Virus record (IMG/VR): IMGVR_UViG_3300033417_000028
Location: 1 to 39,838 of that record
Direction: 5' to 3' (one strand)
Length of the DNA: 39,838 nucleotides
Source of the DNA: a virus
Lineage: Duplodnaviria; Caudoviricetes
Program-made: the position numbers and the translations under genes
In this document: positions 1-39,838 of the stretch, piece after piece
Layout of the letters: each line of letters opens with the position of its first letter
How positions within the stretch are numbered: position 1 is the stretch's first letter
Notes under the pieces: model-generated
The model's database searches: none
The model's input: the letters and a program-made list of their open reading frames with translations, nothing else
What the model was told of the DNA's origin: nothing

Positions 1-127
1 GGGTATGAGATAAGAGATATTATTTTAGACTACGACTTCAAAAAGTTTGAAGATAAAACACTTGGAAGTATTCTAACGTATCCTAGAGATTTTGGGTATT
101 GCAAAGGCGATTACTTCCTTAATGTGA
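1..127. repeat. 127-bp terminal direct repeat (identical to 39712-39838); circular assembly overlap
   Basis: GGGTATGAGATAAG...CCTTAATGTGA is identical at both ends, and joining the ends restores one continuous ORF. Confidence 0.95.
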
Positions 128-687
128 TACAAAAACACATCAAAGACAAATTAGGAAGCAAGGACGCTACTTTTTACGACCTGAAAAAAAAGGGATTCAA
201 AGACCTTCGTGTTTATTCCACAGAATTGGGTTCATACCAAACCTGCAGGGAGTTTTCCTTTAACGAGTCTCCTCATTGCCCCATTGCTATGGCCGTTAGG
301 TATTCAATGAGCATACCGGGTATTTTTAAATCTTTAAAATACGATGGGAAATACCAAATAGATGGTGGTATGACGTGCAACTTCCCGATACACGCATTTG
401 ACAAAATAAGCACTCCCGACGAGGTGCTAGGGCTATTTTTATTCAACAAAGAAGAGAATGAAGATTTCAAACCACTAAAAGGATGGCGACCGGGAAAGTT
501 CATCGTTCAATCTTTTAAAGCCTCTTTAAAATCACAGGACATCAACTTTTTTAAAGATGAAGAAGAGGTGAAAAGAACTATAATTCTAAACACATTAGGC
601 ATCTCTTCCACCAACTTCAAAATCACTCAGGAAGAAAAACTTAGGTTGATTAAATCGGGATACGATTGCGCTAGGGTGTCATTTTAA
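1..687 (+). CDS. Patatin-like phospholipase, C-terminal part
   Basis: Frame-1 continuation with AVRYSMSIPGIF and the DGG catalytic-Asp motif (YQIDGGMTCNFP). Confidence 0.9.
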   Translation, partial: GYEIRDIILDYDFKKFEDKTLGSILTYPRDFGYCKGDYFLNVIQKHIKDKLGSKDATFYDLKKKGFKDLRVYSTELGSYQTCREFSFNESPHCPIAMAVRYSMSIPGIFKSLKYDGKYQIDGGMTCNFPIHAFDKISTPDEVLGLFLFNKEENEDFKPLKGWRPGKFIVQSFKASLKSQDINFFKDEEEVKRTIILNTLGISSTNFKITQEEKLRLIKSGYDCARVSF

Positions 688-937
688 TCACTGAATAATA
701 AATCAGAAAAGCGCAAGAGGACAATAGGAATATGTAAACTAATGTGATAGCCCTATGGAATATATGATCCCATCTCGCTCGAATAAGGTCTTCGCTGAGG
801 CCTTTAAGCTCTTTTTGTATTTCTTTTAAGTCAGAAATTCTATCTTCAAATTCAGAACCCTCTGTGTTATCGGGGTGCGCAGATAAGCACAACTCAACCG
901 ATTTTAATTTTGATAAAATGCTTTTATTTGTTTTCAT
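671..937 (-). CDS. Hypothetical protein with C-terminal TM helix
   Basis: 88-aa ORF with a hydrophobic C-terminus. Confidence 0.65.
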   Translation of the reverse strand: MKTNKSILSKLKSVELCLSAHPDNTEGSEFEDRISDLKEIQKELKGLSEDLIRARWDHIFHRAITLVYIFLLSSCAFLIYYSVIKMTP

Positions 938-955
938 GTGTTTATTTTATTGTAA

Positions 956-974
956 GTCAAAATGGCATTTTGAC
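956..974. promoter_or_regulatory. Palindrome GTCAAAATG-G-CATTTTGAC (copy 1)
   Basis: Perfect inverted repeat ~20 nt upstream of the ATG at 937; second copy at 1470-1486. Confidence 0.5.
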
Positions 975-1054
975 ACTACTTATCATATACTTGAATGGTT
1001 CGTAGTGGTATGTTAGTTCCTTTTATGTAGATTGTTTTATAAACTTTTATTTCG

Positions 1055-1450
1055 TTAATTGTACTTTCTTCTCAAATACATTATAAATCCTTCGAGTGTT
1101 GCATCTTTGTGAATGAACCTCGTTTTACATCTAGGAGATTCAGGCGAATCATAGACGTATTTTTCATCGCAGTCACAAAAGATAAAGTCAACGCATCCTG
1201 AATCACAAAAAAACCAGTAGCACTCCTTTGTGCTGTCGTTATAGCGCTCTCTCTGATATTCAAGTAAATCGTTAACAGTTATCAATTGATTGGAAAAACT
1301 ATAACTTCTAAAGCTGTAATCTAAGGTCGCAGTGTCAATGCCTTTAACGGCTACTGGTATCGTATCTTTTTGAGCTTTTGCACCCACACAAAAAACCAAA
1401 AAGAATAAGATTGAAAAAGTAATAATTCGTTTAATAAAGTTTGCTTTCAT
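1055..1450 (-). CDS. Hypothetical protein with N-terminal signal peptide
   Basis: MKANFIKRIITFSILFFLVFCVGAKAQ resembles a Sec signal ending AxA-Q. Confidence 0.65.
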   Translation of the reverse strand: MKANFIKRIITFSILFFLVFCVGAKAQKDTIPVAVKGIDTATLDYSFRSYSFSNQLITVNDLLEYQRERYNDSTKECYWFFCDSGCVDFIFCDCDEKYVYDSPESPRCKTRFIHKDATLEGFIMYLRRKYN

Positions 1451-1469
1451 GTTTTTATTTTATTTTAAA

Positions 1470-1486
1470 TCAAAATGGCATTTTGA
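1470..1486. promoter_or_regulatory. Palindrome TCAAAATG-G-CATTTTGA (copy 2)
   Basis: Same palindrome ~20 nt upstream of the ATG at 1450. Confidence 0.5.
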
Positions 1487-1590
1487 CTTTGTTTTTACGT
1501 TCAATCTCTTTTTCTATCTCCTTATATTCTCTGTTTATTTTCTCTCTAAATGCAACCCTCATAAATTGACTCATTTTAATACCTATAGAC

Positions 1591-1614
1591 GCCAAGCCGC
1601 AAAACGTTAGTTGC
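1591..1614. mobile_element. attC-like half site A (truncated), left end of array 1
   Basis: GCCAAGCCGCAAAAC-GTTAGTTG has the same GCAAAAC-GTTAG right arm as site C; its core is complementary to CAACTAAC at 2381. Confidence 0.65.
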
Positions 1615-1787
1615 TATTTGTTTTTGTTCTTTTTTGCCCCACGCTCTTTGGTTTTTTCAAAACCATTAGGATTGGCTTCTCGTTCCAAAATAGACTGTGC
1701 CAAGTTTTTAAAATCCGTATTTTCATCAATCGCTCTTTTTGAAATAGTCTTTACACATTCATTCGATAAATCAAGTAACTTTTTCAT
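1614..1787 (-). CDS. Small hypothetical protein (57 aa, possibly ribbon-helix-helix-like), cassette 1
   Basis: MKKLLDLSNECVKTISKRAIDENTDFKNLAQSILEREAN..., read manually; ATG abuts the upstream stop. Confidence 0.6.
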   Translation of the reverse strand: MKKLLDLSNECVKTISKRAIDENTDFKNLAQSILEREANPNGFEKTKERGAKKNKNK

Positions 1788-2036
1788 TTATATATTGTAT
1801 TTGTGGTTGTGTAAATAATTTATTTCTTCTTCTGTCATTAAGTTGATTGTTTCTAATATCTTTTTCCAAGAGTCTTCTATTTTATTAAAATCATCAACAT
1901 TAAATTCTCCTTTGTTTTCAATTTGAGATAATATCGTCATCCATCTTTTTCCTTTAACTTCTCTTACAGCAATCATCCAATCAAAATGACAACTTCTACA
2001 CCAATTTGTAAAAACTTTCTTTTCTTTAGTTTTCAT
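1788..2036 (-). CDS. Hypothetical protein, cassette 1
   Basis: ORF with ATG at 2036, overlapping the upstream gene. Confidence 0.6.
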   Translation of the reverse strand: MKTKEKKVFTNWCRSCHFDWMIAVREVKGKRWMTILSQIENKGEFNVDDFNKIEDSWKKILETINLMTEEEINYLHNHKYNI

Positions 2037-2220
2037 ATCCAAAAATTAAAGGTAAATCAGTATTTTCCTTGTCATCAGAAAACATTCTACCTTGTTCTCT
2101 TGCATTTTTAATATCTTCCAACGCTTCTTTTTTAGAAATCTTTGTGAATGATGTTTCATAGGTGTCAAACTTCTTCATCCAAGTTCCTTTTGTTGTTCTT
2201 TTAATTGTGATTGTTTCCAT
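2026..2220 (-). CDS. Hypothetical protein, cassette 1 (METITIKRTT...)
   Basis: ATG at 2220 lies just downstream of a TATATTTG promoter box at 2240-2247. Confidence 0.65.
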   Translation of the reverse strand: METITIKRTTKGTWMKKFDTYETSFTKISKKEALEDIKNAREQGRMFSDDKENTDLPLIFGYEN

Positions 2221-2380
2221 TCTTATTAGTTTTGTTTTACAAATATATACTATATATACGAGATATACAACAAAAAGTTTCAAATATTTTATAACTCACT
2301 ATAAATCAATACAATTATTTTTCCTCCCCTTCTCAAAAAAGAACAAAAACAAACAGAATCAGCCCACAATCCCACCGCAC

Positions 2381-2446
2381 CAACTAACAAAGTATATAAA
2401 ACAACTTCGTACCTCAGTCGATTTTATATACTCAACCGTTATAAGC
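2381..2446. mobile_element. attC-like hairpin site B
   Basis: CAACTAAC-aa-AGTATATAAAA...TTTTATATACT-caacc-GTTATAAGC. Confidence 0.85.
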
Positions 2447-2462
2447 AATAAAATAAAATTGC

Positions 2463-2681
2463 CTACACACGCTCAATAATGAAGTAATCGTTTCCAATCG
2501 TAATTCCTTTTTTAAGGTTGCTTTTTTTGTTTGCAATATTTACAAAATGTTCGAGTTCATTCTTCTTTAAACTTTTATTCAAAGCCTTAAAAAAGCAATC
2601 TTCATCGACTTCCGTTAATTGTGCAGGTTTGCAAACTAATTTTCCATACACAACTGCATTTCCTATTTTAAATTTTTCCAT
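2463..2681 (-). CDS. Hypothetical protein, cassette 2
   Basis: 72-aa ORF filling the segment bounded by GTTATAAGC and GCTTATAAC. Confidence 0.7.
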   Translation of the reverse strand: MEKFKIGNAVVYGKLVCKPAQLTEVDEDCFFKALNKSLKKNELEHFVNIANKKSNLKKGITIGNDYFIIERV

Positions 2682-2701
2682 CGCTTTAATTTTATTTTAC
2701 A

Positions 2702-2779
2702 GCTTATAACAGCACATACACGCTATTTTGCCACGCTCAATCCAACGCCCACAGCGTGTATCTGCAAAACGTTAGGCTT
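2702..2779. mobile_element. attC-like hairpin site C
   Basis: GCTTATAAC-a-GCAcATACACGCT...AGCGTGTATcTGC-aaaac-GTTAGGCTT. Confidence 0.85.
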
Positions 2780-3005
2780 CATTTGCCTCCGCACCACAAT
2801 TCATACAAATCCTTACATATTGGTGTACAGATTTTCTGCCACACTTTTTAAATACAGTTGCATCTTGTCCTGCTTGCTGTTCTGGTGTGCAAGGATTGTC
2901 TTTCCTTTCATTTACTAAATCCTGATAATGTTCTGCTTGACTTTTCATCGGGTTTGTGTGCGTTCTCATATAAGCATCACCCCAACATTTTTCACAACTT
3001 GCCAT
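2772..3005 (-). CDS. Cys-rich (zinc-binding-like) small protein, cassette 3
   Basis: MASCEKCWGDA...CMNCG; its TAA stop lies inside the GCCTAAC core. Confidence 0.75.
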   Translation of the reverse strand: MASCEKCWGDAYMRTHTNPMKSQAEHYQDLVNERKDNPCTPEQQAGQDATVFKKCGRKSVHQYVRICMNCGAEANEA

Positions 3006-3038
3006 AATTTTTAAGTTTATCCCACCCGCAAAAAAAGA

Positions 3039-3334
3039 AAGCCTAACAATGTATAACAGCAATACTAACTTTCGTCTTCAAATTCAACTATCGGATGCAA
3101 AATAGATTTTGGTTCCTTTCGTTCCATTCCTTCTGCTATCACTTTTTTAATCATTCTGTTAAAAATCGTTGCACTTTTTTTTGTATAGTATGTCTCTCTG
3201 CTACCCAAGTGTGTACTTATCGCAAGTGCTACACAGTAAAGTTCTTTGTCTGTAAAATCTATTTTATTTCGTGCCATGATTCAAGTTTTAATGTTAATAA
3301 TCCGTACTGCTGTTATACTTTACCGTTAGCATTA
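3039..3334. mobile_element. attC-like site D with a ~240-bp gene-containing loop
   Basis: AAGCCTAAC-aat-GTATAACAGCAATAC (3051-3065) ... GTACTGCTGTTATAC (3304-3318)-tttacc-GTTAGCATTA. Confidence 0.75.
3065..3277 (-). CDS. Hypothetical protein nested in the loop of site D
   Basis: 70-aa ORF MARNKIDF... lying between the two arms. Confidence 0.65.
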   Translation of the reverse strand: MARNKIDFTDKELYCVALAISTHLGSRETYYTKKSATIFNRMIKKVIAEGMERKEPKSILHPIVEFEDES

Positions 3335-3335
3335 A

Positions 3336-3530
3336 TTACTTGCTACCGCACATTACACACACTTTTGCGTATTGATGCACTGTTTTTCTATTACACTTTT
3401 GGCAATTTTTTGCGTCTCTGCCAGCCTGTTCTTCATGTGTGCAAGGGTTGTCTTTTCTTTCTTCAATTAGTTCTTGGTACTTTTCTGCGTTTCCCCACGC
3501 ATCTTCCCAACATTTTTCACAACTTGGCAT
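3336..3530 (-). CDS. Cys-rich small protein, paralog of 2772-3005, cassette 4
   Basis: MPSCEKCWEDA...ERKDNPCT.E.QAG.DA...CVMCG; the longer ORF call runs through site E. Confidence 0.75.
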   Translation of the reverse strand: MPSCEKCWEDAWGNAEKYQELIEERKDNPCTHEEQAGRDAKNCQKCNRKTVHQYAKVCVMCGSK

Positions 3531-3557
3531 AATCTCAATTTTAGCCCGCAAGTAACA

Positions 3558-3659
3558 TAATGCTAACAAGCGGTATAGTTTATAAGCCTTTGAAAGTTTA
3601 TCGTTGGATTGAAGTGGTGTGGTAGGCTTACAAAACCATACCGCCAATCCGTTAGCTGC
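3558..3659. mobile_element. attC-like hairpin site E
   Basis: TAATGCTAAC-aa-GCGGTATAGTTTATAAGCCT...AGGCTTACAAAACCATACCGC-caatcc-GTTAGCTGC. Confidence 0.85.
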
Positions 3660-3685
3660 TATTTGTATTAAAATTTTCCCCACGC

Positions 3686-4042
3686 TCAGAACGGTAAATC
3701 ATTTTCAACCTCGTCAAATAATGGAGGTTGCCTTTTTCTTTCTTCCCAATATTTGCGATCTGCTTCTTCATGATCTCTTGTGTCCTTAATCCAGTCCCAT
3801 ATTTCCATCAGCTTCGGGAATCCTTTCAAATCATCTCTATCAATGTCGTCCGGGCATTCATAGCAAAAGTCGTCAAGTGATAGGGTTTTGTTGAATTTCC
3901 TATTCCACCTTTCCATTTGCTCCTTTTCTTTTGCCTCTTCTTCTTCAAATTCTCGTTGTGATCTGCACGGCAAACATTCACCATTAACAAAATCCTCGTC
4001 AAGTTGAGGTCCGTAATTTTCTTTACAATTCTTACATTCCAT
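3686..4042 (-). CDS. Hypothetical protein with CxxC motifs and acidic DLPF C-terminus
   Basis: 118-aa ORF. Confidence 0.7.
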   Translation of the reverse strand: MECKNCKENYGPQLDEDFVNGECLPCRSQREFEEEEAKEKEQMERWNRKFNKTLSLDDFCYECPDDIDRDDLKGFPKLMEIWDWIKDTRDHEEADRKYWEERKRQPPLFDEVENDLPF

Positions 4043-4226
4043 CGCTCAAAATTTTAATACTTTCATAATGTATTGTTTTAAAATTAGTTACTAAATAAAA
4101 ACCGAACGGCTTACACCGCATAAAACCAATAAAGGTTTCAGTGGGTAATTTCGGCATTGTAGCCCGTTCAAACTGTTGTGTATCTTGATAGTTCATCTCT
4201 CGCATTCCTTTACTGGTCTTATACAA
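4032..4226 (-). CDS. Hypothetical protein
   Basis: Short ORF overlapping the next start; start position uncertain. Confidence 0.4.
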   Translation of the reverse strand: MYKTSKGMREMNYQDTQQFERATMPKLPTETFIGFMRCKPFGFYLVTNFKTIHYESIKILSDGM

Positions 4227-4251
4227 AACGTTTTTTCTTTTTGGATTACGT

Positions 4252-4590
4252 TCATTTTAAATATCCTAATTTCCTTGCTTCTAACGGGTTTTTGTGAATC
4301 CAGTTGTGGCAGCCCCTACATACTGCCAGCCATGTTTTGACGTCTAAAAAATGCTTATCTCTGTCCTTTCCTGAGTAAGTGTGATGCACCTCAACCGACC
4401 TGCCATCTTGGTTTACTTGACACGTTTTGTGATTTTCCAAAAACACTTTTCTTAATGTCAAATATGCTTTATTTTCCTTGTCTCTTTTTGCGCTTACCTT
4501 TTTTATAGGAGTCCGTTTTTTCTTTTCAGATTTAACAGGTTTTGGGTCAGGCGAAAATTGCGAGCAGGTTAGTTTAATGTAGTTTGTCAT
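4252..4590 (-). CDS. HNH-family nuclease
   Basis: EVHH...WLAVCRGCHNWIH motif. Confidence 0.75.
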   Translation of the reverse strand: MTNYIKLTCSQFSPDPKPVKSEKKKRTPIKKVSAKRDKENKAYLTLRKVFLENHKTCQVNQDGRSVEVHHTYSGKDRDKHFLDVKTWLAVCRGCHNWIHKNPLEARKLGYLK

Positions 4591-4707
4591 GGTTGTTTAG
4601 CGATTTTCTTATTTTTTCTTTCATCAATTCAAGCTCTTTTATCTCGTTTTTAATTGTAGATATTGACTTGTCGATGCTTTCTTGTATTTGACCTAGTTCT
4701 TTCATGT

Positions 4708-5070
4708 TTATTTTTCATCAAATTTACTTTTATAAAAATTTATCACCCCCTCCATTTTGTGGCGATAATAAAGTTCCGAATCTTCGTACCCTTCGTTGTT
4801 TTGTTTCCAAAGCAAAAAGAACACTGCTTTTAATCGTTTTGACGGGCTTTTAATTGTTTCAAGCATATTAACGCTAACCTTATCAATTTCATCCATCATT
4901 TCGTTTGTGATGCCGTTTGTTGATATATAAATATTGGCTAAGTTGTTTTGCATAGAAAACAACTCGCCAGCGTCTTTATGGGATAGCTCCTGCGTCCCAA
5001 TAGTCAGTTTAACCGTTTTGTCTTTTCTTGTAGAAACGCCCTCTATTTGAGCCTGTATTATTAGTCCCAT
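4708..5070 (-). CDS. Hypothetical phage protein
   Basis: 120-aa ORF in the recombination region. Confidence 0.7.
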   Translation of the reverse strand: MGLIIQAQIEGVSTRKDKTVKLTIGTQELSHKDAGELFSMQNNLANIYISTNGITNEMMDEIDKVSVNMLETIKSPSKRLKAVFFLLWKQNNEGYEDSELYYRHKMEGVINFYKSKFDEK

Positions 5071-5262
5071 TTAATTTACGATTTTGCAATTACTAATCAC
5101 GTTGTTTTCATCTTCTCCCTCTACAATAACAGTATCGTCTCCGTAATCGCCTGCGTTCTGCTTAGCCTCTTTCAATGTGTCGCACACTTCATAACACACG
5201 GCTCTATCTTCGTCCGTTCTGTATCTGCCGTCAAATAGTAGCCATATTTTAGTTTTTGCCAT
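5071..5262 (-). CDS. Hypothetical protein
   Basis: 63-aa ORF abutting the next gene. Confidence 0.65.
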   Translation of the reverse strand: MAKTKIWLLFDGRYRTDEDRAVCYEVCDTLKEAKQNAGDYGDDTVIVEGEDENNVISNCKIVN

Positions 5263-5399
5263 TTTGTTTATAATTTAATTATTTTTATTGTGATGTTATG
5301 ATTTTTAATCATAGTAAGTTTATATCCGTAATACCCCTACTTTGATTTTTGTAGAAAATATTACCGAATCTATTGAGAAAACATTTTTTAACTTTAATT

Positions 5400-5742
5400 T
5401 TCTCAATTTAGCTTCCTATCGTCAAGTATCCCAATCCGTAGTGGGTGCTTATGCTTTCCTTTAGGTCATTACGTCGTATGTTGCTCTCCAGCATTGCATA
5501 CACTATACCATAAGCGCAACGAACAAAACTTCTGAATTATTTTACAATGTAAAGCCATTGCTGGGCATCCTTTCGGACTTGTAATTCTGGACTAAAACCC
5601 TATGATAGGCTATAAATGCAAAAAGCCATCTCGGCTGGTGGGCAACTTCGATGGCTCTGCATTATAGAAAGGCTTTCGCCAATGTTTTAATGTTTTTGCT
5701 ATTAAACGTGCCCACCACATTTATAACTTACCCACAAAGATA
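5400..5742 (-). ncRNA. Candidate structured non-coding/leader RNA
   Basis: Gap lacking long ORFs behind a TATCTTTG box (5735-5742); two GAAA-tetraloop hairpins and a stem whose loop TGCCCACCA complements upstream TGGTGGGCA. Confidence 0.4.
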
Positions 5743-5778
5743 AAAAATAATCTCAATACAAAATCAAAGAACGGTAAA

Positions 5779-6690
5779 TTATTTTATGAACTTTAACGCC
5801 TCTTTTATTTCTGTTTGACCCCCCACCCCCTTTCCGGTTAAAGAATCAACTTGGCTGTCCTTAAGCATCTCAATTGCGCCTTGCGCTTGCTCTTTATTGT
5901 AAGTCGACATGTGTTTTTCTATAAACTCTTTCTTTTCCTCTGATATAGTAGAGGTGTGAAGAAGCCCATCAATGTAATTTAGTTGCTCGAATGTTGCCTG
6001 AAAGTCGTCATTTGTTAAATCAATAGCTTTTGCGAGTTTATCGAAATTTGATTTAGGCAAATATTTTACTATCCTTTTGATAACTGTTTTTCGAGCCATT
6101 TCATCAAACCAGTCATCCCAAATACAAGACTTTGCTTTTCCTCCCTTAAATGACTTGTAGCTTTCGGACGTGTCTCTTATTCCCTCCACCTCTTTAATAT
6201 CCATAACCTCCGTTTGCTTTGACCCATTAGCCAAAACAGCAACTGCATAAACACCAATCATTTTGCCCCTTACACCAAGTTTTGGCTTGTGTATAATAAT
6301 ATTTTCAGTGCCTAAATTCTGTTCAAATTCGTCGTTTTCGTAAACTAAATGAGCGTAACAGTTAACTATACTCCCGCTATCCGTAAGAAGTTTAATTAAA
6401 CCCTGATATGATGGCTCTAAGCAACATTCTATTGCACTTGAAGCACTATTATAGCGAGGAACTAAATACGCCAGCTTCTGAGCCGGATTAAGCGTCAGTC
6501 CTATTTGAGCCAAATTTAAAACACTTACCAATATACTATTTGGAGTTGACCTAGACAAGTAGGCGTTTTTCTGTAAATGCTGCAATGCAAAGGAACATTC
6601 CTTTTCAAAAGTTTTTTCATCAACCAACTCAGCAAACATTTTTTTAATCGGGGTAAAGTCTGCTTTGTTTTTAATCGGATTTGATTCCAT
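5779..6690 (-). CDS. recT: RecT/Bet-family single-strand annealing protein
   Basis: GLTLNP...AYLVP, SYQGLIKL, VYENDEF, W...DEMARKTVIKR..KYLP motifs. Confidence 0.9.
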   Translation of the reverse strand: MESNPIKNKADFTPIKKMFAELVDEKTFEKECSFALQHLQKNAYLSRSTPNSILVSVLNLAQIGLTLNPAQKLAYLVPRYNSASSAIECCLEPSYQGLIKLLTDSGSIVNCYAHLVYENDEFEQNLGTENIIIHKPKLGVRGKMIGVYAVAVLANGSKQTEVMDIKEVEGIRDTSESYKSFKGGKAKSCIWDDWFDEMARKTVIKRIVKYLPKSNFDKLAKAIDLTNDDFQATFEQLNYIDGLLHTSTISEEKKEFIEKHMSTYNKEQAQGAIEMLKDSQVDSLTGKGVGGQTEIKEALKFIK

Positions 6691-6697
6691 GTTTTTT

Positions 6698-6919
6698 TTA
6701 GTTTTTTATTAATTTACCTATTCTTTTAATTTCTTCCATAACTCGAAGAGTCTTATTTGTGCCAAAAGTTTTCCCCTCTTTTTCAAGAAAAGATATTAAA
6801 TTATTCATTATTTTTTCTAGATCATTATCAGAAATTGACATTGATACAAAGTGGTGTGCTGTCTCCACACGCTTCGTCTTTGCGCCTAGCCAATATGGGT
6901 CTGTATGGTTAATATACAT
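6698..6919 (-). CDS. Hypothetical protein
   Basis: ORF; start likely at MYINHTD near 6919-6922. Confidence 0.5.
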   Translation of the reverse strand: MYINHTDPYWLGAKTKRVETAHHFVSMSISDNDLEKIMNNLISFLEKEGKTFGTNKTLRVMEEIKRIGKLIKN

Positions 6920-7131
6920 CATTTCGACAAAAATACAACAGTAAGCAATGCAACAGAACACGTCAGTACGAATGCTGTGATAGCGAACCACACCCTTTCT
7001 GTAGCTTTTATTTCTCTCAGAAAATAGTCTGCTAGGTCATTTGCAGGGTCACTAGAGTTGACCATTATTGATTTAACTATTTTTTTTGTTGCGTAAAATT
7101 CTGTTTTTTTCATGTGTTTTTTTTTAGTCAA
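6919..7131 (-). CDS. Small membrane protein
   Basis: C-terminal hydrophobic helix. Confidence 0.55.
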   Translation of the reverse strand: MTKKKHMKKTEFYATKKIVKSIMVNSSDPANDLADYFLREIKATERVWFAITAFVLTCSVALLTVVFLSK

Positions 7132-7714
7132 AATAAATTATTTCAAATTCTCCTTTCTTCATGTAAATCCGGTTGTTCTGCCTTTCGATCACCACCGCCG
7201 TGCCGTAGTTGTCTGTGACCGTGCCGTAGTTGCGTGTGACCGTGCCGTAGTTGCGTGTGACCGTGCCGTAGTTGTCTGTGACCGTGCCGGAGTTGCGTGT
7301 GACCGTGCCGTAGTTGTATGTGACCGTGCCGGAGTTGCGTGTGACCGTGCCGTAGTTGCGTGTGACCGTGCCGGAGTTGTATGTGACCGTGCCGTAGTTG
7401 TCTGTGACCGTGCCGGAGAGATTTATAGACAAAACGCTTTCGTCAATCACGCATTCTTTTTTTTCGATAAAAATATTATGATTATTTAAAATATTAGCAT
7501 CGTATTGCTCCAAAATCTCAACCGAAATCACATTATGGCTAACAGCCCATGAGCCATTTATACAGATTATTTTCCAAAAATCTGCTTCATTTTTTGAGTT
7601 CATTAATTTGCCGAACTCTTCATCATAAGGAGTGTTTTGGCTTCCGCATGCTTCTTTTTCTATACATTTCTGTATTATAATTTCTCGAATTTCTTCAAAA
7701 GATAATTTTTCCAT
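7124..7714 (-). CDS. Protein with ten GTVT[DYR]N[YS] heptad repeats (beta-solenoid-like)
   Basis: 196-aa ORF containing a 21-bp tandem repeat. Confidence 0.8.
   Translation of the reverse strand: MEKLSFEEIREIIIQKCIEKEACGSQNTPYDEEFGKLMNSKNEADFWKIICINGSWAVSHNVISVEILEQYDANILNNHNIFIEKKECVIDESVLSINLSGTVTDNYGTVTYNSGTVTRNYGTVTRNSGTVTYNYGTVTRNSGTVTDNYGTVTRNYGTVTRNYGTVTDNYGTAVVIERQNNRIYMKKGEFEIIYFD
7198..7417. repeat. 21-bp coding tandem repeat, 10 units plus a partial
   Basis: CCGTGCCG[T/G]AGTTG[TC/CG/TA]TGTGA units. Confidence 0.95.
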
Positions 7715-7733
7715 TTTTTAGTTTTTGTTTGTT

Positions 7734-8045
7734 TTATAAAGTTTCTTTTACTTCTTCTATAATGGCAATGACCTTTTCTTTAACAGGCAAATAGTAGCTG
7801 TTAGTCTCAATTATATCCATAATCTCATGCCTCTTAGCGTATATCTCCCACCTACTTACATCCTTACCTTTCATTAGAGGAAAGAGTATATTTGCCTTTA
7901 TCTTCAATGTTTTTAAAACTTCGGCGTGATTCGACGTTTTCCTTTCGGCATTTATCTTATAATCGCCTACGTAATCGTTTCCGAAAGCGTGTTTAGCTGC
8001 GGTGTCAATGCCTGCTAGTCTTTTTATGATTGTGGTTACTATCAT
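7734..8045 (-). CDS. Hypothetical protein
   Basis: 103-aa ORF with A-rich leader. Confidence 0.7.
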   Translation of the reverse strand: MIVTTIIKRLAGIDTAAKHAFGNDYVGDYKINAERKTSNHAEVLKTLKIKANILFPLMKGKDVSRWEIYAKRHEIMDIIETNSYYLPVKEKVIAIIEEVKETL

Positions 8046-8064
8046 TTTAAGTTGTTTTAGTTAT

Positions 8065-8406
8065 TTATTTTTTTTCCGTTTTAATAACATTTCCATTTTT
8101 ATCAAACTGATAAATATCGCCGTCTACAACGGCTGCCGTCAACAATTCGCCGTTTTCTTCGTAAAATAAAGCACCGTCAATAACTATCACCTCTATCCAC
8201 TCTCTGTTAGGGTAACGTTCCGATGTGTCAATTAGCTTTTTCGCAATATCAAGTCTTAATGAGTCCATTAGCTCTTGTTGATCCTTAAGAATATTATATA
8301 CTTTCTCGTCTATCCTGTTTTGACGGGTGACAAAATATTCTGCCAATATATAGGTAAGTATAAGAGAAACGACAAATGAAATAAAAATAATCGTTGTATC
8401 TTTCAT
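8065..8406 (-). CDS. Hypothetical protein with N-terminal TM anchor
   Basis: 113-aa ORF. Confidence 0.7.
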   Translation of the reverse strand: MKDTTIIFISFVVSLILTYILAEYFVTRQNRIDEKVYNILKDQQELMDSLRLDIAKKLIDTSERYPNREWIEVIVIDGALFYEENGELLTAAVVDGDIYQFDKNGNVIKTEKK

Positions 8407-8423
8407 GTTTTTTTGTTTTTGTG

Positions 8424-8484
8424 TTTAAAAAAGAGGTTATACGGTTATCCTCACCGCTTGCCAAACCTTGCAAGTCAAACAAGA
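8424..8484 (-). terminator. Repeated intergenic hairpin plus U-tract element (copy 1)
   Basis: Minus strand: CTTGCAAGGTT..GCGGTGAGGATAACCGTATAACCTCTTTTTT; near-identical to 8803-8859. Confidence 0.6.
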
Positions 8485-8516
8485 TTTTAAATCTCTCTCA
8501 AATAATGCAGCTAGAT

Positions 8517-8768
8517 TTAAGCCCAGTTTATTTTGCCGTCTTTTACTTTAATAAAAAATACATCCGCCATCTCATAGCTCACGAAATCTCTCATTTTTTC
8601 ATTTGTTGAGGTGTTGTGGAATTTTTCTTTGCAGAATTTACGCATCCTTACAAGCTCTTCGGCGCACTCTTTTTTTGTCCCTTCAAAATGTTTGCTTCCG
8701 TGGTAGTATACTTGCTCGGCGCTCTGGTTCCCGCGGCTGTGACTTAAAATGTAGTATGTTGCTTTCAT
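8517..8768 (-). CDS. Hypothetical early protein
   Basis: 83-aa ORF. Confidence 0.7.
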   Translation of the reverse strand: MKATYYILSHSRGNQSAEQVYYHGSKHFEGTKKECAEELVRMRKFCKEKFHNTSTNEKMRDFVSYEMADVFFIKVKDGKINWA

Positions 8769-8802
8769 GTTTTGTGGTGTTTTTTTAGTTATTTATATTA
8801 TA

Positions 8803-8859
8803 TTTAAAAAAGAGGTTCTACGGTTATCCCCACCGCTTGCAACCTTGCAAGTGACAAGA
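8803..8859 (-). terminator. Repeated intergenic hairpin plus U-tract element (copy 2)
   Basis: Minus strand: CTTGCAAGGTT-GCAAGCGGTGGGGATAACCGTAGAACCTCTTTTTT. Confidence 0.6.
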
Positions 8860-8860
8860 A

Positions 8861-9106
8861 TTATAATTTTATCTCTACGTCGTAGAGGTTTCTTGTTTTC
8901 GGGCTAATATTTGCATCAAAAACTATGGTAGACCCTACGCTTAATGTTCCCTTTATTGAATTTCCATCCTTGTTAATAGGGAACCAGTTTACATCTTTTG
9001 GATGTATGAAATGCGCATAATTCATTCCGGATAATGATACTTCGATTGAGTTATAGCTATATGATATACTCTTAATTGTTTGGGTAATTTTTTTATTCGT
9101 TTTCAT
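8861..9106 (-). CDS. Hypothetical early protein
   Basis: 81 aa; leader AACTAAAAACCTTGCAAAATG shared with the gene starting at 9444. Confidence 0.7.
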   Translation of the reverse strand: MKTNKKITQTIKSISYSYNSIEVSLSGMNYAHFIHPKDVNWFPINKDGNSIKGTLSVGSTIVFDANISPKTRNLYDVEIKL

Positions 9107-9141
9107 TTTGCAAGGTTTTTAGTTTTTAAGTGTTTAAGTGT

Positions 9142-9444
9142 TTATAAAAATTTACATGCGCCGTATTTTCCACTTCTGTAGTTTTCGGTAGACTTTCTAT
9201 CTAACCATGCTAATTTGCTTTCTATTGAAGATAAATGATTTTCTTCTTCTTTTGTAATCTCTCTTTTTACTGATTTTGCTTTTACTGATTTAAAAACTTC
9301 TATTGGAGCGTCAGTTAAGTTTGTAAATTTGTTTAACATTTTTTTTTCTTCGCCTGTCGCTACGATTACTATTGTAGTTGTGTTTGCGTCAGAAGACAAA
9401 ACTTTTACCTCTCCGAATTGTTTGTGAAACTTTGTAGCTTTCAT
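9142..9444 (-). CDS. Hypothetical early protein
   Basis: 100 aa; TATATTTG box at 9483-9490 upstream. Confidence 0.75.
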   Translation of the reverse strand: MKATKFHKQFGEVKVLSSDANTTTIVIVATGEEKKMLNKFTNLTDAPIEVFKSVKAKSVKREITKEEENHLSSIESKLAWLDRKSTENYRSGKYGACKFL

Positions 9445-9595
9445 TTTGCAAGGTTTTTAGTTGTTATTATTAATTTATACAACAAATATAAAGTAAAAGG
9501 TGTTACCAGTCAAGTAATAATTAAGTTATTTTCATTTATTTAGTCTAAATTATTTATACTTTCGTCGACGGCCTAATGGTAGCGTGTGTTTCGGG

Positions 9596-9781
9596 CTATC
9601 TAATTACTTTATAATTCTTCCCTATAAGATATAGGACGGGGTTATCACCAACGGTGTATACAGGCGATATCCTTCCTGCATGTATCCATTGATATACCGC
9701 CTTAGTGCTTACCTTCTCATCATCGGCCACATCGGCCACCTTAATCTTGTCCATTATTTTAATCAATTCTGTTTTTTTCAT
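9596..9781 (-). CDS. Small HTH DNA-binding protein (excisionase-like)
   Basis: VADVADDEKVSTKAVYQWIHAGRI pattern. Confidence 0.65.
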   Translation of the reverse strand: MKKTELIKIMDKIKVADVADDEKVSTKAVYQWIHAGRISPVYTVGDNPVLYLIGKNYKVIR

Positions 9782-9821
9782 GTGTGTTTAATTTAATATA
9801 AATCAATTAGTTATGTTGCCT

Positions 9822-9847
9822 AGTTGCTCTTAGCGATATGTTAGGTG
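9822..9847. mobile_element. Array-terminal core site F (non-hairpin, attI-like candidate)
   Basis: AGTTGCTCTTAGCGATAT-GTTAGGTG; core complementary to CACCTAAC at 10704; 21/22 inverted copy at 11994-12015. Confidence 0.55.
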
Positions 9848-9892
9848 CAAGTTTTAAATAAATATTTTTTGCCCACGCTCCCATAAAATTTT

Positions 9893-10651
9893 TCAAATTT
9901 TTAAAAGGTTAATAGCCTTAAATATCTCAAATGCAACCTGTGGCACTATTGCGTTTCCGTATGCTTTAATGCTTTCGTTTCTCCATTTAGAAAAGGTAAT
10001 TCCGTCCAGTCTTTCGGAAAGCCCATCATTTCCGCTACCAAAGAAGGACGTAGCAATTGTTGGTTTGAAACCTCCAAGTTCAATAAAATCTTTATGGCTG
10101 TTTCCGTGTGTGGGCTGTTCCGTTTCCGTTCGCTTTGGCAATCCTTTTTGTCCCCTCTTGCTTTTGGAGTGTCCAATAAACCAAACTCTGTCCCTCCGAT
10201 GGGTAGCGTCTTTGGCACAAGCTGGAAGTATATACGTGAATACTTCGTAGCCCTCATTTTCCAAATCAGCTTGCACTTCGTTGAATACCATTCCCCCGTT
10301 CCAATTAACAATTCCGCTAACATTTTCCCCCACAACCCAACTTGGTTGAACCTCTCTAATTGCTCTAAGCATTTCCGGCCATAGATGGCGTTCATCCTCT
10401 TTACCTTTTCGCAATCCTGCTGCTGAATATGGTTGGCAGGGAAAACCTCCTGTAATAATGTCAATTGTGTTTGCATATTTTGTAAAATCTGTTTTCGTTA
10501 TATCTCCGTGTCCTTCTGCTTCCGGGAAATGGTATCTTAAAACCTTTTGCCCAAACTCATTCCATTCACACCAAGCAACTGTTTCCCATCCAGCCCATCT
10601 TGCAGCTAAACTAAAACCTCCTATACCTTCAAATAATCCTAAGTGTTTCAT
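9893..10651 (-). CDS. dcm: C5-cytosine DNA methyltransferase (carried as cassette 5)
   Basis: Motif I LFEGIGG, IV GGFPCQ, VI ENV, VIII RDRVW, X YGNAIVPQV. Confidence 0.93.
   Translation of the reverse strand: MKHLGLFEGIGGFSLAARWAGWETVAWCEWNEFGQKVLRYHFPEAEGHGDITKTDFTKYANTIDIITGGFPCQPYSAAGLRKGKEDERHLWPEMLRAIREVQPSWVVGENVSGIVNWNGGMVFNEVQADLENEGYEVFTYILPACAKDATHRRDRVWFIGHSKSKRGQKGLPKRTETEQPTHGNSHKDFIELGGFKPTIATSFFGSGNDGLSERLDGITFSKWRNESIKAYGNAIVPQVAFEIFKAINLLKI
9946..10476 (-). CDS. Alternative-frame ORF nested in the MTase; putative beta subunit carrying motif IX
   Basis: 176-codon open frame ending LVAEMMGFPKDWT, which resembles motif IX; start uncertain. Confidence 0.6.
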   Translation of the reverse strand: MQTQLTLLQEVFPANHIQQQDCEKVKRMNAIYGRKCLEQLERFNQVGLWGKMLAELLIGTGEWYSTKCKLIWKMRATKYSRIYFQLVPKTLPIGGTEFGLLDTPKARGDKKDCQSERKRNSPHTETAIKILLNLEVSNQQLLRPSLVAEMMGFPKDWTELPFLNGETKALKHTETQ

Positions 10652-10703
10652 AATTAAAATGCCAACGCACCCCTCTCAAAAAAAATATTTATTTAAAACC
10701 AGA

Positions 10704-10786
10704 CACCTAACATGGGCTATACAAAAGCTACTCCAACGCACAAGCCAACCCCTCGTAGCCTTCGCATAGCCCCGACCGTTAGCCAC
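10704..10786. mobile_element. attC-like hairpin site G
   Basis: CACCTAAC-at-GGGCTAT..GCTAC...GTAGC..ATAGCCC-cgacc-GTTAGCCAC. Confidence 0.85.
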
Positions 10787-11006
10787 AATTAGCCAACACA
10801 CGCTTTATGTAGTTGTCAAATACTTCATACGCTTCTCTCATTTCCTTTATGTCGTAGGAGAATTGAACTTGCCTTGCGTATTTGAATGCTTCTTTCAATT
10901 CAGCCATATATTTAGAAGTTACTATTGTCTTGCCTTCTTTCGGCTTGGGTATCGAGTCAAGTCCAGATATTACGCTATTTAGTATTTGTTCTTTATTTAA
11001 TGCCAT
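10779..11006 (-). CDS. Hypothetical protein, cassette 6
   Basis: 75 aa; TAA stop inside the GGCTAAC core. Confidence 0.75.
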   Translation of the reverse strand: MALNKEQILNSVISGLDSIPKPKEGKTIVTSKYMAELKEAFKYARQVQFSYDIKEMREAYEVFDNYIKRVLANCG

Positions 11007-11018
11007 CGCTCTTTAAAA

Positions 11019-11118
11019 GTGGCTAACACAAAATATAGTGAATAGCCGATTAAACATTTATTTTTCATAGCCAAGTTTTAGGTGTCGGCTACTCACCATA
11101 TTCAACACGTTATAAAAC
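11019..11118. mobile_element. attC-like hairpin site H
   Basis: GTGGCTAAC..AATATaGTGAaTAGCCGA...TCGGCTAcTCACcATATT-caacac-GTTATAAAAC. Confidence 0.85.
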
Positions 11119-11144
11119 ATTGTTTAATTAATAAAAATAAAAGC

Positions 11145-11663
11145 CTACGCACCGCTTTGAAGAACATTTTTCAAGGCTTCTATGTATTGTTTATAATTTC
11201 CATAATAAACGTGCTTTACCGCCTCATAAAAATCAATTATTTCATCGTGTGTTTTGAATAATTTTTTCGGCAAATGAAAAGTATATTCTCCTTCGTAATT
11301 CCATTCTATTTTTTCTCCTGTTTTCAAAAATTTGAATATACGATTAATTATTGTTCTTGATTTATCTGCGGAACAAGCAGAACCCTCTTTTTCAACAATT
11401 AGTTTCAAAAAATGATTTTCAACAAATCTTGAATGTAGTAGCAAAAAATCAACTTTATCATTTTTGCATATTTCACTTCTTATAAGCCCTTTTAAAAATT
11501 TAGAATGCGGATAAATAAGCGAAAAATAGAAACTCTCACAGTCATCTATTTTCATATTTCCACGTTCTTCAATCAACTTGCTATATAAGTCAATATTATC
11601 TTGCTCTATTGAGCCTAACATTCCGTTAAGCACTTCTTTTATTTTATCATTTTCTAATGCCAT
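11145..11663 (-). CDS. Hypothetical protein between sites H and I
   Basis: 172-aa AT-rich ORF with AAAGCGATG start context like other cassette genes. Confidence 0.75.
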   Translation of the reverse strand: MALENDKIKEVLNGMLGSIEQDNIDLYSKLIEERGNMKIDDCESFYFSLIYPHSKFLKGLIRSEICKNDKVDFLLLHSRFVENHFLKLIVEKEGSACSADKSRTIINRIFKFLKTGEKIEWNYEGEYTFHLPKKLFKTHDEIIDFYEAVKHVYYGNYKQYIEALKNVLQSGA

Positions 11664-11724
11664 CGCTTTTTTTTAATTTTTGTTAGTAGTTATTTATTCA
11701 GTTCATCGGTTAATCAATCCTACT

Positions 11725-11789
11725 GCTGGTAACACCACCTTTGCGCTACTTCGTTCCTCGCAGCAGCAAAGCTGTAACCGTTAGCAAAC
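11725..11789. mobile_element. attC-like hairpin site I
   Basis: GCTGGTAAC-ac-CAcCTTTGC...GCAAAGcTG-taacc-GTTAGCAAAC; loop CTTCGTTCCTC resembles site B loop CTTCGTACCTC. Confidence 0.8.
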
Positions 11790-11905
11790 ATTGCCTTACT
11801 TCTCGGTAATTTTGATGTTTTCGATACTAATACCATTACCATAACCGTTCATCTTGTTTTGTTTTTTTCAGATTAATCGGAATTTCCGATAAATCTAAAT
11901 CTCCA

Positions 11906-11998
11906 CAAATATAGGTTAAATATTAAACGTGTCAAGTATTTTTTATATATTTGTTGAAAATTAGGTTGATTGTTACATTTCGTTGTAGATATGTAACA
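11906..11998. promoter_or_regulatory. Divergent promoter region with palindromic operator
   Basis: TATATTTG on - (11906-11913) and + (11946-11953); TGTTACAT-N12-ATGTAACA at 11971-11998; coding strand switches here. Confidence 0.6.
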
Positions 11999-12053
11999 TA
12001 TCGCTAAGAGTAACTGATCAATGTAACTAACTGAAACCCAAAACGATAAACAC

Positions 12054-12245
12054 ATGAACTACGCTATCAAAGCATTGATTAATCAAGGCAAATTATGCAA
12101 AGATTTACTCCAAAAAAAACGATCTGAATTTTTAGAAAAAGACTTTGAAATGACATCGGATTATGAGTTCTGCGTTGCAGATATTCATAATTTGGAAAAG
12201 CAAATCAAAGAAATAAACGAAGCGATTGAAATACTTACAAGTTAA
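12054..12245 (+). CDS. Hypothetical coiled-coil protein
   Basis: 63-aa first rightward ORF. Confidence 0.65.
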   Translation: MNYAIKALINQGKLCKDLLQKKRSEFLEKDFEMTSDYEFCVADIHNLEKQIKEINEAIEILTS

Positions 12246-12261
12246 ATTAAAAGTAATAATT

Positions 12262-12636
12262 ATGAATAACAAAGAATACGATCTGAGCCGCCAAGTAGCC
12301 AACTACTTAAAGTATCAATATCCAAAAGTAATTTTTCATTTTGATTACGCTGGCCTTAATTTGAGTAAGGCGCAGGCAGGCAGAATGAAGGCAATACAGG
12401 GCGGAAGAGGCTTTCCTGACCTAATGATATTGCAGCCAACTGATGAATATCATGGCTTATTTATCGAATTAAAAGCCGCCAGCATTTTCAAAAAAGACGG
12501 CACAATTAAAAAAGATACGCACCTTCAAGAACAGCGAGATATGCTTTGCGATCTAACGCAAAGGGGCTATTACGCAACCTTTGGCTGCGGCTTCGAAGAT
12601 TGCAAAAAAATTATTGACGAATATTTGCATTTGTAA
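12262..12636 (+). CDS. VRR-NUC (PD-(D/E)XK) nuclease / resolvase-like
   Basis: GFPDLMIL...GLFIELK...Q motif. Confidence 0.85.
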   Translation: MNNKEYDLSRQVANYLKYQYPKVIFHFDYAGLNLSKAQAGRMKAIQGGRGFPDLMILQPTDEYHGLFIELKAASIFKKDGTIKKDTHLQEQRDMLCDLTQRGYYATFGCGFEDCKKIIDEYLHL

Positions 12637-12688
12637 ATAAATAATTAGTATTATTGCAAAAGTTCTTTTGAATTAAATAAATGTTAAT

Positions 12689-12788
12689 GGGTCAGATTAG
12701 CAGGTTAAACATAGTAGCAACGGAAAACAATGCTACCTATACGACACCCCTTATTTGTGCTGACCCCACAGATAAGGGGTTTTGTCGT
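12689..12788 (+). promoter_or_regulatory. Structured leader upstream of the replication genes
   Basis: Long hairpin ACGAC-ACCCCTTAT...ATAAGGGGT-GTCGT whose loop CTGACCC complements GGGTCAG at 12689. Confidence 0.55.
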
Positions 12789-12898
12789 TTTTATAAACTT
12801 AATTTAAAAAATCATGAAAATTGTAAAAGGGAAATTAATCTCGGAGCGCACCAAGCGCAACGGTTCAGCCTTTGGTGTGGAGGGGGTACTTTTTTCCC

Positions 12899-13633
12899 AT
12901 GAATAATTCTTACATAAAAATACTTAGGAAACTTACCGAGTGGGAGTGGTACAAGAGATCGGAAATCGTTCATTTGTTTATTCATTTATTGCTAAAAGCC
13001 AACTTTGTAAACGGCAAATTTCAGGGGGTGGAAGTGAAAAGAGGGCAATTAATAACCGGATTAAACACCCTCTCTGAAAGCACCGGTATCACAGTGCAAT
13101 CAATAAGAACAGGGTTAAAAGCTTTAAAATCAACAGGCGAAATAACAATCCAATCAACAAACAGATTTAGCCTTGTAACCATAATAAACTATGATATTTA
13201 TCAAAGTTTTGATGCAAAGCCAACAAGCAAATCAACAAGCAAACTAACAAACAAACAACAATCAACTAACAAACAACTAACAACAATAGAAGAAGAAGAA
13301 GAAGGGAATAAAGAAAAGAATATATTTAGAGCTTTCAAGCATCTTTCTATTTCTGTTGAAGAAAACAATAAACTTATAAACCTTGGTTACGACCAAATTC
13401 AAATAAATGATATTTACAACAGAATTGAAAATCATAAAAAAAACACAAACTATTCCAGTTTATACCTAACAGCTATTAACTGGCTTAAAATACAATATCC
13501 GAGCGTAACTAAAGGTAAATTAATTAAAACAAAATACACCGAAGAGCAATTGCGAAAGGCAAGGAACTACTGGAGTATGGATAGGATTCTGCCGGACTTT
13601 TTTGATAAAAACGATTTACATTTAATAGAATGA
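12899..13633 (+). CDS. Phage replication initiator protein
   Basis: YIKILRKLTEWEWY...LFIHLLLKAN...RGQLITG winged-helix-like N-terminus, low-complexity linker, directly upstream of the helicase. Confidence 0.8.
   Translation: MNNSYIKILRKLTEWEWYKRSEIVHLFIHLLLKANFVNGKFQGVEVKRGQLITGLNTLSESTGITVQSIRTGLKALKSTGEITIQSTNRFSLVTIINYDIYQSFDAKPTSKSTSKLTNKQQSTNKQLTTIEEEEEGNKEKNIFRAFKHLSISVEENNKLINLGYDQIQINDIYNRIENHKKNTNYSSLYLTAINWLKIQYPSVTKGKLIKTKYTEEQLRKARNYWSMDRILPDFFDKNDLHLIE
13220..13287. repeat. AAC-rich iteron-like repeats (candidate origin)
   Basis: CAACAAGCAAA x2 and ACTAACAA x3 within the initiator linker, as for lambdoid origins. Confidence 0.45.
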
Positions 13634-14589
13634 AGGGCTTCAAAATACTAGAACATTCAGACATTGAAGAGGAGATTGAAGTATATCATCGGCTTGGGGC
13701 TAAAAAGGGTGTGTATCTTGGATTTGAGTCAATGAGGGAATATTATTCTATGAGGCACTCGGGGGTTACGGATTGGACTGGATACCCGTCTTCCGGCAAG
13801 ACAGAGTTATTGTTAGAATGTTTATTTAATACCTCTACGTTCTATGGATGGAAACACTTGTTATTTGTTCCTGATATTGGAGATGAGATAGAAGTAATGG
13901 CTATTTTAATTCACAAATACACAGGAATGACTTTTGATAAAAAATACAATAATTACATATCAATAGCCGATGTTTGGAAAGCATCATCGTGGCTTTTGGA
14001 GCATTTTAAAATACTAAAAAAAACAGACCCGAAAGCAAGTATAACGCCTATTGAATATTGGGACTTTGCGGTACAATGTAAAAAAGAATTTGGAATACAA
14101 ACCGCGTCAATAGATAGTTGGAAGGATATGAAGCATGATTACAATCTACACGGGGGGTATGCCCAATATTTAAGCCATGTTTTACCGTACAGAAATGCCA
14201 TCAGCGAGCAACACAACATCCACTTGCACACGGTAATTCACCCAAAGTCGCCGAGGCGGCAGGACGGAAAAATACAACACCCTGACGTTGACGACATGGA
14301 GGGGGGTGCGCAATGGAATAATAGCGGGAAAGTGATTATAAGCATTCACAGGGAAAATAAAGAGGCTTTTCATGCCGATGTTAAGATTTTGAAAGTAAAG
14401 CCAAAAATCGTTGGAAAGTGGGGATTCTTTGCTATTAATTTTGACCCAGCAGCATCGAGGTATTATGACATATCTCAGGAGTATGGCGGAACAAGGTGTT
14501 ATGCCAGTAAAGGAGATGAGAAGAAAGCGATAATGCCTAACATTATTGATTTTTCAGAACCAATTAAATCGCAAGAACCACCTTTTTAA
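13630..14589 (+). CDS. SF4 (DnaB/T7 gp4-like) replicative helicase
   Basis: Walker A GYPSSGKT, Walker B-like SIDSW, VIHP motif, KVK. Confidence 0.8.
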   Translation: MKGFKILEHSDIEEEIEVYHRLGAKKGVYLGFESMREYYSMRHSGVTDWTGYPSSGKTELLLECLFNTSTFYGWKHLLFVPDIGDEIEVMAILIHKYTGMTFDKKYNNYISIADVWKASSWLLEHFKILKKTDPKASITPIEYWDFAVQCKKEFGIQTASIDSWKDMKHDYNLHGGYAQYLSHVLPYRNAISEQHNIHLHTVIHPKSPRRQDGKIQHPDVDDMEGGAQWNNSGKVIISIHRENKEAFHADVKILKVKPKIVGKWGFFAINFDPAASRYYDISQEYGGTRCYASKGDEKKAIMPNIIDFSEPIKSQEPPF

Positions 14590-14598
14590 AAGATAAAA

Positions 14599-14910
14599 AT
14601 GGACGATATGGAATTTTGGCAGTATTGGGAAAAGTGTAAGTACTTATTTGACGAAATGCAAAACGCTTTGATTAAGGCGAAGGAATCCAATCCGTCTGTA
14701 GACTATACCAAGCACGATGAGAAGTTGCGCATAATGTCCGATTTGCAGGGTTATATTGGAAAGCTTCACGAAAGGGTAACTGTGATTAAAGACATAAATC
14801 TACAACATGGCGAGCGTTATTTTCAAATAAAAATGAGATATATTGCCGAGGTGCAGAAAAATAAAAAATTGGAAGACGAAATAAAAAACTTGAAAATCAA
14901 TATGTCCTAA
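14599..14910 (+). CDS. Hypothetical protein
   Basis: 103-aa ORF. Confidence 0.7.
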   Translation: MDDMEFWQYWEKCKYLFDEMQNALIKAKESNPSVDYTKHDEKLRIMSDLQGYIGKLHERVTVIKDINLQHGERYFQIKMRYIAEVQKNKKLEDEIKNLKINMS

Positions 14911-14918
14911 ACTTCAAT

Positions 14919-15122
14919 ATGAGAAAAACGATATTCCCACGCTTAATGTCGAACCAAATAGTTTTGATAAAAAAAGAAAGGTATAGGGCTGAGATATGGA
15001 ATAAAGGCGAAGAAATGGTGTATGAATTTATATATTTGGGCGAAAACGGATTAAGTAATTTCGAAAAGACAGAGCAAGAGGTGTCAGATGCGATTAAAAA
15101 CAAGATCATTAAAACTATTTAA
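14919..15122 (+). CDS. Hypothetical protein
   Basis: 67-aa ORF. Confidence 0.55.
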   Translation: MRKTIFPRLMSNQIVLIKKERYRAEIWNKGEEMVYEFIYLGENGLSNFEKTEQEVSDAIKNKIIKTI

Positions 15123-15177
15123 TAGAAAAAATTATGGAGTCAAATAATTTAAAGTAAAATATAAAATGGAAGATATT

Positions 15178-15236
15178 TGTTACATATTTTACAAATAATG
15201 TAACAAATACATTTTAAAAAATAATCGCTATATTTG
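15178..15236 (+). promoter_or_regulatory. Palindrome TGTTACAT-N12-ATGTAACA followed by a TATATTTG promoter box
   Basis: 15178-15205 repeats the 11971 palindrome; box at 15229-15236. Confidence 0.55.
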
Positions 15237-15349
15237 TAATATGGAAAATATATGTTTTTTTGAAAGGTGTTTTGGTGAAATAGTTGTATCATTAATGTTT
15301 GGATGGCTATATATGTGTGTTAAGGTATTGAAATGGCTAAAAAAGTAAA

Positions 15350-15964
15350 ATGGCAAAGCAAAAATCACCAACAAAGTTATCAGATCTAATCCCGGACGAT
15401 AAAAACTTCAACAAAGGGTCGGAGTTCGGAAGCTCTTTAATTGAAAAGTCGTTCAGAAAGTTCGGCGCTGGCCGGTCGATTCTTATTGATAAAAATAATC
15501 GGATAATCGCCGGGAATAAGTCGGTTGAAAATGCCGGAGCAATCGGAATGGAAGATGTTCAGATTGTTGAAAGTGATGGTAAACGAATAATTGCAGTAAA
15601 GCGAATAGATATTGACATAGACAGCCCAATAGGCAGGGAGATGGCTTTAGCTGACAATGCCAGCGCAAAGGCGAATATTGTTTTTGACGCTGAATTGTTG
15701 GAGGCAGAGTTAACAGATGCCGATGTAGAGGAGTGGGGGCTTGTAACGCATGACTTAATTGAGGAAGATGTAGACCTAAAGCAACACACAGACAGCGCAG
15801 AAAAGTATATGAACAACACCGTTAGGCAGATTCTTTTAGTTTTTGACAATGAAACGCACAAGGTAGTCGTAGAAAAGCTAAAGGCTATCGGAGAAAAATA
15901 TAACATTTTGGAAGATAATTCAGCAACAGTATTAAAGTTAATAGAATACTATGAAGGTAATTGA
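15350..15964 (+). CDS. ParB N-terminal-like domain protein
   Basis: LIPDDKNFNK...SFRKFGAGRSILIDKNNRIIAGN...ALADN. Confidence 0.8.
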   Translation: MAKQKSPTKLSDLIPDDKNFNKGSEFGSSLIEKSFRKFGAGRSILIDKNNRIIAGNKSVENAGAIGMEDVQIVESDGKRIIAVKRIDIDIDSPIGREMALADNASAKANIVFDAELLEAELTDADVEEWGLVTHDLIEEDVDLKQHTDSAEKYMNNTVRQILLVFDNETHKVVVEKLKAIGEKYNILEDNSATVLKLIEYYEGN

Positions 15965-16871
15965 CATCCCCCTATTAGATGTGGATTTGAGTAGCTTTAT
16001 GAAGCGCCTTGCAAAAGAGGTTGACTGCGATCACATCATAAACTATGACTGCCTGATAAAATCAGGAGGTGTCCCCAAAATACTTTATCTAAAGCTTACC
16101 GACACTGAAACTAAGTTCGTAAGGCAGGCCTGTAAAAATATTAAATACACAAAGGTTGAAAGGATTTCAACAGGATTAATTACAAAGGGTAAAAATAGAA
16201 CATTTGGGCTTCGTCCGAAAAGGGCCATGAGCCAATTTGCGAGTAGCTGCTCTGCCACGTCACTTGCTAAAGACAGCCCGATTGAACACAATATACTTTG
16301 CGACTTTATAAAAAAGTTAACTCCTTTTTACAAAGACTTTTTTCCGGGTGAGTACACGAAAAATAGCGAGGAGGTTAGTAAAAGAGTACTGCCGGAGTGG
16401 CAAATTGAAAACACCCCATTTACAAGTGGCATAGTGAACTATAACTCAGAGCTACAATACCACTACGACATTGGTCACTTTCATGGGGCGCTATCGGTAA
16501 TGCTTACACTTAAAAATGGAGTAAAAGGGGGGGGGCTGTGTTTTCCTGAGCTTGGAATAAATATTGATCTTGCCGATAATACAATTTTGCTAATGGACGG
16601 ACAGGAGATGATGCATGGAGTGACGCCAATAATAAAAAAGAAAAACAACGGCTATAGATATACTATTGTTTACTACTCATTGTTACAAATGTGGAGGTGT
16701 TTGCCAATAACAGAGGAGATAATCGCAACAAGAAAAATGAGAGCGAAAAGAGAGTCTAAAAGGGCTAATGGAGATGTAGGATCATTAAATATGGATACTA
16801 CGAAGGACGGCAAGTCCTTTTCGGAAAAGGCAACATTGGCGATTGCTAAGAAAGTAAACAAGATTAAGTGA
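15951..16871 (+). CDS. 2OG-Fe(II) dioxygenase, TET/JBP-like
   Basis: HYD (HxD), GGGLCFPE, HGVTP and RYTIVYY motifs; next to ParB and the terminases. Confidence 0.75.
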   Translation: MKVIDIPLLDVDLSSFMKRLAKEVDCDHIINYDCLIKSGGVPKILYLKLTDTETKFVRQACKNIKYTKVERISTGLITKGKNRTFGLRPKRAMSQFASSCSATSLAKDSPIEHNILCDFIKKLTPFYKDFFPGEYTKNSEEVSKRVLPEWQIENTPFTSGIVNYNSELQYHYDIGHFHGALSVMLTLKNGVKGGGLCFPELGINIDLADNTILLMDGQEMMHGVTPIIKKKNNGYRYTIVYYSLLQMWRCLPITEEIIATRKMRAKRESKRANGDVGSLNMDTTKDGKSFSEKATLAIAKKVNKIK

Positions 16872-17401
16872 AAAAAAGCAAAGCACATAAAGAGTTTATA
16901 AGGCTCGTTGCAAATGGCGAACCTCAATCCGATGCTTACAAGGCAACGGTAGGCAACCCCAAGGCAACAACCGCCGCAGTTAAGAGCAAAGCCTCTAATT
17001 TAGCCAAGAAATACGCAAAAGAAATAGACACAGAGACGAAACGATTACAGGTCTTAGCAACTTCCATTAAAGATGATAAAGTCGTTCAGGAAGCCTTAAA
17101 TTCGATTTTGTCTCAGGCAGAGGTTGACGCTGAGTTGTGTTCGATTGTTAGCGGAACTGCGATGGTTGAGAAGATAATCGTTGTTGCTGGCAAGGTGCAA
17201 GTAATTAAATCGGCAAAGCCTGACCACGGAGATAAGTTGAGAGCGATTGATTTGTACAACAAAAGGTTCGGATCTTATGCACCCATCGAAAACAAAGTAG
17301 CGGTAACCAATATAAACCTGTCAACATTAACCTATGAGCAACTCAAAGACCTTGCGAAAGGAGATAGCGAAGGAGGCGAGGAAGGAGCTAGCGAGGCGTG
17401 A
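16868..17401 (+). CDS. terS: Terminase small subunit
   Basis: HTH-like N-terminus, DKLRAIDL; directly upstream of TerL. Confidence 0.75.
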   Translation: MKKSKAHKEFIRLVANGEPQSDAYKATVGNPKATTAAVKSKASNLAKKYAKEIDTETKRLQVLATSIKDDKVVQEALNSILSQAEVDAELCSIVSGTAMVEKIIVVAGKVQVIKSAKPDHGDKLRAIDLYNKRFGSYAPIENKVAVTNINLSTLTYEQLKDLAKGDSEGGEEGASEA

Positions 17402-18698
17402 TTTTTGGGAGTTCTGCTTATACGTTGATCCTGAGTTTTTCAAAAAAAGACTATTTTTAAAAAAAATCGCAAATGCGTTCATGCGCATTCACAATGGCGA
17501 GATCCGTCACCTTTCCGTTTCCCTTCCTCCTAGAGCCGGAAAGTCTTACATCACATCTTTATTTTGCGCTTGGACTCTTGCGAAGAGGCCTACAGAATCC
17601 GTCATGCGCAACACATGCACGGCTAGGCTATATGAGAAGTTTAGCTATGACGTGAGAAATATTATTCGAGAGCCTCCATTTAGGGAGGTGTTTTTTGATG
17701 TTGAGTTGGCGCCAGATAAGCAATCTGTTAACGGGTGGAGTCTAAGCACGTCAAGACAGGTAGGATATTTCGGGGCAGGACTAACCGGAACTATTATAGG
17801 ATTCGGGGCTACTGCATTGGCCATTACTGATGATATGTATAAGTCTCTCGAAGACGCATTAAGTGACAATATGAATGACAAGATACTTTCGTGGGAGGAG
17901 TCCGCTCATGAGTCTAGGATGGAGAAGAGGTGTCCAAGGATAGACATAGGTACTCGTTGGAGGAAGAACGATTTGATTGGTAGAAATATTGAACGAAAAG
18001 AATATGACGAAAGTATAATCGTTCCAGCGCTAGATCAGGATGGGAAATCATTCTGTGATGACGTAAAGTCTACCGCTGAATATTTGCGAATAAAAGATAA
18101 AACAGACTCTCAAATATGGGATGCGGAGTATATGCAAGAGCCGATCGAGGCAAAGGGTGTACTTTTTCCAAAGGGAGAACTCAGGTACTATAAGCCTGAT
18201 AGCGCATTATTATTCGAAACATCATTAGCTTATTGCGATGTTGCTGACCAAGGAGATGACAACCTAAGCGCACCTAATGGCCGGCACATTGGCAGCGATG
18301 TATATATCACCGATTGGCTGTTTTGTAAAGATAACAGCGATATCACCCTACCACTGTTAGCCCAAATGATAACCGAAAACAGCACAAAATATATTCGTGT
18401 AGAGTCTAACTCGATGGGGGCGATTTATTCCCGTGACCTAATGAAGATCACTAAAGCAGAGGTTTATCAAGCGCACTCGTCAGCCAACAAACACACACGT
18501 ATATTGATGGATGCTGGATTCGTGAAGAAGCACTTCGTGTTCCTTCATCCGGACTATCAGGATTCTGACTACAAGAGTGCGATGGATCAGATGTGCGGCT
18601 ACCTTAAGAATGGAAAGTCAAACAAAGACGATGCGCCGGATAGCATCAGCGGACTAGCAACATTTATCCGAACAATGTTTGAACATTTATATCGCTAA
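17334..18698 (+). CDS. terL: Terminase large subunit
   Basis: Walker A LPPRAGKS, Walker B ITDD, YMQEP, nuclease DVA...DDAPDS. Confidence 0.93.
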   Translation: MSNSKTLRKEIAKEARKELARRDFWEFCLYVDPEFFKKRLFLKKIANAFMRIHNGEIRHLSVSLPPRAGKSYITSLFCAWTLAKRPTESVMRNTCTARLYEKFSYDVRNIIREPPFREVFFDVELAPDKQSVNGWSLSTSRQVGYFGAGLTGTIIGFGATALAITDDMYKSLEDALSDNMNDKILSWEESAHESRMEKRCPRIDIGTRWRKNDLIGRNIERKEYDESIIVPALDQDGKSFCDDVKSTAEYLRIKDKTDSQIWDAEYMQEPIEAKGVLFPKGELRYYKPDSALLFETSLAYCDVADQGDDNLSAPNGRHIGSDVYITDWLFCKDNSDITLPLLAQMITENSTKYIRVESNSMGAIYSRDLMKITKAEVYQAHSSANKHTRILMDAGFVKKHFVFLHPDYQDSDYKSAMDQMCGYLKNGKSNKDDAPDSISGLATFIRTMFEHLYR

Positions 18699-19912
18699 AG
18701 GCTCAACCCGAAAGAATTGTTATAAATGTTTTTGACTTGATCTAGAGTTATGATCCCTTTTTCGTAAGCGTCTTTTACCGAGTTGAGCTGCTTGGTTATG
18801 ATGTCTGCCTCTTGTCCTTTATCATCTTGCAGCATGCTGATGTGAGAGTAGTCTAGCTCAACCCTTTGGTTGTCTGGGACTCTTAGGGCGTTACCAAGTG
18901 TTTGCGTGAAGGCATCGGCGGCAGGGAATATGGCGTCATTGTAAGTCTGTATGATTGCATTTTTAACATTCTCATACGTTTGATTCTTAGAGCTAAATAG
19001 GTTTATGTTTAAATTAAAATGATCGCAAATTGTTAATTTATTCGCATCTATCTGCTCCAGAAGCAGCAACTCTCCAGTTGGGTAGGTCATAGGTGTCCAA
19101 GCAACATCGCCCGATACTATAGAGACTCTTGATTGCCCGTCCTTAACCCCGTGCGTTTTGGAGTACTGCTTTTCTAATTTTTCTCTCTGTTCTGCTCCCA
19201 TCGGTAACGCTCCAGCGCTATCCTTTGTTTTGCCTGAAATCATCCCTATTGCCCCCTTCTCTCCGCTTATAATATTGAGATATTGATAAGCTAGCTTGGT
19301 GTTTGATAGTGGGAATTTGAGCGAAACAAGGGGCGACTTACCTATCACCAAGTCATCTAGGTCGTCGTGCTTACTCCATGCAATTTCATCAGATTTAAAC
19401 TCACGCTTTAGCTTCTCGTTTTCATATTTATACTTACTGACAACGCCGCTAATATCTATCTGATCGAATAGCTTACCGGTAAGGATAGGGCTCAGATATC
19501 GGGGAGATATGTTCATTATCGACGTTGGATATTTGGCCAGCTTCGAAGGACGATTAAAATACATGAACTGATTGCCATAGACGTCAAGTTGCTTACTATA
19601 ATTATTCATCCACTTGTTCTGAGTCTGCATCATATTTGGGCGCTCCAAAAGAGCCGTCAATTCTCCATCTTCGATTATTGCATTTGACTTAATGTCTCTA
19701 AGTCTAAATATTCCATTCGAGAACATATCTGCTTTCTTTGATATGACTTGATTTAATTCTGGTATTTCGTTATATAATCGGTAAGGCACTTTAGTATCGA
19801 CCCATACGGCTCCAAGGGGCTTGAAAATTACACCATTGTTAAAAAAACGTTTTTCTTCGTCTTGAAACCAGCTTCGGATGCCGTCGATAAGATTAGTCAC
19901 TATAGTCGCCAT
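18695..19912 (-). CDS. Portal protein (HK97-like), inverted orientation
   Basis: 405 aa; LLERPN, LDVYGNQF, GKSPL, ICDHF, TYENVKNA motifs. Confidence 0.88.
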   Translation of the reverse strand: MATIVTNLIDGIRSWFQDEEKRFFNNGVIFKPLGAVWVDTKVPYRLYNEIPELNQVISKKADMFSNGIFRLRDIKSNAIIEDGELTALLERPNMMQTQNKWMNNYSKQLDVYGNQFMYFNRPSKLAKYPTSIMNISPRYLSPILTGKLFDQIDISGVVSKYKYENEKLKREFKSDEIAWSKHDDLDDLVIGKSPLVSLKFPLSNTKLAYQYLNIISGEKGAIGMISGKTKDSAGALPMGAEQREKLEKQYSKTHGVKDGQSRVSIVSGDVAWTPMTYPTGELLLLEQIDANKLTICDHFNLNINLFSSKNQTYENVKNAIIQTYNDAIFPAADAFTQTLGNALRVPDNQRVELDYSHISMLQDDKGQEADIITKQLNSVKDAYEKGIITLDQVKNIYNNSFGLSL

Positions 19913-19953
19913 GCTTTTTTATATATGTATTTTCAAACGAAATTACAATTTAT

Positions 19954-19981
19954 ATTTAACATAAGATTTATTATGTTAAAT
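19954..19981. other. dif-like site (11-6-11) with two XerD-type arms
   Basis: ATTTAACATAA-GATTTA-TTATGTTAAAT; TTATGTTAAAT is the canonical XerD arm. Confidence 0.7.
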
Positions 19982-20001
19982 AGAAATACTATATTTGCTT
20001 T

Positions 20002-20103
20002 ATGAAAACAAATGAAAGCGTTAAAATAACTCCTGAAATGTTGGAGAAAATTAAAGCGGACAAGCGAGACAAAGTCAATAACAACAACGTAATAAGGAAG
20101 TAA
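20002..20103 (+). CDS. Small hypothetical protein (33 aa)
   Basis: MKTNESVKITPEMLEK...; follows a TATATTTG box (19990-19997); stop overlaps the next ATG. Confidence 0.5.
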   Translation: MKTNESVKITPEMLEKIKADKRDKVNNNNVIRK

Positions 20104-20912
20104 TGAATATTCCTAATTTTTCTACAAAAGGAGAACTGCTTGATTTTTTAATTGAAAATAAATCTGCTTTAATCGCAGAGAAGAAGTTTCAAATTAAAAA
20201 AGGAGATGCATTTACTTACAGTGTTCGGTCGTACGAAAAGGCAGATGCGGAGAAGGCAATCGACAACCCCTCCACTTTTGAGGGTAACAAAATAGTTGTT
20301 GAGTCGGTGATCAATACGACTAACATAATGGATAGTCACGGAGACGTCCATATTAAAGGCATTTGGACAAAGTCGGTAAGCGAGTCAAAAGGTCTTTATT
20401 TACTTCAAGAACATCAAATGCAATTCGATAAGATAATCTCTGACGAGGTAAAGGCTTTTGTAAAAGAGTACAGCTGGAAGGACTTAGGTCTAAATGCTGA
20501 CGGCGTTACGCAAGCATTGATGTTTAAGTCTGTCATCAATAAAGATCGAAACCAATTCATGTTTGATCAATACATTAAGGGGTATGTTAGGAATCATTCT
20601 GTAGGGATGCGATATGTGAAAATGGATTTGGCCGTAAACGACCCGGCATATAAAGAAGAAAGTGCGCTGTTCGACAAATACATAGGAAGAGTCGTAAACG
20701 CACAAGAGGCAATTGATAAGGGGTACTTTTGGGTGGTCGCAGAGGCGAAGGTAATAGAGGGTAGCGCAGTGCCAATGGGTAGTAATATCATGACACCAAC
20801 ATTAGAGGTTAACACAAAGAGTGAGCCGCCCGAAGGCACTCACGAAAACGAGCCGCAGCATAGCACTCACAAAACAATCAACACAATAAACGATTTTAAA
20901 TTTAACTTTTAA
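20103..20912 (+). CDS. Prohead (capsid maturation) protease
   Basis: DSHGDVH, LLQEH, HSVGM, EGSAV motifs; upstream of the capsid gene. Confidence 0.85.
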   Translation: MNIPNFSTKGELLDFLIENKSALIAEKKFQIKKGDAFTYSVRSYEKADAEKAIDNPSTFEGNKIVVESVINTTNIMDSHGDVHIKGIWTKSVSESKGLYLLQEHQMQFDKIISDEVKAFVKEYSWKDLGLNADGVTQALMFKSVINKDRNQFMFDQYIKGYVRNHSVGMRYVKMDLAVNDPAYKEESALFDKYIGRVVNAQEAIDKGYFWVVAEAKVIEGSAVPMGSNIMTPTLEVNTKSEPPEGTHENEPQHSTHKTINTINDFKFNF

Positions 20913-20922
20913 ACATACAAAA

Positions 20923-22194
20923 ATGAACGAAGAAGAAATTAAAGCGCTAATGCTTAAGGTACAGAAAGAAGTGCAAGGCATTCTTTCAAAAGGAGACGCA
21001 GACGCAGAGGCAAAAGCAACGGCATTTCAAAAGAAATATGATGACCTTGCAAAAGAATTGTCAGAATTAAAAGAGGCTGACAAAACATCAGACATCATAA
21101 AAGAAGTTACAGCTCTTGCCGCTGAGGTGAAAGCGTTGAAAGAGGCAGGGGAGAAAAGAGAATCAACAAAAGGGCTTAGAGCTTACATCGAGGAGAACTC
21201 AGAAGTTCTTAAAGCTTTAAAAACAAAGCTAAAGGCAAACGAAAAAGGAAGTCTGAAACACGTTGCTTTTACTGTTACTAAAGGAACTCAGGGAGCATCC
21301 GACATTGGTAGCCGTGATTACCTTGGAGCTATTGAGCCGGGCATCGAGAGACAGCCAGTTAGAAGAACAGCAATATTAGATCTGTTCCGAAGAAAGCCGG
21401 TATCTACCGAATACCTTCACTTTTGGGAAGAAAATGTAGTGACTCGTGATGCGAAGTTTGTAATCGCATGCGCTACGTCTTCTCACACAACTAAAAAAAC
21501 ATGGCAAAAAAGAACTGTTGAGCTGGCCAAACTGCGTGATGTGGTGGATTTGTGTGTTGATATGCTTGATGACTTTTCGTTCGTGGAGTCAGAAATTAGA
21601 GAGCTAGTCGAGGAGTCTATAATGCTGAAAGCCGATTATGAATTGTTGTTAGGCGCATCGTCTGCTGCAACCGACATGTTGAGCATCGACTCCATTAGCT
21701 CAGAATTCAATCCGGCGAACCCGTTAGCTGTTTACACAGGAAAGTTTCAAGCCCCTACATTAGGCGACTTGACAGCAGCTATGAAAGCTCAGATCTACAC
21801 TTTTGGACAAGAAAAATCTTGGACAGCAGATACAGTGGTGATGAACTACAATGATATGATTACTTATCTTCATGCGAAAGATGCTGACAATAACTACTTG
21901 TTTCCAAACTTTGTTTTTGGCGCAACGGACGTAATCAATGGAATGAGAATAGTAACATCGCCTATCGTTTCTGCAAACACGTTGTACATCTTCGACTCGA
22001 CCAAAGGGTCTATCCTTGACAGAAAGATGTTGACCGTGAATTCTTATTTTGAGAATAACGACAACGCAGAACATGAGCTAGTGACATTTGTAGGTGTTGA
22101 GAGATTGCAATTTCATGTGAGAAATATCAACCGTGATGCGTTCATGAAAACCTCAGACATCGAGGCGGCGATCGCAGCAATAACATACGTATAA
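20923..22194 (+). CDS. Major capsid protein (HK97 fold)
   Basis: Coiled-coil delta domain, MLDD, KDADNNYL, INGMRIVTS; gene order. Confidence 0.9.
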   Translation: MNEEEIKALMLKVQKEVQGILSKGDADAEAKATAFQKKYDDLAKELSELKEADKTSDIIKEVTALAAEVKALKEAGEKRESTKGLRAYIEENSEVLKALKTKLKANEKGSLKHVAFTVTKGTQGASDIGSRDYLGAIEPGIERQPVRRTAILDLFRRKPVSTEYLHFWEENVVTRDAKFVIACATSSHTTKKTWQKRTVELAKLRDVVDLCVDMLDDFSFVESEIRELVEESIMLKADYELLLGASSAATDMLSIDSISSEFNPANPLAVYTGKFQAPTLGDLTAAMKAQIYTFGQEKSWTADTVVMNYNDMITYLHAKDADNNYLFPNFVFGATDVINGMRIVTSPIVSANTLYIFDSTKGSILDRKMLTVNSYFENNDNAEHELVTFVGVERLQFHVRNINRDAFMKTSDIEAAIAAITYV

Positions 22195-22196
22195 TC

Positions 22197-22433
22197 ATGA
22201 ATAAGCTAATTAAAATAGTATTCAAGACAGACTATTCCCCCCGTAAAAAAGGGGAAGTGGCTGAGCTTGACGCTAAATTGGCAAATCATTATTTGTCAAT
22301 TGGAGTAGCCGAACTGCCATGTAGTGGTTGTGGTGATAAGCCGTGCAGCGAATGCGAAAAACTAGCAAAAGCGAACGCTGCCGAGGCAGAGGACGCACAA
22401 TCAAAAACCAAAAAAACAACTAAAAGAAAATGA
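22197..22433 (+). CDS. Small head-associated protein
   Basis: KKGEVAEL...A..YL..GVA, typical of post-capsid genes. Confidence 0.65.
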   Translation: MNKLIKIVFKTDYSPRKKGEVAELDAKLANHYLSIGVAELPCSGCGDKPCSECEKLAKANAAEAEDAQSKTKKTTKRK

Positions 22434-23248
22434 AAAAACTATTAATAATTTGCGCTATTCTGTTATTTGCAGGGGGCGCATTTGCGCAGACCTACCCCAT
22501 CACTATGGTAGGCGCTGACACGCTAACGAATGCCGACACTTTGGATTTGACACAAACGGTAAAAGGTAGCTATGTAACAGTTTCGTTTCAAGTGGTGACA
22601 GCTAAATTATCAGGAACGCAAGCCGGAACGGCTATTCTACAGGCATCTGTAGACGGTAATAACTTCGTTGATCTAAACACCGACACGCTAACGTTTGTCA
22701 ATCAAACAACGAATACAAAAACTTGGATTGTTGAAGGAAGTAATTTCTATTACTATCGAGTACGATGTATTACAACTGGCACGTCCTCTGTAAAGGTTGA
22801 CGGCTACGCTTTCACAGCATCTCAGGGAGGGTCTAATCATAGCGTTGTCAGTATGCTTGCAAGCACCGGAGCAACTTCCGACACGGTTGACAATACAGGC
22901 ACAGGATATGTTGAGATGCAAGTCAAAGGGAGTTACACTAGCGTTTCGATTCAAGCGGTATCGGATAGCATTTCTGGAACAGCAGCAGGAACGCTGACGC
23001 TGCAAGGGTCTAACGACGGTACTAATTTCGTAAGCGTAGACACGTCTTACATAACTGTTATCGCAGATCAATCTCCTTACACTACAGGGAATAGCGGTGA
23101 CAACACTTTGACTGTTACTAATGTGGCAACAAGCACGAAGATGTTTATTGTTACCGGGTCTCCTTATGCCTACTACAGACTAAGTCACACGGGAAGCGGT
23201 ACAATGTCAAGCAGGTTGAGAGGTTACTTAATGCCAAACAGATACTAA
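22430..23248 (+). CDS. Signal-peptide protein with two repeated beta-sandwich domains
   Basis: MKKLLIICAILLFAGGAFAQ; duplicated VKGSY..VS.Q...SGT.AGT..LQ.S.DG.NFV...YYR. Confidence 0.75.
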   Translation: MKKLLIICAILLFAGGAFAQTYPITMVGADTLTNADTLDLTQTVKGSYVTVSFQVVTAKLSGTQAGTAILQASVDGNNFVDLNTDTLTFVNQTTNTKTWIVEGSNFYYYRVRCITTGTSSVKVDGYAFTASQGGSNHSVVSMLASTGATSDTVDNTGTGYVEMQVKGSYTSVSIQAVSDSISGTAAGTLTLQGSNDGTNFVSVDTSYITVIADQSPYTTGNSGDNTLTVTNVATSTKMFIVTGSPYAYYRLSHTGSGTMSSRLRGYLMPNRY

Positions 23249-23251
23249 GCA

Positions 23252-23752
23252 ATGGGGCTTTTAGTAAGCAAAACAGATTTTGTAGGCAACTTCGCTCTGA
23301 GTAAGACTATCAGCGATAAGATAGATGCGTTCATTGATGAATTTGAAGAGCAGTATTTGATTGACTTGCTGGGGGCTGAATTGTTTAAGCTATTCAAAGC
23401 AGACGTAGACGCCCCAACGAAGAAGCCAGAAACAGACATTTATCTTGCAATTTACAACGAGATAAACGAAGACTACAGCGGATGTGTAATGAGATCGAAA
23501 GGGCTAAAGGATATGATTTTGGGGTTCATTTGGTTTGAGTATGTGAGAGCAACGGCTTACAGCCACACGGGAACAGGGATAGTTGCAGGAAGCAATGAAG
23601 TATCGAAAAATGTTGGACTGGATGATAGTTATATTTATCGCAATTACAACGCATCGGTTGCGGCCTATGGAGTGATTCAGTGGTATATCTGCAACACTAA
23701 CGATTACCCATTGTTTAATGGACAAAATAAACTGCTTGCATGGAGACTGTAG
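23252..23752 (+). CDS. Putative head-tail adaptor
   Basis: Position and helical character. Confidence 0.55.
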   Translation: MGLLVSKTDFVGNFALSKTISDKIDAFIDEFEEQYLIDLLGAELFKLFKADVDAPTKKPETDIYLAIYNEINEDYSGCVMRSKGLKDMILGFIWFEYVRATAYSHTGTGIVAGSNEVSKNVGLDDSYIYRNYNASVAAYGVIQWYICNTNDYPLFNGQNKLLAWRL

Positions 23753-24465
23753 ACATTATAGAGACAATAGTAGATGCTTTAACCTTGACGTTTAAGGTTG
23801 ATTCTGTTGTGGATAATGGAGATGATACTTACACTATTTATACGTGCAACACGCTGCACTTGCAAGTTGGATATCCTGTTACGATTAACAACGTTGAGTA
23901 TGAGATATTGTCCATTGTTAGAGGCGTTTCGATTACTGTGTCAGGATCTGCATTGCCACCGACAGCAGACTTTACAATCGCTGCCCCGTTGTACTTTCAC
24001 GGGACGGTGATTAAAGCGCAGGAAGACATGTTGACCATAGGCGATAGCGACAACGTTTTTAATCGAACACCGTTCATTTATTTAAAGGAGATTATAAGTG
24101 ACAAGAAGTATGCGAGTGGCTCAGTCTCTCCGCTAGACAGAGAGACTACTCTAAGAATGTTCTTCCTTACTATGAGCGATTTTGCTAACTGGAAAACGGC
24201 GGAGCATTACGAAATGAGTATTACTCCAATGAGGAATTTGATTGAAAACTTCATTGACAAACTAGAGAAAAGCCCACTAATAGGCAAGTTTGAAGATTAT
24301 GAGACCACGAATCACGTTAATTTTGGAGTATATGTAGACGCTAAAGGACATACTGGAAGTGTTTTCGTTGACCATTTAAGCGGAATAGAATTGAATATTA
24401 CATTGCCTTTTTACAAACAAAACAGAACAACTAACTGTAACACCGATTCGTGTTACGTAAACTAA
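23740..24465 (+). CDS. Putative neck/tail-terminator protein
   Basis: Position before the tail tube gene. Confidence 0.5.
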   Translation: METVDIIETIVDALTLTFKVDSVVDNGDDTYTIYTCNTLHLQVGYPVTINNVEYEILSIVRGVSITVSGSALPPTADFTIAAPLYFHGTVIKAQEDMLTIGDSDNVFNRTPFIYLKEIISDKKYASGSVSPLDRETTLRMFFLTMSDFANWKTAEHYEMSITPMRNLIENFIDKLEKSPLIGKFEDYETTNHVNFGVYVDAKGHTGSVFVDHLSGIELNITLPFYKQNRTTNCNTDSCYVN

Positions 24466-24480
24466 AAAAAATATTAAAAA

Positions 24481-25428
24481 ATGGAAACATGCACTTGTGA
24501 AGACACTACTTTAGGCAACACCGGGCGTTCGAATTGCGAAGCCTTATTTCGAGTATTAAGAGGACTGTTTTATATGCACACCTACGCTGCTGACGGGACT
24601 CGAAACAGAATTGATCTAACGGATGATATTGATGACGCTTACATCACGGCGGCGATAAACAATGTTGACCCAACAAAAAGATGGTATCCGACAGGTATCC
24701 TTGAAACAATTGGAGGAGAGAGAGCCGAGCCTGTATTTGCAGAGGCTGCTAGCGGTAAAAAATCATGGATCAAGCAAGGAGTAAGAAATGTTACAGCCGA
24801 GATTTGGGATCAAAGCGCAACACTGATGGGGGAAATTGAAAACGCAAGGTGTCAGCAGATATCATTCTTTGGGATTGATAGAAATGGAAGCCTAAGAGGG
24901 ATGGTACCAGAAACAGAAGACGGGTTCTTGTACCCTATACGTGTTGAGAAACAAAGCTGGGCCGCTACCCTAATGTTTGCTGCGGAAGATGCGGTAGAAC
25001 GGATTGCTATTAGTTTCAACTACGACCAGAGAGAGAGAGACTCATTGCTTAGAGCCATTTCAGCAAATGACATCGTTGCAGATTTGCTTGGTGTTAATGG
25101 ACTGTTTGGCGTTGAGGTAGAGTACTCAGGATTATCAGATGCCACATTGACGGCTACGCTTTTTCTTAAGTACGGATCTTTGAAAAGCAAAATCAAAAAC
25201 ACCGGACTTTTAATAACCGACTTTTTCGATGTGGTAGGAGGTACGGATAGCAGCGTATTTAATGTTACAACAGGACTGGCTGTTACTATATCTACCTTTA
25301 CCGAATCATCTCCGGGGGTCTATGCAATGACGTTTACAGCTCAAACGGCTGCGGACGTGATTAGGTTGACTCCGGTGAAAACTGGATTCGAATACTCCAA
25401 GGTAATCGCAAAAACAGCAACCCTTTAA
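24481..25428 (+). CDS. Putative major tail protein
   Basis: 315 aa, beta-rich; gene order. Confidence 0.6.
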   Translation: METCTCEDTTLGNTGRSNCEALFRVLRGLFYMHTYAADGTRNRIDLTDDIDDAYITAAINNVDPTKRWYPTGILETIGGERAEPVFAEAASGKKSWIKQGVRNVTAEIWDQSATLMGEIENARCQQISFFGIDRNGSLRGMVPETEDGFLYPIRVEKQSWAATLMFAAEDAVERIAISFNYDQRERDSLLRAISANDIVADLLGVNGLFGVEVEYSGLSDATLTATLFLKYGSLKSKIKNTGLLITDFFDVVGGTDSSVFNVTTGLAVTISTFTESSPGVYAMTFTAQTAADVIRLTPVKTGFEYSKVIAKTATL

Positions 25429-25439
25429 CCTTTAAAAAA

Positions 25440-25646
25440 ATGCAAATAGGAAACACGTTTATTAACGTACAAGCCCTCGCCTCGGAAAACATAACCGAGG
25501 CAGGGTTTAAAAAAAGACTAAGGGGAAAGTTAGACACCGACCTTTCTGCCGCTTGGGCGTTGTACCAAAGAGAGGCGAAGAAGCTTGAAAAAGAAACGAT
25601 TAAAGAGGTTAAGCCAAAGAAAGTAAAAGAGAAGGAGGGAGAGTGA
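25440..25646 (+). CDS. Hypothetical protein
   Basis: 68-aa ORF in the tail operon. Confidence 0.6.
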   Translation: MQIGNTFINVQALASENITEAGFKKRLRGKLDTDLSAAWALYQREAKKLEKETIKEVKPKKVKEKEGE

Positions 25647-26131
25647 ACGCTATAAGATTTGGAAGGCTTGAGTCCGTTTTAAAAAGTGCTGCGACTATTA
25701 ACCAGCAAGCTATTGAGATGAAGCTATGGAGCGACGAGGCGACTCAGAACTTCATAATAGATCGCATTACGTTTGAGCAGTTATTCAAACTGGGTGTTGA
25801 CGGCGATGACAATGGTCTTGGGTACTACAGCGCATTTACCGAATCGCTGAATAGCGGCAAAACGTTTACCGTAAACGGAGAGTCGAAGAAGAAGGAGATG
25901 GGTGATAATTATTTTCTTTACGACTCAGGGAGTTTTTACGCCTCCTTTAAAATGATTCCTAATCCTTCGGGATTTGGGGTTAATGCAGATACGGTAAAGG
26001 AAGACGGAACTGATTTGGCGAGAAAATTTGGTATTGATATTTTAAAACCTTCAAATGAAAGCATTTCTTCTTTGGTTAGCGCAGTCATACCTTACATTGT
26101 TGACGAAGTACGACGAACAATACTCAAATAA
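25643..26131 (+). CDS. Putative tail completion/neck protein
   Basis: LYDSGSFYASF motif; position. Confidence 0.55.
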   Translation: MNAIRFGRLESVLKSAATINQQAIEMKLWSDEATQNFIIDRITFEQLFKLGVDGDDNGLGYYSAFTESLNSGKTFTVNGESKKKEMGDNYFLYDSGSFYASFKMIPNPSGFGVNADTVKEDGTDLARKFGIDILKPSNESISSLVSAVIPYIVDEVRRTILK

Positions 26132-26186
26132 ATACTGGATATTCAGGCGCTACGAGTCGTTTAAACTAAAAAAATACTACTCAGGA

Positions 26187-26642
26187 ATGAAGGACATCCC
26201 TGCGTTCAAGTGGCTTAATGTTTACGAAGAAAACAGCCTGTCGAATTTAAGTAGGACAGGTAAGATTTGCCGCCGGGCAATGTCTGTATATATGAAAATA
26301 TCAGGAGAGTTGATTGACCGTTTCGGCGTTTCGGAAAATTACATGAGAATTCTACACAATCGCATCCGAATAGAAATTCTTTGGAACGAAATACTTAGGA
26401 CGGGAGACCGGAGTAAAATAGCATTCATTGAGGCGTTGGAGGTTGATAACGGTGAGTTGACTTCCAAATTCAAAAAGATTGATTTATTCGAAAGCGTTGT
26501 GAAGTTTGAACAACAAGGGATAAAGAGAAATACAAATGAGATCACAGCGTTCGAGCTATACGCCATTCAAGAGGCCTTAGAAAAACAATACAAAGAACAG
26601 TTAAAAGCACAATCCAATGTCAGAGAAAAAAGTAGAAAGTAA
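26187..26642 (+). CDS. Putative tail assembly chaperone
   Basis: ORF immediately before the tape measure gene; start uncertain. Confidence 0.5.
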   Translation: MKDIPAFKWLNVYEENSLSNLSRTGKICRRAMSVYMKISGELIDRFGVSENYMRILHNRIRIEILWNEILRTGDRSKIAFIEALEVDNGELTSKFKKIDLFESVVKFEQQGIKRNTNEITAFELYAIQEALEKQYKEQLKAQSNVREKSRK

Positions 26643-29388
26643 GGACATTATAGAGCCGGACTTATTTGCTGACATGCGAAAGTCGGCAGAGGCCACCCTT
26701 CCGCAGCTGGCAAAGCTGAGCGAAGCGCTGGCCATCCTGCACGCTGAGACAATCAAGAATTTAAAAGCAAACCGTGACCCAAAAACGGCAAAGGAAATAA
26801 AGAAAACAAATGAGCTCTTAAGCAAAGGCGCTGACATTAGAAAGTCTTTGGATAGCGTTGAGAAGCAGCAGGCATCAACAAAGAAGCAGATAACAACTCT
26901 TACCGTTGCCGAAACGAAAGCGAAGCTGAGACAACAGCAACAACAAAAAGCTATTCGAGATAGCCTCAAAGACGTTATCGCCTTAGAACAAAAAGAAATC
27001 GGCACTCTTCAACGGGTGGCTATTGAAAATAAACGATTACGAAAAGAAAGGGAGCGCCTTAATTTGGACACAGATAAAGGAAGACAGCGGCTTCAAGAGA
27101 TAAACAGGAAGCTTGATGACAACAACAAATTAATTCGCGTCAATTCTGACGAAATGAAGAAGCAGCGCCTTAATGTTGGTAACTATTCAACAGGTATTAA
27201 GGAAGGGATAATGCAGAGTGGCTTATTTTCTACCCAACTTGCTACACTGTCTAGGGTGCAAGCTGTTCTTACCGCAATCACAAGAAAAAATACTGTAGAA
27301 CAAGAGGCTAACACGGTAGCAACCGAAACTAACACCGTTGGCGTTGCGGCCAATTCGACAGCACAAAAAGGAGCTGCGGCGGCATCGGGAGGGTTCAGTA
27401 GGGCGTTGAAGATATTAAAGTACGCCCTAATAGCTACAGGAATAGGAGCTGTAGTAGTTATACTTGGTTCTTTGATAGCTGCATTTGCATCAACACAAAG
27501 AGGGGCAGACGCTTTCTCTCGAGCATTAGCACCTATAAGGGTTGCCTTTGAGAAGTTTGTAGGTTTTTTGCAAGATACGGGGTTCAAGGTATTTGACAGA
27601 TTAAAGGAGGCTTTTGAAAATCCCGTACAGGCGATAAAGGATTTAGGGAAGGCAATTGTTGACAATATAGTCAATAGATTTACGGCTATTTCTGAAATAG
27701 GATTAGGGCTGGGTAAGGTGTTAAAGGGTATATTTACTAGAGACCTTGATCTTATAAAGCAAGGCGCTAAAGATGTTGGAGAGGCATCTCTTCAAGCCGT
27801 TACAGGAATTAAAGACATAGGAGATAAAATATCGTCAATAACTGGCGATATATCAGAAGGAGTAGCAGAGGCTACTAGGCAGGGAAATCTATTGTTTGAG
27901 CTTCAAAAAAAATATGAGCGGTTACAGATAGACACAACGGTGGCGTTATCAAAGGCAAAGCTTGAAATGCAAGAACAAAATGCTATAGCCAAAGATGGGT
28001 TAAAGTCAGACACCGAAAGGATAGCTGCTCTGAATGAGGCAGAAAAGCAATTGAGGTTTATTTCTAACACGGAAAAGAAATTACTTGATTTGCAAATCCA
28101 AAAAATGGAGTTGGAGCAAACATTCAATGATACTGATAGGGCAGGGGAGCTAGAGCTAGAGAAGCTAAAGGCACAAAGACTTGAAGCCGATGCAAGGGCT
28201 CAGAAGAAGATAAACGGCCTTATCGCATTGCGCTCAGGACTAGAGAAAAAGATTCTTTTAGATAAGGAGAAAGGGTCAAAGCTTGACGACAAAGCAGCGG
28301 CAGACGCATTGAAGCAAGACCAAGAAAGGCAGAAAAGTTTTCTCGATACAGTTCGACAAAACGAGCAGGAGGAGATACATCTTAAGGAGACTCAGCTTTT
28401 ACAGCTAAAAAACCTAAAAGAGAAGGGTCTTAAGAATGACGAAGATATTGCAGCTAAAGAGTTGGAGATTCAAAAAGCAAAACTTGAAACAATTATAAAT
28501 AACGAGGCGTCATCGTATGAAGAGAGAGAGAGAGCGAAAGCGGAGTATGACGCTTATGTTATAAGCACAGAAAAAGCGAACGCCGACAAGTTGCTTGCAA
28601 TTGATAAGGCAAAGAAAGATAAGCAATTTGCAAATACTAAAGAGCTTACATCTGCAACAGGCGCTGAGCTTCAAAAGAAAACGCAATTAGAGCAGCAGCA
28701 AATCAGTCAAGCAATAAATCTAAACGCCGAGTCGATAGCCTTACAACAAGACCTAGCAAGAAGTGGAGCTGCGAATCAACTAGCGCAAGAGAAAGAGGCG
28801 CAGGCAAAGTTATTGCTCCAAAGGAAAAACGCACAAGAGAAAGAGGCCAGAGAGCAGGAGGCTATCAAGTTGGCAGAAAGGTTCATTGATGCCGTGAAGT
28901 TGCGCCAAAATGAACAGGGAGCTAATCCTAGTTCTGTCGTTCCAAAGGCAATTGCTGACACATTCTTAATCAAAGGAGTTGCTAAAGGGATAGCTCAGTT
29001 TGCGAAGGACGGGGAAAATATGGTAATGCCAAACGGGGAGGGTGGATCAGTAGGGGTAGATGATATTCCTTTCTACTTAACAAAGCAAGAGGCAGTCATC
29101 AAAAGAGATGCAAACCTAGGCAATCCGGGCGTTGCTATGGCGTTAAATGACGGAAGTTTTCAAGATAAATATATTCTTAAGGAGGCTGCATTAAGGCAAA
29201 TGATGTCATCGAGTGAGTCGAACAGCGACAGTGGAGTTGCAGGCAGGCAGGCAATAGCTCTACTTAAAAAAATAGAAGCTAAACCGGTTCAAATCATTGA
29301 CATCACAAAGCAGGGAGAGATAATAGAGACGTTGATAAAAGGCGGTCAGAATAAAAAACGTGTTCACAAAATGAGGCTGAGGCAATGA
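26617..29388 (+). CDS. Tail tape measure protein
   Basis: 923 aa coiled-coil; NVGNY and ALIATGIGAVVVILG hydrophobic segment. Confidence 0.88.
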   Translation: MSEKKVESKDIIEPDLFADMRKSAEATLPQLAKLSEALAILHAETIKNLKANRDPKTAKEIKKTNELLSKGADIRKSLDSVEKQQASTKKQITTLTVAETKAKLRQQQQQKAIRDSLKDVIALEQKEIGTLQRVAIENKRLRKERERLNLDTDKGRQRLQEINRKLDDNNKLIRVNSDEMKKQRLNVGNYSTGIKEGIMQSGLFSTQLATLSRVQAVLTAITRKNTVEQEANTVATETNTVGVAANSTAQKGAAAASGGFSRALKILKYALIATGIGAVVVILGSLIAAFASTQRGADAFSRALAPIRVAFEKFVGFLQDTGFKVFDRLKEAFENPVQAIKDLGKAIVDNIVNRFTAISEIGLGLGKVLKGIFTRDLDLIKQGAKDVGEASLQAVTGIKDIGDKISSITGDISEGVAEATRQGNLLFELQKKYERLQIDTTVALSKAKLEMQEQNAIAKDGLKSDTERIAALNEAEKQLRFISNTEKKLLDLQIQKMELEQTFNDTDRAGELELEKLKAQRLEADARAQKKINGLIALRSGLEKKILLDKEKGSKLDDKAAADALKQDQERQKSFLDTVRQNEQEEIHLKETQLLQLKNLKEKGLKNDEDIAAKELEIQKAKLETIINNEASSYEERERAKAEYDAYVISTEKANADKLLAIDKAKKDKQFANTKELTSATGAELQKKTQLEQQQISQAINLNAESIALQQDLARSGAANQLAQEKEAQAKLLLQRKNAQEKEAREQEAIKLAERFIDAVKLRQNEQGANPSSVVPKAIADTFLIKGVAKGIAQFAKDGENMVMPNGEGGSVGVDDIPFYLTKQEAVIKRDANLGNPGVAMALNDGSFQDKYILKEAALRQMMSSSESNSDSGVAGRQAIALLKKIEAKPVQIIDITKQGEIIETLIKGGQNKKRVHKMRLRQ

Positions 29389-31274
29389 TACAAAGACACT
29401 TTTTAAAAGGCGTTGAGATAAACGAGCCGAACAACTATCCTGAGTTGCAGATTTCACGAACATGGGATAATGAGAGCGAGAGCGTTGCGGTGAATTTCGA
29501 TAAGGTGGAGCTGGGGGTAGGAGATAGAACCAAGTCAAACGATGGATCTATTCTAGCAAATCTTCACATTGCAGCAGGCTTGACGGGAGGTGTTGGCGTT
29601 GGGGAGGGAGCGCCATATAAGCTAATCCTTGACGACCAAAAAGGAAACGTATACGAAGCATTGAACGGCTACTTAGACCTATGGAGATCAGAGCAGAGGT
29701 GCGATAAGGTGATCGCTCCACTTGTAGAAGCGGGTGGCGTTGATTGGTCAGAGCAACGGCTCAACTCTTTTACTTTTGAATACCTTTTTAATATTGGACT
29801 AATCACCACCGATCACTTTGTGCCTATTCCTTATGTCATAGAGGCCAAGCAAAATAATTTAGAGATAGCTTTTTCTCTTCTGACGATATTCGTAGTCCAA
29901 GACAAAATAAAAGAGCAGGCGCTTGAGCTAAAGAAATCTGCCGGCCGCCTAGTTTCTCCGTTCAGCGCATCTGAGGTGATAGCTGTCATAGTTCAATTTA
30001 TTTATGTTGCAACTTTGTTTTCCGCTTTGGTGATTTTAGTAAAAGATATTGTTAACAACATAATTCAAAAGGTAAAGTATCACATGGGTATGTATGTTAA
30101 AGACTTGCTGGAAATCGGGCTCAGCCACATAGGATTGACGCTATCAAGTAGCATATTTCAGCAGCCGCCCTTTGATAAAGCGTTAATTATTCCGCAAAAG
30201 TTTAACTTAAAAGATACCAACACTGGAGACTTTGAGTTTATAAAAGGTTTTTTTACTCCAAATAAAAACGAGCAATTCGGCTATTATAAGGGAACTTTCG
30301 GGCAGCTATTTAATCTTGTTAGGCAAATGGTTCTTGCTAAGGTGGTGATAAAGAACAAGATTGTGTATATGGAGAAGAGAAACTTCTACCTAAGCACCCC
30401 TAAATGGAAGATACCCCCAGTAAAAGATCAGTTCACAACGTATAATCATGAAGACTTTCGATCTACCTACGACCTCAGATTTCAGGTTGACATAAATGAT
30501 AGGCACACACTACAGGAATATGCTGGTACGGCTGTAACTGTTACCACGCAGCCCAAGGTAATATTGAACAAAGATATGGTTTTGCTCTCAGGACTAGAGG
30601 AGATAGCTATAGGCTTTTCGCTTGGAAAAGCAAAGACAGAGCTAACGCCTGCGGAGAAGATTGTAAGCGGCTTCTTAAAAGGTGTAAACGGAATCGTAAA
30701 AGTATTCATTGTTGCAGTAAATGTTGTAATAAGTATCGTTAACTTTATCACGAGGGTGATTAATGGCATATTAAAGGCACTCAGGAAAATTGGAATAAAT
30801 ATAAACAATCCAATTGGAAAAATACCAAAAATATCCTATCCTAATTTCGGGAGTCTGATAGAAGATAGGATAAGAATGTTAAAAATGGAGTCGGACTATA
30901 TTACTATTCCAAAAATACTACTGGTCGATAATCATGGAAACAAGCGTAACAATAAATTACGATCCGATAACTCGTCGGTATTAAATGCTAGATACTTATG
31001 GGATAATTACCATTATTTTAATAGCTTTATACCGCAAAAAGACAGCAAGGGTAATCAATTTCAGATTAAGCAATTTGAAAACATTCCATTCTGTTTTGAT
31101 GACGACCAAAAAGTCGCAGGAAATAATGCCATTGAAGATTGGGACGGGTCACATGGAGAGTTAATTGATATTAAATACAGCCCTGATGCTGAAACGGCTT
31201 CGGGGACATATAGGGTACAGCGGCCATACACGAATAATTTAATAGAAACAATAATTGAACCGAATGGAAAATAA
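29385..31274 (+). CDS. Minor tail/structural protein with hydrophobic segments
   Basis: 629 aa after the tape measure gene. Confidence 0.6.
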   Translation: MIQRHFLKGVEINEPNNYPELQISRTWDNESESVAVNFDKVELGVGDRTKSNDGSILANLHIAAGLTGGVGVGEGAPYKLILDDQKGNVYEALNGYLDLWRSEQRCDKVIAPLVEAGGVDWSEQRLNSFTFEYLFNIGLITTDHFVPIPYVIEAKQNNLEIAFSLLTIFVVQDKIKEQALELKKSAGRLVSPFSASEVIAVIVQFIYVATLFSALVILVKDIVNNIIQKVKYHMGMYVKDLLEIGLSHIGLTLSSSIFQQPPFDKALIIPQKFNLKDTNTGDFEFIKGFFTPNKNEQFGYYKGTFGQLFNLVRQMVLAKVVIKNKIVYMEKRNFYLSTPKWKIPPVKDQFTTYNHEDFRSTYDLRFQVDINDRHTLQEYAGTAVTVTTQPKVILNKDMVLLSGLEEIAIGFSLGKAKTELTPAEKIVSGFLKGVNGIVKVFIVAVNVVISIVNFITRVINGILKALRKIGININNPIGKIPKISYPNFGSLIEDRIRMLKMESDYITIPKILLVDNHGNKRNNKLRSDNSSVLNARYLWDNYHYFNSFIPQKDSKGNQFQIKQFENIPFCFDDDQKVAGNNAIEDWDGSHGELIDIKYSPDAETASGTYRVQRPYTNNLIETIIEPNGK

Positions 31275-31494
31275 TAAAACAGAAGACTTTATTAAAAACG
31301 CATCTCAGGTGGGGTCTTTCCTTAGCGGAATGATAGGATCAATTGATGGATTAATTGACGATGCAAGAAATAAGCTACCCGAAGAAGAGCGAGCTGCATT
31401 CGATGACAAGGTGAAGGATATGAATATTAATGAAGCAGAATTGAAGTTGCAAAACGCTTTAAGCCAGCTATCTAATTTAGGGAGTAAATTATAA
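31264..31494 (+). CDS. Hypothetical protein
   Basis: Short ORF coupled to both neighbours. Confidence 0.6.
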   Translation: MENNKTEDFIKNASQVGSFLSGMIGSIDGLIDDARNKLPEEERAAFDDKVKDMNINEAELKLQNALSQLSNLGSKL

Positions 31495-34400
31495 TGGGAC
31501 TCGTTGTATCTGATATTCGATTTAATAATCTATTTAGGCCGTCTCAGGACTTGCCGTTCCTGCTGTCGGTAATTGACGAGCCTATTACTATAGAGATTGA
31601 TTTCGAGTATGAAGATGTGACGTATGCAACGGAGGATAATTTTATTATATTGACCCCGAACCCGTCAGAGGTTGATATGTCTGACACGTCAGGTATCATA
31701 TATAGCGAAGATCCTGCTACGTTTGAGGATATATTCGTTGGCGACATCTTAGGTTTTTATTCTCAAGGGTTTGGATATTTTTTCTATACGGTAATAGAAA
31801 AATTTAGCGGAAATATGATTAGATCAACCAGAGCCGATACAAGGCATCAGTTGTCGAGTGACATAGAGTATATATTTAACGCTTCGGAATTTAAAGGTTT
31901 AAAGTATTATTATAGCCTAGTGAATCCGGGGGGCGGCTTCTTGTCGCTTATAGACGGCGAAGAGCAACGTCTTCAAACTGGCGCTTTAGACGTTGATAAC
32001 GTCACCCCGTCTGCATTGCCTTTCACCGGAATTAAATCATGGCAAATAGGGAGCGCAACTGTCAAGGGTAATAGTGGAGGGGGCGGGGGCGGTTCTGCAG
32101 GGCAATATATTAGGCAGTCCTTTACCATAACGCATACAACAGATGTCGTACCTACTTTCCTTTACGACCAATATTTAGATTTGTTAAATGGGAAAAAGCC
32201 CGACTACTTTCAATCGGGCAAAACGCTAAACTATATAGTTTCTATTTCGTTACACAAAACGTTATCAAATCCAAACGGTGTACAAACGATAACGCTAGAC
32301 ACGAATCAAAGCAATGTAGGGTGGCACAACCAAGACCCCAACGGCTCAGATACAAACTATTCCGTCGACAGCGTGTCGATTTCAGATTTAACAGCTCTTG
32401 ATACTCCGGGGCAATTGAGGTTTGGGAATACGATGCTTGTTAGCATATCGGTTAAAAACACAACAGACACGCCTTTTGTAAATTCATCAACTAAGTATAT
32501 CGCAGGATTCAGATACCTTCCGGAAGATCCTGACTTTTACCAAGATAATGGATATAATCAGGATAGGAATTTTGCAAAGGATTACGTGTTTAACACTGTG
32601 GGGGGAGGATGGGTTAATGGGCTAAATACAGGAACAGATTTACAAATAGTAAAAAGGTCGAGAGCCGTTTTTGTCAGCTCTTCTGAAATTACTATTGAAA
32701 TGGAGGTGGAGACGGGTGTAGATGCTGAGGCTATTTTACAGCAGGGGGATTTCTTTAGGTACAAACTATACGTAATCGTTGAAAACCATGCGCTAGGCGC
32801 TGACCTGAGCGACAAGGTAAATCTTCTCGCTCAGGTTAATGAGTTTCTTGTTGAGTATACGGACACGTCTCTTGTGAATGAGGAGTCTACGCTATTGATT
32901 CAGCACCCATACGATGACGCAACTGACGGCACGGCAGCAGCTGATTTAAAATACTTTCCTGTTGATGATTTGGTGGTTGATTTTCTGTTCAATATTGACT
33001 TTGCCCCTATCGCAGCAGCAGAAAAAGTAAAGATCACAAAAGTTAAAAGCGAACTACTGTTATTAAAAACAGGGGAAAGCGATATTCTACTAGAGGACTT
33101 CTTGTTCTCAACGGATGGATTCCCTATAATAGGAGGAAAGGCACAAGCGATAGACTTTACTCAGGACAGGGTGTTCAAGATTCCTGACGGGGAAATTCGG
33201 AAGGTCGTTTCAATGCAAAGAGAGTATGCCTTAGACACAGGAGATGCTCTATATTACCGGTACCAGTATCCGTTTATGCACAGGTGGGAGTACTGGATAG
33301 AGCTGGCAGGCATCCTAGCTCCTCCGGCAGACATCTTTGACACATCACTTGACTTTAATGGGTTAAATAATCTTTGGCATAGATACTTAACGCTATCAGG
33401 ATGTACGCTAAATCACAAGGCTACACTCACAATAGAGCAGAATGGTGAGACTTTTCAGCAAGAGTTCACAACAGAAATTGCGCCATCTGTTGACTTCGAG
33501 GGGAATGTAGAGTGGAGCAATCATAGCATAACGTCTCACGACATAGTAACAGATGCCTCTATAATATCCGGAGGTGTTAAATATTTAAGGGGTTACGAGG
33601 ATGTTAAGATCAAGGCGATAGCAGAAAAAATATCCGGCGGCATCCCGTCGTTAGCTAATGTAGGAATGGTAATTTGGATCGAGCCATTCGAGGGGCAGGG
33701 AGTTTCTGACATAAGAAGGATTACAAGTTTTCGGGAGTTGTCTTCAAACAGCTGGTTCAAATCAACCGACACAAGCAACAAGACAGTAGTTTCAAGTGCG
33801 GGATCTGTCTACACGGGAGAGGCTCTCATTGATTATACCAAGCTGCCGTCCGTTGGAAAGTTTACAATGTATGCTAGGCTATATGAGTTCTATAATGGCG
33901 ATGCAAAACAATTTGAGGATGGCGATGATTTTGAATTTGAGGATGGCGACCTCTATTTGTTTGAGGACGGGGGTTCAGGAGGAGCAATAGTGGAGCTTGG
34001 AACGGCTTGGAGGCAAGACTTCGAGATCATACAAAGTAATCCTGCGGCAGGAGATGTGGTTACCGTAGCGACAGAGCTGGCAGGATCTAACGAGTGCTGT
34101 TTTAAGATTCCGGTATTCGGCGAAACGGTATTTACCAGCGAATTTAAAAACGACAAGCAAGGCGCTATATTTTGGTGGGGGAAAGCGTTTTCTGCCGCTA
34201 CGATTTCCCTTCAAAAATTTACATCGGGCGCATGGTCAGACTTGGCGGTACTTACAGACAATACCTATGGAACATATAAAGAATTTGGTTTTTATGATAC
34301 AATTTTTGAAGAAAAAGCGATAGGGTATCAAGTAGACTGGAGGCTAGTTCTTATCGCACATGGCGAAGGGTCATATAGAGTAAAGTCAACAGGTACAAAT

Positions 34401-34925
34401 ATAGATGCAACGACAACGGATAAGTACTGGATAGACGTGTGCTTAAAGGAGTACAGAGATTATCTGTCTGATGACACGGTAAGGATAGGGTGGTACACAA
34501 GTGGAAGTTTAGGAAGTTTAGAAGGTGACGAGAAGAAGTCGGACTTTTCCTCGCAGGATTGGTTCAACGAAATAAGGCTTCCTGACGCTTTGTTTTGGAG
34601 GCCAAACGGAGAGTATCAAGAGGAGTCCGTTGTTTATCAAAATGGAGCAGAGGTGTGGACAAAGGACTCACAAATTGAGTTCTACGATTTAGAGTTGAGA
34701 GGTCTTCCTTGGGAGATTCACAGGATAATCCAAATTTGGATTTTGCAATCCGACAAAATAGTAATTACAGATTACAACAGCGGAAACCCAACGAGAATGA
34801 GTAATAAATACGTAAGACGGGCTTCTTCGGAGTACAACCCTGACTATTCGCTTAACTCTACGAAAGCACCGGTGTACGTAAGGTTGAAACAGGCATATCA
34901 AAATTTTGAACATAAAAGATGCTAG
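31494..34925 (+). CDS. Large tail tip/baseplate structural protein
   Basis: 1143 aa, acidic and beta-rich, in the tail module. Confidence 0.6.
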   Translation: MGLVVSDIRFNNLFRPSQDLPFLLSVIDEPITIEIDFEYEDVTYATEDNFIILTPNPSEVDMSDTSGIIYSEDPATFEDIFVGDILGFYSQGFGYFFYTVIEKFSGNMIRSTRADTRHQLSSDIEYIFNASEFKGLKYYYSLVNPGGGFLSLIDGEEQRLQTGALDVDNVTPSALPFTGIKSWQIGSATVKGNSGGGGGGSAGQYIRQSFTITHTTDVVPTFLYDQYLDLLNGKKPDYFQSGKTLNYIVSISLHKTLSNPNGVQTITLDTNQSNVGWHNQDPNGSDTNYSVDSVSISDLTALDTPGQLRFGNTMLVSISVKNTTDTPFVNSSTKYIAGFRYLPEDPDFYQDNGYNQDRNFAKDYVFNTVGGGWVNGLNTGTDLQIVKRSRAVFVSSSEITIEMEVETGVDAEAILQQGDFFRYKLYVIVENHALGADLSDKVNLLAQVNEFLVEYTDTSLVNEESTLLIQHPYDDATDGTAAADLKYFPVDDLVVDFLFNIDFAPIAAAEKVKITKVKSELLLLKTGESDILLEDFLFSTDGFPIIGGKAQAIDFTQDRVFKIPDGEIRKVVSMQREYALDTGDALYYRYQYPFMHRWEYWIELAGILAPPADIFDTSLDFNGLNNLWHRYLTLSGCTLNHKATLTIEQNGETFQQEFTTEIAPSVDFEGNVEWSNHSITSHDIVTDASIISGGVKYLRGYEDVKIKAIAEKISGGIPSLANVGMVIWIEPFEGQGVSDIRRITSFRELSSNSWFKSTDTSNKTVVSSAGSVYTGEALIDYTKLPSVGKFTMYARLYEFYNGDAKQFEDGDDFEFEDGDLYLFEDGGSGGAIVELGTAWRQDFEIIQSNPAAGDVVTVATELAGSNECCFKIPVFGETVFTSEFKNDKQGAIFWWGKAFSAATISLQKFTSGAWSDLAVLTDNTYGTYKEFGFYDTIFEEKAIGYQVDWRLVLIAHGEGSYRVKSTGTNIDATTTDKYWIDVCLKEYRDYLSDDTVRIGWYTSGSLGSLEGDEKKSDFSSQDWFNEIRLPDALFWRPNGEYQEESVVYQNGAEVWTKDSQIEFYDLELRGLPWEIHRIIQIWILQSDKIVITDYNSGNPTRMSNKYVRRASSEYNPDYSLNSTKAPVYVRLKQAYQNFEHKRC

Positions 34926-34930
34926 ATTCT

Positions 34931-34958
34931 ATTTAACATAATATTTTTTATACTTTTG
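34931..34958 (-). other. Second dif-like site overlapping a promoter box
   Basis: Minus strand CAAAAGTATAA-AAAATA-TTATGTTAAAT; + strand TACTTTTG at 34951-34958. Confidence 0.5.
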
Positions 34959-34962
34959 CATT

Positions 34963-35364
34963 ATGGGTAAATTATCCTCACGAACACAGTACGCACTAGA
35001 GATAGCTCCAACGGATTTAATTCACGTTGTAGTGGGTGGACTATCATACAAGGTGGCCATTAAAGATGCTGTCTCTTCCGGCATTTATGTCGCCCTCGCT
35101 GGCGGAGGTCAAGGAGGTGCAACTCAACTGGCCGCTACAAAGTGTCTAATAGGCACTTGCGCAACACTGGGAGATAGCGTTTTAACAATAGACGCAGACG
35201 TAAAAGGGTGGCAGGAGATACGGAACGAGGGGGCGGCAACGGCTTACATTTATCCACAGTCTGGACAAAATTACAAAGGACTTGCTACAGATGCTTATAT
35301 ACCCCTCCCTCCCGGAAATAAAATAATAATCGAATCATGGGGAACAGGAGAATTATACCTATAA
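34963..35364 (+). CDS. Hypothetical structural protein
   Basis: 133-aa ORF. Confidence 0.6.
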   Translation: MGKLSSRTQYALEIAPTDLIHVVVGGLSYKVAIKDAVSSGIYVALAGGGQGGATQLAATKCLIGTCATLGDSVLTIDADVKGWQEIRNEGAATAYIYPQSGQNYKGLATDAYIPLPPGNKIIIESWGTGELYL

Positions 35365-35366
35365 AT

Positions 35367-38285
35367 ATGAAAAAAATACTATTATTATCGCTGTTATTAT
35401 TGGCCGAAATTGGCTACTCTCAAAGACAAGTACCAAGGGGTGGTGACGCAGGGCAAACGTTAGAGGTAGGCTCTGACGGTTATAGCTTGGAGTGGGGGAC
35501 TCCCTTTTCAGGGTGGTCATTGACGGGGAATGACACGATAGACTCAACAGCTAACTTCATAGGCACTTTAGACGACAACCCATTTATTATTCGAACGAAT
35601 GACACCGAAAAGATAAGGGTAATGTCAGGGGGTAATATTGGCATAGGCACTCCTTCGCCTACGAATGATTTAAGTTTTGGCAACTCCAAGGATAGGACTA
35701 TATGGGTAGAAAGCACGGATTCATTAACCAATGGCAGAGGTCTCAGCATTATGGCTGGAAGTACTTCGGAAGGTGGAAGCGCTGGTGACTTCATTGCTCT
35801 CGGACAAACAAGTAGGAGTTGGATTGGCATGGCTGCTGCGCCTAATGGCAACGTGTATGCTTGTGTTTCGGGTGGCGACATCTACATGCAGACTGGCGGC
35901 GCTGGTGACTTCATTGCTCTCGGACAAACAAGTAGGAGTTGGCATGGCATGGCTGCTGCGCCTAATGGTGATGTGTATGCTTGTGTTTTTGGCGGCGACA
36001 TATACATGCAAACGGGCGGCGCTGGTGACTTCATTGCTCTCGGACAAACAAGTAGGAATTGGACTGGCATGGCTGCTGCGCCTAATGGTGATGTGTATGC
36101 TTGTGTTGTTTTTGGCGACATCTACATGCAAACGGGCGGCGCTGGTGACTTCATTGCTCTCGGACAAACAAGTAGGGATTGGTTTGGCATGGCTGCTGCG
36201 CCTAATGGCAACGTGTATGCTTGTGTTTCGGGTGGCGACATCTACATGCAGACTGGCGGCGCTGGTGACTTCATTGCTCTCGGACAAACAAGTAGGAATT
36301 GGATTGGCATGGCTGCTGCGCCTAATGGTGATGTATATGCCCCCATCATTGCTGGCGACATATACATGCAAACGGGCGGCGCTGGTGACTTCATTGCTCT
36401 CGGACAAACAAGTAGGAATTGGCGAGGCATGGCCGCTGCGCCTAATGGTGATGTATATGCCCCCGTCGTTGCTGGCGACATATACATTCAAGAAGCATTC
36501 AACAAATCTGGCGGCAACTTAACATTGTCAGCAGGGCGAAGCAATGGTGCTGGCGAATCCAATATTTACTTCCAAACTTCACCACCATCGACGGCTGGCG
36601 ATACCTCTTTGAACGCCCTCTACACGCAGATGACAATAGTAGGTAGTGGAAATGTAGGCATAGGGACGACATCGCCAACCGAAAAACTAGAAGTAGTAGG
36701 AGGAGTAAAATCAGACTCTATAATTATTGGAGATACAAAAATGCTGGAGAGCAGCATTACTGCTGACTCATTTATGATAGTGTCTTCGAAAAGTTATTTG
36801 TCTGAAACGCCTCCCGATAATGACAGTAGCAATAAGATAGCTACAACTGGATATGTTGACAGAACTGCTCAGGGTATTTACGACTCATTAACGCTTACCC
36901 CCCCTTACTATGGCGATCAAATTGATTGGGCTGGTACGGGCAATAACTTTATTACGACCGATGTATCTTTACAAATAAAAACAGATAAAACGACAACAAA
37001 TTCCAATATAAAAATTGATTCGGCAACAATTAATTCGAACATTACTAAAGGGGTGCGAGAGTCTTACATTGACCACAAGTTTGACCGGATAACAATATAT
37101 CCGGACTCTATTTTAGCAATTGGAGGAGACGTGTTTAACGCATCTACAACATCCGGATTAACAGGTCTCTACTACGACGATAATGTAGGCGCTCAGGTTT
37201 TTGGGGATCAGATTCAATTTTTTACTAACAGTTTTAATGCTGAGATGCACATCGTGGATAGCGATGGTTCGATCAAGGTTAGAGCCGACACAGTTCAGAT
37301 AGACATCCCATCCAAGGGCGATGGTAAGGTGCTTACATCTGATAGCGACGGGGGTGCTTCTTGGCAGGATCCTGTTCTTTATACTCCACCCTATTACGAG
37401 GATAGCATTTCTTATTCTGGCGATGCTACTGTGTCTGCCGATGATTTTACTTTAGAGACTGATAATTTCACTTTAGAGGCTGTGGACGACATTAGTATGT
37501 ATGCTGCCGACACATTCAACATTGTTGGTGATGCTGATCTTTATTTATATGGTTCATTAGGTGTTAGAATAAATACTCCTATAGGTGCTATGACTATTAC
37601 GTCATACACAAATATGAGTTTGAGTACTTCGCAAGGTGATTTAAACTTATCTACAGGGAATATTCTCAATGTTACCGCAGATTCTTTTTTACTTACCAAT
37701 GTTCCTACACCTCCTTTAGGGGATAGTACAAAAAAGGTGGCAACAACCGCATACGTGGACAGGGCGACGGCTACCGCAACATATCCAACATCATGGTCAT
37801 TAACAAGCACCATCACAATAGGGGCTGTAACCACCCCTCCAACAAAAGCGACAACGGTAGAAAATGATTTTGTTAGGTATAGGACTAAAGAGCCTGCGAT
37901 AGGTTCTAATACGGAATTGATTGAGGTTGATTATATGTACTCTTCATCTTCTAGTGCAGGAGCAGCAGGAGGAAGTGGTAACTATTTATTTGAATTGCCA
38001 AACGGATATGAGTTCAACTCTACTGAACATCCTGTTTATACAGGAACTACAGACCTTTCTGGAGGCAGTACTTCAATCTACGCTATCGACAGAGGCAAGC
38101 CACAAGGGATGATTTTTGGAGATGGGTTCTATGATTTGGTGCTAATAGTTCCTTACGATGCGACCCATTTTAGAATTATATCATTGGGCGGCAATGCCTC
38201 CGACGAGTGGGTGGGTAGCGGCTGGTATCCAATTACACAAAACACGAAAGTAATGTCTTTTAAATTTACATTTTATAAACAATAA
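35367..38285 (+). CDS. Tail fibre/adhesin-like protein with signal peptide and six 40-aa repeats
   Basis: MKKILLLSLLLLAEIGYSQ; GN(I/V)GIGT.SP, GKVLTSD..G.ASW and K(I/V)ATT(G/A)YVD fibre motifs. Confidence 0.75.
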   Translation: MKKILLLSLLLLAEIGYSQRQVPRGGDAGQTLEVGSDGYSLEWGTPFSGWSLTGNDTIDSTANFIGTLDDNPFIIRTNDTEKIRVMSGGNIGIGTPSPTNDLSFGNSKDRTIWVESTDSLTNGRGLSIMAGSTSEGGSAGDFIALGQTSRSWIGMAAAPNGNVYACVSGGDIYMQTGGAGDFIALGQTSRSWHGMAAAPNGDVYACVFGGDIYMQTGGAGDFIALGQTSRNWTGMAAAPNGDVYACVVFGDIYMQTGGAGDFIALGQTSRDWFGMAAAPNGNVYACVSGGDIYMQTGGAGDFIALGQTSRNWIGMAAAPNGDVYAPIIAGDIYMQTGGAGDFIALGQTSRNWRGMAAAPNGDVYAPVVAGDIYIQEAFNKSGGNLTLSAGRSNGAGESNIYFQTSPPSTAGDTSLNALYTQMTIVGSGNVGIGTTSPTEKLEVVGGVKSDSIIIGDTKMLESSITADSFMIVSSKSYLSETPPDNDSSNKIATTGYVDRTAQGIYDSLTLTPPYYGDQIDWAGTGNNFITTDVSLQIKTDKTTTNSNIKIDSATINSNITKGVRESYIDHKFDRITIYPDSILAIGGDVFNASTTSGLTGLYYDDNVGAQVFGDQIQFFTNSFNAEMHIVDSDGSIKVRADTVQIDIPSKGDGKVLTSDSDGGASWQDPVLYTPPYYEDSISYSGDATVSADDFTLETDNFTLEAVDDISMYAADTFNIVGDADLYLYGSLGVRINTPIGAMTITSYTNMSLSTSQGDLNLSTGNILNVTADSFLLTNVPTPPLGDSTKKVATTAYVDRATATATYPTSWSLTSTITIGAVTTPPTKATTVENDFVRYRTKEPAIGSNTELIEVDYMYSSSSSAGAAGGSGNYLFELPNGYEFNSTEHPVYTGTTDLSGGSTSIYAIDRGKPQGMIFGDGFYDLVLIVPYDATHFRIISLGGNASDEWVGSGWYPITQNTKVMSFKFTFYKQ
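35781..36488 (+). repeat. 120-bp tandem repeat x6 (likely beta-propeller blades)
   Basis: Units start at 35781, 35901, 36021, 36141, 36261 and 36381. Confidence 0.95.
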
Positions 38286-38289
38286 TTAT

Positions 38290-38631
38290 ATGGGAGAAGA
38301 AAAAAATCAAGTTGAGAAAATTTTAAAAACAGTAAAAAATAATTATCAATTCCCACTTCCGAAGGGGTACGAATTTAACCCTTCAAATTCACCTTTAAAA
38401 AACAATAATATGTCAGCAACTATACTTCACTTTAACGGCGATTTGCCTTTTTTCAGAATAAACGGAAATCCTAACGCAGAGGCAGCGGCGATAACGGCTG
38501 CATTGCAATCAATGATTAACAGCACCACTATACCTTTCGGTTCACGGGCTATAGATGACAACGGAGACGAGTATAAATATATCAATACTGGTGGCGGCAT
38601 GTGGAGACGAGTTACTGTCGGTGCATTTTAA
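38290..38631 (+). CDS. Hypothetical protein (start may be 38410)
   Basis: ORF after the fibre gene. Confidence 0.55.
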   Translation: MGEEKNQVEKILKTVKNNYQFPLPKGYEFNPSNSPLKNNNMSATILHFNGDLPFFRINGNPNAEAAAITAALQSMINSTTIPFGSRAIDDNGDEYKYINTGGGMWRRVTVGAF

Positions 38632-38662
38632 TTTAACATTTTTTAGAAACCAATTTAAAATT

Positions 38663-38923
38663 ATGGAGACAAACTCATGCCATCCGCACCCGATAGTGAA
38701 TATGATGATGGTGATTACGTTAGCTGTGTTGGGAGAGGCGGCAGGATTCATGGAGGCTCACAATGACGTGCTATCTGTTATCTCCTTTCTTTTTCAGATG
38801 TTCGCATGGGGAGGGGCAGGAGTAATAGGAATTGTATCTGTTTTGAAATATCTTCAAGATACTGGCTGGATTAATATGAAGAAAAAGAAAAAAGGAATTA
38901 AAGATTATTCCGAAAAAGCTTAA
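38663..38923 (+). CDS. Putative holin
   Basis: Two hydrophobic helices and a lysine-rich C-terminus; upstream of the endolysin. Confidence 0.6.
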   Translation: METNSCHPHPIVNMMMVITLAVLGEAAGFMEAHNDVLSVISFLFQMFAWGGAGVIGIVSVLKYLQDTGWINMKKKKKGIKDYSEKA

Positions 38924-38933
38924 AAAAGAAAAA

Positions 38934-39344
38934 ATGAATTTAATTTTAAACAGGAAATACTTCAATGAAGAATGCACAATAGGGCAACTGTCTGTTGATG
39001 GTGAATATTTCTGCTACACCCTTGAAGACGTGGTGCGCCCTACTGGTCTTAAGGTACATGGAGAAACGGCTATCCCGGAAGGGGAGTATGAAGTAACGAT
39101 AACGGTGTCTCCAAAATTCAAAAGGGAAATGCCTTTACTTTTAGGTGTTGAAGGATTTGAGGGGGTGAGGATACATACAGGCAATAGCGCAGCAGATACA
39201 CATGGTTGCATTTTAGTGGGAAAGGAGAAATATTCAGACACACGTATAGGCAACTGCGCCGTCATTTATAATGAACTGTTTTCAAAAATAAAAGAGGCAA
39301 TAAAACAAGGGGAGGAAGTCACTTTAGAAATTATAAATCAATAA
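38934..39344 (+). CDS. DUF5675-family putative endolysin
   Basis: TIGQL...YTLED...AIPEGEY...IHTGN...DTHGCILVG. Confidence 0.8.
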   Translation: MNLILNRKYFNEECTIGQLSVDGEYFCYTLEDVVRPTGLKVHGETAIPEGEYEVTITVSPKFKREMPLLLGVEGFEGVRIHTGNSAADTHGCILVGKEKYSDTRIGNCAVIYNELFSKIKEAIKQGEEVTLEIINQ

Positions 39345-39351
39345 ACGTACA

Positions 39352-39534
39352 ATGGAAAAGTTAGAACTGTTAAAGCTGGCCTCTAAGGTGGTAAAGGCAA
39401 TGTCTTTAACCGCTACCGGTAGCGCTGTTATGTCTGGGGCGAACCCTTGGATTACACTTTTAATTCTTTGTATTGGAGCTGGCGCAGATGCGATTTTATC
39501 ATACCTGAAAGAAAAAGAAAACGCTAAAGTCTAA
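39352..39534 (+). CDS. Small membrane protein (lysis module)
   Basis: 60 aa with hydrophobic segments, between endolysin and patatin. Confidence 0.6.
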   Translation: MEKLELLKLASKVVKAMSLTATGSAVMSGANPWITLLILCIGAGADAILSYLKEKENAKV

Positions 39535-39838
39535 ATGATAGATCCGTCAAAGATAAGATTTGTCTGCTCTAAAGGAGGAGGTGTTCGCATTGCCGCTTAT
39601 GCCGGTGCAGCTATTTATCTTGACGACATTGGCGTATTGAAAAAGGTAGAAGGATTTGCCGGCACAAGCGCCGGAGCTATATTCTCTACCCTTGCCGCCC
39701 TGGGGTATTCCGGGTATGAGATAAGAGATATTATTTTAGACTACGACTTCAAAAAGTTTGAAGATAAAACACTTGGAAGTATTCTAACGTATCCTAGAGA
39801 TTTTGGGTATTGCAAAGGCGATTACTTCCTTAATGTGA
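39535..39838 (+). CDS. Patatin-like phospholipase, N-terminal part (continues across the origin to 687; ~287 aa total)
   Basis: MIDPSKIRFVCSKGGGVRIAAYAG...FAGTSAGA contains the GGGxR oxyanion loop and the GxSxG nucleophile motif. Confidence 0.9.
   Translation, partial: MIDPSKIRFVCSKGGGVRIAAYAGAAIYLDDIGVLKKVEGFAGTSAGAIFSTLAALGYSGYEIRDIILDYDFKKFEDKTLGSILTYPRDFGYCKGDYFLNV
39712..39838. repeat. Second copy of the 127-bp terminal repeat
   Basis: Identical to 1-127. Confidence 0.95.

Follow-up and report, generated by a model that had tools for sequence, protein, structure and literature searches.

We found two arrays of small gene units bounded by imperfect hairpins in the window, by which we mean the whole analysed stretch of 39,838 bases, a complete virus record with direct terminal repeats at its ends. 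With a probability of roughly 0.8, these units are integron-like cassettes of a Bacteroidota type that would be moved by a predicted Xer-like recombinase coming from the host or from another phage. The arrays are best read as a variant of the integron cassette system, neither made of standard attC sites nor a complete integron. The phage encodes a terminase, a portal, a major head protein, RecT, a DnaD-like protein, a helicase and a C5 methyltransferase. Matches to an 18-nt probe taken from half site A (listed below) lie in 121 genome stretches and, because most of the 80 titles among the matches listed name Bacteroidota or related phyla, the host is probably a member of the Bacteroidota.

Array 1, at 1591-3659, comprises four hairpin sites (B to E) and one half site (A), and its head is this half hairpin, with no attI. 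Its features are the following.

1588-1613, plus strand: half site A, with the 3' arm and the crossover core (GTT at 1606); 5' arm absent, partner arm not called by the detector
1606-2388, minus strand: cassette 1 body; small ORFs at 2026-2220, 1788-2042 and 1614-1787
2385-2441, plus strand: site B, 57 nt, spacers 2:5
2438-2710, minus strand: cassette 2 body, ORF 2463-2681 (72 aa); ends pair over 9 nt, then over 12 nt more
2707-2774, plus strand: site C, 68 nt, spacers 1:5; hairpin family joined to 18 other genes elsewhere
2771-3047, minus strand: cassette 3 body, ORF 2772-3005 (77 aa, Cys-rich); ends pair over 9 nt, stop codon within the core
3044-3328, plus strand: site D, 285 nt, spacers 3:6; a gene lies within the loop
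3065-3277, minus strand: loop gene of site D, 70 aa, 23 homologues
3325-3567, minus strand: cassette 4 body, ORF 3336-3530 (64 aa, paralogue of 2772-3005); ends pair over 10 nt
3564-3654, plus strand: site E, 91 nt, spacers 2:6
3651-4233, no strand assigned: possible fifth, decayed cassette (weak), with ORF 3686-4042 on the minus strand and a damaged site at about 4104-4233

All core sequences quoted in the original prediction are present at their positions, and its description of B to E as hairpins with 1-3 nt opposite 5-6 nt holds for each of the four. It had also stated that the two cores of one hairpin match each other over TAAC/GTTA only, which is true of B and C (4 nt each) and slightly exceeded by D and E, since their own cores match over 5 and 6 nt; the two cores bounding each segment do match as claimed, over 8-10 nt compared with these 4-6 nt. 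Site D, at 285 nt, is too long to count as a small hairpin and has ORF 3065-3277 within its loop. Segment 1 does not hold one gene as had been supposed, having three ORFs, for which we found no Pfam match, and the stop codon said to fall inside a core is that of ORF 2772-3005. The ends of cassette 1 combine an 8-nt pairing with an offset 23-nt inverted repeat, and the last 23 nt of half site A have an exact match at other loci. A search for viral relatives of ORF 2463-2681 found none. In the possible fifth cassette the arms are visible by eye and the ends are complementary over 13 nt; its damaged site was neither called by the detector nor paired in the predicted fold. The segment ends of array 1 pair over 8, 9, 9 and 10 nt, which is the best among 120 possible assignments, and for both arrays together the observed pairing sum is reached by 3 of 181,440 assignments.

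Array 2 lies at 9840-11783 and, with the attI-like sites on either side of it, has the following features.

9818-9843, plus strand: attI-like site, non-hairpin, core at 9840, heading array 2; profile rank 2 of 717 cores
9840-10711, minus strand: cassette with the C5 cytosine methyltransferase gene 9893-10651 (PF00145); ends pair over 8 nt plus about 19 nt
10708-10781, plus strand: site G, spacers 2:5
10778-11027, minus strand: cassette body, ORF 10779-11006; ends pair over 9 nt
11024-11112, plus strand: site H, spacers 4:6
11109-11733, minus strand: segment with ORF 11145-11663 (172 aa, 52 homologues); ends unmatched (4 nt)
11730-11783, plus strand: site I, 54 nt, with a weaker stem; under the detector threshold
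11994-12019, minus strand: second attI-like site, empty, an inverted copy of the first (41 nt, 83%); rank 3 of 717

The claim that every cassette has self-complementary ends is borne out by six of the seven segments and fails for 11109-11733; for the ORF of this segment, too, viral relatives were searched and none found. The attI profile was built from 64 non-hairpin array heads of other loci and used to rank 717 cores of the phage. Of 616 hairpin cores across the loci, 604 have a C just before the GTT; array heads, which have no hairpin, often have A or T there. The cores at 9840 (+) and 11997 (-) stand 57-59 nt ahead of the next start codon and flank a divergent region, and the profile points to core 9840 as a candidate, attI-like site at the head of array 2. 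The profile's top core in the phage, at 381 on the minus strand inside a patatin gene, was taken as a chance match. A fixed AGTT-N14-GTT rule for attI gave way to the profile after fitting just 13 of 149 first cores. One contig matches 11780-11852 from the G of the core onward with an unrelated flank, a lone and weak hint that we do not count as evidence.

The detector searched for the pattern YAAC-spacer-arm...arm-spacer-GTTR and called 8 sites in the phage, the two outside the first 12 kb being weak matches within tail genes; the 6 in the first 12 kb compare with 0-3 (mean 0.5) in 30 dinucleotide shuffles. It overlooks some real sites, among them site I and both tested sites of the Polaribacter phage P12002L, and therefore the site counts are lower bounds. 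Loci gathered from viral, genome and metagenome collections with three sequence probes, a sampling that biases the site families, gave 575 distinct sites, and hundreds of loci, viral and Bacteroidota, contain the same sites. In 145 of the 201 viral segments and 83 of the 106 from genomes, the two ends match over 8-10 nt, compared with 13 of 316 (viral) and 20 of 215 (genome) for the two cores of single hairpins. This pairing always stops short of 11 nt: a mismatch at position 11 is conserved, and 3-4 further pairs lie beyond it; the core stem measures 9-10 bp. With the long spacer fixed at 5, 213 of the 295 viral sites and 170 of the 210 from genomes have a short spacer of 1 nt, while an aadA7 control attC gave spacers of 6:5; in the phage the short spacer is 1-4 nt opposite 5-6 nt. 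As in attC, AAC/GTT cores (R'' and R') flank an imperfect stem; the attC pattern of central spacers of 5 and 5-6 nt with extrahelical bases in the L box was not found. The sites are a Bacteroidota variant, distinct from standard attC. The phage has the layout of a CALIN, with at least two clustered attC-like sites and no integrase, built of sites that fall outside attC geometry. The sequence CACGCT, seen at the 3' ends of the phage's cassette genes, was dropped as a general motif, being found in just 2 of 139 viral segments.

Evidence that such units move comes from related loci. As the cassette reading had foreseen, blocks that begin and end at G|TT were found in new contexts in related viral and Bacteroidota loci, which supports that reading. 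Three blocks of 410 nt (99.8% identical, loci L199 and L238), 341 nt (100%, L201 and L204) and 338 nt (92.6%, L256 and L265) have R' at both ends and unlike contexts, each consisting of one gene and its upstream hairpin, and a two-gene block of 1.44 kb has the same core boundaries in five bacterial loci. A duplicated cassette in L121 has kept its downstream hairpin (98%), while the upstream hairpin differs (60%). Because the shared blocks and the L121 duplicate are bounded in this way, the unit extends, like an integron cassette, from one G|TT to the next; in the related loci the crossover lies at the G|TT of R', and the hairpin moves with the segment upstream of it on the top strand. Of the 69 alignment ends in the phage loci, 17 are no more than 15 nt from R' (the core beside the long spacer), some of these 17 reflecting common hairpin families and not moved cassettes; 8 are near R'' and 44 away from sites, with about 1.3% expected per class. 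These boundary data come from other cassettes, as the search for close copies of array 1 cassettes in other contexts found none, and blastn of array 1 against cultured phages gave 18 short, weak matches, none of them useful. The excised circles or joint reads suggested as a check did not appear in two public runs of low and patchy cover. The further proposal that the accessory genome is built of cassettes is too wide, as they make up only about 4 kb of a leftward early region of about 11 kb.

The phage itself has no integrase beside its arrays and no tyrosine recombinase anywhere in its 39,838 bases (PF00589 in six frames, with the control positive in 14 of 14 genomes), and tblastn with four array-linked recombinases found no match in it. 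Since the phage carries no recombinase, the present mobility of its cassettes is something that we can only infer. Using the same four locus proteins as queries, we found recombinase matches in 13 of 121 genome loci (four of these being the queries themselves), 5 of 188 viral loci (on four contigs) and 0 of 18 metagenome loci, and most loci have no enzyme within the fetched stretch. In seven bacterial loci the recombinase gene lies upstream of the array and in the same direction, in three genome loci and the four viral contigs it points away from the array, and of the remaining loci two have no visible site and one is ambiguous. All 12 recombinases tested score 134-208 bits on TIGR02249, under the integron integrase cut-off of 265, and only 1 of the 12 passes the cut-off of the archaeal XerA model, with NF040815 mostly scoring highest. 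Relative to IntI4 they have 23 residues where IntI4 has 65 (about 42 fewer), and on this ground the I2 region is missing from them. The predicted pairing of these recombinases with the sites is by adjacency only.

We hypothesise that one strand of a site would fold into two arms of about 10 bp around a central loop that is lopsided, usually with 5 nt facing 1 nt, and that the strand cut would be the one reading AA|C and then the long spacer, a choice based on the known polarity of tyrosine recombinases. A cassette would exit as a circle made of the segment and the hairpin to its right on the plus strand, here upstream of its gene, and circles would insert at an attI-like site or at another hairpin, with the recombinase supplied in trans by the host or another phage. 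The lopsided loop would replace the extrahelical bases and the I2 helix of true integrons. As the cut strand would also be the coding strand, the array would be read from its far end towards attI by a leftward early promoter; promoter scans gave results not above chance (38 vs 40 and 39 vs 48). In 257 of 302 phage sites, and in only 94 of 191 genome sites, it is the long-spacer strand that has the more stable fold, and because the effect is absent from genome sites, folding energy gives no independent support for the choice of strand and was dropped as an argument for it.

The orientation of the genes differs between phages and bacteria. All 11 listed ORFs of both arrays are on the minus strand, the strand reading AAC and then the long spacer, and the integron arrangement of a gene on the top strand with attC at its 3' end was not found here. 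Single-gene cassettes in the one-probe set are reversed in 23 of 23 viral vs 3 of 38 genome cases; in the larger set, which left out 49 viral and 33 genome segments without a single dominant ORF, the counts are 93 of 96 viral vs 8 of 50 genome (42 of 50 forward), and by locus 44 of 46 viral vs 4 of 25 genome. The reversed polarity predicts that a promoterless host cassette captured by a phage would be silent, and vice versa.

A cassette origin is compatible with two states at present, active or frozen. The arrays might be remnants, once mobile, that now change only by RecT-type homologous exchange between similar hairpins, an explanation that agrees with the cassette reading on origin and differs on present activity. 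The phage does carry a RecT-like gene (5779-6690) and no recombinase, half site A, the damaged site at about 4104-4233 and the unmatched segment 11109-11733 speak for this explanation, and the 8 of 69 alignment ends near R'' point the same way. We nevertheless regard frozen arrays as possible and rather doubtful, given that six of the seven segments keep perfect pairing over 8-10 nt at variable positions, that the attI-like site is intact, and that cassettes 99.8-100% identical occur in unlike contexts of other phages.

Two other accounts would dispense with a new kind of site. If the hairpins were ordinary attC sites, forming a CALIN worked by a standard integron integrase, the identical AAC/GTT cores and crossover position would be expected, phage CALINs have been published, and IntI1 recombined five of six phage sites in the tests reported by Qi et al. 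2023 (PMC9892861). Yet the spacers are mostly 5:1 vs 6:5 in the aadA7 control, a search of five host genomes found an IntI over the cut-off in none, and the P12002L site of the same type, a single site, failed with IntI1, so that we hold this to be very unlikely. An account of the hairpins as RNA elements or as dispersed repeats between genes (processing sites, terminators or REP-like sequences) is in our view extremely improbable: co-transcribed genes do lie on either side of them, and in phages the coding strand has the more stable fold, but such elements leave unexplained the pairing of far ends, the exact G|TT boundaries, and the recombinases and attI-like cores at array heads. A search of the phage and five loci against Rfam found no family at the gathering score, Flavo-1 included, and gave only chance snoRNA and miRNA matches.

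The integron-like cassette reading gains context from published systems. Using standard attC models, Qi et al. 2023 reported 17 CALINs in 10,705 phages (PMC9892861); attC clusters in phages are few, and complete integrons are almost absent from Bacteroidota in surveys (PMC9024848). Their phage CALINs resemble the present arrays in having attC-like hairpins between small genes, no integrase and methyltransferase cargo, and one of the phages, Polaribacter P12002L, infects Bacteroidota; the sections of that report considered here describe no lopsided geometry, reversed genes or separate recombinase (PMC9892861). The attC1 site of P12002L, which has the same lopsided geometry as the present sites, was the one of six that IntI1 failed to recombine, while its attC2, which IntI1 integrated, resembles one arm of such a site (PMC9892861). 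We found no published description of a Bacteroidota variant with lopsided sites in a literature that was mainly the openly accessible one, and the arrays suggest a widespread cassette system in Bacteroidota and their phages, largely missed by standard models.

The arrays share with integrons, especially sedentary chromosomal ones, the AAC/GTT cores, the G|TT crossover, an end pairing that is restored in the circle, a putative first site that is not a hairpin, and the reuse of one hairpin family with many genes, for which we take the Vibrio VCRs to be a parallel. Unlike in integrons, the central loop is about 5:1 and not 6:5, position 11 is mismatched, the recombinase lacks the I2 region and lies upstream of and codirectional with the array in seven bacterial loci, the phage genes are reversed, and a gene can occupy the loop of a hairpin. 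Xer enzymes act on double-stranded dif sites. The array-linked enzymes are like the Xer family (archaeal XerA, XerC/D) in aligning with XerA without a large gap, and unlike it in adjoining cassette arrays and in just one of 12 exceeding the XerA cut-off. Single-strand recombination by integron integrases is attributed to an innovation of theirs, the I2 helix (PMC7790495); an I2-less enzyme acting on hairpins, if that is what these are, would represent either an independent solution or an ancestral state.

The phage pool also bears on how cassettes first form, a process described as largely unknown (PMC5371416). Hairpin C, in loci that had been picked with a probe from this very hairpin, has 19 copies of 91-98.5% identity with 18 other genes, the likeness ending at the AAC core, and 85 of the 89 pairs of near-identical hairpins in the whole set of loci belong to unrelated segments; only 4 near-identical pairs join a virus and a genome. 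In another phage (locus L333, 72% identical) the site D loop gene forms the body of an ordinary cassette, and the flanks next to it are the same. End pairing extends beyond the core in 29 of the 120 viral segments and 6 of the 83 from genomes vs 0.6% for shuffled partners, and in 4 of 8 segments of this phage. Array 1 contains the Cys-rich gene twice, and 11 of the 13 loci related to this gene have no sites. Hairpin reuse, the loop gene, the extended ends and these cassette-free relatives together suggest that phage genes have repeatedly been turned into cassettes. Exchange at the second edge of a site could produce new cassettes, and RecT-type exchange at common arms could explain part of their formation. 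With its reversed genes, stock hairpins on many genes and long paired ends, the pool offers testable material on the origin of cassettes.

One could go further and propose a pseudo-symmetric folded site at which an I2-less recombinase exchanges at either edge, with genes and hairpin loops swapped as modules. The site geometry can be read in this way, with two arms of about 10 bp, a mismatch and 4 bp around the lopsided loop, and such swapping fits the hairpin found on 19 genes, the gene that is loop here and body in L333, the 29 of 120 phage cassettes with extended ends and the 11 of 13 loci that are cassette-free; we nonetheless think it unlikely. If true, it would amount to a second solution to single-strand recombination and would make de novo cassette formation visible, with phage genes flanked by self-complementary sequence being joined to stock hairpins, and new cassettes would always arise in the phage's own reversed polarity. 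A strict form of the cassette reading is weakened by the Cys-rich gene, most of whose related loci lack such flanks; at L010 the gene is a cassette in forward polarity, and at L002 it is accompanied by a single symmetric hairpin.

Array 2, one of the two rows of reversed small genes lying between integron-like hairpin sites, is bracketed together with a divergent region by two inverted attI-like sites, that is, cores without a hairpin (window 9803-9843 and 11994-12034), of which the right-hand one (11994-12034) is empty. Speculatively, recombination between both sites would result in an inversion of about 2.2 kb. A CACGCT-like motif (window 1640, 2468, 2732, 3681, 9874, 10799 and 11150) is present close to the 3' end of most cassette genes and also in hairpin C of array 1; in the cassettes of other phages it is rare.

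Related loci fetched from other genomes also contain cassettes and sites. A relative of the array 1 gene at 3336-3530 lies in a cassette of L010 (1905-3213), a phage with 48% G+C, with spacers 4:6 and 3:5 on the two sides of the central loops and in forward polarity, and the ORF of this cassette continues through the downstream site. In the terminase relative L018 (62% identity), sites of the array type occur at 1153-2068; they lie upstream of the terminase by about 3 kb and thus in another location than the arrays of the window phage. Five bacterial loci (L080, at 10713-12151, L086, L087, L095 and L118) have in common a 1.44-kb two-gene cassette, the first after the recombinase in L095, whose genes we take to resemble a metal-responsive regulator and a transporter.

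Outside the arrays, the portal gene (18695-19912, minus strand) is inverted with respect to the terminase and head genes, and is likewise inverted in six of the eight terminase relatives with a portal match. Repeats, duplicated leaders and further genes of the window are as follows.

7156-7470, minus strand: tandem repeat of 21 nt within ORF 7124-7714, reported in 11 overlapping copies
35659-36558, plus strand: 120-nt repeats in a 982-aa tail-region protein
927-974 and 1440-1487: first pair of duplicated leaders, preceding leftward genes and carrying a palindrome
8410-8461 and 8789-8840: second pair of duplicated leaders, preceding leftward genes
15951-16871, plus strand: Tet/JBP-family 2OG-Fe oxygenase (PF12851), downstream of a ParB-like gene
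39535-39838 and 1-687, plus strand: patatin-like phospholipase gene (PF01734), spanning the assembly junction

The 21-nt repeat encodes a 7-residue repeat, and both pairs of leaders are possibly regulatory elements. The oxygenase, following the ParB-like gene, could be part of a DNA base modification module.

Follow-up and report, generated by a model that had tools for sequence, protein, structure and literature searches.

The attC sites and gene cassettes of integrons (IntI, attI, attC) are among the closest described relatives of the element reported here, and a classical cassette keeps its own attC body. Group IIC-attC introns, in which foreign coding DNA interrupts the attC site, have reportedly been proposed as a route to cassette formation. 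Described attC sites measure 57-141 bp according to the accessible part of PMC5371416, with loops of 3-100 nt in the accessible part of PMC7439510, and phage-borne clusters of attC sites lacking an integrase (CALINs) are already known (Qi et al. 2023, PMC9892861, in part). How cassettes originate is presented as an open question in the available portions of PMC4792948, PMC5371416 and PMC8618304.

At 39,838 bp and with direct terminal repeats, the stretch of DNA analysed here (the window) comprises an entire phage record. It contains at 3041..3331, on the + strand, an attC-like site of 291 bp box to box, here named site D, which is about twice the maximum described attC length (291 vs 141 bp) and encloses an entire protein-coding gene within its loop. 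Site D is attC-like by its anatomy and by the pattern of its junctions; it is not a canonical attC, because three defining features fail, namely the bulged base, the length (291 bp against the 57-141 bp given in the accessible part of PMC5371416) and the position of the gene.

Anatomy of site D and its setting

Site D opens with the R'' box GCCTAAC (3041..3047, +), which fits RYYYAAC and complements exactly the R' box with which the left-hand cassette begins (2771-2777). A 5-nt spacer and the left inner arm (L'' plus stem extension) follow at 3048..3065 (+), and the segment 3045-3064 is identical to the left arm of a family of 131-132-bp sites (L053-L061). The left inner arm GTATAACAGCAATAC (3051-3065) and the right inner arm GTACTGCTGTTATAC (3304..3318, +; stem extension plus L') are indeed 14/15 complementary, as the preliminary description had it, and its loop of about 240 bp with a full 70-aa ORF is borne out at 238 bp between the arms and an ORF at 3065-3277. 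Beyond an 8-nt spacer the site closes with the R' box GTTAGCA (3325..3331, +), which keeps GTT and fits GTTRRRY at 5/7 positions; the R'' box closing the right-hand cassette (3561-3567) is its exact complement. Inner inverted L boxes and an unpaired central spacer are thus both present. The + strand is taken as the top strand from the spacer lengths and the stabler minus-strand fold, the predicted energies being -25.1 kcal/mol for the bottom and -22.2 kcal/mol for the top strand, a bias in the direction expected of attC. The R and L stems have a predicted pairing probability of at least 0.93 on both strands, and site D folds equally well on either strand; its arms contain no bulge, and in place of an extrahelical bottom-strand base there is a single A.C mismatch at stem position 11. 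The total folding energy of the 301-nt stretch with site D is not unusual (z = -1.2), as would be expected of a stretch that is mostly coding.

Such an arrangement is rarely reached by chance. When bases 1-12000 were shuffled thirty times with a first-order Markov model, 2 comparable inverted pairs appeared in total, neither with outer boxes; our site scanner called 5 sites in the unshuffled 12 kb and none in any of 20 shuffles. Searches for transcription features at site D gave no Rfam match, and promoter and terminator scans were at chance level.

The enclosed gene, P0001, lies at 3065..3277 on the minus strand, wholly inside the loop, the last base of the left arm forming part of its stop codon. 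It is preceded by a 26-nt A+T-rich leader (3278..3303, minus strand), the arm-proximal part of which is common to the cassette form of the gene and to the cassettes of two unrelated genes (L031, L034). P0001 does not lie between two sites reading towards its own attC, as a cassette gene does; it is inside the site and antisense to it. Its homologs form 24 clusters at 90% identity, the query included, with 17 representatives at 50%, and dN/dS is 0.059 and 0.062 against L007 and L009, respectively, with 48-53% of synonymous sites changed. By these sequence comparisons the 70-aa gene is real, conserved and under purifying selection, so the ORF passes the homolog search that the preliminary description had suggested, with a dN/dS of about 0.06. 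The structure model is a confident three-helix fold (mean pLDDT 89) and belongs to no known family: the protein has no PHROG, Pfam or PDB match that would indicate its function, and in the ESM Atlas it scores 0.84 to unnamed clusters, the one structural match being an uncharacterized marine virus protein. Longer alleles (P0002, P0012, P0048) run on into a YYLQ stretch, the one that the flank of the cassette form encodes on read-through of the stop codon. No locus of the gene was found among bacterial genome contigs, and the 70-aa protein, the array and the donor site described below all lacked a match in the cultured-phage collection.

Site D belongs to an array of four attC-like sites at 2.4-3.7 kb, all in one orientation, with two further sites at 10.7-11.1 kb; the genes among them are on the strand opposite to the sites. 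The ordinary members at 2382..2444 (63 bp), 2704..2777 (74 bp) and 3561..3657 (97 bp), all +, and the second pair of 80 and 95 bp (10705-11115) agree box to box with the 65-102 bp reported earlier for the other complete sites. That second pair has a matching cassette at 10778-11027 and adjoins a DNA methyltransferase gene and a 172-aa gene. On the left of site D the cassette module runs from R' to R'' at 2771..3047 (+) and contains a 77-aa gene (2772-3005, minus strand), and on the right at 3325..3567 (+) with a 64-aa gene (3336-3530, minus strand); the products of these two flanking genes are paralogous small Cys-rich proteins with 53% identity. By eye, a decayed attC-like site is apparent at the right end of the array (4086-4232), with paired arms and damaged outer boxes. 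Comparison of runs X2, X3 and X8 with window 2438-2715 shows the ends of a neighbouring cassette enclosing other inserts, of ~200-320 letters; these ends too, then, carry different cargo.

With four sites in 2382-3657 (at least two within 3 kb, all called by our own scanner) and no integrase, the array is a CALIN. A search of the complete phage record with PF00589 found no tyrosine recombinase, while all 14 controls were positive, so that there is no intI gene beside the array and no complete integron. Annotated phage gene products include terminase, major head protein, a RecT-like protein (encoded at 5779-6690, E 2e-64), a helicase loader and DNA methyltransferase. Elsewhere in the record a 196-aa gene contains tandem 21-nt units (7156-7470, minus strand), and a 982-aa protein (35337-38285) with some seven near-identical repeats of roughly 40 residues each is likely a tail or receptor-binding protein. 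One gene spans the record ends (39535-39838 joined to 1-687), which fits a circularly permuted genome, and its product looks patatin-like by its motif. The host is probably a member of the Bacteroidota, judging by box sequence and stem pattern, which match sites of Polaribacter phage P12002L; searches with terminase and RecT gave matches all below 60% identity, none indicating a host, and cluster look-ups came without an organism.

States, neighbours and probable arm donors of the loop gene

Fifty loci with P0001 homologs were fetched and, after removal of 7 duplicates, 43 distinct loci were compared. The gene occupies a loop in three of them (the window's own record, L002, together with L007 and L009), on which all evidence for the loop form is based. 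GTTGTAA and TTACAAC boxes flank it as an ordinary cassette in 23 of the 43, of which one is truncated; in five loci there is an R' box on the left while the right end is of another kind or out of view, and one (L003) has only the right arm. The remaining 11 lack any site flank. The gene is therefore visible in three states, namely a plain phage gene, a cassette gene and the cargo of a loop. All three loop forms measure 266 nt from stem to stem, and the cassette forms listed 265-266 nt. L003 is sister to L007 (2/201 differences) and has lost the entire left flank, and both it and L005, likewise a sister of L007, are read as later losses of arms.

The three loop forms have kept their arms while their surroundings have changed. 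Although the genes have diverged at synonymous sites, all 20 + 15 nt of arm are the same in the three. On the left the R'' boxes and neighbours differ, the neighbour being a gene cassette in the window and a gene-less mini-cassette in L007 and L009, and on the right the spacers, R' boxes and neighbours differ, with three distinct right-hand neighbours from GTT onward. The outer boxes follow the adjoining cassettes, matching at 7/7 on both sides in the window and, on the left side, at 7/7 in L007 and 6/7 in L009; the predicted R-box pairing of L007 is weak (0.12). Downstream of the cassette form there are 11 classes of site body (22 readable loci) and upstream of it 19 classes of sequence (23 loci), the breaks falling at the AAC and GTT triplets, and in 16 of 32 near-identical gene pairs the site bodies differ. 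The P0001 loci thus have different neighbours joined at G/TT, as is seen for cassettes. The many bodies per gene, set against the single body of a classical cassette, point to crossovers at both triplets.

The arms themselves have a probable donor. All nine matches to the left arm in viral contigs share the 20-nt arm and belong to one site family with ordinary loops, and seven contain complete sites (5 distinct) of 131-132 bp. From this donor family site D departs by a single base in the outer right arm and by the base marking the junction, while the 20-nt left arm is the same in both; inward of these arm segments its sequence is that of the cassette form. The junctions map to AATA on the left and TACT on the right, segments which face each other in the folded stem and enclose the A.C mismatch, so that both are placed within a 4-bp segment of the stem. 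A search of viral contigs for the exact site D arms gave 0 hits for each, and a search for both arms around a loop of 4-34 nt gave two hits, neither attC-like, so the same exact arm pair around a short loop, which the preliminary description had proposed to look for, was not found. The predicted reciprocal product of a swap, searched once, gave 31 hits, none real. In runs X3, X6 and X7 of one study (compared with window 3045-3328) near-same arms (24/26 and 30/35) lie behind another mini-cassette, and the 211 letters between them do not align at 80%; this insert is either another gene or a distant allele.

The direction of the move was assessed on a tree of the coding region with 37 rows, from which loci cut inside the gene were excluded. 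The loop forms sit in one shallow clade of 13 rows (99/98) alongside eight cassette forms, and cassette forms fill the outer clades too. Because the loop forms nest among cassette forms, the P0001 gene most likely went from cassette to loop, as far as this tree can indicate. The free tree parts the gene of the window from those of L007 and L009, and none of 200 bootstrap trees gave a single change; a single origin of the loop form is nevertheless not rejected (p-AU 0.153, 22 rows). The proposal that cargo carried in a loop is a route for cassette genesis is accordingly upheld in part: there is one site, with a conserved gene and varied neighbours, but the likelier direction here, with loop forms nested among cassette forms, is the reverse.

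A stem pattern common to loops and cassette ends

Stems were compared after being called on their first 8 positions only, which gave 22 inner arms and 104 strand-counted cassette-end calls (6-14 in shuffles). The inner arms have a mismatch at position 11 in 21 of 22, A.C in 18. At the cassette ends positions 9-10 and 12-14 are paired in ~70% of the 104 calls, against 13-47% in shuffles, and position 11 is A.C or its mirror in 64. An unpaired position 11 turns up in 87% of chance cassette calls as well, which leaves the A.C identity and the pairs on either side as the informative features. Inner arms and cassette ends share the same pattern, being paired to position 10, unpaired at 11 and paired again at 12-14.

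Cargo is found in both places. The short cargo CATTAAAAC lies in loops in 19 of 37 contexts, forms mini-cassettes in 4 and is placed otherwise in 14, and the unrelated genes of L031 and L034 have the same inner flanks as the P0001 gene beneath other outer boxes. Loop and cassette positions therefore look interchangeable for cargo, on the strength of the common stem pattern and of CATTAAAAC in both positions, and together with the L031 and L034 flanks this lends indirect support to the broader part of the earlier proposal, that loop and cassette exchange bears on cassette genesis.

Genes in loops are not confined to P0001. Sites of 200-238 bp in the flanks of L011, L023, L024 and L030 have 50-62 codons that start in the loop and exit via the left arm, the predicted folding of the L030 site being poor; long scanner calls in L016, L025, L030 (355 bp) and L032 may span neighbouring sites and were excluded as gene-in-loop cases. 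Sites of 117-136 bp (L009, L013, L024, L033, L034, L042, L054, L061) have a minus-strand start followed by 18-33 codons that run through the left arm into the next cassette. A pattern search for another gene-in-loop family returned 54 hits, of which 1 was a real site and the remainder chance. In Polaribacter phage P12002L (L116, NC_028924) there are four sites of 195-211 bp with genes starting inside them (31114-31317, 32488-32698, 39512-39713, 40758-40952); the annotated gp57 (39530-39664) lies wholly within the third, and gp41 is almost wholly inside one.

These sequences suggest a wider scheme for Bacteroidota phages, which we put forward tentatively as possible but not the likeliest reading: attC would be two-fold symmetric, loop and cassette body would be equivalent cargo bays exchanging at the A.C-mismatch stem, and bodies would be shuffled independently of genes. 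If true, new cassettes could be made by loading a loop and then converting it, and the P0001 gene, present in both states, would be a traceable case.

Proposed loading of the hairpin and comparison with described systems

We favour, with a probability of roughly 0.55, a reading of the sequences in which site D is a single attC-like hairpin with a whole gene, formed when the interior of a cassette changed places, in register, with the ordinary loop of a 130-bp site, and in which the loaded hairpin then kept moving between arrays by means of a host recombinase. In the proposed mechanism one and the same stem, of 10 pairs, an A.C mismatch and 3 pairs, would form at the inner arms (L'' to L') and at the cassette ends (R' to R''), so that a cassette in single-stranded form would take the shape of a dumbbell whose two loops are equivalent places for cargo. 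If two stems folded in this way underwent a single exchange within the 4-bp segment at the mismatch, the loops would be swapped and both junctions would result together, and crossovers beside both AAC triplets would then carry the loaded body between cassettes. Single-stranded DNA in phage replication would let the long loop fold; in the accessible part of PMC8946536 long loops are tolerated, and their length matters little, if the site is delivered single-stranded, and according to the part of PMC5027507 available sites without bulged bases can recombine on both strands. Candidate catalysts of the swap are a host tyrosine recombinase, the phage RecT-like annealing protein and template switching. 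Recombination at the L box by IntI1 is rare (0.16-0.47%; PMC4792948, in part), the junctions of site D lie beyond the L box, where the portions of the literature covered show no integrase cut, and IntI1 failed on P12002L_attC1, the sole failure among six phage sites (PMC9892861, in part). This failure, the low L-box rate and the position of the junctions count against a canonical integrase as the swap enzyme. Points against the favoured reading as a whole are the absence of a tyrosine recombinase from the phage, the failure to find either the reciprocal product or the exact arm pair around a short loop, the base differences from the donor family, the separation of the window's gene from those of L007 and L009 in the free tree, the fold of site D, which lacks a bulge and a strand preference, and the weak R-box pairing predicted for L007.

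The same 291-bp product could come from two separate short-homology deletions, by the RecT-like protein or by replication slippage, in a cassette lying between two donor-family sites: the left site would lose its loop, right arm and R' in the first, and the right site its R'', left arm and loop in the second. Short common stretches at both junctions are in keeping with this, in-register products would also be expected, the phage encodes a RecT-like protein (5779-6690), and four cassette-form loci (L004, L006, L017, L033) have a downstream body that opens with the same 5-nt spacer. We nevertheless consider this route unlikely, as the 43 loci contain no single-deletion intermediate (the half form L003 reads as a later loss), a donor-family body lies downstream in 0 of the 22 readable cassette-form loci, and the right junction is in the 4-nt segment and not in the longer common stretch just before it.

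In the favoured reading, of a loop swap followed by continued movement, site D would be an active substrate. It is improbable, in our estimation, that it is instead a dead site which arose once and has since acquired its neighbours by homologous or illegitimate recombination, its arms being kept as a transcription or RNA-stability element. The phage has no integrase, IntI1 failed on a site of the same class (PMC9892861, in part), long loops cut recombination by up to 4 logs under double-stranded conditions (PMC8946536, in part) and the gene persists without any site in 11 of the 43 loci, all of which would suit a dead site; yet the changes of neighbour break beside the AAC and GTT triplets, the outer boxes match the adjoining cassettes, and site D has no terminator-like or Rfam match.

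The order of events implied by the preliminary description, in which a long site first took up the gene in its loop and box exchange turned this ancestral form into the cassette, is in our judgement improbable for these loci: a single cassette box pair spans proteins from 58% to 91% identity while loop forms occur only in the closest clade, so that many conversions to that one pair would be needed, even though the cassette ends have the stem pattern of inner arms, the inner flanks of the P0001 gene are common to cassettes of two unrelated genes under other boxes, the contig of one study has site D arms around 211 other letters, and gene-filled loops are common in these phages. It may hold for the initial capture of the P0001 gene, which is beyond the reach of these data. 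Two further explanations are rejected outright, an origin from two unrelated degraded sites, since the same arms recur in three loci (identical in L007 and L009) and the left arm occurs in the intact 131-132-bp family, and a chance ORF in an expanded loop, since homologs exist outside any site and dN/dS is 0.06.

In the literature covered, outside which fall most subscription papers and preprint supplements, we found no description of whole genes inside attC loops or of exchange between loop and cassette. What is new at site D is one gene in both the loop and the cassette state, together with the donor arms, the junctions and the direction. The natural site D, donor and cassette forms are defined substrates with predicted products. 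Sites of 200-290 bp lie beyond the described range, so range-tuned screens may miss mobile phage genes of this kind.

Site D resembles integron attC sites in its AAC and GTT triplets, inner inverted boxes, 5-nt and longer spacers, variable loop, stabler bottom-strand fold and R' boxes that match the next R''. It differs from them in its 291 bp, the whole gene in its loop, the antisense orientation of the genes and the A.C mismatch that replaces the bulge, and from integron cassettes in that here one gene joins many site bodies and the cassette ends pair beyond the R box. Like group IIC-attC introns and IS1111-attC elements, it is an attC-like site interrupted by foreign coding DNA; those elements, however, bring their own reverse transcriptase or transposase, whereas the cargo of site D, replacing the loop, is a 70-aa three-helix protein with no Pfam, PHROG or PDB match and is neither enzyme. 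As in the synthetic coding-embedded attC sites of Nivina et al. 2020 (PMC7439510, in part), one stretch of DNA serves as coding sequence and folded recombination site, but there a short designed site is placed inside a gene, whereas site D is a natural site with a whole gene inside it. Close counterparts are also the phage CALINs, above all that of Polaribacter phage P12002L, which likewise is an array in an integrase-less phage; the accessible part of the CALIN paper (PMC9892861) describes neither genes inside loops nor loop-cassette exchange. One of its short sites, P12002L_attC1, is of the class of site D and agrees with it in both outer boxes and in stem pattern; with its gene-bearing loops P12002L is a ready bench model for genes carried in attC loops.

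Follow-up and report, generated by a model that had tools for sequence, protein, structure and literature searches.

Background

Canonical attC sites of integrons carry an extrahelical base in the L box. The described systems closest to the locus analyzed here were as follows: (i) the phage CALINs with methylases of Qi et al. 2023 (PMC9892861), for which an anti-restriction role was proposed, and among which attC1 of phage P12002L gave no recombinants with IntI1 and attC2 recombined; (ii) cassette insertion at attG, shown for IntI1-3 in Escherichia coli by Loot et al. (bioRxiv 10.1101/2022.09.11.507474); (iii) the reverse integron of Treponema denticola (PMC4909258); and (iv) the methylase M.EcoHK31I, in which an alternative frame of the alpha gene encodes the whole of a motif-IX beta chain (PMC2836561). 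The IntI-specific domain was described in PMC9668308, and few complete integrons were reported in Bacteroidetes in the available text on IntegronFinder 2. Phage attC clusters with methylases are already known, going by the available text of PMC9892861, and they include one site of the class described below, which was called in P12002L by HattCI.

General features of the phage genome

The window (the whole stretch of DNA that was analyzed, 39,838 nucleotides) was a complete phage genome of 39.8 kb with terminal repeats of 127 bases. Profile searches found terminase, portal, capsid, RecT (5779-6690), and helicase genes, and for a tyrosine recombinase there was no PF00589 match anywhere in the complete genome. 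The host of the phage is probably a member of Bacteroidota, because the genome displayed TAnnTTTG boxes, had DNA in common with Cellulophaga phage phi18:3, and carried the same hairpin class as Bacteroidota chromosomes. Two arrays were present: the first at about 1600-4230, and the second (sites F to I), treated below, at the start of a leftward operon. The second array is probably an integron-like cassette row within this operon, the genes of which travel with the hairpin upstream of them and are likely moved in trans by an IntI-related short recombinase.

The first array (1606-4230) was composed of four segments with end matches of 8-10 bases; one of its sites (about 3045-3327) harbored a 70-aa ORF within the loop, and two adjacent cassettes contained paralogous small Cys-rich genes (repeat D5). 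Elsewhere, the portal gene (18695-19912) lay on the strand opposite to that of the surrounding terminase and capsid genes, and tandem repeats were found within genes at 7156-7470 (21-base units, 7-aa repeat) and at 35659-36558 (120-base units, 40-aa repeat in a 982-aa tail-region protein).

Structure of the second array

Site F (9840..9847, plus strand), a bare core GTTAGGTG for which folding gave no hairpin, marked the array's 5' end as read along the inferred top strand. It was followed by (i) the 938-bp cassette 1 (9841..10778, plus strand), composed of the methylase gene and site G (10709..10780, minus strand); (ii) the 331-bp cassette 2 (10779..11109, plus strand), composed of a 75-aa gene and site H (11025..11111, minus strand); and (iii) the 671-bp segment 3 (11110..11780, plus strand), composed of a 172-aa gene and site I (11731..11782, minus strand), with non-complementary ends and a stray core GTTAGTAG at 11682-11689 inside it. 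G and H were attC-like hairpins, with the minus strand of G as the folding strand, and I was a short, weaker hairpin. The right flank (11781..11853, minus strand), which contained an 18-codon ORF and had a cassette-end-like end (rank 8 of 325 TAAC sites), is possibly the remnant of a further cassette.

The initial annotation had delimited the methylase and the 75-aa gene by such cores, and both pairs were recovered: GTTAGGTG at 9840 and CACCTAAC at 10704-10711 around the methylase (8 complementary bases), and GTTAGCCAC at 10778 and GTGGCTAAC at 11019-11027 around the 75-aa gene (9 complementary bases), the stop codon of which fell, as had been noted, within the core (10779-10781). The mismatch reported for the ends of the H-I segment was likewise seen, with GTTATAAAAC at 11109 and GCTGGTAAC at 11725-11733 sharing 4 bases only. 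Among 26,406 random GTTA/TAAC pairs in the window, at least 8 bases matched in 0.56% and at least 9 bases in 0.19%. Complementary cores (GTTRRRY/RYYYAAC type) bounded two of the three segments of the second array and six of eight across both arrays (8-10 bases); the unmatched ends of the other two of the eight window segments count against the cassette reading. Over 29 pairs of adjacent sites, four of them from the window, ends matched by a mean of 4.8 extra bases versus 1.8 in 2000 permutations (maximum 2.7).

The common architecture claimed for the four sites stood for the strong hairpins G and H and for the bare core F, and I displayed a weak hairpin only. G and H each formed an 18-pair stem on the minus strand (z -3.1, with 0 of 200 shuffles as low, and z -3.0, with 2 of 200, respectively), and the fold of I was weak (z -1.4, 17 of 200). 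The predicted stems of G and H were unbroken, with not one bulged base, and their asymmetry was that of the spacer beside the core. The minus strand folded lower than the plus strand in G, H, and I, as did the expected strand in 49 of 66 sites of other loci. A hairpin scanner tuned on the window's own sites gave, at a threshold of 8.5, five sites in the window, each of which folded on the minus strand, versus a mean of 0.17 (maximum 1) in 30 shuffles; site I scored 8.0 and fell under the threshold. A covariance model of the sites, built without base pairs, did not recover G and I.

Cassette 2 and segment 3

The 75-aa orphan gene (10779..11006, minus strand) matched neither a Pfam nor an NCBIfam family at E 0.01. 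A second phage (L175) was 91.6% identical along a 344-base stretch that ran from the AAC of H to the AAC of G, and the sequences on either side of it were unrelated; because the 75-aa gene and hairpin H are found together there, core to core, we assign site H to the 75-aa gene and site G to the methylase. The first 45 bases of site H were identical in phi18:3. In that phage, gp106 (L081:7823-8123) shared the ends of the 75-aa cassette and a large part of hairpin H but had a different gene body.

The 172-aa gene (11145..11663, minus strand) encoded a full-length protein with no assigned function (phrog_32020, E 2.7e-10; 52 homologues). The H-I segment had been read as a fused or deleted cassette. 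A fusion inside the gene was ruled out, since the 52 homologues covered 86-99% of the protein, and the lesion could therefore be placed within the 63 bases from site I to the start codon. The stray core at 11682 suggests that a hairpin was lost from the leader of this gene. Searches for the 172-aa gene locus found none in viral contigs, cultured phages, or 401 genomes, the last search being one without a positive control. A collapsed site with cores just 4 bases apart was observed at L022:4840-4880 and offers a model for hairpin loss.

Putative docking core, flanks, and promoter-like site

The left flank of the docking point (9803..9843, plus strand) was an 83% inverted copy of 11994-12034, and the likeness stopped at the GTTA of core F; at the GTT of the inverted copy there was no cassette. 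In P12002L, a 68-base docking flank was present twice (L149:29172-29239 and 37198-37265), each copy being followed by an array; one copy corresponded to the published attC2, which was a bare docking core in this analysis. The likeness of site F to attI was weak: on an attI profile, for which one training row was out of register, F came 16th of 1463, and a comparison by alignment was confounded by A-rich start regions. F may be an attG-type target or a worn attI.

A leftward promoter-like site (11906..11935, minus strand) was good by two consensus types: TATATTTG with TTG 19 bases upstream, and also TTGACA-16-TATATT; the promoter consensus used was that given in PMC6847099. The initial annotation had compared this box with an integron Pc. 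The box itself was confirmed, with TATATTTG on the minus strand at 11906-11913 as one of 39 TAnnTTTG matches in the genome, but the Pc placement was ruled out, since the box lay at the array end far from bare core F and was half of a divergent pair. Its rightward twin, TATATTTG at 11946, belonged to a region (11946..12034, plus strand) that also contained a palindrome and the inverted F-flank copy. The same operator-like palindrome, TGTTACAT-N12-ATGTAACA, was observed at 11971-11998 and 15178-15205, ahead of two gene blocks.

The methylase cassette

Cassette 1 encoded the 252-aa alpha chain of a C5 cytosine methyltransferase (9893..10651, minus strand; PF00145, E 1.5e-45; TIGR00675 above the cut-off), in which the catalytic PCQ and ENV aligned to M.HhaI and the C5 motifs I, IV, VI, and VIII were present. 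Nested within the gene was a +1-frame ORF of 176 aa (9946..10476, minus strand), which the initial annotation had missed; with its motif-IX-like MMGFP and a phrog_1008 match, it is likely the beta chain, and the methylase is predicted to be a two-chain gene of the M.EcoHK31I type. In 53 of 58 distinct homologues, the +1 frame stayed open for at least 150 aa and contained a GFP motif; the length of the ORF was reached in 1 of 2000 codon shuffles. The predicted alpha-beta complex scored 0.86 versus 0.00 for the best control, the mark used being one that 51 of 78 solved complexes attain, as do 2 of 108 mismatched pairs; the runs agreed in at least 87% of contacts, and the partner pLDDT was at least 69. 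The modeled complex is taken to show likeness to solved one-chain methylases, not binding, because the halves of a split enzyme tend to pass through their resemblance to such methylases.

The methylase presumably marks phage DNA against host restriction. In the whole genome, CGCG had 3 occurrences (0.05 of expectation), GGCC was at 0.42 of expectation, and GATC was at 0.57; this rarity is likely restriction-site avoidance, the low CGCG count being as expected under restriction pressure. Beside the terminase, at 15350-16871, lay a ParB-like gene and a Tet/JBP-family oxygenase (PF12851, E 1.4e-15), and the latter could further modify the base made by the cassette methylase.

A search with the cassette-1 gene-3' end pattern matched four viral contigs, and the likeness ended right past the core in all four; likeness up to the core was built into this pattern, and the upstream end was outside it. 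The matching upstream end GTTAGGTGTCTG was present in three of the four and was not found within the 845 bases of the remaining one (L171). Between them, L172, L173, and L174 carried three other genes inside the cassette-1 ends: methylases of phrog_56 and phrog_67 and a Mom-like gene of phrog_1384. The earlier suggestion that anti-restriction functions are swapped as cassettes was thus borne out as far as DNA-modifying genes exchanged between the same cassette ends in these three contigs, and phages likely swap anti-restriction genes using a borrowed recombinase; the search, seeded with one cassette end, gives no measure of how common DNA-modifying cargo is. The gene-3' end stood bare in L172, whereas hairpins came after it in L173 and L174, and F as merely a deleted hairpin was ruled out on this ground.

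The initial annotation had also called for a search for methylase homologues flanked by such sites elsewhere. Of 339 homologue loci, 80 were kept and 74 were assessable; four of the 74 (L022, L041, L055, and L076) were cassettes, in which the ends matched over 9-10 bases and a hairpin lay upstream of the gene, and the remaining 70 contained ordinary phage genes without cores, which counts against the cassette reading. On a quick tree, the five cassette-borne methylases were dispersed, and well-supported branches forced at least three changes, which suggests repeated capture of the methylase into cassettes. The L041 cassette (3860-4841) and L011, which had no cores (4001-4840), shared 92.5% identity over 797 bases, covering the coding sequence only. 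The reading frame of the L041 cassette began inside the hairpin.

Searches with the 100-aa gene left of the array, the F-flank motif, and the helicase yielded no relative of the phage in which site F was empty, nor any with or without the methylase: the F-flank motif matched 0 viral contigs and, in metagenomes, only the window's own record, and the helicase search gave one distant phage, which carried its own array. No core joints were found among the short low-depth contigs listed from one run (X1), which may not be independent; one 399-base contig of this run was identical to 10645-11043.

Breakpoints in cultured phages

P12002L contained methylase cassettes of this hairpin class, and its attC1 was recovered by the hairpin scan as a site of the class, with a 9-base end match around the methylase. 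In the comparison of the Polaribacter phages P12002L and P12002S, a 5,044-base block (99.7%) ended exactly at a GTT core with different cassettes beyond, and a methylase cassette (98.6%) had a different neighbor from its core on. A 1.09-kb indel between them had its crossover 6-10 bases inside a hairpin arm, not at GTT, and microhomology recombination therefore also acts. In the comparison of phi18:3 with three relatives, the left breakpoint lay about 30 bases left of the core, and the right breakpoint of phi46:3 lay at the core.

Such breakpoints bear on an alternative in which a recombinase originally placed the cassettes but homologous recombination (RecT), acting via their conserved ends and hairpin arms, now accounts for most of the swapping. 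The RecT gene of the phage, the different genes within the same ends, the P12002 crossover in a hairpin arm, the hybrid H-I segment, and the methylase halves, which were mosaic among homologues (P0004), all speak for it, but breakpoints were exact to the core where the flanking hairpins were unrelated, with just 3-4 shared bases there. We consider this alternative unlikely, and it can hold alongside the preferred reading of a recombinase-moved cassette row.

Polarity of genes relative to sites

As read here, the phage cassettes mirror those of integrons, in that each gene travels with the hairpin before its start; this antisense polarity was missed by the initial annotation. It was backed by three independent facts: (i) the bare core F lay downstream of the array's genes; (ii) bacterial cassettes lay downstream of a recombinase; and (iii) L175 shared the gene together with its hairpin. 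The gene-bearing minus strand folded lower, as the bottom strand does.

In Bacteroidota chromosomes, the arrays began at a bare core, and the polarity was fixed because 34 of 35 matched cassettes lay downstream of the recombinase with the top strand being the recombinase strand. Matched cassettes numbered 35 in 15 of 20 recombinase-adjacent Bacteroidota loci versus 0 in 20 control stretches, taken from 17 of those genomes. The bacterial matched cassettes (36 of 43 sites, with 7 unmatched) had 30 genes in sense and 6 in antisense. Among the phage-type matched cassettes, 36 of 38 were antisense (47 sites, 9 unmatched), and 35 of 35 were so after three rows were dropped, namely two sense ones (wrong-strand double calls) and one antisense one (site I, a chance match); these 35 included five from the window and four from two genome-bin contigs presumed to be prophage. 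No description of the antisense polarity or of the short recombinase (see below) was found in the open-access text that was consulted.

The short recombinase

In L022, the array ended at a bare core 52 bases before a gene for a 280-aa tyrosine recombinase. This enzyme aligned with VchIntIA on both sides of a gap, in which it had 23 versus 66 residues, so that about 43 residues were lacking, and it scored 174 versus the TIGR02249 cut-off of 265. The spacing from KGxKxR to HxLRH was 54-63 residues in 37 of 37 array-side recombinases, and the 30 best phylum relatives all had this short spacing. Judged by their sequences, the array-linked recombinases are without the IntI-specific domain. On phage-like contigs, a bare core was located about 41-63 bases before the start of the short recombinase in 8 of 8 cases, and none was seen by eye before the start of an XerD-like control. 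Recombinase relatives (E <= 1e-55) were found in 72 of 201 sampled genomes of the Bacteroidota phylum, and cultured phages gave no match at E 1e-40. From linkage only, we infer that the short recombinase acts on the hairpins.

These enzymes weigh on a second alternative, in which the array would consist of ordinary CALIN integron cassettes with a true IntI and the usual gene orientation. GTT/AAC cores, folded sites, and a stop codon within the core agree with it, as do the methylase CALINs described in phages (PMC9892861); however, the gene travels with its upstream hairpin, the bare core lies downstream of the genes, the array-side recombinases are short in 37 of 37 (54-63 residues from KGxKxR to HxLRH, about 43 fewer than VchIntIA), and attC1 of P12002L failed with IntI1 (PMC9892861). 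This alternative is largely refuted, and we regard it as very unlikely.

Least probable of all is an RNA role as the main one, in which the hairpins before early genes would serve mRNA processing, stability, or termination and the core matches would be by-products. In its favor, the strand that folds in this phage is that of the mRNA, and the stems have 18 pairs. Against it, the complementary cores are 250-900 bases apart, across the gene, the same hairpins in bacteria fold on the strand opposite to the mRNA, beside the recombinase, and an Rfam search of the hairpins gave no family. The hairpins may have a secondary RNA role.

Proposed mechanism and implications

Under the preferred reading, a cassette row moved in trans, the recombinase would be supplied by the host or another phage, and the folded minus strand would be the recombination substrate. 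Cassettes would enter at bare core F and be read from the promoter at 11906; because of these two placements, the methylase at F would be the latest entry and the one farthest from the promoter. Weighing against this reading are the failure to find an empty-F relative or, in the low-depth run, a joint at a core; the P12002 crossover in a hairpin arm and the phi18:3 left breakpoint away from the core; the weak attI likeness of F; the lack of recombinants with IntI1 for the one site of this class that was assayed (PMC9892861); and RecT, which could exchange genes via shared ends with no integrase at all.

More tentatively, Bacteroidota and their phages might share a new integron-like system, with a recombinase lacking the IntI domain and with host and phage gene pools separated by polarity. 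Phages would mint cassettes from their own genes, one methylase being 92% identical in native and cassette form, reuse one shell for rotating DNA-modifying genes, and borrow the recombinase in trans. This wider reading is about as likely as not. If it is true, (i) cassettes from the host would not be expressed within a phage array, nor phage cassettes within a host array; (ii) phages would gain a site-specific way to alter their DNA-modification repertoire; (iii) hairpin-type recombination would be possible without the IntI-specific domain; and (iv) integron surveys would overlook a common Bacteroidota system, given a recombinase relative in 72 of 201 sampled genomes. With native and packaged forms of one gene at hand, the origin of cassettes becomes testable, and the cultured phages (P12002L/S and phi18:3) together with the short enzymes make the test simple.

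Comparison with known systems

The locus resembled the phage CALINs of PMC9892861, in which lytic phages carry groups of attC-like sites with methyltransferase genes as cargo but no integrase, and it descriptively fell under the CALIN definition (at least two attC sites without intI) if G, H, and I are counted as attC. In the available text of that paper, the clusters were read as IntI attC sites with divergent directions, whereas here the genes were antisense and another recombinase was tied to the class.

As in attG insertion (10.1101/2022.09.11.507474, available text), cassettes lay away from an integrase, and F fitted a minimal GWT target; in contrast, another recombinase is concerned here, and F may be a reused docking site because it has an inverted copy. 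In the reverse integron of Treponema denticola, as presented in PMC4909258, the integrase and the cassette genes point the same way, which also holds for the Bacteroidota chromosomal arrays, but genes in T. denticola end at their own attC; in the phage arrays, unlike those of T. denticola, genes start beside or inside the hairpin and the array is upstream of the recombinase. Motif IX lay on a nested-frame chain here as in M.EcoHK31I (PMC2836561, available text), but the phage gene was an orphan with no neighboring endonuclease in the cassette, and its second chain is a predicted one.

The array and classical integrons shared the GTT crossover core, complementary ends, one gene per cassette, tandem arrays, a bare end core, and one strand that folds better. 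They differed as follows: (i) no IntI was present, and the associated recombinase was without the IntI-specific domain as described in PMC9668308; (ii) the genes were antisense, not on the top strand before their own attC; (iii) the promoter was at the end far from the docking core, with no attI having Pc upstream; and (iv) the stems of G and H were without a bulged base and so had no L-box extrahelical base. By these four tested features, the cassettes, as far as their sequences tell, are integron-array-like but outside the integron family.
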